This document shows, piece by piece, positions 1 through 64,000 of a stretch of 64,000 bases of DNA. Source of the stretch: Octopus sinensis (Eukaryota); assembly GCF_006345805.1 (NCBI RefSeq), contig NW_021832602.1:1-64000 (forward strand), given 5' to 3'. Every line of letters starts with the position of its first letter. Within the stretch, counting starts at the first letter, position 1. A program made the position numbers and the translations under genes. The notes below the pieces were generated by a model. It saw only the letters and a program-made list of their open reading frames with translations. It did not search any database and was not told where the DNA came from.

Positions 1-2
1 GG

Positions 3-557
3 AGTAATGTAATTTTTTCAGATGAATGTCAAATTATGTTATTTCCAAATGTTAGAAGATATGTTAGAAGACCAGAAAAATGTAGAAATGAGAAAAAATA
101 TTCATCAGAAACTGTAAAGTTTTCTCCGAATATCTTGGTATGGGGTGCTATCACTGCAATTGGAAAAATAGCATTGGTTTTGAGTAGGAAAAATGTTAAT
201 TCCAATGAATAGCAAAGAATTCTCGAAGAAGGATTAGAAAATATAGATTTTCAAAATATGATGTTCCAGCAAGAAGGGGCCCCATGCCACAGTTCGAGAT
301 CCACCATTCAATATCTTGATCAGAAGAAGGTTAAATTACTTGGAAAGTGGCCGAGTCAGTCACCGGATTTAAACATTATTGAAAACCTCTGGTGTATACT
401 TAAACAAAGAATACGTGAAAAAGAACCAGAAGATCTCCAGGCACTCTGGAGAATTACAAAAAAATAATTTTATGAAATAGAAGATGCTCATATAGAAAAT
501 CTCTATAAATCACTTCCGACTAGGATGATCGATGTTGTAAAGAATAAAGGAGGTTGA
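3..557 (+). pseudogene. Tc1-family DD34E transposase remnant (5' part outside window)
   Basis: Frame 3 reads VIFSDE...LVWGAI...FQQEGAPCH...[15 protein letters not shown]...MIDVVKNKGG; in-frame TAG near 210; second catalytic D changed to E. Confidence 0.9.
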
Positions 558-892
558 GTTAATTATTTTTTAAATAAGATATTTTCATTGAATAAAGTGG
601 TTTTTTATGATGCTGTTAATCACTGGTCCGGAACATATGCACGGGTCAAAATTTACTGACTGCTAAAAATTCAATATTGTAAAATTTTATGGAAAAAGAA
701 AAAGTACAAAAGTTATTTATTCATTTAATATTAAAATTTGTCTAAGAAAGTCAAGCCGTAGCTGCCAAATATATATAGAACTAGCTCGGCAGCTCGCTTC
801 GCTCACCGCGACCTAGCTCCTGCGGAAGGCCTGTTTCATCAAACAACTATAAGTTTATGTAGATGTATAAAACTACCTGGTTTAATGTAACC

Positions 893-1345
893 CTATTCTA
901 TCGCCTGTTGATAAACGATGTTTGTCGTCCGTCCTTCCTTGGCATATATGAATAAATTTTCTCTTCTGCCTACCCTCGAGCATCCCACATACAGCTGTCC
1001 ATGTGAAAAGCACTCACTCTCTAAAAATAACCCAACTACCTTTAATGACTGTCCCTGGGACTTGTTTATTGTCATTGCAAAACTCATCCTCAAAGGAATT
1101 GCAGCCTTTTAAATCTAAATGGTAATTCATCAGAAATTATCGGAATTCGTGGAATATAAACATCCTCACCTCTATACTTACCTGTTAATATCGTCGCCTC
1201 TATTACGTTAGCCATCAAATTTTTGATAACTAACCTCGTTCCGTTGCATAATTTAGGTGGCGCAAGATTTCGTAATAAAACCACTGGAACGCCTATCTTT
1301 AACTTTAAAAGATGATTCGGCATTCCAGAGGGATCTAAGGAGTTT
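893..1345 (-). pseudogene. Helitron PIF1-type helicase C-terminal fragment, frameshifted
   Basis: [38 protein letters not shown]; FAMTINKSQGQSL; FSHGQLYVGCSRV. Confidence 0.95.
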
Positions 1346-2182
1346 AAAAATTCAATCCGGTTGAATTTTTAGAAAATAACAAAAAAATAAAGAAAAACAA
1401 ATAAAAATAAATAATTTAAAAACAAAAAAATAAAAAAAAACAAAAAAAAACTTTAAAAATTTGTAAAATAGTATAAACAAAAAAAATCTCTGCCGCCACG
1501 GCAACAACCTGTCTAATTTTTTAACAACCAATTAAGATAATGCTTAAGAGCCTTTATAGTCCGGAGATTTAGCTTAGTGACCTTGATTAGACAAACCACT
1601 GGCGGAAATGGGGCAGCCGGAGATGCGGCAGGCAGAGTAGCAGCAGCCAAAAAAGCAACACACAAAAAAGATTTAATTAATTACCTTAAGCTGACCGTTT
1701 TTTCTTCAGCTTCGTTTTTCCTCCTTCGGTTATCTATTTAAAAAATTATTTTTGAATAATAAAAAAGTTTAGGAAAAGAGGCATACCGAAAATAAATTCT
1801 ATCTTTACGAAAAACTTAACTAAATATGTAATATTTTTACGCAAATTCTTCTGATTGCGCTGTCAATTGGTGGTAAATTGTGTTAATGATTGTGCTAATG
1901 TGGTTTCAACTATCAAAGTGTTTTTCAAAATCTGTTAATTGCACACTCTATTCAAGGTCGTGCAATCTGTAATTGCACATTTTGTCCAAGTCAAATATGA
2001 TAATAGCTTTAATTTTGATTCATGGTCGATAATGATATATGCATTAATTTTAAAGAGAAAATCATAGGATGAATTGAATTTCTTTCTCGCGAATAATTGG
2101 GAGTTCATCATTGTTAATATTCTCGCTGTCGTTTTCATCAAGGATATTCTAATACGTGAGATTTTTGCCTCGAAGTTTTAAT

Positions 2183-2500
2183 GGACCTCATCATGAATGT
2201 CGAGGACATTAACGTTGTTCATTTTAATCAAATGCAAAAAAATTTTTTTAATTTTTTTTGGGGGGGAAGGTTTTAAGGACTTCATCATGTAAGTCGAGGA
2301 CATTGTAGTTGTTCATTTTAACCAAAATGCAGAAAATTTTTTTTTAATTTTTTTTGGGGGGGAAGGTTTTAAGGACCTCATCATGTAAGTCGAGGACATC
2401 GTAGTTGTTCATTTTAACCAAAATGCAGAAAACTTTTTTTTTAATTTTTTTTTGGGGGGAAGGTTTTAAGGACCTCATCATGTAAGTCGAGGACATCGTA
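2183..2500. repeat. Tandem repeat, ~94-97 bp x ~3.3, inside the Helitron
   Basis: Units start GGAC(C/T)TCATCATG at 2183, 2277, 2373 and 2470. Confidence 0.9.
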
Positions 2501-2522
2501 TTGCCAATTTGAAGTTGGTGTG

Positions 2523-2570
2523 CACACACAGACAGACAAACAGACAGACAGAGAGACAGACAGACACACA
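2523..2570. repeat. (GACA)n/(CA)n microsatellite near the Helitron 5' end
   Basis: cacacacagacagacaaacagacagacagagagacagacagacacaca. Confidence 0.95.
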
Positions 2571-2593
2571 CCATACCATTTTATTATTAAGAT

Positions 2594-3026
2594 TGAAAAA
2601 TAAATAGGTGGTCCGAAACAATAATAAATTGTTTTCGACATGCTAAATGGACCGAAGATTTTATTGAAGAAATATATGACGAGTCTTCGCTTGAAACCTA
2701 TCAGCAATTCGTGTCAAGACTACAAATAAATGATCCAATTCCTGAAAAAGAATATCTTCTATACGAGTATACAGATCATGGACAATTTGGATGAAAATCA
2801 TGATGAGGACATTGATTGTGGGGAAAAAAAGAATGAACAAGTCGTTTTAGACCACGATGCTTTGAATGCTCTTCATACATTGAGGAAGTACTTCAAACAT
2901 TTTTTAATTAGTCTATAAAATTTAAAAAAATGCATTTTATTAACAAATAAAAATATTCAATTTTGTCTCTCGAATCCGCCGTAATTTCCCAGGTCCCAAA
3001 TTTGGCGGATTCGAGAGGTTTTGCTG
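2594..3026 (+). mobile_element. pogo/Tigger-like transposon 3' remnant
   Basis: CFRHAKW and DALNALHTLRKYF motifs; subterminal inverted pair CTCTCGAATCCGCC (2967-2980)/GGCGGATTCGAGAG (3004-3017); ends GAGGTTTTGCTG|TA. Confidence 0.7.
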
Positions 3027-3097
3027 TACCACAATAAAAAGTACACAATAAAATACTAAAAAAATCGAAATACCAAAAAATTAAAATAAAGAATAAA

Positions 3098-4316
3098 ATG
3101 AAGAACTTTCTTTTCGTCCCCAGACTGACCTATATTCTCCGTTCCTCCCCGTGTTTCGCTGCCACAGACTCATTATCCAGAATCGATAATCTTGTCCACC
3201 AATCGCTAACATTCCACCTAAATTTGAGGTTCACTGGTGACGGTTTTACCCGTGCCAGTTTACCAACTCGCTTCGGGGGGATCGGGATCCGCCCTTGTGC
3301 GGACCTGGCCCTACCCTGCTATCTCTCATCCATGTCGGCTTCCAGGAATTCCGTTTGCTCAGTTCTACTTCCCTCTCTCGAACTTAATGAGCTCTCGGAA
3401 TTCTCATCTGCATGCCGTACGTGGTGCTCACTCGACCTTGATTTTCCCACGATCCCTTCAGTTCAAAGGGGCTGGGACGAAATTCTCTGCTTGAACACAT
3501 TACGAAAACTTCGCTCCAAGTCGGACCAACTCCAGCTGGCCACCCTTAACTGCGCCTGTCAGCCGCACACGGGTGACTGGCTCAAAGCTCTCCCCACTCC
3601 TAGTACGGGGTTACTACTGGACGACGAATCCCTGCGGATTGGGATCAGCTTACGATTGGGTTTGGACATCTGCCAGCCCCACCCTTGCCGGTGCGGGTCC
3701 TCAATTTCGTCAAACGGCTTGCACGCCTTGTCGTGTAAGAAGAGTGCCGGGAGAATTCCCCGTCACACTCATCTGAATGACGTTGTGAGGAGGGCTCTAG
3801 AATCGGCTGGTTTCCCTTCCACCCTAGAGCCAGTCGGCCTTTCCCGGAGCGACGGCAAGCGTCCCGACGGGATGACGACCTTTCCTTTTAGGGAAGGCAA
3901 GTCCCTGGTTTGGGATGCCACGTGTGTCGACTCTTTTTCGGCGACAATGCTTCCCAGGACTGTCGCAACCCGGGTTCCGCCAGTGCGCTGGCTGAAGAGA
4001 CAAAGATGACGAAATACCGGTGTATTTCGGACGCTTTTGAGTTTGCCCCCCTCGCCTTCGAAACCTCTGGAATCGTCGGAAAGGCTGCGACTCAACTCCT
4101 CACCGCCATTGGTAGAAAAATCTCCACAAAAACAAACGACCGGAGGGAGACGAGCTGGCTGTTCCAGCGAATCTCGGTTGCTGTGCTCCGCGGAAACTGC
4201 CACTCAATACGCAGCGCGGCATCGTTGAGCTGACCCTCAGGCTCTCGACAATTCCCTTAGCCACCCAATTGCTTACTTTTTTCTTTCAGTTTGATATACA
4301 AAAAAAAAAAAAAAAG
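3098..4316 (+). mobile_element. CRE-like non-LTR retrotransposon, 5'-truncated (thumb, CCHC knuckle, RLE endonuclease, poly-A)
   Basis: PRLTYILRSSPC, CRCGSSISSNGLHALSC, RHTHLND, KRPDG, WDATC, PLAFETSG, WLFQRISVAVLRGN; A-run at ~4299-4315; frameshift near 3960. Confidence 0.9.
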
Positions 4317-4759
4317 AATAAAATACTAGATAAAAATAAATTTAATTCAAGAAATCCTTATGAATGAAGATTAATTAATTGATAAAATGAATACAAATTT
4401 ACTTGCAAAATAAACTTTATAGAAAATATTTTACCAGTAGTCAATTTAAATAATCTTCAAACAAATAAAAAAACAAAAATATTATAAAAATAAAGTATTA
4501 ATTGCAAGAAAAAATAAAACCAGAATTAACAACCACAAGCACAACAAAAAAATAACATAACAGCAAGCTGTACATAACACGTGATATGTAATTTATCCTA
4601 ATTAAGTCAATAAATTTAAAATATTTAAAAAAATAAATAAATAAAATTTAATTTCTGTTTGAATTCAGCTAGTTTACTTTTTAATACTTTTTAAATAGGA
4701 ATAGAATGGAATGTTTATTGATCAGAAACCGAAAGAAAACAAGGAAAGATCAAAGAGAT

Positions 4760-5060
4760 TAATCGAGGCACCGAAGTGTCTCTTTCAATGCGTATCCCCA
4801 ATTATAGTCGATGTTTACAATTTTTCTCAAGACTATCCGGATCGTGGGCACAGCAGATTCTTGCGAGCTTTCTAGCCCTCCGTCAAGTTGTACTCCATAA
4901 GCCAGTTTCAATGCGAAACGTCTTGTTTTTTCCAACTGTTTGACAAAGTAGTCACTCTCCTCCGACAGTACCAGCCCTCATAGCCATATGTGAGGACTGG
5001 CTGTACACACGTATTGTAGACGTAGATGTACGTTTCCGGATCCAAATGGAACCTGGTTAA
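4760..5060 (-). mobile_element. Degenerate non-LTR RT C-terminal fragment
   Basis: VYNTCVQPVLTYGYEGW resembles the Y..V.P.L.YG...W motif after the RT core. Confidence 0.55.
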
Positions 5061-5102
5061 GCTTATGAAAATTATTAATAAAAAATTAAATATACAAGGA
5101 AT

Positions 5103-5383
5103 GGAGGAAAGAGTGGTGCAAAACGATTTCAAAAGATATTAATTGACAATATACAAGGAATTACTAAGCCAGCAATAAGAAGACTATGTCGAAGAGGAGG
5201 TGTTCGAAGAATTTATGGAAAAATTTACGAGGAGACACGTTCTGTCCTTAAAATTTTTATTGAGCAAACTGTTCGTGATTGTATTTCTTACACTGAACAT
5301 GCCAAAAGAAAACTGTTATCGCAATGGACGTTGTTAATGCCTTGAAACGTCAAGGTAGGACAATTTATGGATTTGGTGGATAA
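5103..5383 (+). pseudogene. H4: Divergent histone H4, N-terminus missing, one-base frameshift in an A-run
   Basis: [70 protein letters not shown], shift at 5310-5312, then [23 protein letters not shown]. Confidence 0.9.
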
Positions 5384-5699
5384 ATTATAAATAATTTTTG
5401 TAATAAAATACATTGATATTTATAGAGTATTTATAGAGTAAATTAGAGTTATATCATTTGAAAAATTTATTTTTTTCTAATAGTTTACTTTTTCGAATCG
5501 GTTTATAATTATGTTTAGTTAGAGAATCAGTAAAAATCTCGCGTTTTAAGGAGAAAATGTACATCTATTTTTAAATTTAAATATGATGCGAATATTTTAG
5601 AAAATTTATAATTTTTGTCGCTTCTGGGGTTAATTTAAGTTAACTAAAATTCCCCTTTTTAATTTTTGTTCTATTTAGCTTTTCTATTTGCTGAGCATC

Positions 5700-7090
5700 A
5701 GCTCATGAGATGTTCGCAACCAATGACCTGCTCCCACTGGGCTCAGGCACACTCATCCCGATACAAAAGGCCAACAAAACCTCCGGACCGGTGGAAAATC
5801 TCCGTCCCGTAATACTACTAAACACTCTGCGAAAACTTTTCTCACTCATTACACTCGGCCGCATAACCCGAACTGTTAATGAATATCTCTCCCCCAGTCA
5901 CAGCGGATTCAGGGCTGGAAGATCCACAGCTGATATAGTCTGGAGTCACAGATGGCGCTGCGCTGTCCAGCAGAAATTTAAAAAAGCTACGGCTATCCTT
6001 GGTATCGATATGTCAAAGGCTTTTGACTGTGTCCGTCGTGACCTATTTATCGGGGTTTTGGAAAGCTTCCCAGAGGCAGATGAAGTGAGAATGATACGGT
6101 TACTACTTGCTAAGACAGAACTTTCTGTTCGTATTGGGTCAGACTCCTCCAGGCGGTTCAAAACGAATGTCGGCACGCCTCAGGGAGACTCTCTCCCCTC
6201 TGCTATTTGTAATCTATCTGGAAGCCGCCTTGAGAGATTTGAGAACTTTCTATAATGATTCTATCACCGAAATTGTATATGCCGACGATGTGGATTTTGC
6301 CTCAGACAACATAGATGATATAATCCATCTACTAAACAATTCCCCACGGGTGCTTAACAAATGATTCCTGATAATTAACACTTCCAAAACTGAATTGACG
6401 GAGATAAAACAAATGAACGATAGAATTGGCGAAAGATGAAGGAACGCCAACAAACTCGGCTCCATACTTGGAGATAGTGAAGACATTTCTCGTAGAAAGA
6501 TGCTTGCTACCGCGGCTCTGAGCAGAATACGTAAAAAATGGCTCCAAGCTTGGCCGATAAATCGGGCCCTCAGATCAAGGCTTTATAATGCATTCGTAAA
6601 GCCTGTTTTACTATACAACTCGTCAACATGGGGGATCTCGGACACTGAACTGAAGACTATAGACTCTTTTCACCGTAAACAACTACGTCTCTTACACGGA
6701 ATACACTGGCCATCAAAAATTAACAATCTATCTCTGTATAAACATTACGATGCTACGCCGTTGTCTCAAGAAATCGTTGGAGGCCGGTAGAAATTATTTG
6801 GCAATATTTTGCGAATGGACCCCAGAGCTCCGGCCAATCGGGCAATGGACGATTATTTCTCCGAACATGGAGACAAATATCGTCGAAGACCTAGATCCAC
6901 TCTTCCGGCAGTTTTGGAGAGGGATCTCAAACTTCATGGTAAAAGTTTCAAAAACTGGGACGACCTAGAATCTTTGCGGGATCTCGCAACAGAGGGGCAT
7001 GGAATAGACGAGGATGGTCCAGAAGATTGTTTTACTTGTGACACGTGTGGGATTATAACTTTGTTTATGTTCCTACGGAATGTGTTATAA
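5700..7090 (+). mobile_element. RTE-like non-LTR retrotransposon RT and 3' end, decayed
   Basis: RPVILLN, GFRAGRST, DMSKAFD, GTPQGDSL/SPLLF, YADD, YNAFVKPVLLYNSSTW, FHRKQLR; stops and frameshifts. Confidence 0.85.
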
Positions 7091-7270
7091 TAATCTCCTC
7101 ATGACAATGTGTTATAATAACTTTCTCGTTGTACTTTATTGTTTTATTTTATTAAGAAATATTTTAATTATCTACTATTAAAAATTATTCTTTTCAAAAA
7201 ATTCGGAATGATACTTATTTGCATTACTCAAGTTGTACATAAGATGTTTATGACAAAATAAAAACCGAGG

Positions 7271-7303
7271 CTTCAAATCTAGTCTATCAGACTAGATTTG
7301 AAG
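7271..7303. repeat. Perfect 15-bp inverted repeat with 3-nt loop
   Basis: CTTCAAATCTAGTCT-ATC-AGACTAGATTTGAAG. Confidence 0.9.
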
Positions 7304-7374
7304 GTCTGCATTGGCCTAAGAAAATTAACAACTCATCACTCTACAAACTCAGTAACTCGGTGCCAGTCAGCCAG

Positions 7375-7700
7375 GACATCATAGATGACCGCTGGAGGCT
7401 TTTCGGACACGTCCTGAGAATGGACCCGTCCTGAGAATGGACCCGTCCTCACCTGCTTACCAAGCCATGGAAGAGTACTTTCTCTCGGATAGCCCAAAGT
7501 TTCGCGGACGTCCCCGCACAACACTGCCGGTTGCGCTGGAACACGATCTGAAACACGTCGGCAAAACCCTGAAAAAATGCGAGGACTTGGACGAACTGCG
7601 ATGGCCTGCACAAAACCGCAGAGGATGGCAAACGATGGCTAAGAAGATTGTATTGTGTGTGGCACGTGTGGGAATATAACTATTTCCTTTCCTTGTTTAT
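7375..7700 (+). mobile_element. Second RTE-like 3' fragment (same family as 5700-7090)
   Basis: RWRLFGHVLRMDPSSPAYQAMEEYF...RGRPRTTLP; 17-bp tandem duplication 7411-7444. Confidence 0.8.
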
Positions 7701-7734
7701 GTTCCTACGGGAAGTGCTAATAATAATAATGAGG

Positions 7735-8054
7735 GGGATTCAACATGTTCCGACTCCTTGTCAAAGACAAACATGTTGGAAAGTGCCTGCTATGCCGGCA
7801 CAGCTGCGGATAAAGCAGAGGACATCAAGAAGAAGAAATATAATGGGCTCACCGATCGTTACGTTTTCCGGCCGGTTGCTGTCGAAACCCTGGGATCGAT
7901 TGGGAAGGAGTCGTTGAGCTTTCTAAAGTTTATTGGACGTCTCAAGACCTTGAGAATACACAATCCTCTAGAGACGAGATGGCTCCTCCAGAACGTGTCC
8001 CAAGCAAAAGTGAAGGGAAACAGGATCGCCATCAGTTCTTCTTACATTGTATAA
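7735..8054 (+). mobile_element. CRE-like RLE 3' fragment
   Basis: KYNGLTDRYVFRPVAVETLGSIG...WLLQNVSQAKVKGN. Confidence 0.85.
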
Positions 8055-8118
8055 CTATATTCCAAATTTTTTAACATTAATAATTGATTTAAGATAAAAA
8101 ATAATGATGAGCAAATAT

Positions 8119-9557
8119 CGTCAAATCTAGGGATCGCCTATAATTGCATAATATTTTACCCAATTCATTACATAATCTTATGTTTCCGCATATCCTCAAA
8201 TCGAGGGACCGATCCAAATTGCGTAATATACTACGCAATTCATAATATAATCTCAAGTACCCACATATCCCAACATCTAGGGACATCCCATAATTGCATA
8301 ATATATTACGCAATTTATTATATAATCTCAAGTACCCCTAAATCCTTTCATCTAGGGACCTTCCAGAATTGCATTATATATTACACAATTCATAATATAA
8401 TCTCAAGTACCCCCTTATCGTCACATCAAGAGATGAACCCAAATTGAATAATATATCACGCAATTCGTTACATAATCTCAAGTACCCTAATATCCTTACA
8501 TCTATGGACCACCGAATTTGCTTAATATATTACGCAATTGAATTTATAATCTTAAGAAACGCCATATCCTCACATCTGGTATTTCCATAATTGCATAATA
8601 TAATACACAATTGATTACATCATTTCAAGTACCCCCTTATCGTCACATCAAGAGATAAACCCAAATTGAATAATATATAACGCAATTCATTACATTATCT
8701 TATGTTCCCGCATATCCTCAAATCGAGGGACCGACCCAAATTGCATAATATACTACGCAATTCATAATATAATCTTAAGTACCCACATATCCTAACATCT
8801 AGGGACATCCCATAATTGCATAATATATTGCGCAATTTATTATATAATCTCAAGTACCCCCTTAGTGTCACATCAAGAGATGAACCCAAATTGACTAATA
8901 TATTACGCAATTCATTACATAATCTCAATACCCAAATATCGTCAAATCTAGGGATCGCCTATAATTGCATAATATTTTACCCAATTCATTACATTATCTT
9001 ATGTTCCCGCATATCCTAACATCTAGGGACATCCCATAATTGCATAATATATTACGCAATTTATTATATAATATCACGTACCCCTATATCCTTTCATCTA
9101 GGGACCTCCCAGAATTACATTATATATTACGTAATTCATAATATAATCTAAAGTACTCTAATATCCTCAAATCCTGTACCTCCCAAAATTGCATTATATA
9201 TTACGTAATTCATTACATTATCTCAAGAAACCCCATATCGTCACATATATCGACACTCCTGAAATGGCATTATATAGTAGAATTCATTACTCATGTACAA
9301 TCATATCCTCACATTTAGGGAACTCATATAAGTGCATAAAATATTACGCAATTCATTATATAATCTCATGTACCCCTATATTCTTTCATCTATAGACCTC
9401 CCAGAATTGCATTATATATTACCCAATTCATTATATAATTCAAAGTACCCTAATATACTCAAATAACCACCTCCCAAAATTTCATTATTTATTAAAATTC
9501 ATTACATAATCTCAAGTCCCCTCATATCGTCACATCTAGGTACCTTTCATAATTGGA
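8119..9557. repeat. 75-bp minisatellite, ~19-20 units, with higher-order variant order
   Basis: Unit starts at 8119, 8194, 8269, 8344, 8419, 8494, 8568, 8641, 8716, 8791, 8866, 8940, 9015, 9090, 9165, 9239, 9307, ~9382, ~9457, 9528. Confidence 0.95.
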
Positions 9558-9559
9558 GT

Positions 9560-10900
9560 CGTTTATTCCTTTTCCCAAATTTTGCGTTGGGCTCCCCTGC
9601 TCGTGTCCTCGATGCAGGTGGCTCCTTTGTTTCTCTCTTGAAAAAGAATATGAGTCAGTTTATGAATGGCTCTTTCGCTCCGTTCCCCTCTTATTTACCT
9701 TCTACCGCTAAGCCCTCGTCGAAAGACGGTTCTAAACGTTTACAGTCTCGGATTTACTCCTGTTTAATGTCGCATGATGTCAGCGCGGCTGTTCGTCTTT
9801 TGTCATTTTCTGATTCTGTCCGTACAATCTCCTCCGATGTTGTTCGCATTCTCAAGGAAAAGCACCCTATGTGAAAACCAGTAACCTTTGATGAGGCCCA
9901 ATCGTCCTGTTTTCCCTTTTCTGTTTCTTCCAAACAACTTCTGGACTCCTTAAACTCCTTTAGGGGTAACAGTAGTGGAGGTATCGACGGTCTCCGCCTT
10001 ATTCATTTGAGAGACTTAATTTCCGCAAATGGGGATACCGGGAATCGCCTCTTAAATGCTTGCACTAACTTGTGCAATTTATTCCTAAGCTGCAAAATTT
10101 CTGATCATACTAGAATTCTGTTCTTTGCCGCAAATCTTACGGCCTTGAGCAAGAAAGATGGCGGTATCAGGCCTATTGCTGTTGGAAATTTCTTTCGTCG
10201 TTTATTTGCGAAAGACTGTTGCAAGTCCGTTATTTCTTCTATTGGCGAGCAACTGCAGCCCATTCAGTTGGGTGTGGGTGTTTTTGGTGGCTGCGAGTCT
10301 TCTGTCCATGCCTGTCGTTGTTTTATTCACGTTTCTACTCGTTCCAATATTCCCCTTGCCTTATTGAAACTGGATGTAACTAATGCTTTCAATTCTCTGG
10401 ACAGTGGTCATATGTTGGAAGTCTGCCAAGACCGTGTTCCACACTTGCTTCCCTTTATATCGCTTTCGTACTCGCTTCCATCACGTTTAATCGCCAGTGG
10501 TTCTTTCATTTCTTTGTCATGTGGCGTCCAACAGGGTGATCCTTTGGACCCATTACTGTTCGCTGTACTGTTCGCCTCCGTTCTAGTATGGATTTGGCTC
10601 TTCCTGCCTTTCTTTCTTCGGCGTCTGGATCATATCTTCTTGTCCAAAAGATTCTGGAAAAAACTACTGAATCATCGTTGGACTCTGATATTGATTCGGC
10701 CCTCGCTCTTTGGAAACGCAATTTCTCTGAAGTCCCTTCTGATGTCTTTTCTCAGCGAGACTGGGACAAAATTCTTTGCCGTCGATCTTCAACTGACTTG
10801 GAACCACTTCTCGACCAACACAGACTGGCTTGTTTCCGTACTCAGACTCCTGGCTGAATGTACTCCCTTCTCCGCTTTTGGATACTGTCCTCGATAAGGA
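9560..10900 (+). mobile_element. CRE-like element fragment with internal deletion after RT motif QGDP
   Basis: SSGGIDGL, KKDGGIRPIAVG, KLDVTNAFNS, GVQQGDPL, then a jump at ~10575 to MDLALPAFLSS and DQHRLAC. Confidence 0.85.
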
Positions 10901-10924
10901 TTCACCCCTTATCGTCACATCAAG

Positions 10925-11240
10925 TTGCCACTGAGATATCTTTCGAGTCACTGTGTGGTCCCCAAAGGGGACAACACAATTCGCTGAGATATGCTTACTA
11001 ACAATCTCGTCCACTCGAAAGAGTAAAAATAAGTCGCTACTCTGTTGCTCGTGTTGTTCAGAATACGAGGGCATCCTGTAGGCATATCCTAAGCGCCATT
11101 TCTCTCCCGAGGCCAGGAGGAACACTGAACCAGGTTGGGCCACCCATTCCTGGGCATCTTGAAAGCTCTTTCCAACATTTTGGAAAGAATTGATTTAGCC
11201 CACACTCCGGGGTCACACACCACAAAACGAAGAAAAACTT
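10925..11240 (-). other. Unassigned higher-GC open frame, possible host exon fragment
   Basis: Open frame VCDPGVWAKSILSKMLERAFKMPRNGWAQPG...; candidate in-frame 27-nt GT-AG intron; no family recognised. Confidence 0.25.
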
Positions 11241-11735
11241 TAATGAATATTTCGCTAAAATGTGAGCTTCTCTATTTTTTGCAATAAATTTATATTTTCT
11301 ATTCTGAAAGTGTAATAATAAACTTTCGAATTTAATTAATTTTTTAAATATCATTATTTTTTGAGACCTCCAAATACTATTCACAGAATTTGAATGATTT
11401 TTTACATTATCCACACAAATAAACCAATTTTTTCGCCTTTAATCTTTCGTTTCGTAAATGTCACTATATCTTTGGATATTCCAAAGTCTAACTGAGAATC
11501 AACAAACTCCCAGGTTGTGCAGATCAAGGAGTGTTCTTCTTCTAAGGAGTGTCCTCAAAGGGGTGACAAACAGAATAGGGATAATGGATCTCTTCGGGAG
11601 TGCTAAGTGTTGTTTCAAAGCTTCTCTATCATCTAACTATTCTGACTGCCGTAAGACGCCTCTGACTACTTGTAGCAGCCTATACCTCTTATTTAAAATG
11701 TTCATAAGATGACATGATAATTGATATAGAAATTT

Positions 11736-14700
11736 TTAATCATGTTCGGTGGCCTCCAACTCATGTTTAATAGAATCAATGATGGAGGAGATAGTTTGAG
11801 AGACACGGCGGATAGGATCGAGAGACATCACCTACAATGGAAGATAGTGGGATATACTGGAGTGGTTGGTGCTGGAATAAGGCGGGAAATGTGCTACAAT
11901 AAGGGGGAAAGGGAACCGAAAGACAGGCAGTAAGGGATTGTGTGATATTCAAAGAAGTGAGAGCCAAACAAGTGGCAAGATGAGTGGAGTGGTTGATGAG
12001 TCCAGTGTTGATAGCTCTGCGAGTTGTATAATTAGTGTAGGGGAGTGAGATAAGTGTGGCGAGACGGGAGACTATAAGTGAGTTAGGGAAGAGGACATAT
12101 TTGGAGGACGTGAGAGTGTGAGAGGAGGGTGGGCAACTGAATATCGGCAGCCCAAAGATGGACAAGTTGTGTGAAGACATTGGCACACCCATTGACACTG
12201 TGAGTAATGAATCGAACACACCCGTAGTTGATGTGCACACATTTGAGTGGAATCTCAGACTTGTTGATAGTGGCGAATGCAAAGAGCAGTTGAAATAGAA
12301 ATACTCGCCACTGAGTCACACTCTCCACGCTCACGTTCCAATTACCCGCATATGTAAGTCTCACCACCAACGAAGGATAAAACTGGATGTCTCGGAAGTA
12401 CACACCACCACCCATATCCTTCTCCCCCGAGGGCAGAACGTGGGACACACACTCATTAAGAAAAAGAAGCGAGTTCTAGAGTACTGGATGAATGCAAACT
12501 TGGTCGACGTCGATGTCAAAGGGACAAGAACTGATTCGGAGAATGTAGTCCTTAGTGTCGTCCCACTCATTGGCCACACCGAGCACTCTCACCACCTGAC
12601 TATAGTCGACCAACACTACCGCCTGTATATTCGACGGAATCCCCTTCTCTCGAAAACACGCCAGCATCCTGTACTCCTCGCAATTCACCCTCCCACGTAT
12701 CTCCACACATCGCACTCCAAATCCCCAGAACGAGTCCCTCTCCATCTTCTCGGGCGATTTCAAGTAAACTGACTTGATACTCTTCACCGACAACACTACA
12801 CTACTCTCCCCTCCAACACAGCTCAACGAAAACAAACTCACACTCAAGTCCACACGCACCCGTGGGAAGGGAAATGACTTGGGAGGGTCCGTTCGCTCAT
12901 TTTTCCTTCCCGCCTTGAAAAAATCATTCTTGACGTAAGGACAGTCATGTGCAGCGAATACAATCCTCGGCTCATATAACTACAATAAGACAACTATTCA
13001 CGTCATCTGGGCAGTCATCCAACGAGACCACTCCATCACTCAAAGGGGACGACTCAACACTCTTTACAGAAGAAGTGGTCTTTTTACACATTTCTATCAC
13101 ACCTTCACAATCCTCACACTCCACCCTCTCCACGTCCTCTCCCGCCTGCCCCGTAGCAATGAGGTCTATGCACTGTCTGAGCAAATATATTGTAGTCGGG
13201 AGAGTGTCTCTGCAAACTGATATCTCGAGACTATTGAGGGTAATAGACACAACTGAGTCCCCGCCCTTCAATGACCTCACCACCAGTACTTCTTGGCAGT
13301 CCCTCTTCATGTGAATCAGCGCACTTTTAATATCAATCATGTCCATGCTTAGTCTCCGCAAACAGATATCTTCCATGTATATACTGCCAGTAGAAACAAG
13401 GAGTACCAGTAGTGCCCATTGGAGGGAAACAACGATATGAAGAGGTCCAGTTTTAATGAGAAGGAAGCATCTGGTAGTACACTTCATGTTACCCGACTAC
13501 ATACCCTTCAAAATCAAAGGTCAAGTCCTTCAAACACAAATGAAATGCCGTTTTGGAGTGCTCGGTGTGGTCACCGCCAGAAACGGCAGATATTTTCGTC
13601 CACTTGTCGATAAACTAAAAAATAACCAAAAAAGAATTACAGAGGTGGATAGAGGAAGAAGGAGGTGTTCCAATTGAAGAACAAAATTGTGGTCTTGCCA
13701 CACAAAGAACAAGCGCGAATGTGTTTCGATATCACTAAATGCGTAGACTGATTGACTGTCCTCACGAGTGTGTGCGAATACATGCGCATTCGATAAATTG
13801 AATTGAATGACATATTGCAGATGGATACTCCCAATATCAACCACACAGTCAATGCTGGCTGCTCCTTCCGTTGCTCGGGGAGTGCGAATATAAGGAATAA
13901 GTGTGTCCAAGTCAATATCCATGGACTGAATGTGAACTGTGAGATGTGAGTGGACGAGTTGCTCCACGACCAGTTCGGTGAGTTTGAGGGGATCGACCTC
14001 GAGAAATAACTAGTGTTGATTGGCGGAAAGTACTACTGGTTGGTCAATGTGGAATTTGCCGTTGTACAGAGTAGGAATAAGAGGGGATATAAAGGGAGTG
14101 GTAGTGTAGTGTGCCATGTTAATAGTATTCCCACTCACCACTCTCGCCTGATGCAATGTGCCTGAGTGTGACTCTCCAACCAATACAAGCAAACTCGAGG
14201 ATGTGAATGTCAGTCCTCCCTCCCTTCTTTACCAAGTGGGCCTCGCTAATGGATACCCCCCATTCACTACTGGTCACTATCCACACCCACCCGTGCAGTA
14301 ATTCTGCCCTCTTAACACATACTTCACAGTCCCCACTTGCTCCGTCACTCCTCTGCTGAAGTAGGTCGAGTAATTGGTCGACTGAGTACAACACAATCGA
14401 GTCCATAAAAACAGAGAGGAAGTCTCCCTATTTGTTACAATAAAAGAGCACATAATATTTGAGAGGTGTCCTCGCCAGTACTATCTTAGCCACCAAACAG
14501 TCATTGGTCAATACATGGACACACTCTCCCACAGTGATGGACAGCCCCTCATTCTGAGTAATGTGAATGTCCCCAGTACTCCCTCTGTATGTGTTACCCA
14601 CATGCACACTCTATTTTCGTGTCCCCCAGCAAATATGTCACACATATGTGCCCAATCTGCACACTCGCCTCGACTCTATTGCCTCTCGACTTCGGGGCTA

Positions 14701-15461
14701 AAGAGGACACCAGATGATGCAAGGAAGGGTTGAGCGTGACGTGGAGAGAGGGGATGGTGCATTCCACAGTCAACTAGAGGGAATATGGGAGGACAGTACT
14801 GTGCCCTCCGAGAGTGTCAGTCTCATATCCATTCGCTCAGTCGTGAGTGCCTGAGGGAGTCAATTAATGTGTCACCATCCCATCAGTCGATTGAATCCCC
14901 ACATCACTCAAGGATACAATCTTGTCGACCAGCGAGTTGGTAATGTGTGGAGTGGATACCCCAATTCTGTAAATGTCCATTAATTGTGCTCACTCTCTTA
15001 TTCGTATAGTCAAGAATGAGCATTGCATTTTCACCTCCCATGTCACATTATTTATATTCACAATTATTCCTTTCATTACTAACAATAGATTGTCCATTCA
15101 TACTTGAATAGAACAGGTCTGTTATGCTCTCCACCGTGTCTTCAACCATGTCCTGTCTTCTGAGCGGACACGATCTTGCAGAGGTGACTGTGCTCTGCAA
15201 TGCCAGTCCCTCGATTGTCCACGTCCAGTGCTTCCCGAACGATATTTCGATCCCCTTCACTCTCCCACCCGATAATGAGTGCCGTACGCCCGCCTTTTCC
15301 AACTCCTCGTTTATTTTTGGCACGTTCAAGTCCAGGTTGCTTAGGCATATTCCCCCACTCACGTTTAGACTGAACTCCTCCCCCAAAATGAAGTATCCAC
15401 TCAGCACTGTGTTCACCAAACATTTTTGTGCTTCTCTTAGTTTGTTGTTAATGTAATTCAT
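11736..15461 (-). CDS. ATG2: Autophagy lipid-transfer protein ATG2-like, multi-exon with tiny introns
   Basis: Chorein-N-like start (ICLSNLDLNVPKINEEL...GRVKGIEISF); YILRISSCPFDIDVDQ; VYFRDIQFYPSLVVRLTYAG; ATINKSEIPLKCVHINYG matches the ATG2 AQLNCSELKLKRL region; ends DPIRRVSQTISSIIDSIKHELEATEHD*; exact exon structure not fully resolved. Confidence 0.8.
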
Positions 15462-15639
15462 TACACAAAGTGATTATATTTATTAATTTTCACGACTTAA
15501 TCATTATCAATATTAATATATTGTTTCCCCACTTTACAGTCCCATCAAATTCATCCAAACAAACTTTCCTTTGGCTGAAGCTTTAGCTATGAATAATGGA
15601 TTTGAACAGTCGTGGGTTCGAACCTGAAGGAGGCTAGTT

Positions 15640-15900
15640 TCCAGCTGTGGTCAATTCTCGTTATCGTTCCCCTGCCCGCGAAGGGACGAGTCCTTCTGGC
15701 ACGACGCAGTCGAAAATGGGGATCTCTTACCTTCCGGCCTTAGCGTGGCGTTATGGGGTCCACCATGTCAGGTGGAACTTCCAATTGGATATGGAAACGC
15801 TCAGGAGGCACTTAATGCCTTCGAAAAATGACTTCTAGGACTCTGACCCTGGGACATCGTCGTCCAGACCGATCATTGTGGGCAGGATCGAACCTTTCAG
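15640..15900 (+). pseudogene. Possible Ty3/gypsy RNase H remnant
   Basis: LSFPCP..HDAV..GLSVALWG..LPIGYG..AFEK*LLGL..IVVQTDH loosely follows DAS/PIAY/EKELLA/TDH; contains stops. Confidence 0.35.
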
Positions 15901-16059
15901 AAGGATCCCTCGTCGCTTGCAGCACATTCCAATAGACTTAATTACAAAACAAAATCGCCCTTTTAATCATTTTTACAAGGTTTTTACTACAATAAAAGAA
16001 TTTTAATAATAGTTGATTCGCCAATCTCCGGTGGAGGGATATCCACTGTTATCACCGAT

Positions 16060-16890
16060 AGGAAACGTGATTCAGTCCTTCGACCTCTATGCACACATTG
16101 GGCTATTCCTCATTAAAAACTACCTTTGTATCCCGCGTTTCACCTACTTACTCCGTTCATCCCTGTGTTTCCGGGAACCCGACCTGTTGTCTGACCTGTA
16201 TTTTATTATCTGGGTGTCTGTCGATAAATTACTCATTTTTAACTTCTCTGGAGACAAACTTACTCGTGCAATGTTACGTCTACGATTTGGTGGTATTGGT
16301 ATCCAATCGTGCATGGATATCTCTATGCCTTGCTACATATCTTCGCTTTTGGCATCGAAAAATTTTGTCAATTCTGTTCTTTTTTCCTCTCCTGAACATT
16401 TCGAACTGACTGAATTTTCTTCTGCTTTCAAAGTTTGGACTGCATCTGGTTTTGCCATCCCAGAGCTGGATCATTTTCAAAAAGTTGGGATTCCATTCGG
16501 TATATAAAAATCGTAAAATCCCTGAAAACAAGCTCAGATCAAATTGAACTCTTCTCAATGAACGCAGCCGCGCAACCACACTCAGGGGATTGGTTGAATT
16601 CCTTCCCACTATCCTCAGCCAGGTTTACTCTTGGATGATGAGTCAGTTCGACTCGGTACCTGTCTACGACTCGGAATCCCTCTTTGCCACCCCCATCCGT
16701 GCAAGTGTGGGTAGTTGATAGACTCGGATGGGCTTCACCCTCTTTCCTGGCGGTTAAGCGCTGGAGGTACCCCGAGACAGTCGAGTTTTAACAACTTCGT
16801 CAAACGGGGCCTTAATGCCGCAGGCCTCACTTCGGTTCTGGAGCCCATTAGTCTTGATCGCGAAAACGGTAAAAGTCCGGATAGAGTGCA
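16060..16890 (+). mobile_element. CRE-like fragment, decayed
   Basis: IPRFTYLLRSS, RFGGIGI, QPHSGDWLNSFP, HPCKCG, DRENGKSPD. Confidence 0.85.
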
Positions 16891-16899
16891 AGTGTGTTC

Positions 16900-17357
16900 G
16901 AGGGATTGTCGAGGAAGGAATTGGGGTCTGGCTGGTAGAAAACTGTGAGCAGATGACTAAACTGTGGGAAACACTCGGAATACTCAAATCGACACTCGAG
17001 TATGTGAGTAACATTTCCCAGTCCTCGGTTGGTTGGACGACTGGTGGACATTTGCTGAGGATATGAACAGTACTCCGTATTTTTGGGAGACCAAGCAGGA
17101 GAGCATCAGAAAGTTTATGTCTCCAGAAACTCAGTCTGGATGAACAGGATGTATTTTATGTGAGCAATGACAGAACGGACAAACACTGCGGCACGAATAT
17201 AATCACGCTTATCTACCACACGTACTTCACTTGAAAGCTCCATCTCTCCACAGGTCTTCGGCAGACTTCATATTTTCACAATGCCACGACTGATCAAATC
17301 GAAATAATCAGATCGAATGTCGACAAGTTCAAGGGATTGTACAGGATGCTGATTTAA
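16900..17357 (+). other. Unassigned spliced gene 3' fragment, probably pseudogenic
   Basis: GIGVWLVENCEQMTKLWETLGIL, candidate 22-nt intron GTATGTGAGT...CCCAG, terminal frame HNATTDQIEIIRSNVDKFKGLYRMLI*; contains an internal TGA. Confidence 0.3.
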
Positions 17358-17478
17358 GCATATTAAAAACCGCCTGTTTTAATCGGTACGTTTAAGAAAT
17401 AAAACAGTTTACAATCTAGATAAATTATATCGGTGAATAAGAAATAATTGGATTAAAAACAAAAACATCTTCAGTCAT

Positions 17479-19183
17479 TCATTCCATTTCATAGTGTGAT
17501 TGGTAGGATTTTACTAACAAATAAAAATTATCTAAACAACCATATGTGTTGTCAGTTGGGATATAAAAAACAAGAGCAGGCTCAAAACGGTATTTCAACA
17601 AAATTCGGCTATTATGCAAACCATTAAAAAATACTCGTAAAATAAATCTCCAACACTCTTGCCAAGTTCTATCAATCGTCGTTGCCTTATCAAATTGTAC
17701 ATACTGAGAGGAATAGTAGCATCATAATTGAGGTTACTGGTTACATAACAGCATACAAACCGGTATGCAGGGGACAAGAGAGTGAACCCTCTCAGCATAT
17801 GATCTTCCGGAAGGGCAACATTGAGAGGACTTGTTAAATTCCGACGAGTATGTTCAGCTAATATATTGAGATAAGCACACAAATCTGACCAAAATCTACA
17901 TTCAGAGAACTACAGAATACTTGTTGGGAAATATTGGGTAGTCAAATATTTGAGTATTTTCGTTCATCCAGCCAAGTATCAAAATTAGTGGAGGAATGAT
18001 ATAAGAGTGATTGATTCCCGTTGACAGTCCCCTCTTGATGAGGATGAGTGCAAGATTAACTGAAATAATAAGAACCTGTACCGGTGAATCCAATAGCCTC
18101 GAGCAAGAGGGGAGACGCCAAAGTTTGCTTATTCTTCAGAATGACGCTATAATGTACAAATGTGCCTACTCTGTCACGAATATGTTCAATACGCACACTT
18201 CCATCAGTTGGTAAAAACCCAAACCCTCGTCTACTGCTACAGAAAACCGTGATTTAAAACGTTCCCGAAGATACTCAAGCTTGTCTTCACCTAAAAATCT
18301 TTTTAGTACCAACCTTCACGTGTATGCAGCACAGCATGAAAGAAGAGCAAAGTGCTCATCCAAGAATCTACCATCGACGAAGGTCCGAGAGTGTGACTAT
18401 TGTGAAATGGATAGCAAACCCTTGGTGACATATTTTTGTGAGGAGGACATCGAGGTTGACTTTTCCTGCCATGAACGGTCGGTCAATGGCTACACTTCGA
18501 ATATATAAAAAAGCAGCAGTGAGTTTGTTTCCGGCCAGAATTGCCAGTTGGTTGTATACATGGCCATTTATAGGTTGAAGGTTCTTCCCCAAATCGTAAT
18601 ACTCGCGAGCCTCATCAGTGGAATTCCCGTACCTACCTGATATTAGAAACACCTTCTCTACAAATGTCCCCCAGGTGGATAAGGCAGTCTTGGCATATAA
18701 ACAACTCATAGTCCTTCCTTTGGACGTTCCTCTCGTATGTTTGCGAAACGCTAAAATTAATAAGACGGTTTTGAGGAAAAGATATGTTGAAATTGTTGGA
18801 AAGTTTTTCTAGCAACTACTTAAAAGTCAAAACTAAAATAACTTTGATATAGAATCCTTTGATTGAGGAGAGGGCAAATTGGTAGTTCTAGAAATGTTAG
18901 TTCGTAGATACATTTGAGTTTTTTTTAATATAGGTCAGTTTATTTTTAATTACAGTATTCCACCTATCAATTATTAATCTGATAAAACAATTTTTGCTCG
19001 CATCTGTGGTGGAGGGATTCTTCGGTGTACTCTAAAAGGGCTGTGCTGTACAAGTTTAGCAGGTCCCAGTTTATATATACTGAATCTTGACGATCTAGCT
19101 ATATGGGTCATACTATATACGGGTTTCCTTTTCAATTTCCCTGATTTATTATAAGTGTACAACAACCTGAGTAATTCCTCCAT
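17479..19183 (-). CDS. SMG7: NMD factor SMG7-like (EST1 and EST1_DNA_bind domains), multi-exon
   Basis: SIKGFYIKL, ICQDCLIHLGDICR, YNQLAILA, FLYIRSVAIDRPF, LPEDHMLRGF, IRQRRLIELGK follow SMG7 in order; ends approximate. Confidence 0.8.
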
Positions 19184-19323
19184 TATTTTAATGTATTAAT
19201 AATAATTATTTCATAGACTATTTTTTCTGTAGGACTTATGTAATTAAAATACGCTATTATGAAATTTTTCTCAATTTCTTATCTGTCAATTTTTTATAGA
19301 ACATGCAATTTATTAAATAATTA

Positions 19324-20013
19324 ATGAGGACTCTCGGCCGCACATCCTCACAGCGCGCATGGCTCGGCGCCTACCCATCTACATCAACAGGAACCTTTTT
19401 GGATGACGACTGCCTGAGGATCGGGATCTTCTTTCGGCTTGGCCTCGAAATATGCAGCATCCACCGATGCCGATGTGGAGCCAAAGTCAACGCTAAAGGG
19501 CTCCACCCTCTTTCGTGTCGTAGGAGTGCCGATCGAAGTCTCGGCCACGCCTCGCTAAATGACGTCGTGCTTAGAGCCCTCAAGACTGCAGGCTTTCCGT
19601 CACAACTTGAGCCTGTCGGATTGGACCGTGGTGACGCTAGACGCCCAGACAGAATGACAATCTTTCCTTTTCGGGACGGCAAGTGCCTCGTCTGGGATGC
19701 TACGTGCATCGACTCTTTCTCTCCATCGGCAATCATGTCATCTGCCACTTCCCCCATGTCCGCTGCGGAAAACGCTGATACGGCCAAAATTAAAAAATAC
19801 CAAGAACTTGGACGCCGTTTTATATTCTTACCAATCGCTTTGGAGACATCGGGCGTCGCAGGGCCTCTAACCTCGGCCTTCATCAGCGACATCGGGAGGA
19901 AATTGGCCCACAGGACGAAAGAGCCACGCGAGGTTTCGTGGCTATTGCAGCGGATATCTATCGCTATTCTCCGTGGCAACACGCATGCGGTACTTTCCGC
20001 AGGAGGGTGCTAG
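19324..20013 (+). mobile_element. CRE-like 3' fragment (knuckle plus RLE), frame intact
   Basis: CRCGAKVNAKGLHPLSC, RPDRMT, WDATCIDS, PIALETSG, WLLQRISIAILRGN. Confidence 0.9.
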
Positions 20014-20014
20014 T

Positions 20015-20230
20015 ATATTTATGAAATTGCTAATTTTTATCTGGTTTAATTCAGTTCTGGTCAAGTCTTTAATTCTCTTCAATGCTTCTTCATAAATTTT
20101 CACCATAACTTTATTTTTTAGAACGTTGCAATTTTTATCTTCAAGAACCCCCAGATATCGATATCCTTTGAGCCCATCGAGTAAGGAAGCTTTCATAGAC
20201 AAAGACTTGACATTTGTCGCAAATTTTTCA
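20015..20230 (-). mobile_element. R4/Dong-like RT fragment
   Basis: GYRYLGVLED...ALKRIKDLTRTELN. Confidence 0.6.
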
Positions 20231-20399
20231 CATTTCTTTCCAATCCTGCTGGGTCAAAAAACGATTCAACTTCTTCTACCATCATTTCCATTACGTCATT
20301 GTGACGCGAAAATAATGTTTCCTAATGAAGGTGATCGATAGGAGAAGATTTTTACATCCCGTTATCGTTCTGAGCCTAGCATTTTGAACTCGTAAATTT

Positions 20400-20615
20400 T
20401 CAAGGGATGTAAACAAGACGCATGGAGACTAGCAGGGGGAGCCATAATTCATTGTTGTTCGAATGATTTGTTTGTATATCAACTTTCTTGACTTGTTCAA
20501 AAGAATAACCCGTGACTGCACGTAGTGCGTTCAGCCTGCGCCTGTCTTTAGTACATATCGTATTCACGTGGGTAGAAAAATTCAGAAATTGGTCATACGT
20601 GACACCCAAATAAAA
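20400..20615 (-). mobile_element. Jockey/I-group RT C-terminal fragment
   Basis: LGVTYDQFLNFSTHVNTICTK..RRLNALRAV. Confidence 0.7.
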
Positions 20616-20754
20616 AGTTATCGATCATTTCTGTGTATTCAGAAAAAAATTCTAACTATCTATACTAATTCAATATTTTAAATTTAAAGCCTCTTTTTAT
20701 TTTAAAATATTTTTTATTTTTGAATAGACTAACACTCACGGTTCACTCTGTGTC

Positions 20755-22837
20755 ATGATTCAAGCATTGTATATTTCGTGCCTTTTTAATGACGATTCTC
20801 TTGAACCATTATGTCTTGAAATGCACCCGGTTAATATATACTATTTATTTAAAGAGTCTAGTCGAAATATCTAACGTTCATTTAATAGATCTTCTTTTGA
20901 ACAATTTTTTTTGTTCAGAAATAAATGAAATTTACATATTCTGTCAAAGACAAACTGATCAAATTGTTCAGCACATAAAGTTGTCTAAGCATTAAAATAA
21001 TAAAATATTTTAGTAAACTGCGCCAAAAATATTTTAAATTAAGTTTCAAATTTATCTACAACGAACATTGCAAATCAATTGGAGATGTTCTCCGACTTGT
21101 CTGCAACTTGAAAATTTTTACTGAACATTTCGTCCTTATTGCTAATCCAATTGTTTCTCGTTTGGACATATCAGCTTGTTTTGTTCGACATAAATTAAAA
21201 AAAGATCCGCTAGTAACAACTCTGGTTTATAAAATCGGATATTCTGGTATGTCAGAACTCAATGAGTTTCTTAATTTGACTGTCGTGGCTGATTCGGGTC
21301 TTCTTGTTAACTACAAGCATACTGGATATCCATCTGATATCGAATTATTCTCGGTAATTTTATTTACTTTTTCTATCGATGATAATATTTTTAAATTAGC
21401 ACTGAAATGTCGTCTTTGTGTATACAAAACTAATACTTAATAGATAATGAGTCGTTATAAACTTCCACCCGTTCTCTCTTCTTGTACCGATGCCATTCAA
21501 ACTAACGTGGCAATATGTTCTCCATTATTTTTAACAATATTTATTGACAATTTCGATTTTCATACCCTCGGTGACTTTTTTTACGAGCACTGTGAAAATC
21601 AGGAAGTTTAAAATATTTATACATTTTAGATTATGTCCAATAATGTTTATGTTGAATTCAGTGACGAATATGTTTTGCCAATAACTTCGATCGAAACGTA
21701 TTACAAGGCTTGGTGAGAATATTTTAATTATTTTAGCATGGATGACCTTTCGAGTGCATTAGAACAGCCAAGAGTCAATGATTACGATTATTTTCCCAAG
21801 AATAATGTTTTTTGTCATAAGTCGGCTACTATTCATCACAGGTTTATTACCATTGGTTATTTATAAATTAGTGCTAATATTCTATCTTCAATTGTTGGTC
21901 CAAATACACACATTGGTCGCTCATGTACTGTTAAAAGTAGTTCAATTTCGTCGAATGTGATTATCAACTCGAATGTGACCATTTCAAACTCGATCATATA
22001 CTCGGATTGCATAATTGAAGATCGATCTATATGTCTCACCTCAATTTTAGCAAAATTTTCGCGTCTTTGTTCAAAATCTTTTATTTCGTCAGGAGTTTTG
22101 ATTGGTCCTGGTGTTAAACTTGAGGGAAATTCAGTCTTAACCTCTTCGCGACTCATTTGCACAGGAAATGTGGAAGCACGTTTCTCAGACTCTGCATATT
22201 TTTACCGCCATTATAGAAATGAAGGGAATTGTACTTCTAAATGGGGAGTTTCTCGGGCTATTGTGGACAATTCTGATGATCTGGAAAGTTTTAGCCCTGA
22301 AAATGACGAAAACTTTATTTCCGAGGCTCATGAGACGATTAGTCGCTATTTAGGCAGTAAGGCGTCAGGAGTTGATAACCTTATCATTGAATTGAATTCT
22401 CTGAAGCTGATTTGCAATCTTTCAATTTCTCAGCTGCAAGAATGCGTTATTGTTTTATTCCTTAAATTTGTGAACCAGGATGAAAAATTATTTTTTTCGG
22501 ACTTATCTCAAGTTGATTTTATTATTTTTTAGTAATGTTTAGTTATTCGAACAAATGGCCCCAGTATTGAAATTTTATTTGAAAACAATAGAAGCACAGA
22601 TTGATTCTTTATTTGGAGTCGAAGTTAGTTATAGTGTTTTTATTCAAGAAATATTTGGCTTGTGCGTCTTATCTTCAGACTGAGCTCCCTCGAATTTTAA
22701 TGCTTTTTTACGAATTAGACATTATTCACGAGGATGCATTTTTATCTTGGTATCCTCAAGTGGAAAACTCTCAAGTTAAGAAGTGTTCCTTCTCTTTTAT
22801 TGACTGGCTTACCAACGCGGATGAAGAGTCTGATTAA
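20755..22837 (+). CDS. EIF2B5: Translation initiation factor eIF2B subunit epsilon, multi-exon
   Basis: IQALYISC..EPLCLEMHPSLVEISNVHLIDLLL (NT-like domain), hexapeptide left-handed beta-helix near 21850-22150, W2 domain ending YELDIIHEDAFLSWY..FIDWLTNADEESD*. Confidence 0.9.
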
Positions 22838-23062
22838 TATTGTTTAATTAAAATTTTTTACTAGGTATTAGTTTACTTATATGATATTTTGGTAGAATTA
22901 ATTTACACCAGGTATTTACCATTAAAAAAGATGGATGCTTCATTAATCCTAAAACATAATTGTCATTCTCTTAAATTGACATCACTTTAAAGTTTATTTT
23001 TCAAGTCATTTCAATATCGACAAATTAGCCATATGAAATAAGATTTTTTCTTATCTAATTAA

Positions 23063-23394
23063 GAGTTTGGGATGCGACGTGTTCAGACACTTTCTCGGAG
23101 CTCAACCTTCCTTCTTCAGCTGTCGAGCCTGGCTCAGTCTCTCGCAAAACCGAGAAGATGAAGATTGGAAAGTACAAGGAGCTCTCTGAACGGTATCTGT
23201 TCACTCCCATCGCCGTCGAGACTTCCGGCGTCATCGGCGAAAAGTCTCTTTCCTTTCTAAAAAAGCTTGGCCGCATGATCTCCCATAAACGGGGAGACCC
23301 ACGCGAGTCCAAGTGGCTTTTCGAAAGGATTTCCTTGGCCATAGTACGTGGAAACTGTGTTTCCATTTACGATGCCGGGAATTTAGTTAGTTAA
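23063..23394 (+). mobile_element. CRE-like RLE 3' fragment
   Basis: WDATCSDT, PIAVETSG, WLFERISLAIVRGN. Confidence 0.9.
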
Positions 23395-23524
23395 TAACTA
23401 TTTGTTAATTACATATAACATTTTTATAAAGACATTAAGAGTTTTAATATGATTTTTGTTTGATCAATCAAATATAAAACTAACATAACGTATAAATTTG
23501 CGCTAACGTAAGTTTTTTTTAATT

Positions 23525-24580
23525 GTTCTCCATGAGAACTGCTATTGAGACACGTTCAAAAAGCCGATTAAGCTTGGGGGGTCGTTTCTAATTCCTCCTA
23601 GGTGGAGGTCTCTCTCGGTAAGAAAACGAAGTGTAGATAGTCTTAGTGTGCCTGAGGTTTCGACCGACACTGGTTCGAAGATGAATCTGTCCAAAAGATA
23701 TTCATATTTATTGGTTTTGCGAATCTCAGCTTTCGTCGCCACTGTGCCGGGGCTTTTACGACTAGAGAGTTGGTGTAGACCTTTGCAAACTATATAGGTC
23801 CCGGTGTGGAATTAATTAGGCTGATAAATTTCCAGGCAGAGTCGAAGAGAAATTCCAATTCTTGAGCACTTTGGGTCTAGCAAGGTTCCATCTTTAGGGG
23901 AAGGATAAGCGCCTGTCCGTAGAGATGCTCTGGACAACAAGCAAGCACGCCGGTGTTGATCTCTGTAAGACAGTAAGTGCCAGAAAGACTGAGAGCTGCT
24001 GACCTTCGCCCATTCACGCATTTGGCATAGGTCTTCGGGAGTTTTGAGTCCGATAGCTATCCACAACGATGTACAGTATGAAAGCTCTTCGTCCGTGGAC
24101 GCTCCAGAGGGAAGAAAAAGAATCTGGACTACATGAGCCAGCATGGCAAAAAGAGGACAAAGGGGGACTGGAATCCGAAACCCCCGTGCCTAATAGTCAG
24201 GATAGACTGTTTCCAGTCCATATCGTTGAAATGTACATTGGAAATCTGAACAAAAGTATTTCTCATCAACGAATCGAATTCTCCGACTTTGTACGGGAAT
24301 CGGAAACAGAGTGAAGTACGGAGTGCGTACTTCCAAACGAGGAAAAGCAAGAAAGTTCTTCAAGAGAAAGGAAGCCACATGGGCGTCGAATGATTTTTAC
24401 ATTATACAAAGTTTAGCGTTGAGGAATGGTTGAATTCCGAACGAGAAAAGAGGCGTGCTAAAAAGAGTGAGATCTTTGGGCAAAACGGTGGGTATGGCTG
24501 GGAGATAATAGTCAAACCAATGGCGGATTTCCAAAATAAAGATTGCATGGTCGTAGCCAATGTTGATAATCTCTAATTTT
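23525..24580 (-). mobile_element. CRE-like fragment, decayed
   Basis: KLEIINI, DAHVASFLLKNF, RHGGFG, RIGISLRL, PVSVETSG. Confidence 0.8.
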
Positions 24581-24774
24581 TGTGGGTACACCGTTTTGGC
24601 CTTTTTCTGCGGAGCTTGTGCCAAGGTATCATCAACATGAGAATCTGATTTAGAATTCCTTTGTTCAAAAGATTCGGTTTGTGAAGAAGCCATGGGATTA
24701 AAAATTTTATCAAAATAAAATTTTTTCAAGTTTAACACAAATATATGATTTATTTATTTTTTATTAAAATACAA

Positions 24775-25650
24775 AGACCACGGTAAAAACCGAACAAACG
24801 TCACTTGATCTCGATGCACTCCACGCTCGGTGATCTTTTTACGAGCCCACACAAGATCACACCGGGCACCTGGCCGCATTTGTCGGGGCATTTGCAAACA
24901 GACTGAGGTTCAACTTGATCAGGTCTTCCAGAGGAGTCGGACCGGAGCGTTTGTTCTCGCGTGGTCAACATTCTGTTAATCTGTGGGCCCTTTGTTGGAC
25001 CTCATCGATTTTTCTCCTTCTGGACCACAATAACCGCAAACCCCATGGGGTTCAAAGTATTGACGGCGTAGGAAATGGACGGTTCAAAGTATTGACGGTA
25101 AATATTCGCCAATACCGGGTGGGAACCGTTTTTTCATTAACCGGATAGGCTTCTGAGCACGTTCATTTTTTTCTTAAATTTACGAAAAAGGTTGTCTGCG
25201 TGCGGGGAGAAGCAGAGGTGCATGTCGAGGGTTACCCTCAGAACCGTCTGGCTCTGTAGAAGGGTACGGACACATTATTCAGCTTCAAGTCGTCCGGAGC
25301 CCTTCCCAATTTTTTGTCAGATGTGAAAATGGACGTGACGGTGTTTACCACGAGTCGATTGTCGTTAGCCTTTGGTTGAGCCGATCCAGGTTAGCTTGGA
25401 AACTTTCAGAGGCCTTCTGGATATCTTGGTCCCGTCAGGCTAATACGATGTCATCCGCATATGAAAGGACAACATCATTATTGTCGAGGGAGGACGGGAG
25501 ATCTTCTAGGAAAAGGATGAAAAGGGCCGGAGATAAGGGTGATCCCTAGGGTATTTTGTTGGGCAAGAGACGAGACGTGGACTTAAGGCCTCCGATCACA
25601 CCCTTCTTCTTCGTCCACTTAGGAAGTTGACGATCCATAGTTTGAGTTTC
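24775..25650 (-). mobile_element. Jockey/I-group RT fragment
   Basis: VPRDHPYLRP/SYADDI region, LRVTLDMHLCF; closely related to 49970-50730. Confidence 0.75.
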
Positions 25651-25687
25651 GGCGGAAATTTTTTTTTAGGAAGAAAATATGAAAAAG

Positions 25688-26625
25688 TTAACACGAGTTT
25701 ATAAAGAGCCTGGAGGTCAGCTCAAAGACGCTGCGTATCGAGTGGCAGTTTCCGCGGAGCACCGCGACCGAGATTCGCTGGAAGAGCCAGCTCGTCTCCC
25801 TCCGGTCGTTGGTCTTTCTGGCAATCCTCCTGGCAATGTCGGTAAGAAGGCGAGTCGCAGACCTGTCGACGATTCGAGATGTTTCGAAGGCGAGGGGGAC
25901 AAACTCGTAAGAGTCCGAAATACTTTCATACTTCGTCCTCTTAGCGTCCTCAGCCTGAGCACTGGCAGAACCCGGGTTAGTGATGGACTTGAGTAACATC
26001 GTCGTGGAGAACGAGTCAACACAAATTGCATCCCAAATCAGGGACTTGCCTTCACTGAAAAAGAAGGTAGTCATCCCGTCAGGACGCTTTCCATCATTCC
26101 GACAGAGACCGACTGGCTCTAGAGTGGAAGGGAAACCTTCCGATTCTAGTGCCCTTTTGACGACGTCATTGAGGTTAGTGTGGCGAGGAATTTTGCCAGC
26201 ACTCTTCTTGCACGATAGGGCGTGCAAACCGTTCGGCGAGATTGTGGACCCGCACCGGCATGAGTGGGGCTGAAGATGTCCAGGCCCAAGCGCAAGCAAA
26301 CACCAATCCGTAAGGATTCGTCGTCCAGAAGTAGTCCCGTACTAGGGGTAGGGAGTGCTTTGAGCCAGTCTCCCGTATGCGGCTGGCAAGAGCAGTTTAG
26401 AGATGCCAGTTTGGCTTGGTCCAACTTTGACCGAAGTTTGCACAAAGTGCCTGACCAAAAGATTTCGTCCCAGTTCTTTTGAACTGAAGGGATCGTCGGA
26501 AAATCCAGACCGAGTGACAACCAAATACGGGAGGCTGATGAGAATTCGGAGAGCTCGTTAAGTTCGAGAGAGGGAAAAAGAACCGAGCAGACCGAATTCC
26601 TGGATGCCGAGGTCGAAGAGAGATA
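25688..26625 (-). mobile_element. CRE-like 3' fragment (same subfamily as 3098-4316)
   Basis: QPHTGDWLKALP, KRPDG, WDAICVDS, PLAFETS, WLFQRISVAVLRGN. Confidence 0.9.
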
Positions 26626-26629
26626 GCAA

Positions 26630-29220
26630 GGACACTCCAGTCACGTGACACAGAATCATGGATCCGCCTTTTCTGTTTTGCACCTCTTGGACTTGGAACT
26701 TCTGTGCACTCTTCAGAAAACCGCAAGTCTTTGGCTTCTGAAATTAAAACGCATCTAAAATCCCTCCTTGAACGCCCTATTGAGGAACTAATTGATCAGC
26801 CTGAGCGGCACGACGAAACTAATCGGCCACGCTTGGGAGATGAGAAGGAGTGGGTCAGAGGAGAAGTTTCTCGTAAATTCATGGTGGGGGACCTGCGGGG
26901 AGCACTCCGTGCTATTTCCAACGACGGCAAAATTTTGCCGACGACACCTGAGATCTTGGATCAACTCAAATGCAAGCACCCGTCGGCCCCGACGAATGTG
27001 CGGCCGTTCCATTTTATAAATTCCACACTGGATGCGAAAACACTTAAGGAGGAGATACTCGCATGCATTTCCTCTTTCAATGGGGGCAGCAGTGGCGGAA
27101 TCGATGGCTTGCGTCCGAGCCACCTGAAGGATTTGGTTTCGGCCTCAGCGCACGAGGCTGGCCGGCTCGCTTACAGCTCTGGTCCAGCGCATAATCGAAG
27201 GGGACATTCCCGTGATCGCTAGGGAGCTCCTCTTTTCTGCCCATCTTCTTGCTTTCGGCAAAAAAGACGGTGGGATACGTCCAATTGCTATTGGCAACGT
27301 TTTTAGAAGACTTGCTGCTAAAGTCGCTTCACGAAGGGCATCACAGAGACTCAGCTGCGAACTTTCGCCACTTCAGCTGGGTGTGGGAATCCCAAATGGT
27401 TGCGAAGCTGCAGTGCATGCAACCAGAGAATTCTTCTAGCAAAAAGGGAACTCAAATGGTCCCGGAGTTCTAGCTATAAAACTAAACATTAAGAATGCAT
27501 TCAACAGCCTGAGGAGAGATGTGATTCTCGAAACCTGCTTAGAAAGGGCTCCTGATATTATCGGCTTGGTTCACTTGGCATATGGGTCAGACAGCTCTCT
27601 TCTTTTTGGAGATGAAATTATTAAATCGTGCACAGGAGTTCAGCAGGGCGACCCTATCGGTCCACTGCTGTTCGCCCTCGGCATTGACTCTGCCGTACGG
27701 AAAGTCGATTCTTTTTTCAACCTGTGGTACCTCGATGATGCAACCATCGGGGGCCCCTCTGATACTGTGATTGAGGATATTTTCAACAACATAATTCCCA
27801 CCCTTTTCAACATAATTCCACCCTTCGTGAAATTGGACTGGAAGTAAACGTCAGGAAGTGCGAGCTTATAAATATCTCTTGCTCGCACGAAAAATTCGGT
27901 TCCGCACTAAACAAGCTGCAACTTCGCCTGCCGGGGCTGACAACCACACCCATTGATGATGTTCTATTCCTCGGCGCGCCCATGGGCCAAATCCAACTTA
28001 AGAAGTCGCTATCTGAGAAAGCCAAATGGGTCACTGATTTCACAAATAAGCTCATGTTGCTTGATTCTCACTACGGATTTTTCGTGCTCAGAGTAAACCT
28101 CATGTTGCCAAGGCTTCTATACTTGCTGTGAACTTCAAACTGCTCAATACAATCTGACATGCTTCAATCGCTCGATACTTCTCTGAAGTTGGCCGCTGAA
28201 AAAATCCTAAACATATCCTTTGATGACGCTGGTTGGACTTGTTGCAAATTACCTCTACGCCTTGGCGGAGTTGGACTCCGTTCACCTCTGGACATGGCTC
28301 TTCCTGCATTCCTCTCCTCACGTGCGAGCTCCCAAGCCCTCATCACCCAAATCCTACGTAACTCTCGCGGATTGGAAGAGGACCGGGTTTTCTCTGGAGC
28401 TTGCGAATTCTGGAAGGGATCTGGATTGGCCATTCCATCTAACATTTCACACCAATGGGAATGGGATGATATCTCCAGCAAAGCTAAAATGGAAGCAATC
28501 AGACCTACATTGGATCAGCATCGCCTCGCTTGTCTCGGTGCCGCTGCCAGACCTGAAAGTGGGGCGTGGCTTAATGCCCTCCCTTGCTCCCAATCTGGAA
28601 CCCTTCTCGATAATGACTGTGTGAGGATTGGCGTAGCAATACGCTTGGGACTTAATGTCTGTTCGGGGGGCCAATGCCGATGTGGTAGTAAAGTCGATAC
28701 CAAAGTACTACATCCTTTGTCATGCAGAAGGAGTGCTGGCCGTGCTCCCAGACACTCCGCTATCAACGAGACTATTTCGGCTGCGTTACAAGCAGCTGGA
28801 TTCCCGACAGAACTGGAACCCGTTGGGCTTGACCGTGGAGACGGTAAACGCCCAGATGGAGTCACCATTTTCCCGTGGAGTAATGGGAAATGCCTCGCGT
28901 GGGACTCCACGTGCACAGACACCTTCTCAAAGACCAATATAGTTGACTCCGCGATCAGTCCAGGCTCAGCCGCTGAGAAGGCTGAGGTACATAAAGTTCA
29001 GAAATATTCCAACCTGTTGGACAACTTCATCTTCTCCCCAATATCCGTAGAAACCTCCGGGGTCATGAGCCAAAAATCGTTCGAACTCGTCGGGAAAATC
29101 GGGAATCTGATCTCGAGAAGACGGAGAGAGCCTCGGGAGAAGCAATGGTTGTTCCAAAGAATATCCATTGCGATCCTGAGGGGCAACGTCTTCTCGATCA
29201 TCAGTAGCTTTAGATTGTGA
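26630..29220 (+). mobile_element. Near-complete CRE-like RT-RLE ORF, pseudogenised
   Basis: WIRLFCF, SSGGIDGLRPSHL, IRPIAIG, GVQQGDPIGPLLF, WYLDD, CRCG..LHPLSC, KRPDG, RISIAILRGN; several stops and frameshifts. Confidence 0.95.
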
Positions 29221-29711
29221 TAATTATTTTCGATCTATTTAGAATTAATTTATTTTCTGGAAGTTTTTCCCAATAACTGGAAAAAAGTAAATTTAAACCA
29301 GTAAATTTAGATCATGCTCGTATGTTCCATACAAAAGACATTTGAGTGATGGTGATTTTAAATAGTTTTTATATCCTATTATTTTGAGTTTTAGATAAAT
29401 ACCCTAATACGCACCTCGATTGCTGTTTTTTCTTACAGTTAGTCAGCGAGAGGCGCTGGACTGTCTACAGAGCCAGAGAAGTCTACAGAGCCAGAGAAAG
29501 AAGAAAGGAGGTGCGTTTAATTCCACCTCCTGCTTACTTCGAAGGCTCATGACTTTAGTTACTTTCTTTTAATTAATACAGAGTTATTTTGATTTGTATC
29601 AATTAAAACGTCATTAAATCCCAATAATTAAGAAATAATTGACCATTTACAAATGGCCTGACGACATTAATTAAATATATATTAGGTTTATTTTGTAGAT
29701 ATATTAGAACC

Positions 29712-31802
29712 ATGGAAAATAAAAAAATATCGGAATATTTCATTCGGGTCGCATCACAAGATTTTGAGGATTACCCTGAATGGGATATTGCCTCAGAACT
29801 TCCAAAAATTCCATTGCCGAATATCGAAATCACCATTTTTAAATATTTAAAAGCCTTAAAACCATTAGTTTCAGTGACAAAGTTTTGTGAATCAGAAAAA
29901 TTTGCTAACAATTTCCTAAAAGACTCTGAAACCCAGCGTATCATTTCATTTTTAGAAGAAGAGTACAGAAATACTGATAATTGGGTTAGATATTTTATGT
30001 ATATTAAGGCGTCAAAATTATGGAAAGAAAAGTTTTATTTAAGCAATTCAAATCCTCTTCCAGTAAATTCTAATCCTGCAATGGTTCTAAAAATAAGAAA
30101 ACATCAATCTCGGAGCAATTTTGTGCGATACATTAGCAATTTCATATTGGGAATCTTAGAATTTATCGAAATACTCAAAAGGTCTGGTTTTCTAAGATTT
30201 TAGTGGACTTGTCCCTGTGGACAGAGCAAATACACGGCGCAAAGGCCAGCCACTGTGCATGGATCAGTATAAAAGGCTTTTCAAGTCTTTTCGACGACCA
30301 AGACCTGATGTTGACGAATCACGGATTTATTCAATGTACGAAGAAAATGACCACATAATTATTTCCTACAACAATAATGTAGAAAAAAACATAAACAATT
30401 TTAGTTTTATAAAGTGAATACCACAATCAAATCCAAAAAAACGTCTATTTATAATTTAATTAACACTATTAATGAAATAATGGACGACTGTCTCGGACAT
30501 CCAATAGGAGTACTTACCGCCCTTGACCGAAAAACCTGGGCAGAAATATATCAACTGATGTTAGAAAGTAGATTACGCAAAAAATAATTCCAGACTCTGA
30601 AAATAAAAATTCCATAAAATTAATAGAAGAAAGTTTATTTTTAGTCGCCATCGACGGGATGGGAACATTTGATAGTGACGCTTCAAAAATGGGAAAACAC
30701 ATCCTCCACGGTGTTTCTTCCAGGACTACGTGCAATCGTTGGTTTGACAAAACCTTGCAAGTATTTTATGTTGTCATTGTTTGTTTATTTTTGCTGAAAA
30801 TGGGGTTTCTGGAATAAATTGGGAGCATTCTGCGTCAGAAGGATCTGTTGTTGCCAAAATGATGGAACATGTTACTAATTATATGTGATTGATGTCATAA
30901 CCATTTGACTTAGGGAGAATATCGAGACAAACGACACCAGTGAAAAGCATGGTTGGGAGAAACTGAAATGGAACATCAATGACAAGTTACTTACAGGAAT
31001 CAATTTGGGAATTGCAGATTCTGAAAAGTATTCTAGAGTGTTATATTCACAGAATGAAAAAGAATTTAGATTTAGTTATATATGAGTATGTAGGCTATGG
31101 AAAAGACTTGATTAAGGAATTTGGAAAGAGTCCTGATGCATATATTCAGTTGGGTCTTCACTGCGCCTACTATCGGTATTTATATTATTTACTAATCGCA
31201 GGACTCATGGACATCTGGTCAATTCTTACGAAAGTGGCTCTACTAGACGGTTCAGGCTTGGAAGAGTTGAAAATATTAGATCTGCAACCAATTTAGTTTT
31301 GGATTGGATAAATGTTTAAAATAAAAATATTTTTTGTAGGATTTTTACAATATTGAGCTATTTAAAAAGGCAATTGACAACCAAGTCTGTATTATGACTG
31401 ACGCAGTTCATGGAAAAGGGATTGACTGCCACTTGTTGGCTCTTGAAGATGTTTCAAAGACTTTAAAAATTAAAAATATAATTTTTTCTGACCCTTCGTT
31501 TAAAATGTTTATGAATAAATTTCCATTGTCCACCAGTCAGGTATTAGTACTTTGTTATTTTCTTAGAATATGATTGACGGGGAGTCGTTTATATGCTACG
31601 GACCAGTTACAGCTGACGGCTATGGTGTATCATACAATCCTCGTAAATCTCAGATTTTATTTTGCATTTCCAGTTTTAAGGTTTTTAAAATTATAGTTTT
31701 TTGTAGAATAACGATAAATCGAATTCTCATATATTTACTAAGAATATCCAAACTGCCTTTGATGATATTCGTGACTTGTGCAATGCGGATAGACAGATTT
31801 AA
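29712..31802 (+). CDS. CHAT: Choline O-acetyltransferase-like (choline/carnitine acyltransferase family), multi-exon
   Basis: [31 protein letters not shown], catalytic [52 protein letters not shown]; the VEN motif is ChAT-type, whereas carnitine enzymes have TET/TDT. Confidence 0.8.
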
Positions 31803-32129
31803 AATAGCATTTAATATTCATTAAATTACCAATATAATTCTTTGAGAATTATTTATAAGAAAATCACTCAGGTGATTTAACACTTGCGCAATACATGCTT
31901 CAGAAAATAAGGCTCTGAAAGAATTAATGAAAATTTTTTAAATCTAAAATTAAAAAATGAACAATGGCAAATTTGTATGTATTATTATAAATTTTATCTC
32001 AATTTTCTTTCGGCAATCAATAAAAATTGCTATTAAAAAAAGCAGAGATGAAAAGACCCTACTTTGCTTTCAGATTTTTACTTTTAACTAGCTTAGTAAT
32101 TAAAAATTAAAATGACTTGAAAAATTTAA

Positions 32130-35100
32130 TTAACATATTTCGATCATTCCCAGTAATAGCTAGATATTGGCGATATATCTTGTCCTGTCGATAAGTGACT
32201 GCTGCAAGTCGACTAAAAGCCTTGTTACTTCTTTAATATTTCTAAGCGGGTGGACTTTAGTAAAATGATTTCCATTCCCTTCGTGAAACTTCAAATATTT
32301 TGATTAGAAAACATACAGTATCAACGGTGTACAACTCAAATTCGAGTTCTTTTATAGCCCGAGCAAAAGAAGCGTTGTTTTCAAAAACATTAAGTCTCCC
32401 GTTAGCGATGTGCCGACTATCAATACAACGACCATGAATACATTACACTGACCAAACTGAGACCAACGTGGCAAAGTCTCCGTATTAAATCAGTTGACGA
32501 AGGCTAAATTTGACTAATAATTAATTTACGGATTCCATGGTTTTTTTTGGATTGTTCTGTACAATAAAAAACTGTTCAATTTTTTCTACTAACAATCCAA
32601 GATTTTCTGGTAGCAGGGCTGTGTTTGTTAAGTCCAATTGCCCTTTCCTCAAAATAATATTTTTTTATACCAAGAAGTCCACTTGTTCAATATATTTTGT
32701 ATTTTTTTACATTCAAGCCCTAATTCTTTATATTTTCCATCGTCTCTATTTTGAGAAGTAAGCTGTCTTGTGTTTTTTTTACTTAGAACAGTTCTTAATG
32801 ATGTTATTTCTGTTTCTTGTCTATGCAGACTGTCCATAAGACTTGTTACAGTATTATTGTGATCCTACTTAAATGTTACTTTTTTATAAAAACCGCATTT
32901 GTCTTCACTAGGATATCCCGTATACTTGTAATTTCTTTTTCTGCTTCTTCTTTTGCTATCTTAATCTCTTTATTACATGATATTGTTATTTCGTTTTCCT
33001 TAATAATAAGTTGATTTTCCAGTTCAGAATTTTTCTGCAGTTTTAAAAAACATTTTACAGTTTCTGCTTCTTTGAGTTTTTTTTGGACAGAAGATAGAAT
33101 TTCATCTGAATTATTTCGACTTTGATTGAGTTCCTGCATCAATCTACTTATTTCACTTGCATACGATTCCTCTTTCATCAAAAAATTGTTTTGGTTTTTA
33201 TTATTTTCCTCTTCTAGTAAACGTTCCCATTTCTTTCTCTTAACTCTGAATAAATGTTCATTTACGTTGTTTTCTTCTTCAGCCTCGTTTCTTAAAATGA
33301 GATCTTGTGCTGACTCAACGTCCTTTTTCAACTGAGCAATGATCGCTTCTTTATTCTTTTTAATATAGTCAACTAAACTCTAACCTTTAGTTCGGCAGTC
33401 AACTTGCTTTGGAGTTCCTGAAGTGCTAATTCTAAATCCTGACGATACTTTTTGCACATTTCCATATAATATTGGCGCATGTTTTCCAGTGCATAGGTTT
33501 TTTCTGCATCACTAGAGATCTTGTGATTGAAAAGTTGGGTCTGGTGCTGTGAGTGAGTGAGGTGAAGCTCTTGTGTCAATTCGCTCGTTTTTTCAGTGAC
33601 TCGCTGGAGTTCGACTTTTTGCTGAGAAAAAAGCTCAGAAAGTGCTTGTAGTTCATTTGCTCTTTTTTGAGAGTCATTTTTCAATTTTTCTGTTTTTTGG
33701 GATTCGTTAAAAAGTTCAGTCGTTAAACGTCCGACTTCAATTTTTAATTTTTCTCTTTCATCCATCATAAAATGAACATTTTCTTCCAAAATACACTTTT
33801 CTCGAGAACAATTTTTTAAAGAAAATAATGAAGCTTCTGTTTCTTTTGTTTTCTGTCGAAAATATGTGCACTCTTCTTCTAGACGTGAAACTTTTTCTTT
33901 AAATATTTTTTTCTCGAAATTCCCACTTTCTTTGATTTTTTTAACTTTCTTTAAATTATACAACTCCCTTAACATTTTCCAATTCTTCAATTCGGCCTAT
34001 ACTCAATTCGTATTCTGAATTTAAAGTCTTGACTTTTTTCTCAGAGTCTTTTAACTCTTCACATTTTTCACTCAGCTTTTTTTCTACTTCGGATAAATTC
34101 TAAAAAATTATAGAGAATTTTACCTGTTCTAAACAATCAATTTTATTCTTTTCTTTCGCATTCGCCTCCTCCTGGTTTGTTTTAAGTTTCTCGATAACTT
34201 TTCTATCCTCTGTTTCTCTGTCGTTAGCGACTTTTTTAAGGCTGGCAACTTGTGATTCGAGAATTTTGTTTCTTTCATTCAATTGTACCTTTATGTGTGT
34301 TTTCGTAACAAACCAGTTCTTTCGAAGCTGAATTTAAGTTGGAAAGTTCCTCTTTCTTTGATTCAAGTAGAGACTCCATTTTTTGGACTTGAGTAGAATA
34401 TACTCGGAGTTGCATCATTTCTTTTTTTACATCATTGTGTATAGAATTTAGTCTCTCTTCTTCAAAATTTCGACGCGTTCTTTTTCGCTTATTATATAAT
34501 TTATACAAAATAGAGTCTATTTCTCTCTGAATCCTTCGAACGTCCCTTCCTGATGATATGTCGTAATTAATCTTTTTTAGATAATATTCCAGTACCTCTC
34601 TGCTGCTATGTAAAGAGAGTTTCTCATCCTGAAATGATATTAACATCTCAAACGTGAAAATATTCTTCGCAATACATCTTAGTTTTTGCCTCACCATTAT
34701 CACACGAAGGTTCATCAAAAACTAATGCTATAAAATAATGATGAAAACCATTATTGAGTAGTGAACGATCTGTTATTCCTTTATTTATTTTCTGAAGTGA
34801 TAATTTAGCAGCATCGCTCACCATCGAATCTTTATGATTAAAAATTAAATTATACCCGTGTCTAATCCATCCATATCATTGTTATTATTTTTGATAAACT
34901 CTACCTGACTCCTTTTTATTCTTTCACAGCCGCTTGTTTTTGCAGACTTAAACGGAAGTTCGCAGTCATTTTTTGAATAATTGTTCGATAATTTGCTCAA
35001 GTTGTTATTCGCTACCACTATTTTTGCATAAAAGTCGTCCTCGTCAGTTATCGTGTTTTTTACAGGAAATAGGGTGTCTGTGTTAATTATTATAAATTCA

Positions 35101-35183
35101 AATGAACCTTGAACTTGTGTTTGATAAACTTGATCAAATTTATATGCAAAATCCTCAGTTTTTATAGACTCTTGATCACTCAT
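32130..35183 (-). CDS. Long coiled-coil protein, unassigned, multi-exon
   Basis: Chain of E/K/Q/L-rich minus-strand ORFs (34845-35183 down to 32649-32837) separated by short AT-rich GT-AG gaps; 3' end uncertain. Confidence 0.65.
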
Positions 35184-35909
35184 AAATTAAAAAAATATAG
35201 ATTATTCGCATAAAAGTCATTTAAATGTGTTGCCAAGATACACGTCAAAGTCCGATACCTTATTGTTTAATTTTTTGTTACTGCCTTGACAACAAATTTT
35301 AACTCCGTTTACCGTAGCTCTTCTGAAATCAAAACTTCTTGATAATCTTCTTTAAAACAAGTGTCTTTATGAGTAACCTGTTTTTTCTGACGAAGTATTT
35401 TCAATAAATGTACTGAATGCACCACAAATATAAAATTTTCGAATTTACTAAAAATCGATATTTCCAAATGATTAAAGATAAAATTCAATAAGTTGATGTC
35501 AAATTTTTAGTAAAAAATTTTATATATTGGAATCCTTTGACGACATTTTCTTAATTTATCATCCAGAAACTTTATTTAACCATGGTAAGGTTTGATTTCA
35601 TCTACCGTGAAAATTACATCTGATCAAATTTAATTAAATTTATGAACTTTCTGATTGTATCGACTACGTTTAACACTTTTGTAGCAAAGCCTCTGTTTAT
35701 ACAGAAATTTCATATATTATTATCAGCGCTGGCGCAAGATGAAAACGACACGTTGGCATCTTGTTTGGGCCGGTCACACTTTTTTAGGCTAATATTAATA
35801 AAAGTTAACTAAACTATTTTTTGTTATTTGTGGTTTCTCTATTTGATAAAGGTTTCATTTTCAATGCGATAAATTAACCAACTCTAAATTAATCAGGAAA
35901 ACTCTAAAG

Positions 35910-38351
35910 CAGGAGTGCGCAAGTGCGGCCGAGAGTCGATGAATGTGCGGCCGTGGGCACAATTAGGTCATCGAGCAACTAATCTTAAATATAATGCTCA
36001 TAGTGTTATCAACTGGGAAAGTGAATACTTCGTAGTCGAAACAGACAACAATAGCATGCAATGCTTATTGTGCCATGAGATTGTGAAAACTATAAAACGG
36101 GACAATGCTAAACAACATTTTCAAAGACATCTAGACCACCTAGTTGTCAAGTCCATATATTATAATTTGAATATATCTTTGCAAGGTAAGGACCAAACAA
36201 TTTGTCGAATGTATAAAAAATTAACGATTTTATGGATACATGCCGCCTAATGAAGATTCACATAGAAAAAAATGAATTATTTCATTTTCAAAAAGTCAAA
36301 AATCTCATTGATGACAAAATAATTAATTATGACGATCTTACACCAAATACATTTAATACTATATTCGATTATATTTTGAAACAATTTGAAGAGCGATTTA
36401 ACGAATTAAAAAAAATGAACTCAAACTTCAATTAACTGTAGCACACATACTGTTTCGATTGAGAATGTGCCATTGGAATTTCAAATTGAATTATTGAAAT
36501 TAAAAAATGATTTAATTTTGCAATGATTTAATCAGCGACAGATTATCCAAATTTACGTGAAATGGCAAGAAATATTCTCGTTTTATTCGGATGTACATAC
36601 ACTCCTCGCCAAAAAAAATGATTCAAAATTCATATTTAGTTTTTCTTTGAAAATCTTATAAATATTCTAATTTCAAAAAACTTAGTAGATTAGTTGTAAT
36701 TATTATGATTTAATTTTAATAAAATATTTGCTAATTACATTAATTTGGAAAAATTAAAAGCACAACACACAATATGTTAGTATATGTCAGTGACAAAAAA
36801 AAAAGATTCAAAATTAAAAACTTTGTAATTAATATCTGGTATTTCTCCTCCTTTTGCCATAAAATATCCAACAACGTTTTTTCATAGATAAAACAAGTTT
36901 TTCAATATAATATTTAGGAATATTTTCCCAAATATGAAGAAGTTCCTGCTTTAATTCTTCAGATTTTTTCAAATCGATTTTACTAGTTCCGCTTTTATAT
37001 GAGCCCATAAATGCTGAATTGGATTTAGATCAGGTGACTGGGATGGCCAGTCTAGTGTTTTTTATATTTTCTTTATCAAAATAATTCATGATTAACTTCG
37101 CTGTATGACACGGTGCATTATCCTGTTGAAAAACAAGGTCATTAAGTCCCATTTTTGCAACTGATCTCGGTAGGCTGTTGACTAAAAGATTTAAATATTT
37201 TGCAGAATTCAATGTTCCGTCAACAAAACTAATTCTCAGACGCCGTTAAAAGAGAAACATCCCATATCATGATTTTCCCTATTTTTTGTTTTTAAGCCAA
37301 ATCAACCTGTCCCAAATTTCACTGTTGTTGAAACTGTTCTTGAGGAAATTGCTTTATTGGTTAGTTTCGTCATTACACTTGAGATCTCTTTAGATGTTTT
37401 TGTTGGATTTTCTTCCGAATACTTTATCAATTCTTTCAAATCATTTTTATCAAGTATTTTTGGCCTTCCAGATCCTGGTTTCCGATGGATTGTGCCATTC
37501 TTTTTGTATCGTTGGATAAAATTAGACACTGTGGCCTCATGTACCCCAACTTTCAAGAAATTGCCCGAAATGTCATTTTTGTTTCATATAAGCAATAATT
37601 TTTCCTTTTGTAAAGTCATCCATATGCTTTTTCCTAAAATAGAGATATTAAATCGTATAAAAAAAGATATTTGTATAGATAATATTTTTGAATCATTTTT
37701 TTTGTCACTGACATATACTAACATATTGTGTGTCATGCTTTTAATTTTTCCAAATTAATGTAATTAGCAAATATTTTATTAAAATTAAATCATAATAATT
37801 ACAACTAATCTACTAAGTTTTTTGAAATTAGAATATTTATAAGATTTTCAAAGAAAAACTAAATATGAATTTTGAATCATTTTTTTTGGCGAGGAGTGTA
37901 TTTATGTGAGTCTACATTTTCCAAAATGAAATATTTAAAAAGTCAATATAGATCTCGGATAACGGATGCAAACTTAGAGTCATGTTTGCGCATAATGATA
38001 TCTACCCTACCAGTGGATTTCAATAAGCTCGCAAAAAATACCAAAGATCCTGGCCGTCATTAGAATAACTTGTATAATACATTTTTTTAATTAATTTTCC
38101 TTCTTTCTTATCTTTTGTCCATGAAATAATTATTTATTTTAATAATATGATGTCCCTGATGAACGAGAGCATTTCCTGTCTAAGAACTTATTCGGTCTCG
38201 ATGACAATGGGCAACTTATGCGGTCACTTTTAATAATTAAAAAAATTACTATATTAATATCGAAAAAATAATGCAGAAAATGTGCGGCCGTGGAAGAGAA
38301 GGAAAAAAACATGCTATGCGGCCGCAAACCCAAAAAGCTTGCGCACCCCTG
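35910..38351 (+). mobile_element. hAT (Charlie/Buster/SPIN-type) transposon, internally deleted, with 8-bp TSD
   Basis: TIRs CAGGAGTGCGCAAG / CTTGCGCACCCCTG (13 of 14); TSD CTCTAAAG at 35902-35909 and 38352-38359; WESEYF..CLLC..K..N..H finger; LFGCTYLCESTFSKM dimerisation motif. Confidence 0.95.
36600..37898 (-). mobile_element. Tc1 element with ~214-bp IR/DR terminal repeats nested in the hAT
   Basis: TA|CACTCCTCGCC...GGCGAGGAGTG|TA; FQQDNAPCH and RKPGSGRP motifs; removing it restores hAT codons T-Y-L-C-E. Confidence 0.95.
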
Positions 38352-38614
38352 CTCTAAAGCCTATTCCACCAATACAAATCTTAAAATTTTAACTTTTAAG
38401 ATACTCTATCAAATTGTTTTTATTCCTTAAATTATTTTTATTCTAATTTAATTATGAAAAATGGAAGTAATAATCTTAGTTTATTAAATATAATTTATTA
38501 AAATATTTTCTCAAAGTATTCGGTTTATTATCAAAAATCAGTTATCTAAGCAACATACTGTATTTGATTATTAAAATTTTTAATTAGAAATATCCAGAAA
38601 TACAAAATAGGGTA

Positions 38615-39779
38615 ATGAGAAAAAGGCAAAGTGTTGATAAATATGGATTTATTAATTCAAAAAATGTGCTTTACGAGTACATTTTAAACTTAATTTGAAG
38701 AAGAAAAATATCACCAATTCTTATCAAATGGAGAGAATTAAATTGGTTTTCAATGTTTAAAAAACCCAATAAATCTGCGAAAAAGGCTTAAATTTATATT
38801 TTTAATTCTCAGGTAATTCGTTGCAAAAAAGGAATTCCTAACTCCCTACGTTCATTGGCATGGTACAATCTGTTAGGAATTGACGAACTTCGTAGTCAGT
38901 ACTCATCTAATTATTTTGTAAATTTTTAAAAGCATTTTATAGGAACTATTATGTGCAAAGGAGTCCGAATATTCTCACGTTATTTGTCTTGATATCAACA
39001 GAGAACTTACCAACCATATTTACTTTCAGAAAAAAGAATTTGGGTAATTAATTTATTAATACTATATACATTACTATAGACCACAAGTAATGTATTCAAT
39101 CCTTAACGCATTTGCCAATCACAACACTGATATTGGATACTGTCAAGCGCAAGGACCACTTGCTGCAATGCTGATTACACAATTGCAACCAGAACCTGCT
39201 TTTTGGGCCTTGATCAGTATTTGCGAGAATATATTAAAAGGATACTATTTGCCTAATTTCGTATTTTCCCAATTAATTCATCGTAGACCACTGAAATACA
39301 AGATGTCAAGATACTGTTTTTACTTGTAAAGCAACATTTTCCATCTACTTACGTTAAGTTAGGAAAAGTATATACGTGAATAAAAAATTACTTTAGAGCA
39401 CTCTTTCTTTTATTCCAGATGTCCTCTTCATAGAATGGTTTTCTTGTGCACTCGTTCGAACACTCCCGTGGCCGACAATGCTAAGAATTATGGACATGTT
39501 TTTCTGTGAAGGTATTCTTATTTTCCATTTGTAGGTAAAGTTGTTATATTCCGAGCATGTCTTGCATTGATTAAAATAGCAGTTAACAATAACAAGGCTA
39601 CGGAAAAATACTGCGACGAAGATATCTTTCAAACATTCAAAAATATAGCTCCTAATCTTCTTAGCGAAGAATTGTTCCTCAACGAGGTTTGTTGTTTGAG
39701 TATTTATTCTAATTAGTATTTTAATATTAAATTGAAAATGAACCAAATCAATAGATTAGCAAACCAAATAAAAAGGTGA
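38615..39779 (+). CDS. TBC1D10: Rab-GAP TBC-domain protein, TBC1D10/EPI64-like, multi-exon
   Basis: DKYGF, KGIPNSLRSLAW, CLDINR, GYCQAQGPLAAML, AFWALISICE, EWFSC..RTLPW.TMLRIMDMFFCEG; start may lie further upstream. Confidence 0.8.
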
Positions 39780-39919
39780 GACAATAATTTTTTTGTAAAA
39801 TAAATGTTTTATCATCTTTCTTTTAAAAAAATTAAGCATGATTCCATTAATTATACTGTTGATATTTTTCTAGTTTTTATATTAATTTTAAATTTAATTA
39901 AGGATGATTAATTATTCTA

Positions 39920-41298
39920 TGTCACCGGCCGTAGGCTGGACGACGCCGTTCGTTGGACACTTTCAAAATCTCATTTATTTCAATTTTGCTCCTATAAAAC
40001 ATACCTTAATTTTTTCCAAGTCCCATTTTAAGCCTATTTTCGATGAATTTGGTGACTTTTGAGAAAATAAGAGAGCTAACAAAACCAACCACACCGTTTT
40101 TTCTACGATTATTGATTAAAATTCATAATGTTTATTATATTTCGAGGTTTACCATTTTAAAATAATACTTTTTAATAGTTATAAAATCGAATTTATTTGT
40201 AAAATTTATTAAATAAAATAGACGTTGGTCTCCTAACAGCAATTTTAGAGATGACCAGTACAGATTTCTAAAGGGAACCCTAACCAAACCTTAATTGCTG
40301 CACACGTATTACTTCTTATCCAGCTTAGGCTTTCAGGTAGTAAGTCCAACCTAAACCAATTGGCCTACGGCCGGATTTTTTTGGAATCCAACTATTCCCC
40401 TATGCGGCCTTCGGCCGCGGTGTGTAGTTTTTAAAGTCCAACCTAAACTAATTGGCCTACGGCCGGATTTTTTTTGGAATCCAACTATTCCCCTATGCGG
40501 CCTTCGGCCGCGGTGTGTTTGCTTCTTATTTTAAGTTGAAAAACTTTTTATACAATTTTTAAAATTTTATTAACCAAAATTTAAACTAATCGTTTGAGTC
40601 TACTAATGTGAATGGATTCAATTTCTGTTCCATTTTCATCTTTTAACACATATCTTCTTAAGTCAATTAGATCTATGAGATAACGATCTCGTGGTTCATA
40701 AGCTATAATAGGAGTAATAGTTGGTTTAGTGGCCATCAAACGCATCGCCTATATTGCTCATAAATATTAAACCTGGCAAACTTCACACCGGCTTACAACA
40801 GTAAGGACCTCTTTTCTCGTAATCGGATAAATTTCTTCACAGAGTTTGGAATAAAGCCTATCACGACCAAAATGATTTAAATTGTGTTCAGCCTACAAAA
40901 TTTGATTTTATATTTACCTCAATTGTTTTCATCTTAAATTCATTTTGTTCGATAGTGAAGAATCTTAGTTTTTTACCATTTTTCAGAATGAAAATCACAG
41001 ATTGCTCATAAATAAAATTTTTTGAGAGAACGTATTTTAAAACGTTCTTTCCTCTGTGTTTCATCTTCTATCAAACCAGTTTCAATATAATTAATTAATT
41101 TTTCAACAAAGGATTGCAATAGATACAACAAAACCATTCTCACACGCGATTCTTAATTTAAACAAAAATTAGGAATATTTAATAAATTATTTAAATAATT
41201 TTGATTTTTTAATGGAGATTATTATTGTAAAAATATTTTTAATTAAAATATTGCTTAGTGTCCACTCAACGGCGCCGTCCATCCTACGGCCGGTGACA
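39920..41298 (-). mobile_element. Ginger2/Tdd-like DNA transposon (KRBA2/SCAND3-type integrase), internally deleted
   Basis: 42-bp TIRs TGTCACCGGCCGTAGG... (37 of 42 match); EHNLNHFGRD..CEVCQ zinc motif then KPTITPIIAYEPRDRYLIDLIDLRRY; DDE core missing; no TSD seen. Confidence 0.8.
40342..40518. repeat. Two ~85-bp direct repeats (period 92) carrying the TIR motif CCTACGGCCGG and a GCGGCCTTCGGCCGC hairpin
   Basis: Copies at 40342-40425 and 40434-40518. Confidence 0.9.
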
Positions 41299-41299
41299 T

Positions 41300-42100
41300 T
41301 TCCGGCAGCTTGAAAGAATTGATCAACCTCGGCCATCATCCTCATTACAATGCCTTCTTTCCGAGCAAATACTTTTAGGTCGTCTACAAATAACAAGTGG
41401 TTCGTTGAGTTTACCCGAGGACTCTTGCCTGACTTGTTCACGAGCACATTTGGGATTTTTGCATTCAATATTCTACTCAGAGGACAAGCACAATAATTTG
41501 CGGCGATAAAGAATTACCCTGCAGTGTCCCTCTCTCTATTCTCACTTCACCAATCTCTTTTTGGTTGAATTTTATCTCGGTCTTCTATTTCGTGACAGGT
41601 TCCTTTATAAAATTTACAATCCAACATGGGAGGCCGGAATTATCAGAGTCAAAGGCTTTTTTTACACCAACCCGCGCGGAAAGCTGAATTTTTTACTTGT
41701 TTCATGATTTGCCGGGTTTGTTCACAATTTTTGTCTCATCCTGGATGCAGGTGAGAACTCTAAATAAGTCTCCTTTTTTGGCCTTCCGGTATCCATATTG
41801 GCTTAAAATGTCTCTCAATTCATTGCTGAATGATTTACTCGTTTTGTCATTATTAGTGTGGCCAACTCGATTTCTTTCCTAAGTTTGTCAAGCTTGGCGT
41901 TCATAACTCCGATCCATTCACTTCTTTTACTGACGCCGTGGGTCCGTACGTCATATGCTCGTTGGCCAGCATAGAGGAGTCAGCAATGTCATTGAGATTA
42001 GTCGGTCTATTTTGTTTCATAAATTTCTTAATCGAGGGATTTATATCAATCAAAATATCTTTATTAAGAAGTTGATAAGGAACTTTCCTGGTCAGCGTCC
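41300..42100 (-). mobile_element. R4/Dong-like RT fragment truncated by the Ginger TIR
   Basis: KKAFDS, QGNSLSP, NHLLFVDDLKVF. Confidence 0.75.
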
Positions 42101-42369
42101 GCGAATCACATAGAATTAATTTTACTTGTCCATTTGGAAATTAAACTCAATTGAGCATTCACTAAAATATATATGATTTTATAATAATTGAGTAACTTTC
42201 AGCTTTAAAGTCATTTAGGCTCCTCGGTATTAATATTCATAGCATTTTCGAGGAAGCAAAAAAGTAATTTATTAAGGTTCCGCTTGTGCCGTATTTTTCT
42301 TTAGATTAAATTATCATTATCCGAAAATAAAATTTAAATAAAGTTTCAAAAGTTTCTTGCGGACCCCAG

Positions 42370-42383
42370 GTTGAGAACCACTG
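42370..42383. mobile_element. Solo hAT/Charlie-type terminus
   Basis: GGACCCCAG-GTTGAGAACCACTG, reverse complement of CAGTGGTTCTCAAC; partner end not found. Confidence 0.4.
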
Positions 42384-42468
42384 ATCTGAACATTTGTAGA
42401 AAAAAATCATCGTTATTTAAAAGAAATAAAATATTACTATTAAAGTCTTTTAATCGTTAGTGAGAAAA

Positions 42469-44165
42469 CTAGCCTTGACCAGCGATGGATAATTCGAATT
42501 CAAGCAGCTCCTTGTTCCTCACAGCAAGCATTTCGTTTGTGTACAGCAGTGCCATATTATTCTTGAGGTACATATTCCTCCAGAACTTAAGTTTTATGGA
42601 AGAAACAGTGGGAAATATGACTGTGGGACAACATTCGTCCAAATAAAGAGGATTTCGATAACTATCCAGACGGGAGTTAAAGTACGACCAGAGTGAAACT
42701 GTCCGAATCTTGGCTTCCGCGAAAACCATGGCCGATTCAGAATTGAAGATAAACGTACCAAAGTGTGCTGAAAAGCTGTGCTTAGTGATGTCCAACAGAA
42801 AAGTTTCATTGAACTGAAACACATTGGGGAACTGGCAAAGTATTTGCCATACACAGTCCATAAACAGTACAAAATTATAAGATCTCCGTGAATCTGAATA
42901 AACTGGCATCCCATGTCCATGACGAACTGCAAAATTTGAGCCGAAATAGAGCCACTCCTTTTCAATCAGCACTTCAAATCCGTGAAGAGTGCGATAAAAT
43001 GGATCCAACATGAGCATTGCAAGAGATGTTAAAAGAGGATTGCGATCACCACTGTCCGAACTGTGAACAACCACTGACTGACGACTGTGCTCTACAACCA
43101 TCGCAAGTTTAAGAGCTCCTTCCAAGAATTGTGAGACGTAGGAAAGCCACTGAGATTTGTCCAGCCGAGAAAGAAACGAGCACTCCTCAAGTGGTGGAGA
43201 TAAGGCAGTCTTTAGTTTTTTGAAGCTTTCTCTGACCAGATGTATGTTGGGAGTGCTCAAAAATGACAACTGGCAACTAGGATAATATTCGGGACTCTCG
43301 AATCCTCCACCCTTCGCTGTTTGAGCTGATGCCGTGTTCTGTGAGCGGGCGTCGAAGATATGTATGTAGTGCGATTGAGTGTTGGCGTCGAGGATAGCTT
43401 GCATCGTTTCCTCATCCTCCACACACCTTTGCCCTGATGGGCCCATCTGAGGTTGTCCACTCCGCGATATGGTCGCCTGTGTACGTGGGTGGATCCAAGA
43501 AAGTGTGGGAAAACACCCGCATGTACGGAATTTTGCGGAACTTTTCAACTTGGAGTCGGAGATCTCAACCGGGACTGCAAGAATAGAAGGATAGAGGTCG
43601 CAGACTTCAAAACTAAAGTAAAAGAAGAAACCTACTTTTCATTTATAGCCGAAATACGCCAAATGTCATTTGGAATTCCGAGTCTGCCCAATTCTCTGGC
43701 AGGAACATACACTTCCCACCCATTAAACGAGTATTTGTCGTCCAAGTAGAAAGCCCACAGACTAATCGTATCGTTGACAAGAGGAAAGGCCAGTTTGTTT
43801 ACAAGCTCGTAAAACTCCCGACCTGAATTCGTTTTTGGCTGAGAAATGAATTTGAACGAGCTAGTGTCTTTGCAATCAATAAAGACAGTGACAGCTTCAG
43901 AAGAAAGGTCGGATGAATGCGACGAAATTTCTACATTTCCAACGAGTCCAAGGGGAATCTCAAATTTGTGTATACCCTCATTTAGTTTAGAGACAAATAT
44001 TATTCGGAAGTTAGTTAAGGCCAAAGTCCCATTGAACCGATGTACTGGATGAACATGAATCATGTTGGGAAATGTTGATATTTCCTTTTCATGATTATAA
44101 AATATGTCTTCTTCGTACAAATCTATCAAGTTCCTAGTTGGTTTCATTTCACGTAACATTTCCAT
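42469..44165 (-). CDS. Myotubularin, MTM1/MTMR1/2-like, with catalytically dead P-loop; one 23-nt intron (43613-43635)
   Basis: PH-GRAM (GTLALTNFRIIF, GWEVY), FEVCDLYPSILAVP, RSGQPQMG, IFDARS, GGGFES, LDPFYRTLHGFEVLIEKEWL; P-loop HSSDSGDRN instead of HCSDGWDRT. Confidence 0.9.
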
Positions 44166-44278
44166 CTTGAATTATTTATTAATAATTTATTACATTTTTG
44201 AATTAATTTTATTGCTATTTAAATAACCAAATTCATTTTTTGTATTTAAACTTATTTGTTTAAAATTAATATAACTAC

Positions 44279-47070
44279 TTGGACTTGATTCCAACAACCT
44301 TGCTAAAGCACCTTGGTCCCATCGGAATTGATGCAGTGACAAACATTTTCAACTATTCTGTTAACCAGAATCAAATACCAAATATATGGAAAAATTTTCT
44401 TATACGCCCAATTCTCAAGCCGGGCCGACCGAAGTACGTCCCCTCCTCCTATAGACCCATTTAACTTTTATGTTCAATTGCAAAGATTCTTGAAAAACTA
44501 ATTCTCGATTTGATCACCCCTATTCTTCCCCTTACATACACTAGGTGCAAAAAAAACCGTTTTTTCGAAATATCAAAAATTTACTATGCAACTATATTGT
44601 TTTTATTAAATAATTGAATAATTTATCATTTTTTAACACTGGTTTTATTTTTATATTTGAACTTGTAATCATTTTTACTTAACAAATTATAACTAACAAA
44701 AAATCAAACGCAATAAAAAACCGTTTTATTTTTGATTATTTAAAGTTAGTATTCAATATGGTCCCCTTTTGCCTTAAAAAGCTTTTGTGCTCTATTCGGC
44801 ATGCTTTCGATTAATTTTTTTTATAAAACTAATCGGTATTTCGTTCCAAATATTTTTGATTTTTTCTTTCAATTCCGAAACATTCTTTGGATGAAAGGTG
44901 TTTAATTCTTTCTTCATATGACCCCATATATGTTCGATCGGATTTAAATCCGGTGATTGAGGTGCCCATGGTAAAAGGTTTACTTTCTTTTCTTGAAAAA
45001 ATCGCATAGTCATCTTGGAAGTATGACATGGTGCCATGTCTTGTTGGAAAATAAAGTCACTAAGCTCCATTTTTTTGCAGATTCCCATAAATGGTTACAT
45101 AGTGTGTTGATATGAAGTGCGGAATTCATATTCCCGTGTATAAAAGCAAGCGAGCCCATTCCGTAATAGGAAAAACAGCCCCAGACCATAACTTTCCCCC
45201 CAACAAATTTTACAGTAGGCGAAAGGTTGCTATTTTGAAGGTCTGTATTGTTTTTCCGATAACAATATTGCCGTTTTTTAATATTAAAAACTTCGAAACT
45301 GCATTCGTCACTGAAAATTGTCCTCATCCATTCAGTGTTTGGCACAGTAATGAAATGCTTTGCCATGTTATAGCGTTTTTCACTATTTATTTTGTTCAAT
45401 AATAGTTTTTTTCTACATACACGAGCATATATTTGCTCCCTTCTTAAATAATTTTATGGATCTTTTACCGACTGTTCTTCCGGTTATTTTACGGAGATCA
45501 TTCCTTAAGCAATCAGTTTTTTTGGGGGGGTCCTCTTTAACCAGGTTGAGTAAAATAAGGATATCGTCCTTATTAAGAATTTTTGGTCTCCCCGAACCTT
45601 TCATTCTTTCAGTCGTACCATATTTAATGAATTTTCGGATGAAATCAGCGATAGCTGATCGCGGGATATTAAGCTCGTCAGATATTTTTTTAGTGGTCCA
45701 ATTTAACGCATTCAAGCTTAGAATCTTTCCTTTTGTTATTACATCAAGCATTCGTAATTTTATCGAGGGTTAAAATTCTAAAAAAAGTAAAAAATGTCAC
45801 ACTCACCAGAATAAACGGTTTTTTATTGCGCTCGTGTAATTAAAATTTTTAATTTAGACATATAACACAACACAAAAAAAATATAACAAAATTGATTTAG
45901 GGTTAATTTAATGATCCCTTTCGATATCGACAAAGAAAAATCACGGTTATCTTTGCAAAATATGCCGTATTTAAAAAAACGGTTTTTTTTGCACCTAGTG
46001 TACATCTAACATGGCTTCAGGAGTAATTTCTCTACCTCGACACATCTTATTTGCAACTAGACCTCATCTCAAATCAATTGTGTGCTCACTCGATCTTTAG
46101 AAGGCCTTTGATTCAGTCTCCAGAAAGATACTGACTCAAAAAATATTTGGCCTATCCATCAACTCGAACATAAAACTTTGGCTTTCGAACTTCCTCAGCG
46201 GAAGGAGAGGGCGTGTATGCCTGAATGGAATCAAATCAATCTCAAGATTACTTCCAAATGGAGTTCCCCAAGGCTCCCCCTTTCTCCTGCTCTATTCAAT
46301 TTATACCTATCCGACATTCCTAACCCTGAAATGGAAGACTCAATGGATCACGTGATCAAGATCTCTCGAAAGCTTCCAAAAGAGCACAAGATCTCTTATT
46401 ACAAATTCGAACTTGGCTATATCAAAACAGGATGAACATCTCACCCGAAAAATCGTCCACTACCTTATTTACGTCGGACAAGAGACTCGGAAGCCGTACT
46501 GTTGATCTTTTTCTGGACAACGAAAAGATCCCATTCACGAAGAACCCTAAAATTATGGGGTCACTTTTGACACACATATGTTTTACTCCCTATCTAGAGA
46601 AGGCCATCCGATTCAATCAGGGAAAGATTGGACTAATCATATCGATATTTGGCGGACTAAAGAAACCGTTCCCGGCTCTCGGCACTCTCTACAAACAATT
46701 TATCGAACCGACAATTGGCTATGCCTGCGCCGCATGAGGTACTAATCTCTCATGGTCTAACCGCCTTAAAATTGAGACTACACTATGCCGAGCCGCGGGT
46801 AGCATAACGAAAATTTCCAACTTGAACAACATTATCCCAAGTCTGCTTGACCACCTTATTAAGAAAGATGGAAAGGGCTTCTTAGCCATCCAATAGGACC
46901 ACCTGCCAAAAGACCAAGACCTTAGCAACCAGAAGCACATCACCCCGATTCAATTCCTCACAAAAACTGCTCCCCGCCCTTCCCGCACTTGCGTTGGGTC
47001 CAGAGTCCGACATCGGGAAAACCTGAGAAAGATCTTGAGGATTGTTGGAATCACCTAATTTATTACCCTA
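44279..47070 (+). mobile_element. Jockey/I-group RT, interrupted by a Tc1
   Basis: PILKPGRP..SSYRPI, HGFR..ST, DL.KAFDSV, LSPALFNLYLSD, SPEKSSTTLF, YKQFIEPTIGYA. Confidence 0.85.
44539..46000 (-). mobile_element. Tc1 DD34E element with TA TSD and bipartite TIRs
   Basis: TA|CACTAGGTGCAAAAAAAACCG...|TA; GSGRPK, IFSDE, FQQD-34 aa-E (DLNPIEH); about two frameshifts. Confidence 0.95.
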
Positions 47071-48188
47071 ATTAACTTTTGGTGATTCTTGGGCTAAATA
47101 AAAAAAGCATATTACTCAGAAAAACCTGTCGAGAGATATGACATGTTGTGTTACACATAATTCTTCATGACCGATGACATAGCGTTGTCAAATAATAACA
47201 TACTTTTTTAGCGGATTTCAGACTGGTAAGTAACCACTGATGTATTATGAGAATATCGATTTTCTTAAAAATGAAATACTTTTTAATGATTTAAAGGAGA
47301 TATGCAATGATTATTCCCCACTCGCTGATGTTATTAGTGAAATTGAGTCAAAAAGCTTTTCTAGAACAATAAAATAATTTACATATTTATTAGTCATGCG
47401 GAAGTGTACTCGATTATCTTTTGAGGAAAAGTTAAGAATTTTAAATTTTATTAAAAATAAGGCTTTGCGTTTAAATCGAATTGCCTCAATTTTATCGACT
47501 CTTTTGAAGAATAAAATTTCTAGAAGATGAAAATATGTACAATAATGGCAAAACTGGTGTTTTTTTACAAAAATGTTCTTTCAAAAAGCATTTGGTTAAA
47601 AACTCGATCTGGAAATAAAATCCTTAAAGACGATTGAAACTTCACTAATCATTAGTAGATTTTCGCTATTTTTGTGTACAAATATACAAATTTGTGTCAG
47701 ATAAGAAAATTTCATTATGATTGGGGAATGTCAGAAACCAAATTGATCAATCAATTAATCAAAAATATGATGTTTTCTAGAAAAGCAACATTAAACGATT
47801 ATTTTAGTCTAAATTAGTAATTTCCCTCTTTATTTTGAAAAATGATGATTTTTATTATTATTTAGTTTAAATATTTTTAATGCCGTGAAAATTTTATTAT
47901 GACTTAATTATGTAAATTTTATCTTAAATTATTTAATTAAGAATCCAGATCGTGAGTGATTTCTCTTATTTGCTTGGAAGGAGAGTTTGTCGCAGAATTC
48001 CCTTCATTTTCCTTTTCTGCATCAAAGTAATTGTTCAGATGAGTGTTCTCTCGGCATGCTAGTTCCACAAATTGATTGACAGTATAGGCGTACTTTTCAA
48101 TGTCTACCTTCACTCTGTATCTGTGTTCAATGAGCATACCTTCCAACGTTCTCTTCAGCACAACCGACTGGATGTATGTACTCGTTAA

Positions 48189-49216
48189 GCGACAACTCGC
48201 CTGTAGACGAGTTGTAAAATAGCAATCTACTTCAAATTCATGAAAATTTTCACATGCTAATTGTCCACTCATTCACAAAACTATCCAGTTTATGATATTT
48301 GTAATAATTATAAGAGCAAGACATTGTAATTTCCGAAATGAAAATTACAGCCAAATACATTAGACGACGAAAAAACTGATTTTGTGGAGTTAATTAACCC
48401 CTTTTCAAAATCAATTAAAATACTTGCTGGTGAAGTAACAAGTGTCTTTATTTCTTCAAATAATGCACAGTAAGCATTTTGTGTTTTGTTGAGCAAAGGA
48501 GCGTGCACAAGAGGCCAGAATTTACCTAAATATTTTCCTTGTATTGTAATCATTTGTTCGAATTGATTAGGCACGCTTTTAAGGGTACCATCAATAACCC
48601 AGACATCTGATTTTCTCAAAATGTCAATCTGATAATCCGAACAAAAAATGACGTAACGATTTATACATCATTAATTCCGGAATTCGTGCGATAAAAAATT
48701 TCGCCCCGATCATTATACCACAAACTTTCAGGAATTTCAGGAATGGTCGGAACAAAATTTGGTATCAGTGTTTCTCTTTCCCTTTGAACGAGACGAGTCA
48801 ATGAACGTTCCTTTGGCAGGATTTTAATGACGTCAACATGGGCTCCAATGAGGCTTCTTGACACCACATTCATAGTTCTGTCTTCTGACGCCTTTGCGGC
48901 ATCTTTCAGGTCAGAAACTAGTTTCATGCTTTTTATCTCATGATCCTCAAAGGAGCCATGATTATGAACATTTGTTTGTACTCAACTTGTTTTGAGCATC
49001 CACCGTGCACCTCGCCCTGCATTCTCGATTTCTGCACCTCCAATAGGTAAGACCGTCTTTTTTTCTATCTGTACCTCTTTGAAAAGTTTGCCACCTCTTT
49101 GACTTTTAAGCAGTTCAATAAGGATTAAATTAAAAAAATTGTTAAAATTTTAATTATTTAGATTTAATCTGGTAAAAATAAAACTTTTAATTTATTTTAA
49201 GTAGGCGAGTTGTCGC
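48189..49216 (-). mobile_element. Mutator-like (MULE) transposase remnant with FLYWCH-like N-terminus
   Basis: WVIDGT.KSVP..F.Q, LIDFEKGLINS, GCNFHFG; 14-bp inverted repeats GCGACAACTCGCCT (48189-48202) / AGGCGAGTTGTCGC (49203-49216). Confidence 0.85.
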
Positions 49217-49289
49217 ATAGCCCACAACCGAATGTCCTTTCAATTTCCTGCTTCGTTTAATTTCATACATTCAACATAAGTGAAGATAG

Positions 49290-52060
49290 ATACACTTAAC
49301 CACCTCATTATGTCTTCGGGGATAATAACTGTTTAGCATCCTACCACACCGCGTGGCTCAACAGTCTGCTTGCTTTTTTGCAATGGACGCAGAGTGATTC
49401 CGCGTATGCAAAAAACAAATTCCTATCTTGTAAAAGACAGTTCAATGCTCCGCACCGTGGAACATTGTTCTCTTTTCGATAGCAATTGCGAAAAAGTAGA
49501 TAGGTCGATATTTGATTCCTCCAACATTTAATCATCACCGAGTGTGGTGATTTAGAGCTGATTCGGTTAAGCAACAGTTTTCTTGAGGCGTCCTTGAGTG
49601 AATCAATGTTCAGATTTTCCCCACCAACAGCTGCATATTTGGGGGCAAGAAATTCTGTAATTGTGGCTAAGTGCCATTTTCTTGTTTTAATTAGTCGCAG
49701 AATACCCGACCTCCTCAGACAGATAGTCGACTGTTTTTCCAAACTTTTAAGAAACTGGAGGAGTATTAATTCGCTTTTAAAAGAAATTGAGGCAAGTCCT
49801 CTTCCAAGCGTTTTGCGATCCAAATACACCTCTCCTTATTTGCAGGCTGGACATGTAACTTGAGAGTCGGCGTATTTGCTGGTCAATTTTGTCAAATTCG
49901 TGCGATTTGATATAAATTAGCCCGATATAATAATTTTATTTATTGATTTAACCGCCAAGACCACGATAAAAATCAAACAAAAGTCACGTGATCCCGATGC
50001 ACTCGATCAGGGACCTCATCTTTGCTCGGTGATTTTTCTACGAGCCCACACAAGATCGCATCGGGCGGCAGGCCGTTTTTGATGGGGCCATTTGCTGACG
50101 GACTGAGATTCAGCTTGATAAGGTCTTCCAGAAAAGCTGGACCGGGGCGTTCGTTATCGTGTGACCAACGATCGGTTAATCTTAAGGCCCAACAAAGGGC
50201 CTTAAGATTCGCCTCCTGTTGGATCACGATAACCGCGGACCCCATGATCCGCATGCGTAGGCAATTGATGGTTCGAAGTATTAGCGGTAGATATTCACCA
50301 GTACCGGGTGTGACCAGTTTTTCCATAGACCGGATAGAATTCTGAGGATGTTCAGTTTTTTCTCGCATTTGCGAAGGAGGTTGTCTGCGTGCGGGAAGAA
50401 GCAGAGGTGCATGTCGAGGGTTACTCCTAGGACCGTCTGATTCCTGTAGAAAGGTACGGACATGTTGTTCAGCTTTAAGTCAACTGAAGTCCTTCCCAAT
50501 CTTTTGTCGGAAGTGAAGAGGGACGAGGCGGACTTCGCCGCGTTTACCACGAGCCGGTTGTCCGTCAGCCATAGGTTCAGCCGATCCAAGTTAGCTTGGA
50601 TCCTTTCAGTAGCCTTCTGGATGTCCCGGTCCCGTGAGGCTAATACAATGTCGTCCGCGTATGAGACGACAATGTCATTATTGTCGAGGGAGAGTGGGAG
50701 ATCTTCCAGGAATAGGTTGAAAAGTAGATGCTGATTTTTCGGAATTGATTTCTAAGCCAACACTTTTAAAGAATCCATTAACAGCCTCCATCATTTTGAC
50801 TATCACACCTTCTTTAAGACTATTTTCAAATCGTCAATCAAGAAGGAATGATTTATGGAGTATGTAAACATATTGGGATCTTTCCGACTAATTTGGAGTT
50901 TAGGAAGCATTGAGTTAAGCATCCTGCTAAAGGGATCCATTGCCATAACGAATAGGAACGGGGACAATGAATCTCCTTGGAATATTCCTCGGCCTAACTT
51001 TACCTTCCCGATTCTTTTCCCATCAATATGTAAGTTTATTGTCCACTTCTTGACTATGCTTTCATAAAGTTGACGTTCCAATGTAATATTCCAGAGCAAT
51101 TCAATATGTGGGACAAGAACTCGTGATTAACTGAGTCAAATGCTTTCTTGACATCGACCGAGGCGGAATAGAGGGCATTTCCGTACTCCTTATTTAATCA
51201 TTAATCCTTGAGGACCTGCTCTTTGGCTCCTTGACATTGCTTCCTCGTTCCAAGCTGATTATCTGATATTAAGCCAAATGCCTCTACGAAATTGACAAGT
51301 TTGGCATTTACACATTTGGTGACAAGTTTATACAAAGTTGGCATACACGTTACAAGGCGTAAGTCTTTTGGAGTCGCAGAATCACGTTTGAATGAATCAA
51401 GTAAGTTACCCTAGTGTAAAACCAGCTATCAGGCATGTACTCTCCGTTAATTATTCTGACTGTCTCTTTACACAGAAACCCATGCAAAGAGTCTAACTTC
51501 TTGATGAAAAAGTTATACGTTCCGTCACATCCGCATGCCTTCCAGTCAGGTGCATTTTTAAGCATATTCACAATAAAATCACTTGTGAATTAAAGTCGCA
51601 TGGTTTCAACTCCAGTAAACTTCACATCCACAAAATCATAAACTACGGTCCCCATATTTTTTTTGCTCCATACATTTTCCCAGAATGACAAGGACTCCCC
51701 ATCACCAAACCCATATAGGGTGGCCTCATTGGTCGAATATAAATTTCGGTAAAATCTTCTGTGGATTTTAGGGGCACTTCGCCAAGAACTTCTAATTGAA
51801 GTTCTGCAGGAGAAAGTTCCAGGCACCTCTTAGCATCCTGCCATGTCTTTGCTTCGTGGTAAAATCAATCTGAGACACCACTTCGCCTTCAGAGACACGG
51901 TTGACATTTCCAGTTATTGCAGAAAAAGAATGCAAGTTAGTTTTAGCAGCATCACCAACAAAATCTTCTTTTGCGCATACAAAATTTTTATTGATTATTC
52001 TGTTACTAGTCAAATTCAGTTAATCTCCATCTTTTGGCTTTGTCCTAAATTTGACAAGTA
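49290..52060 (-). mobile_element. R4/Dong-like RT-RLE element, decayed, interrupted by a Jockey-like insert
   Basis: WKACGCDG, DVKKAFDSVNH, GIFQGDSLSPFLF, HSFLIDDLK, GLEINSEKS (50735-52060); LGRGLASI and CVHCKK knuckle (49290-49880). Confidence 0.8.
49970..50730 (-). mobile_element. Jockey/I-group RT fragment nested in the R4-like element
   Basis: SYADDI, DRLNLWLTDNRLVVNAAKS, LGVTLDMHLCF. Confidence 0.8.
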
Positions 52061-52481
52061 AACGGTGGTTGACTGTAGTTACCCTTGGCAACTGATTCGA
52101 ATTATTTTTTCCAAAGTCCCAAAAAATTCAAATTTGATTAAAGTCCGATTGATGGAAACTCAGTCAGTCAAAAAAATGTCCAGATTATTCAGTTAATCAA
52201 TGATTAAAATATTATTGTTCGTTCAAACTAAAATTAAACCATTCTTATTCGCTTATGTCACAGATAAGCTAAAGAAGTTAGATTTAGATTCTAGGTACTG
52301 AATTAGACTCTCGAGATTTTAAGAGCATGGCCTGGACTTTGAAAATAAAATATTCCATGGAATTCGAAATAGAAGCGTAAGTTGGCATTGTTTGTTGATT
52401 AAACAAGATTTAAAATGCCTGAACAGCGAGAATTGGCAAAGCCGGAAACTAAGATGGAGATAGTTTGGTTCTTTTGAATCT

Positions 52482-52918
52482 CTATACCATTTTCATTTCA
52501 AGTTTGACAATTTTTATATCAATTTTGACAAAGCAAAAAGCAATATTGGCATTTTTTACATCAGTTTTGACAATGCGATATTTAATTTTGACAAATATTT
52601 TTATAACGGACACACATAAGGACTTTTCTAATCGGCTAAATCAAGATGAGAGAGTTAATAAAGACATTTTTATTAATCAGGTTAATAGAATCCCAATCGT
52701 ACAATTTGCAATGATTTTTTCTGCATTTATGTAAGAATTCCAGAATGACGTTAAGATTCACTCATTTGCTTGCCCTTACTGGAACCATCTCACGTGATTC
52801 TATATAGGATCGGCAGATTTTTTTATGAAGTTTCTTTCGTCCAAATGTATTTTTAAATTTGAATATTGCTTTGTAAAAATTGATATAAAAATGTCAAAAT
52901 TGAACTGAAATGGTATAG
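52482..52918. mobile_element. MITE-like element, 437 bp, ~55-bp imperfect TIRs
   Basis: CTATACCATTTTCATTTCAAGTTTGACA... (52482-52536) is inverted at 52866-52918; internal TTTGACAA repeats. Confidence 0.7.
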
Positions 52919-53218
52919 TTTTATATGGAGACATGACCAAGTCATGTTTAAGTCTCCATGTAATCAAAATATTCGAGTCGAAATGAGGTTGCAAATACCT
53001 AAAAAACTTATGTAGTTATGCAGTTCTCTTTATTTAGAGGGTACTGAGACAAACAAGCTTTATTTAAAAGGCATTATCAGTATTGGAATCGATGACTCAA
53101 TTTTAACAATGAAAATCAAGTCACATTGCTTGTTTAGTTTTTAAATAGCTTATTTAATATTTTCTAAATTCCCTATTTTTAATTTTTTAGACAAAAATAA
53201 TAAATAATACCGTCATAA

Positions 53219-53993
53219 ATGGATGATGTTGGTCAATCTACTTTAGACTCAAATAGTGGAAATTCAAATGTCTTTTCATCGGATAATAATGAAAATAGTG
53301 AAGATCGCGATGACACTCAGGATAGAATAATGCACGCTAATGGTAATTCCCAAAAAATAATCAATATAGATAGCAGTAATTCTGGGCAGATGTTAACAAA
53401 TTTAGACAAAAATATTGGAAATCTAGATGCTAGTGAAATGTATTTACAAGACGAACTTGAAAAGGATTATGATATTTCTTTAAAAAAAAATAATGATTTA
53501 AAAGATATCAACCATTCTCTCAGAACGTGTCGAGATAACACGGAATTTTACCAGCGTGTCATTGAGGAGACAAAATTAGAACAAGAAGAATACAATTTAA
53601 CAGAAAACGAGGAAACTTTTATACAAGGAACTCTTCCTGGACAGTCTTTACATGAAAATGATCCTCTTGAAAATCGTTCGGGATTACTCGTGATGACTAC
53701 GCATGGCCTTGTTGTGGAATGTATACAATATAAATTTTCTTACGTTCAATAGCAAGCGGGACCCTAACACCAAAGGATGTTGGAATTTTGACTAAACTAT
53801 ACCGAATATCCGAGGCTTTTCCTTCGTCAATTGAGCCCGTCATATATATTCACCGAGATTCAAGGTTCTTTTTAGATTTAAGTACAGTAAAACAATTTTG
53901 AGCGGTTCTGGTAAAATTTTATGTGGAATGAAATTTGATGTCGAAAAGAAAAAGAAAGGTTTTTTTAATCGTTTGTTTAAAAAAAGTAATTAA
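53219..53993 (+). CDS. Roadblock-fold LAMTOR5/LAMTOR4-like protein with long acidic N-terminal extension; 32-nt and 23-nt introns
   Basis: Spliced C-terminus GLLVMTTHGLVVESSGTLTPKDVGILTKLYRISEAFPSSIEPVIYIHRDSSKTILSGSGKILCGMKF resembles LAMTOR5 GVLCTDSQGL..GTLS..AGVISVL..PVVCLESD and LAMTOR4 GYLVLSEGAVLASSGDL. Confidence 0.55.
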
Positions 53994-54189
53994 CTTAATA
54001 AAAAGCAATTAAAATTTTCTTTTCTAAAAAATCGCCAATAGTTTATATTGAATCATTGTGGATTCATTATATTGAACCGTGCATATTTGCACAATTTTGG
54101 ATTTTATAGATGATCAAGGCTAGACAATATCCACTAGGAAATTTTTTTATTACTTTAGGAACAAGACGGAAACGCTGTATCCGTATTTT

Positions 54190-54640
54190 TCGATAAGTTA
54201 GTTAGTTACTCCGGCTTCTCTAGCATGTAGGAAGCCGGCTGCAATCAGGTAGCAGACAGCGGCGATCGGGCTCTCCCAGAGATCCCGAATCCCAATAGGT
54301 GGCGACAGGTGAGGCGGTCCAGGACAGGAAAAAAGGTCTTCAGGGGCGAGGGTGCGGAGTGTTTCGAAAAAGAGTGGATGATGTCCCGAGCGAAGTCGTG
54401 CAAGCTGGACACGGAAGTACCTGTCGAGTGATTGCTCTGAAGGATGGACTGGTGGCGGAGGAGAATCAAGGAGTTTGTTTTTTTTAAGCAACCTGATAGC
54501 ACGAGTTGAGATGTAATCGTTAATTAATTTCTTTCTAGTTTTCCCATTGTTCGTTAAGAGTATTTTTGAGAGAGGTCTGCATTGATCGACTAGAGTAGTG
54601 ATAATATGTGACATGGGCGACTATGTCGCTATGGGCAGCC
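54190..54640 (-). mobile_element. Jockey/I-group 3' end
   Basis: QLARLRSGH, DLWESP motifs; ends in TAACTAAC repeats. Confidence 0.75.
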
Positions 54641-54935
54641 AGTCCTTTTACGTGTTTCTATGGAAACCGCAGAAAAGATATTAAATATTGAATATAGCAA
54701 TTTATATATGGAAGAGTGTAGATTAATAAATTATTCTAATTTAAAATTACATTTGAATTATCTTTTAAAAATGGCTTACCCAAAACTATATTAATTTTAA
54801 CAGCGTGTTTCTCATACTTTGTGATGTCTGTTATAAGGGTTACGTTAGAAATATTAACGAATACAATCAAAAAAGCTTCCAATTTTTGTCAAAAATGTCT
54901 GAAGAATCGTCAGCAGAAACATCATTTAATTTCGA

Positions 54936-55155
54936 GTTAGGGTTACGTTAGTGTTTGGGTTAAGGTTAGGGTTAGATTTTGAATATATTTATGTTGTCAC
55001 TTGCCAACGTTAGGGTTTGGGTTAGGTTAGGGTTAGATTTTGAATATATTTATGTTGTCACTTGCCAACGTTAGGACTTGGGTTAAGGTTAGGGTTAGAT
55101 TTTGAATATATTTATGTTGTCACTTGCCAACGTCAGGGTTTGGGTTAAGGTTAGA
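54936..55155. repeat. 61-62-bp tandem repeat x ~3.4 containing TTAGGG-like hexamers
   Basis: Units start CGT(T/C)AG at 54946, 55008, 55069 and 55131. Confidence 0.95.
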
Positions 55156-55255
55156 GTTGAAGTTGTTACAAACTTGGCAAAAAATTTGATGTAAATTATA
55201 ATTTGCTAATGTTGCAATTTATATTATCAAAAATAAAAATGATTCACATTATAAT

Positions 55256-56085
55256 TTGCTAATGTTGTATGAAAACAAGTTTGGAGGCAACATTACTGTT
55301 GTGCTTAAAGTCAATAACCCCTCGATGGGATCTATTAATATTTTTAACACGCTATGCAACATGAAATCGATCAAGAAGGCACGAGTTTCTCGCCGACAGT
55401 CAGGAGAGTTTATACTGAATTTCAAAGTCGAAAAAGATGTGGAAAACTTTCAAATTGAATTAGAAGAAAGCAAACCTTTTGGAGAGGGAGGCCAGTCTCT
55501 CAAAAATAAGAAATTCGGGCCAGTGGCAATAATTCTAAAAAATGTCCCAACTTGGATCGAAATTGAGGAACTCGAAGACTTCCTGAAGGGCAAAGTGAAA
55601 GGAAAAATGACTCTCGAACGCTTTGAGAAAAGGGGAGTGAGACTCCCTATTATTAAATTGGTAACTTCTGATCATGGAGAAGCTCAATCGCTTGTACGAT
55701 TGGGGCTAAAGATTGGCTTTTCGAATGTAAAGGCCGAGTGGTACAGAAAACCGGAAGTCCAGTGCTATCGATGCCAAGGTTTGGCCACATAGCACGCTTC
55801 TGTAAAAATCAGGAGAAATGTCTATTTTGTTCGGGTACACATGCTGGAACAGATTGCAAGGACTCTAACATGAAAAAATGTGTCAACTGCGGTTCTTCGA
55901 GCCACTTGGCAAATTATCGGGGCTGTGAGAAAGCTAAAGAAGCTTCAAAGCTGAAAAATGATAAAATTCTGGTTCAGAAACTGTTAAAAGAAGCTTCGGA
56001 GAATGCTAAAATCAACCAAACAGACATAAAAAATTTACCCTTGAAGCCATGGGCGGGATGGAACGTTCCAAGAGTATTCCATTAG
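55256..56085 (+). mobile_element. Gag-like ORF1 with three CCHC knuckles (Jockey/I/R1-type LINE), one frameshift at ~55780
   Basis: QCYRCQ.FGHIARFC, KCLFCSGTHAGTDC, KCVNCGSSSHLANYRGC, preceded by an RRM-like AIILKNVP..LPIIKL region. Confidence 0.85.
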
Positions 56086-58848
56086 AGTATTCCATTCCAC
56101 TTCGGAACGTATTCCATTATGGGTCTGTCCCGCTTGTCTTTTCGGCACCCCATTACTTTCATCCACTCCATCCGCCACTGCCACTCTCGGCACTCGCTGC
56201 TCCGCTGATTCCTTCCCTTTCTCTGACCCTGTATTCGGGACCCATTCTATCCCTTTCGTTTTCAAATCCATCAAACTCCTCCGCCGCCTCCGACAAATCC
56301 CGCACAGAATCCCAAAAGCTGCTCGTATCCTAGCTGTTTCCTCTTTGGCCTCCGACGGGGAATCTCATTGGCTTAAGTTGTTCTGCTTTGCCTCTTTCGG
56401 CCTCGGCTTTCTCCCATCCAGTAACAAAACCTCCCACTCGCTTGCTACGACCGTCAAACATGAACTGTCCTTGTACGACGGGAACTGTTTTTCTCCCGGC
56501 TGGCTCCAGGCCTATCTCGCCAATTCAGTGCCTCCTTTCGGCTCAACTTCCCCAAATCTGACTGCAGCTCCGTACGATGACGACTACCTCTACAGAAAAG
56601 TTAATTGCAAACTTATGGACTGCGATGTCCGCGGTGCTGTCAGGCTTGTCGCCTCGTCGAGTTCCCTTTTGTCATTGACACCTGCCGTTCTGAAATCTCT
56701 CAGAGAAAAACACCCCTCTCAGTCCCATGACTTTAGACCTCAGTCGCCTCCTGCCACTCTCGCTGTCAATCCCTTCGTGGTCTCGGAAGACCTCGTACTG
56801 AAAGCCTTGAGGAATTTTTCCCCAGGAAGCAGCGGTGGAGTAGACGGCCTGAGGCCTGGTCATCTAAAAGATCTGACTTCTCTCACTAATGCCGAAGCTG
56901 GACGGAGGTTGTTACGCTCAATTATCAACCTGTGCAACCGTTTCATCTCCGGCTCTCTCCCTGACTTTGCACGTGGGATTTTCTTTTCCGCCAACCTTAC
57001 TGCCCTTGGGAAAAAAGACAACAGCGTGAGGCCCATTGCCGTTGGAAATATCTTTCGGAGGCTCTCTGCTAAACTTCTGTGCCACGCAATTGTCCTTTTT
57101 TTGTCTCAAGAGTTTCTCCCCGCCCAACTCGGGGTCGGTGTCCCAAACGGCTGCGAAGCGGCCGTTCATTCGATCTGTGAACTCATCGAATCTTTTCAGT
57201 CGGCTATCATGGTTAAACTAGACGTCTCAAACGCTTTCAATTCCATCAGAAGTGACCACCTACTGGAGTGCTGCCGCGAACTGGTTCCGCTTGCTTATCC
57301 CCTCGTAAATCTCTCATACGCTTCCCCGAGTATCCTTATGTTCAACGATGTTCTCATCTCTTCGGCCACCGGGGTCCAACAGGGCGATCTCCTGGGTCCT
57401 GTCCTTTTTGCCTTGGGCGTTAACAGCATCGCTCACTCCGTTCGATCCCCAGTTAACATATGGCATCTGGATGACGCAACCATTTGCGGTCCCCCCGATG
57501 CTGTTTTTGACGACCTTCGTTCTATCCTCCCTTCCCTCTTGGACATCGGCCTATCTATAAACGCCGATAAATCCGAAATCGTGAACATTGCCTTAAATCC
57601 GACTGACTTCACTGCTTCAATTTCCAAGTGCCGAGGCATTCTTTCAGACGTCCGGATTACGAACAAATCAAATCTTACTATCCTCGGTGCCCCCATGGGG
57701 CCTTCTGCCCTCGAATGCTCATTCGCTGGAAAAATTTCCCACTTATCCAAAATGATCGAGAAGCTTAAAGTCATCGAGCCTCATGTGGCTCTTTTCCTTC
57801 TCCGAAACCACTTTTTCGTCCCTAAGATCCTTTACACCCTAAGATGTGCACCCTGCTTTCAAAGAGGCGACCTTCTTTCCGACCTTGACAATATCCTCAG
57901 GCTCGGTACGAGCTCTCTTTGCAATCTGGCTTTCGACGATCCAGGCTGGACTCAGGCATCCCTGCCTGTGCACTGGGGCGGCCTTGGCTTGAGATCCTAT
58001 TCCGATCTTGCCCTCCCCGCATTCCTATCCGGCCACTATGCTTCTCGTACTCTCTCAGACATCGTTCTTAGAAACCTCCCCGAACGGAAATTGTCTGAAG
58101 ATTACTCTGCAGCCCGTGGTCGGTGGGAGGCTCGGTTTGGTTCGAAGCTGCCCAATTCTCAATCTGTACAGCGTCAATGGGACGAAATTTCTTGTCAGGC
58201 AATTTTCGAAGGCCTCCTTCCTGTCTTCAATCAACACCGTGTCGCTTGCCTCCGTGCAGGTCGCTGCGAAGGCAGCGGTGTCTGGTTAAAGGCTCTCCCT
58301 CTCCCTTCCATCGGGAACCTGGTGGACAAGGAATGCCTAAGAATCGCAATCTTTCTCCGTGTCGGGCTGAAAATCTGCCAGACGCACAAATGCCGCTGTG
58401 GGGGAACTGTTGACGAGTACGGTTTGCATCACCTCGCTTGCCGGCGAAGTGCCGGTCGTGCCCCCCGTCACAGTGAACTCAACTCGATCATACAAAGAGC
58501 CCTCGCTTCAGCTGGCGTCCTGTCAATCCTTGAACCTGTTGGACTGGATAGAGGGGATGGCAAACGCCCAGACGGCAAGTCCACCTTCCTATACGAGCAG
58601 GGGAAATCTTTTATTTTGGATTCTACCTGTTCGGACACGTTCTCGCTGAGAAATCTTGCTCTGTTCGCCGCCAATCCTGGGCATGCTTTGAGGCAGGCCG
58701 AGGACCGAAAGATTCTTAAGTACGGCCACCTCTCCAATTATCCCAATCGCCGTGGAGTCCTCCGGTTTCTTCGGCCCCAAGACGCTTCGCTCGCTCGGTC
58801 GACGGATTTCAAGGACAAGCCACGATCCAAGAGAGTATTCCTGGCTCC
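56071..58848 (+). mobile_element. CRE-like RT-RLE element, nearly intact ORF, 3'-truncated, flanked by a 12-bp direct repeat
   Basis: Frame open 56045-58981: WVCPAC, RIPKAAR, RPIAVG, DVSNAFNS, QQGDLLGP, WHLDD, CRCG..HHLAC, KRPDG; TGGAACGTTCCA at 56059-56070 and 58849-58860. Confidence 0.9.
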
Positions 58849-58986
58849 TGGAACGTTCCACGATCCAATAGATAACAAAAAATTAATTAAGTCGGCAAAG
58901 AAGCAAGAGCCAAAGAATGTGCTGGTTATTGTATTCGTTGTTAACCCCAAAACACGCTTGAAGCCTTCCAACAAAAAATAGTATCT

Positions 58987-59235
58987 ATGCAAATTCTCCG
59001 ATCTTCTTTGTGTTTCGTTGCAGCTGATTCATTATCCAGAATCGACAATTTTCTCCTCGAATCCTTAACATTCCATCTCAATTTAAGGTTCACTGGTGAC
59101 GGTTTTATCCGCGCCAGCCTACCAAAACGTTGCAAGAGTATTAGGATCAGCTCTTGTGCGGATCTGGCTCTGTTCTGCTATTTTTCTTCCACGTCGGCAT
59201 CCAGGAATTCTGTTTGCTCAGTTCTACTTCCATTT
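58987..59235 (+). mobile_element. CRE-like internal fragment (3098 subfamily)
   Basis: ILRSSLCF..HLNLRFTGDGFIRASLP, near-identical peptide to 3098-3370. Confidence 0.85.
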
Positions 59236-59249
59236 CTCCGGATTCTTGA

Positions 59250-59480
59250 TTTATGCACTGATTGATAAAGGCTTGTTCCTTTGCACCCTGATATTGCCTC
59301 CTCGTTCCCAATTGATTTTTCAGAGCCATGCCGAAAGCATCCACATAATCAGGGAGTTTAGTTTTTACACGTTTTGTCACAAGTTTACAGAGAGTAGGCA
59401 TGCATGTTATAGGGAGTAAATCACAAAGGATTTCACAAAATTGTTTTTTAGGGATCAAGTAAGTGACGCCCGTATCCAGG
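59250..59480 (-). mobile_element. R4/Dong-like RT fragment
   Basis: PITCMPTLCKLVTK..NQLGTRRQYQGAKEQAFIN. Confidence 0.75.
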
Positions 59481-60194
59481 ACTTCTTTCCTAAAATTTTT
59501 ATCTTCAACTAATTCTTTACTATTTTTTTAACAATTGATTATTTTATTAACTTTCATCGACATTATTTTAAAAAGTACCATAATTTGTCGCATATATACT
59601 TTTTAAATGAAAGTTAATAAAAAAGAGAAGCTTGGACTTTGAGGGATACGTTAAAGTGTTGACCATTCATTTCCTCAATATTTAGTTTCACCTTATCATA
59701 ACGGATAGAGTCTATTTGTACGTTTTATACTCCCGATTTCAGCCGAGTGGGATTTCTCCTAACTCTACTGGCAGAACAGGGGAATTCGGATACTACCAAT
59801 CACCCAGCAAAATCAAACATTGAAGAAGGCATTGTATTTAACCAAAATACGAATTTAGGCGATGTGTGTCCCAAGTAATCCTCATGTGGTCATCAATTCC
59901 CTTTGAGGTCATTTTGTCCCATAAGAATTGGCAAGAGAAACACGTTGCAGAATCTATCAGAGTTCATTCAGAATCACAGCGGCATTGTATCCGTTGGTAA
60001 TTCAAACGCAAAGTTGTGAAAGAATGTGTTTGTGTGACATTGAATAAATTTACTTTGCAGGAGATTATTGTAGTTTTGTTGAATAAACCAGGTGGCACAA
60101 ACATTGTAGTTTAAACCGTGGAAACGCTCATTAAAAGAAAATTTTCAAAATTTCACGGAACTTCGGGTGCATCAGACAACCACAAATAAAGATA

Positions 60195-60385
60195 TTTTTT
60201 GCAAAGTAAAATAACAAGTAAAATAGAGAAGTTAACTAATTTAGATGAGTCGCCAGCGGATGGACAGGCAATTTCCACGTAATATCGCGAACGATCCAGC
60301 TCGTTTCACGACTGTCGTGACTCCTCCTCGAGATGATTAATCCAATCTCTGAGAGGAGTTTGAGGGCTTTGGGTCCAATTATCCC
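60195..60385 (-). mobile_element. CRE-like 3' end plus 3' UTR
   Basis: TSGIIGPKALKLLSEIG..RETSW; close inverted match to 63265-63460. Confidence 0.85.
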
Positions 60386-60731
60386 ACTGGTATTCACAAA
60401 AATATGACATAAAAAATTGAATAAGAAGAATAAGTTAAAGATCAAGATAAATGGCAAAGATGACATAATGGAAAAATCGAAAATATATGAAACTAGGAAT
60501 GAAAAATTAACACTAGTGAGCAAAATTTTAAAAACGTTTTCAATTATATCACATCAGAAGTGCGATTAAATTAAATATTTAATTTAATTTTTGGTAATAA
60601 GTTTTTTAATAAATACATTGTATGAAATATGAGTGATACACAAACTTCAAATAGTCAAGGGAAATAAAAATGTGGTCGCTTCAGGTGATCGCTAAATATT
60701 TGTTGAAGGAAGGCAATTGAAAATATACATA

Positions 60732-61477
60732 TTAGTTAATGTAATGATCAGTTTCGTGTTCGGATAAATTTTCAAAATAATTCCTTTTCTTTGATTCGTT
60801 AGGTGGATTTTGTCGAGTCTTGTTTACAATATGCTTCTTTGACCGAATGTGGTCCTTCACCGAATCCAGCCGACGGTAATCCAATATTTGATCACAGAAA
60901 AGACATTTGAGTTTGTTCTCGGTAACATAAACATCTTCCGGAAATTGAACGACTCGGTACTTGGCTGTCACTCTCCGAGAACCTTCACTACCTCGTCTCT
61001 TCAAAGAGCTATTCTTCATGGGGGATGTCTAGGCAAATAATCATCTATACAAATACTTGGTTGGGAGGAAAATTCATCATTCCCCCACTCAATAATAATT
61101 CGCTCAGTGGCAAGGTTTTCTCGGATATTGCCTCAGGATCTTGGTACGCCGTGTTAAATTCTGGACTCATAATCTTATCTGGGAGTTTGATGGGCTGGTC
61201 GGAGGGTTCCGGGCGAGATTGCATCGACTCCGCTAAGATTCCGCAGAAGATTGAGGTCCACCAACGCTTAAAGTTATCTTGATCTACAAAAATAAATGAG
61301 GTCACTCCAACCGTCTGTTATGGAGGACATGGTTTTTAACTCTGCCAATTTGTATTCAGCCCACAACACGAACTTTGGTCGTATATGGTCTGGTAGCTGA
61401 GAGAGGATGTCCATAAACTTTTCTTGTGCCTGTTGGAAGTCCATTCTAAAATCAGCAGGTGTTGCCACAACATGCAA
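60732..61477 (-). CDS. Three-exon gene with a C-terminal CGGBP1-type zinc finger
   Basis: VTAKYRVVQFPEDVYVTENKLKCLFCDQILDYRRLDSVKDHIRSKKH fits CGGBP1 ..DRV.EF...KLFC..C....R.S.I.DH.KSK.H; two ~28-nt GT-AG introns join the ORFs in frame. Confidence 0.7.
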
Positions 61478-61939
61478 ATGAGCAGCATGGCAACAAGCGC
61501 GTCATTCTTTCCGCTAATCAATGGCATGACCAACTGCCCATTAAAGGCCTAATTAGAGCTCAAAGGAAGGTTCAAATTAGCAATTAATGACCAACCGTTT
61601 AAAGCACAGAAAAAACTAAATTAACGTGAAATCGGTAACACGGCGTTTTAAATGAACGACAAATCGCCGATTGATTTAATAAAAATCACGATCGATTCGG
61701 TTTGGCCGCAATTTGCACCTTCCGTGGCACTCCAGTTAACAGATTTAGGATATAGAGTTCTCCGCTTGATATCTTTTGCGGAAGTCTATTTAATTAAAAC
61801 CCAAATTTATTAATGGGCTGCCAATTTTTAAACACACTTTCATCCGGTCAAATTGGTCAGTTTTAGAGAATTTAATATATGCTGATCTCTATTAACCTTG
61901 ACATATATGACATTCATTGTTTATTATTATTATTAATAA

Positions 61940-62090
61940 GCACACCGCAAAATAGCGTTAGTAAAGTTATCTCGCTTGTGCCACCCTCTCCTGGATGCGT
62001 TTTGTTAATCGCTTCCAGGTCCCTCTGTTCCTCGATAGTTCCCTCAGGTGCTCAAGATCGTCTGCTGATTTCAGCCCTTTTCCAGCATTC
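61940..62090 (-). mobile_element. RTE-like 3' end
   Basis: LKSADDLEHLRELSRNRGTWKRLTKRI*, same family as the 7000 and 7620 ends. Confidence 0.65.
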
Positions 62091-63169
62091 ATTGTTTAGC
62101 GACTACTTATCTGTATTTCTAAACTAACACTCGATATAATAACTGTTCAATAGATCTGTGTTATTGAAATGAATGTGAATATATTTTATTAAATTCTTTA
62201 AATATTTAATGTTATGTCTTAATTTGATTAATGCTGTGATGACATCCACAGCATTGATTACCCATACTGACCCCGTTCGATCACTGTAAGGCAGTTGTAG
62301 TGAAGTTGGATTGGGGATACTATTTTTGAATACTCAAAAAAATGTATTTAAATGAAATAAAAAATCTAACAAACCACCGAAAATTGGTATTTATTTGAGA
62401 TTGAATGATTCATTTTCTGTCGACATTATTTTTAATTGCATTGATGTTTTTGAAAAATTGAATATGCGTCTTCATTTCATATATTCAACTATGTGACTAA
62501 TATTGAAGTTTCTATCATCCTGATTACGGATTTATAATTAAGTTCCTTATTCTAAATATCAGTCGATCATAATCAGCACGGTATTTGTCAGTTTAATGGC
62601 TTTTTTGAGAATCGAAAAATAATTCATCATTAGTAAGTGAAAAAATGATAGTGGCCTACAAAAATGACAACGATTAACCCATGTTCGCTTAAAATATAAA
62701 GCCACGCAGCACAGTCCTATATGTCTCACAAATGGACTGGTGCATCAGCTCTAGCTCGTTTTCGAAAAGGTGAAGTCCACCTCAATGATAAAAATTTCCT
62801 CGGCGACGTTATTGTGGACCACAATGTCGGACAATAAACGAAATGTGTATTGGGGTCTACCTTAATCCACGCATTCGAGTTATCACACACTGATTGAACA
62901 CGATAAGTTTGTAATTTTCTGGATCGCCTTAACCACACTTATTGCGGAGTAGAAAATGGGGAGATCTCATCACCACGTTATGCTTTCATATATAAACATG
63001 GTAAAGACAACTAGACGCCAATATGGCGGTTGTCCATGCTGGGTAAAAGGGTTTTGTAAAGCATTTTTAGTTGATTTTTCCATTTGAAATACCCATAAGA
63101 CACTATTTGTTTATTCTTTATTTGTTTTTTGTAGACTATAATCAATCGATGAATCTTTTATAGCTCCGC

Positions 63170-63485
63170 ACACACAGAACATACACTTTATTTATAAGTA
63201 AAAAGTTTTCAAAATATGGCTCTTTGACTGATACCTGCTGCTTCATTCATCTGGCTTTCGAGACAAGTGGAATAATTGAACCCAAAGCTTCAAACTCCTC
63301 TCAGAGATTGGTTTAATCAGCTCGAGGAGGAGTCACGACAGTCGTGAAACGAGCTGGCTTTTTCAGCGGACATCGTTTGCAATTTTCACGTGGAAATTGC
63401 CTGTTCATCCGCTCGGCGACTCATCTAATTTAGTTAACTTCTCTTTTTTCTTGTTTCCATTAATTAACAAAAAAAACAAAAAAAA
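63170..63485 (+). mobile_element. CRE-like 3' end with A-rich tail
   Basis: HLAFETSGII..LLSEIG..RETSWLFQR. Confidence 0.85.
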
Positions 63486-63715
63486 ATTTTGCAGGGCCTC
63501 AAAATTACTTTCAACAGTTGTTTGAAACTATAATGCTTGAAACTTTTTGGATATCGCTATTAACCTTAAGTAGATAAATTCAAACAAGATTGGAATTTCA
63601 TTGTAGATTCCTTATTATTTATATAAATTAAACTTGCTAAGAAAGTTTTATGTGGCTAGACTTTTCTGGAAACAAGTGAGTTATAAATTACCTAATGGTC
63701 TCGCAAGAAGCTCGA

Positions 63716-63955
63716 CTAGCCTCGCGAATAGCGAAACCATTCACACGGATCACGGCGATCAACAGACGTTCCAAGAGCCAGGATGACTCTTTGAAATCGT
63801 GTCTTACTCTTGATATCCGTCGACCGAAGGAGCGAAAATCCCTGAAGACTCCAAAGCAATTGGGGTAAAAAAAGAGAATTCAAGAGGGGGCCGTACTTGA
63901 GAATCTTGCGATCCTCGACCAGCCTCGAAACGTGCCCAGGATCGACAGCGGACAA
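63716..63955 (-). mobile_element. CRE-like 3' fragment (56-kb subfamily)
   Basis: EDRKILKYG..GRRISRVRHD.KESSWLLERLLIAVIRVN. Confidence 0.8.
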
Positions 63956-64000
63956 GGCGAGTTAAAAAAGAGCTCCAGTTGAAAAAGATTAAAAACGCGT

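Follow-up and report, generated by a model that had tools for sequence, protein, structure and literature searches.

In the 64,000-nt window analysed here (contig NW_021832602.1, positions 1 to 64,000, filed under Octopus sinensis), the G/C skew extremes of both signs lie within one gene, a homologue of ATG2 encoded on the minus strand. What process makes the strand asymmetry of a single gene change sign repeatedly? The familiar cases, namely bacterial GC skew, the skew jumps at mammalian origins and transcription-coupled skew, are driven by transitions that place G with T, and replication and transcription skews span tens of kilobases to megabases, or whole transcription units. A preliminary description of this DNA attributed the flips to a local, strand-asymmetric mutational process that overrides protein constraint, and suggested replication or ssDNA/R-loop deamination as its source.

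The gene itself is intact and spliced. When up to 13 short introns were permitted, the minus-strand frame was open over 3685 nt, as compared to at most 1654 nt in 40 shuffles preserving local composition and 1001 nt on the + strand. The coding region (11776..15461, 1116 codons) extends from the ATG at 15461 to the stop codon at 11778-11776 and comprises 14 exons, at 15461-15104, 15078-14994, 14966-14876, 14850-14800, 14773-14610, 14584-14452, 14427-14187, 14161-14037, 14009-13641, 13614-13505, 13470-13002, 12979-12500, 12475-12097 and 12071-11776, separated by 13 GT..AG introns of 22-34 nt. Read-through is possible on the minus strand alone, consistent with the earlier statement that the transcribed strand does not change, and coding on alternating strands was rejected because the + strand cannot be chained.

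The identification as ATG2 was supported by profile comparison. The last 302 amino acids matched an alignment of 25 ATG2 C-terminal sequences, covering Pfam PF13329 and the W..DI..QLP...LP..QY...G block that follows it, over 224 collinear columns (hhalign 98.5%, E=2.1e-15). Comparison of the N-terminus with five vertebrate ATG2A N-termini gave a weak hhalign match (E=0.03, probability 1.6%), which was collinear (residues 26-88 versus 30-104) with 32% identity; no Pfam match to Chorein_N was obtained there, even at E<=10, and an AlphaFold prediction of exon 1 made without an alignment was unusable for assigning the rod-shaped, repeating beta-groove fold of the family (mean pLDDT 33.7). The protein shares a homologous, collinear C-terminal region with the ATG2 family, whose members are bridge-like lipid-transfer proteins, and its N-terminus may resemble Chorein_N, at the position where this domain is expected. 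In contrast to the family, this protein is short (1116 aa), extremely diverged and without a Pfam or PDB sequence match, and the last ~190 family-conserved alignment columns have no counterpart in it. It ends ~54 aa past the aligned part, and the extreme C-terminal segment PxDxREG...GAVGGV.R..P...KW is absent, with conserved columns beyond 715 unmatched when aligned to the family profile by hmmalign. Pfam searches using ten minus-strand ORF pieces and the full 1116-aa model, as well as phmmer searches of PDB chains, found nothing relevant.

Several properties of the contig point to an unexpected source. Although labelled Octopus sinensis, it is apparently DNA of a dicyemid kidney parasite, a reading that rests on the very short introns, the base composition and the load of LINEs, all of which fit dicyemids. 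Spliceosomal introns in dicyemids are mostly <30 nt, and those of ATG2 (22-34 nt) and of its neighbours are alike in this respect: a 23-nt intron restores 20 conserved residues in an MTMR gene, and candidate introns of 26 nt allow a carnitine acyltransferase gene to be chained. Among animals, introns of such length have been reported only in myxobolids and Dicyema (PMC13644364). The GC content is 38%, similar to the 36.7% of D. japonicum, whose genome is LINE-rich with 49% repeats and for which Octopus sinensis is the collection source. The preliminary description had allowed that the segment might be a contaminant or a chimeric join; the contig does appear to be a parasite contaminant, but ATG2 is no chimeric insert, since its introns are of the same type as those of its neighbours. 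Scanning of the window for Rfam families and tRNAs found nothing. The concatenated ORFs had no match when searched by word index against 5.8 billion proteins, exact look-ups of two ORFs returned no record, and the most conserved exon, compared in full by phmmer with 1.84 billion representatives, matched one spurious repetitive ORF only; in the collections searched, which hold no dicyemid genome, no ATG2 orthologue, paralogue or polymorphism data were found.

The DNA of ATG2 is made up of blocks of ~50-1200 bp, at least four and probably six in number, between which the polarity switches while the sense strand stays constant. Only six 200-nt windows in the 64 kb reached |z|>=4.5 for G versus C, and four of these, representing both signs, lie in ATG2. 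Optimal partition of G versus C on the + strand, which defined the block boundaries, found six change points in the 3.7 kb at ATG2 and few real ones elsewhere in the window, and label shuffles gave only the segments forced by the algorithm. Block 1 (11765-12183), at the 3' end of the gene, is G/purine-rich on the + strand (G152/C43, skew +0.56, AT skew +0.21; silent sites G42/C3), leaving the coding strand C-rich and G-poor, with G3/C33 at 4-fold sites and G0/C9 in the interior of intron 13. Its codon-position periodicity is almost erased, yet it still aligns to ATG2. Block 2 (12184-13388) is C-rich on the + strand and G-rich on the coding strand (+ strand G213/C364, skew -0.26, falling to -0.5 in the core at 12600-12800; silent-site segment 12188-13152, skew -0.40; coding-strand 4-fold sites G64/C27). 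Block 3 (13390-14113) is moderately G-rich on the + strand, with a skew of +0.15 over 13390-14067 and of +1.0 in its last 45 nt (14069-14113, 20 G and 0 C); its coding-strand 4-fold sites are G14/C33. Block 4 (14114-14693) is again C-rich on the + strand (G96/C181, skew -0.31; coding-strand 4-fold sites G30/C13), and the short block 5 (14694-14803) is G-rich (G44/C15, skew +0.49, rising to +0.63 in the core at 14694-14759), with G1/C10 on the coding strand in the interior of intron 4. Block 6 (14804-15461), at the 5' end of the gene, is C-rich on the + strand and G-rich on the coding strand; its skew is weakly negative (windows -0.2 to -0.37), with coding-strand 4-fold sites of G36/C10 and a silent-site segment at 14989-15414 of G6/C32 on the + strand.

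These results bear out most of what had been read from the letters by eye. The hand counts per 60-nt line were exact at 11941 (G21/C5), 12661 (G5/C28), 14041 (G22/C4), 14281 (G6/C26), 14701 (G27/C7) and 15241 (G9/C24), and a sharp flip does fall inside an exon, at 14113/14114 within exon 8 (14161-14037); two flips are sharp and the others gradual. The alternation of G-rich and C-rich blocks stands, but the proposed size of 250-900 bp does not, as the segmentation gives 45-1205 nt. As had been noted, the gene including its introns is more GC-rich than its surroundings (0.466 over 11776-15461, versus 0.28 in the immediate flanks and 0.384 in the window; exons 0.473, introns 0.397). The skewed, GC-rich stretch extends from ~11 nt past the stop codon to the start codon, and the neighbouring fragments at 10925-11710 and 16900-17357, previously described as similar, show mild skew only.

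Whether the skew merely reflects protein composition was checked at 4-fold sites and in introns, and it persists there: the bias, which is as strong or stronger at 4-fold sites and is visible in intron interiors, acts on the DNA itself. The 4-fold G/C counts were 21/75 in the blocks with a C-rich coding strand and 130/50 in those with a G-rich coding strand (Fisher p=6e-16; purine versus pyrimidine, p=1.5e-15), and intron interiors followed weakly (13/33 versus 30/31, p=0.046). Segmentation of silent sites alone gave four segments and recovered the 12183 breakpoint, while 200 shuffles gave at most two. The 4-fold composition of the G-rich strand was similar where it serves as sense (G.42 C.16 A.24 T.18) and as antisense (G.39 C.11 A.31 T.19; chi-square p=0.21), as compared to G.19 C.18 A.29 T.34 in other genes in the window. 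When the two block classes were oriented to the C-rich strand, their dinucleotide and trinucleotide profiles correlated at 0.86 and 0.82, respectively, and CACAC and CACTC were enriched 3-5 fold in both. Silent-site composition and k-mer signature are therefore the same for either choice of sense strand. Comparable bias is absent from the other genes in the 64-kb window; a comparable silent-site flip in a LINE was considered and rejected, since its ORF2 keeps one sign throughout.

The protein follows this bias passively. In the blocks with a C-rich coding strand, G+A+V+D+E make up 22% of residues and P+H+Q+T+L+S 52%, versus 34% and 32%, respectively, where the coding strand is G-rich. Over 40-codon windows of ATG2, 4-fold skew and the skew of codon positions 1+2 are closely correlated (r=0.86, p=7e-9), as compared to r=0.33 in the LINE ORF2 and r=0.02 in the MTMR gene. 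The earlier observation that amino-acid use tracks the skew also holds at conserved ATG2 positions: at family-conserved columns of the G-poor block, only 3/12 residues that require a G-containing codon were kept, as compared to 9/15 other residues, and near-invariant Gly and Asp were lost in this 3' block. Thus, 4-fold sites, introns and the correlation of silent with replacement sites uphold the proposal of a DNA-level bias that overrides protein constraint; the deamination and replication mechanisms offered for it were not supported.

The asymmetry is of a kind that fits neither classic C-to-T deamination nor the skews of replication and transcription. AT skew moves together with GC skew, such that G goes with A and C with T, and this purine/pyrimidine asymmetry indicates a transversion-type process. 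At two-fold NNY sites, where transitions are the sole silent changes, the block classes do not differ (0.46 versus 0.50), and both exceed the 0.35 of other window genes. In contrast, two-fold NNR sites differ between classes (0.43 versus 0.68, p=0.002), so that the process is neither perfectly strand-symmetric nor purely transversional. Deamination of ssDNA or R-loops predicts T enrichment on the C-poor strand. This proposal does not fit here, as T is low on that strand and G pairs with A; nor was the TpC depletion of an APOBEC-type deaminase seen, the TC dinucleotide odds ratio on the G-rich strand being 1.13-1.14.

The switch points themselves are inconspicuous. A shared motif, which the preliminary description had suggested looking for, was not found at them, nor was a hairpin or repeat (hairpins at flip points, z -1.05 to +1.65). 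An origin of the flips by duplication, inverted or direct, was rejected, with short chance matches only, as was derivation of ATG2 from LINEs or other sequence in the window, blastn and tblastx giving no matches.

We consider that a local, strand-asymmetric mutation or repair process acting on DNA, with a polarity that switches between blocks independently of transcription direction, stands about an even chance of being the explanation. Its net effect would be pyrimidine-to-G change on one strand, equivalent to purine-to-C on the other, atop a general AT-to-GC shift. We speak of mutation on the strength of base composition, as the case consists of one locus in one genome, with no orthologue found for polarising substitutions. 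Such a process could operate where resected breaks or gaps leave long DNA single-stranded: this DNA would be damaged and the complement then filled in by a translesion polymerase that inserts C (REV1/Pol zeta type), as happens in mutation clusters of the strand-coordinated kind; a switch of the exposed strand would then switch the polarity. Among specific mechanisms this is the most likely, but it is much less certain than the general process and is put forward tentatively. The confinement of the bias to one transcription unit is not easily explained by a purely regional DNA process.

A close parallel for such a mechanism is kataegis, in which strand-coordinated clusters form at resected breaks and uracil excision with REV1 yields C-to-G changes. 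Kilobase-scale tracts mutated on one strand, a polarity switch at the break and C-to-G transversions without loss of GC are points of likeness, and the composition of ATG2 is compatible with alternating tracts of this kind. Kataegis events are somatic or experimental and occur in TpC context. In contrast, ATG2 would need a saturating record fixed in the germ line, read here from composition; T also is apparently lost on the G-rich strand, and TpC is not depleted on the C-poor strand. A more far-reaching reading, which we regard as doubtful, is that the blocks are a footprint, fixed in the germ line, of events that recur at set positions and leave one strand exposed or resynthesised, overwriting near-invariant residues of a core autophagy protein and defining a 'saw-tooth' class of dicyemid genes. 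Candidate events in the development of dicyemids would be programmed breaks, excision or circle formation, and patch repair templated by RNA or by reverse transcriptase. The silent-site composition of the blocks on the C-rich strand (C > T > A ~ G) resembles that of the sense strand of the LINE family filling the window, a hint that both may share a bias of polymerase or repair.

A transcription-linked origin, through R-loops or exposure of the non-template strand and perhaps with internal antisense units or fungal-like regimes along the transcript, would explain the limitation of the bias to the transcription unit and the extra sense-strand effect at two-fold NNR sites. It also has a precedent in fungal genes, whose 5' and 3' ends carry opposite skews that reach 4-fold sites and amino-acid use, attributed by the authors to mutation pressure or nucleotide-level adaptation (PMC3315797); thus the rule, invoked in the preliminary description, that transcription-linked skew keeps one sign per gene is not strictly true. 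ATG2 resembles these genes in its within-gene sign change on one transcribed strand, its reach to 4-fold sites and its shifted amino-acid use. However, in fungi the pattern emerges as an average over the genome and changes once, gradually, the coding strand being C-biased 5' and G-biased 3', whereas ATG2 is one gene with about five flips, amplitudes up to +/-0.5-1.0, ends of the opposite polarity (5' G-rich, 3' C-rich) and unaffected neighbours. A transcriptional origin is unlikely, as polarity is not fixed to the transcribed strand, both signs occurring on one sense strand with about five switches; at silent sites the G-rich strand has the same composition as sense or as antisense; C-to-T deamination would give a T-rich, C-poor strand, where T is in fact low; and other window genes show nothing similar.

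Cryptic simplicity generated by slippage, in which C/A- or C/T-rich motifs spread in either orientation through a fast-evolving, weakly constrained protein, is likewise improbable as the main cause. In its favour are the enrichment of CACAC and CACTC in both classes and an excess of local 4- or 6-mer repetition in 3/6 blocks (z 2.8 to 4.2) that control genes lack, and a 22-nt tandem duplication is present at 11869-11910. The repetition excess is modest (~1.4 fold) and may in part reflect local composition; moreover, the strongest block is collinear with the ATG2 family without large insertions, and the bias is found at dispersed 4-fold sites. Slippage may nevertheless contribute, given this excess.

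Sub-kilobase replication asymmetry, arising from dense fixed origins and termini or from small amplified or excised circles with their own leading and lagging strands, appears quite improbable. Sign changes of skew are the classical mark of origins and termini, and the asymmetry in ATG2 shares with replication and transcription skew its presence at neutral sites and a sign that would mark the exposed or newly synthesised strand. Yet classical replication skew pairs G with T, whereas here G pairs with A, in sub-kilobase blocks whose sign does not depend on which strand is sense; the skew is bounded by the gene ends and does not form domains that extend into the flanks, and the switch points lack a common motif, hairpin or repeat. 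Dicyemids are reported to carry thousands of small circular DNAs, of the same order of size as the blocks (median ~700 bp in the >500 bp pool), but in that study the conserved domains on circular contigs were mitochondrial only (PMC6543705).

Selection, whether on protein composition, on codon usage or on pairing between distant G-rich and C-rich stretches of the mRNA, could account for the strong amino-acid difference between blocks and for an mRNA minimum free energy somewhat below that of mononucleotide block shuffles (z=-3.1). It is nonetheless very improbable: the bias is present at 4-fold sites and in introns, long-range pairs make up the same fraction as in shuffles, so that such pairing was rejected, global and block shuffles fold alike, and no inverted repeats were found. 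An assembly chimera, foreign insert, sequencing error or dead gene drifting under relaxed constraint is highly unlikely despite the Octopus sinensis label on parasite-like DNA, the near loss of codon periodicity in the 3' block and the many conserved ATG2 residues gone, as a frame of 1116 codons with 13 intact, neighbour-like introns cannot come from read errors or a join, and drift alone would not make such blocks where neutral window DNA is AT-rich and unskewed.

If a switching strand-asymmetric process is indeed responsible, then a DNA-level bias reverses polarity repeatedly inside one nuclear gene and sets the amino-acid composition of each stretch, family-conserved positions included. Mitochondrial strand asymmetry offers a likeness: it alters protein composition and changes sign on inversion of the origin, with fan worms as an example (PMC13602327), so that skew drives amino-acid composition and sign reversal is tied to strand role. 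There, polarity is a property of whole genes or genomes, whereas ATG2 is nuclear, intron-bearing and reversed several times internally. The contig and its annotated proteins, filed as Octopus sinensis, apparently belong to the kidney parasite, and compositional mosaics within proteins are a source of artefact in the contested phylogeny of dicyemids. In this gene, strand-specific mutagenesis or repair in the germ line of an animal would have left a natural record that is unusually easy to read.

When the + strand was optimally partitioned by G versus C, six change points of skew fell within the 3.7 kb of the ATG2 homologue (minus strand, 11776-15461) and few in the remaining window, in agreement with the repeated flips reported in a preliminary description of the sequence; shuffled labels gave only the segments forced by the algorithm. 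The blocks lie at 11765-12183 (+ strand skew +0.56), 12184-13388 (-0.26), 13390-14067 (+0.15), 14069-14113 (+1.0; 20 G, 0 C), 14114-14693 (-0.31) and 14694-14759 (+0.63), beyond which the skew is weakly negative. Only six 200-nt windows in the whole 64 kb reached |z|>=4.5 for G versus C, and four of these, with both signs represented, were inside ATG2. The six hand counts per 60-nt line in that description were exact, and the gene is, as it stated, more GC-rich than its surroundings (46.6% GC, versus ~28% in the immediate flanks and 38.4% in the window; exons 47.3%, introns 39.7%). The fragments at 10925-11710 and 16900-17357, which had been said to resemble ATG2, proved only mildly skewed. 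Similar short palindromic motifs, GTCCCCAAAGGGGAC (10950-10978) and GTCCTCAAAGGGGTGAC (11538-11565), sit in GC-richer fragments directly downstream of the ATG2 stop. The minus strand of 16900-17357 holds a candidate small gene ('MKSAEDLWRDGAFK' start, candidate 18-nt intron, then 'DKRDYIRAAVFVRSVIAHIKYILFIQTEFLE'), and its ORFs had no Pfam match. A tandem array at 8115-9545 (75-nt unit, ~19 copies, 73% matches; period 447 also seen) is strongly C-rich on the + strand (skew -0.47) with a GC content of only 32%.

The minus-strand frame opens with an ATG at 15461, closes with a stop at 11776 and spans 14 exons (1116 codons); its 13 introns, all GT..AG, are 22-34 nt long. Composition-matched shuffles (n=40; each 60-nt stretch preserved) gave open chains of at most 1654 nt with an equal intron number, and the + strand chained to 1001 nt. 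Both fall far short, so skewed composition does not account for the long frame. Sequence searches with the model and ORF pieces returned no relevant match and retrieved no orthologue or second copy. We then compared the model with a profile of 25 diverse ATG2 proteins, for which a human ATG2A sequence served only as bait to fetch the real proteins. The last 302 residues matched this profile with a probability of 98.5% (E=2.1e-15, 224 collinear columns); the N-terminus aligned at the expected Chorein_N position with E=0.03 only, against a shallow vertebrate profile. In the alignment to the family, the last conserved segment of ATG2 had no counterpart in the model. Judged from these alignments, the predicted protein is a short, extremely diverged ATG2 homologue.

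The skew, whose behaviour at 4-fold sites and in introns the preliminary description had singled out as decisive, persists at both. Coding-strand 4-fold sites contained 21 G and 75 C in coding-C-rich blocks (G-rich on the + strand) versus 130 G and 50 C in coding-G-rich blocks (p=6e-16), and the classes also differed in purines versus pyrimidines at these sites (p=1.5e-15). Intron interiors shifted in the same direction (G/C 13/33 versus 30/31, p=0.046). Circularity was avoided by correlating skew at codon positions 1+2 with 4-fold skew in 40-codon windows, which gave r=0.86 (p=7e-9) for ATG2, 0.33 for the retrotransposon control, LINE ORF2, and 0.02 for an MTMR-like gene. Silent sites alone (n=788) segmented into four, with breakpoint 12183 recurring, and 200 shuffles of them gave two segments at most.

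AT skew co-varies with GC skew in ATG2, and the blocks are therefore purine-rich or pyrimidine-rich. On the G-rich strand, 4-fold composition was G.42 C.16 A.24 T.18 in blocks where this strand is the sense strand, versus G.39 C.11 A.31 T.19 in the antisense blocks (p=0.21 for the difference); other host genes of the window had G.19 C.18 A.29 T.34. When the two block classes were oriented alike, their dinucleotide and trinucleotide profiles correlated at 0.86 and 0.82, with CACAC and CACTC enriched in both. Two-fold NNY sites, whose only silent changes are transitions, did not differ between classes (0.46 versus 0.50; both above the host value of 0.35), and NNR sites did (0.43 versus 0.68). 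The bias shown by these data acts at the DNA level, changes strand from block to block and is independent of the sense strand. Taken together, it comprises a general AT-to-GC shift and a purine/pyrimidine asymmetry that is mainly transversional; the polarity of this asymmetry does not depend on transcription, although a smaller sense-strand component is present. Transcription-linked regimes are one of the rival explanations.

As the preliminary description had noted, amino-acid use follows the skew: the share of G+A+V+D+E rises from 22% of residues in coding-C-rich blocks to 34% in coding-G-rich ones, and that of P+H+Q+T+L+S falls from 52% to 32%. The G-poor 3' block is still alignable to ATG2 (QLP..LL, LP..Y, GL). 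At its family-conserved columns, 3 of 12 residues with G-requiring codons were kept versus 9 of 15 others, with replacements such as GG to SH and D to T; this lower retention is suggestive, not significant. The three codon positions of this block are nearly alike in composition. Since G-to-C changes never create stop codons, its open frame is weak evidence of selection.

A mutation or repair process of this strand-switching type is a fairly probable cause, and would convert pyrimidines to G on one strand, equivalent to purine-to-C changes on the opposite one. When single-stranded DNA carries abasic sites at its pyrimidines, bypass by the C-inserting polymerase REV1 has a pyrimidine-to-G outcome, and strand-coordinated clusters around resected breaks show this outcome, with polarity switching at the break. 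REV1 bypass at resected breaks is our preferred specific mechanism for ATG2, but with a low probability. Several points count against the proposed process: the bias is restricted to one gene, most flips are gradual, the deaminase context is missing (TpC depletion was absent), and the ATG2 mutations are inferred rather than directly observed. Replication units or circles are an alternative source of switching polarity. Inverted and direct repeats in ATG2 were short chance matches only, hairpins at flip points were not unusually stable, and neither DNA nor protein comparison linked the gene to the LINEs or to other parts of the window. Slippage may contribute, given that local k-mer repetition is modestly in excess in three blocks and that TRF found one 22-nt duplication, although no large insertions interrupt the alignment of the strongest block to ATG2. 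Selection and an artefact were the other alternatives considered. Pairing of G-rich with C-rich stretches in the mRNA equalled that of composition-matched shuffles and was rejected.

The closest phenomenon described so far concerns fungal genes, whose 5' and 3' ends have opposite skews, at 4-fold sites as well (PMC3315797). As in ATG2, amino-acid use is altered as well, but the fungal pattern is a single gradual change, a genome-wide average and of opposite orientation (PMC3315797). We found no description in the literature of multiple high-amplitude polarity switches within one nuclear gene, and no mention of skew in dicyemid genome papers. The ATG2 pattern was observed at a single locus.

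The GC-rich parts of the window are many non-LTR retrotransposon copies and fragments, among them a + strand copy at 55256-58981 with an RVT_1 match in ORF2, and fragments at 3098-4009, 5710-6255, 10007-10897, 16013-16900, 19324-20013 and 25688-29220. By eye, they share with site-specific R2/HERO-type elements a C-terminal Cys-rich motif and an RPDG...D motif. LINE ORF2 silent sites are C-rich with one sign along the whole ORF. The LINE sense strand at silent sites (e.g. 56345-58978; G.19 C.35 A.16 T.30) resembles the C-rich strand of each block in ATG2 (about G.14 C.41 A.18 T.27), and other host genes are without such bias. Pfam identified genes for an EST1/SMG-like protein (17600-19200, minus strand), an eIF2B-epsilon-like protein (21957-22532, + strand) and a carnitine acyltransferase (29712-31600, + strand), the last chainable through AT-rich introns of ~26 nt.

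The window is bases 1-64000 of contig VCDQ01012509.1 (assembly GCA_006345805.1). Its intron-poor myotubularin-related (MTMR-like) gene (42472-44165) matches, at 100% identity, an annotated Octopus sinensis protein on that contig; fish, insect and annelid proteins, the next-best relatives, reach only ~50% identity. The database model removes an 83-nt intron (43576-43658, minus strand), losing 20 conserved residues; a 23-nt GT..AG intron (GTAGGTTTCTTCTTTTACTTTAG) in its place brings back 'RISAINENFEVCDLYPSILA', a stretch that aligns to WRISKIN..YELCDTYP, a block conserved in all relatives. The protein (42469-43548, minus strand) reads VVVHSSDSGDR where active members of the family have VHCSDGWDR, and with its catalytic cysteine replaced by serine it may be an inactive pseudophosphatase. 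The window is compact, gene-dense, about 38% GC and rich in reverse-transcriptase elements, with introns of 22-34 nt. Among animals, introns below 30 nt have been reported only in myxobolid myxozoans and Dicyema (PMC13644364). The genome of D. japonicum, which was isolated from Octopus sinensis renal sac, has 36.7% GC and 49% repeats; LINE copies are numerous and introns average 38 bp (PMC6736024). Based on the ultra-short introns, compactness and reverse-transcriptase load, the contig is most likely DNA of a dicyemid kidney parasite inside the octopus assembly. If so, the proteins annotated from VCDQ01012509.1 carry the wrong organism name.
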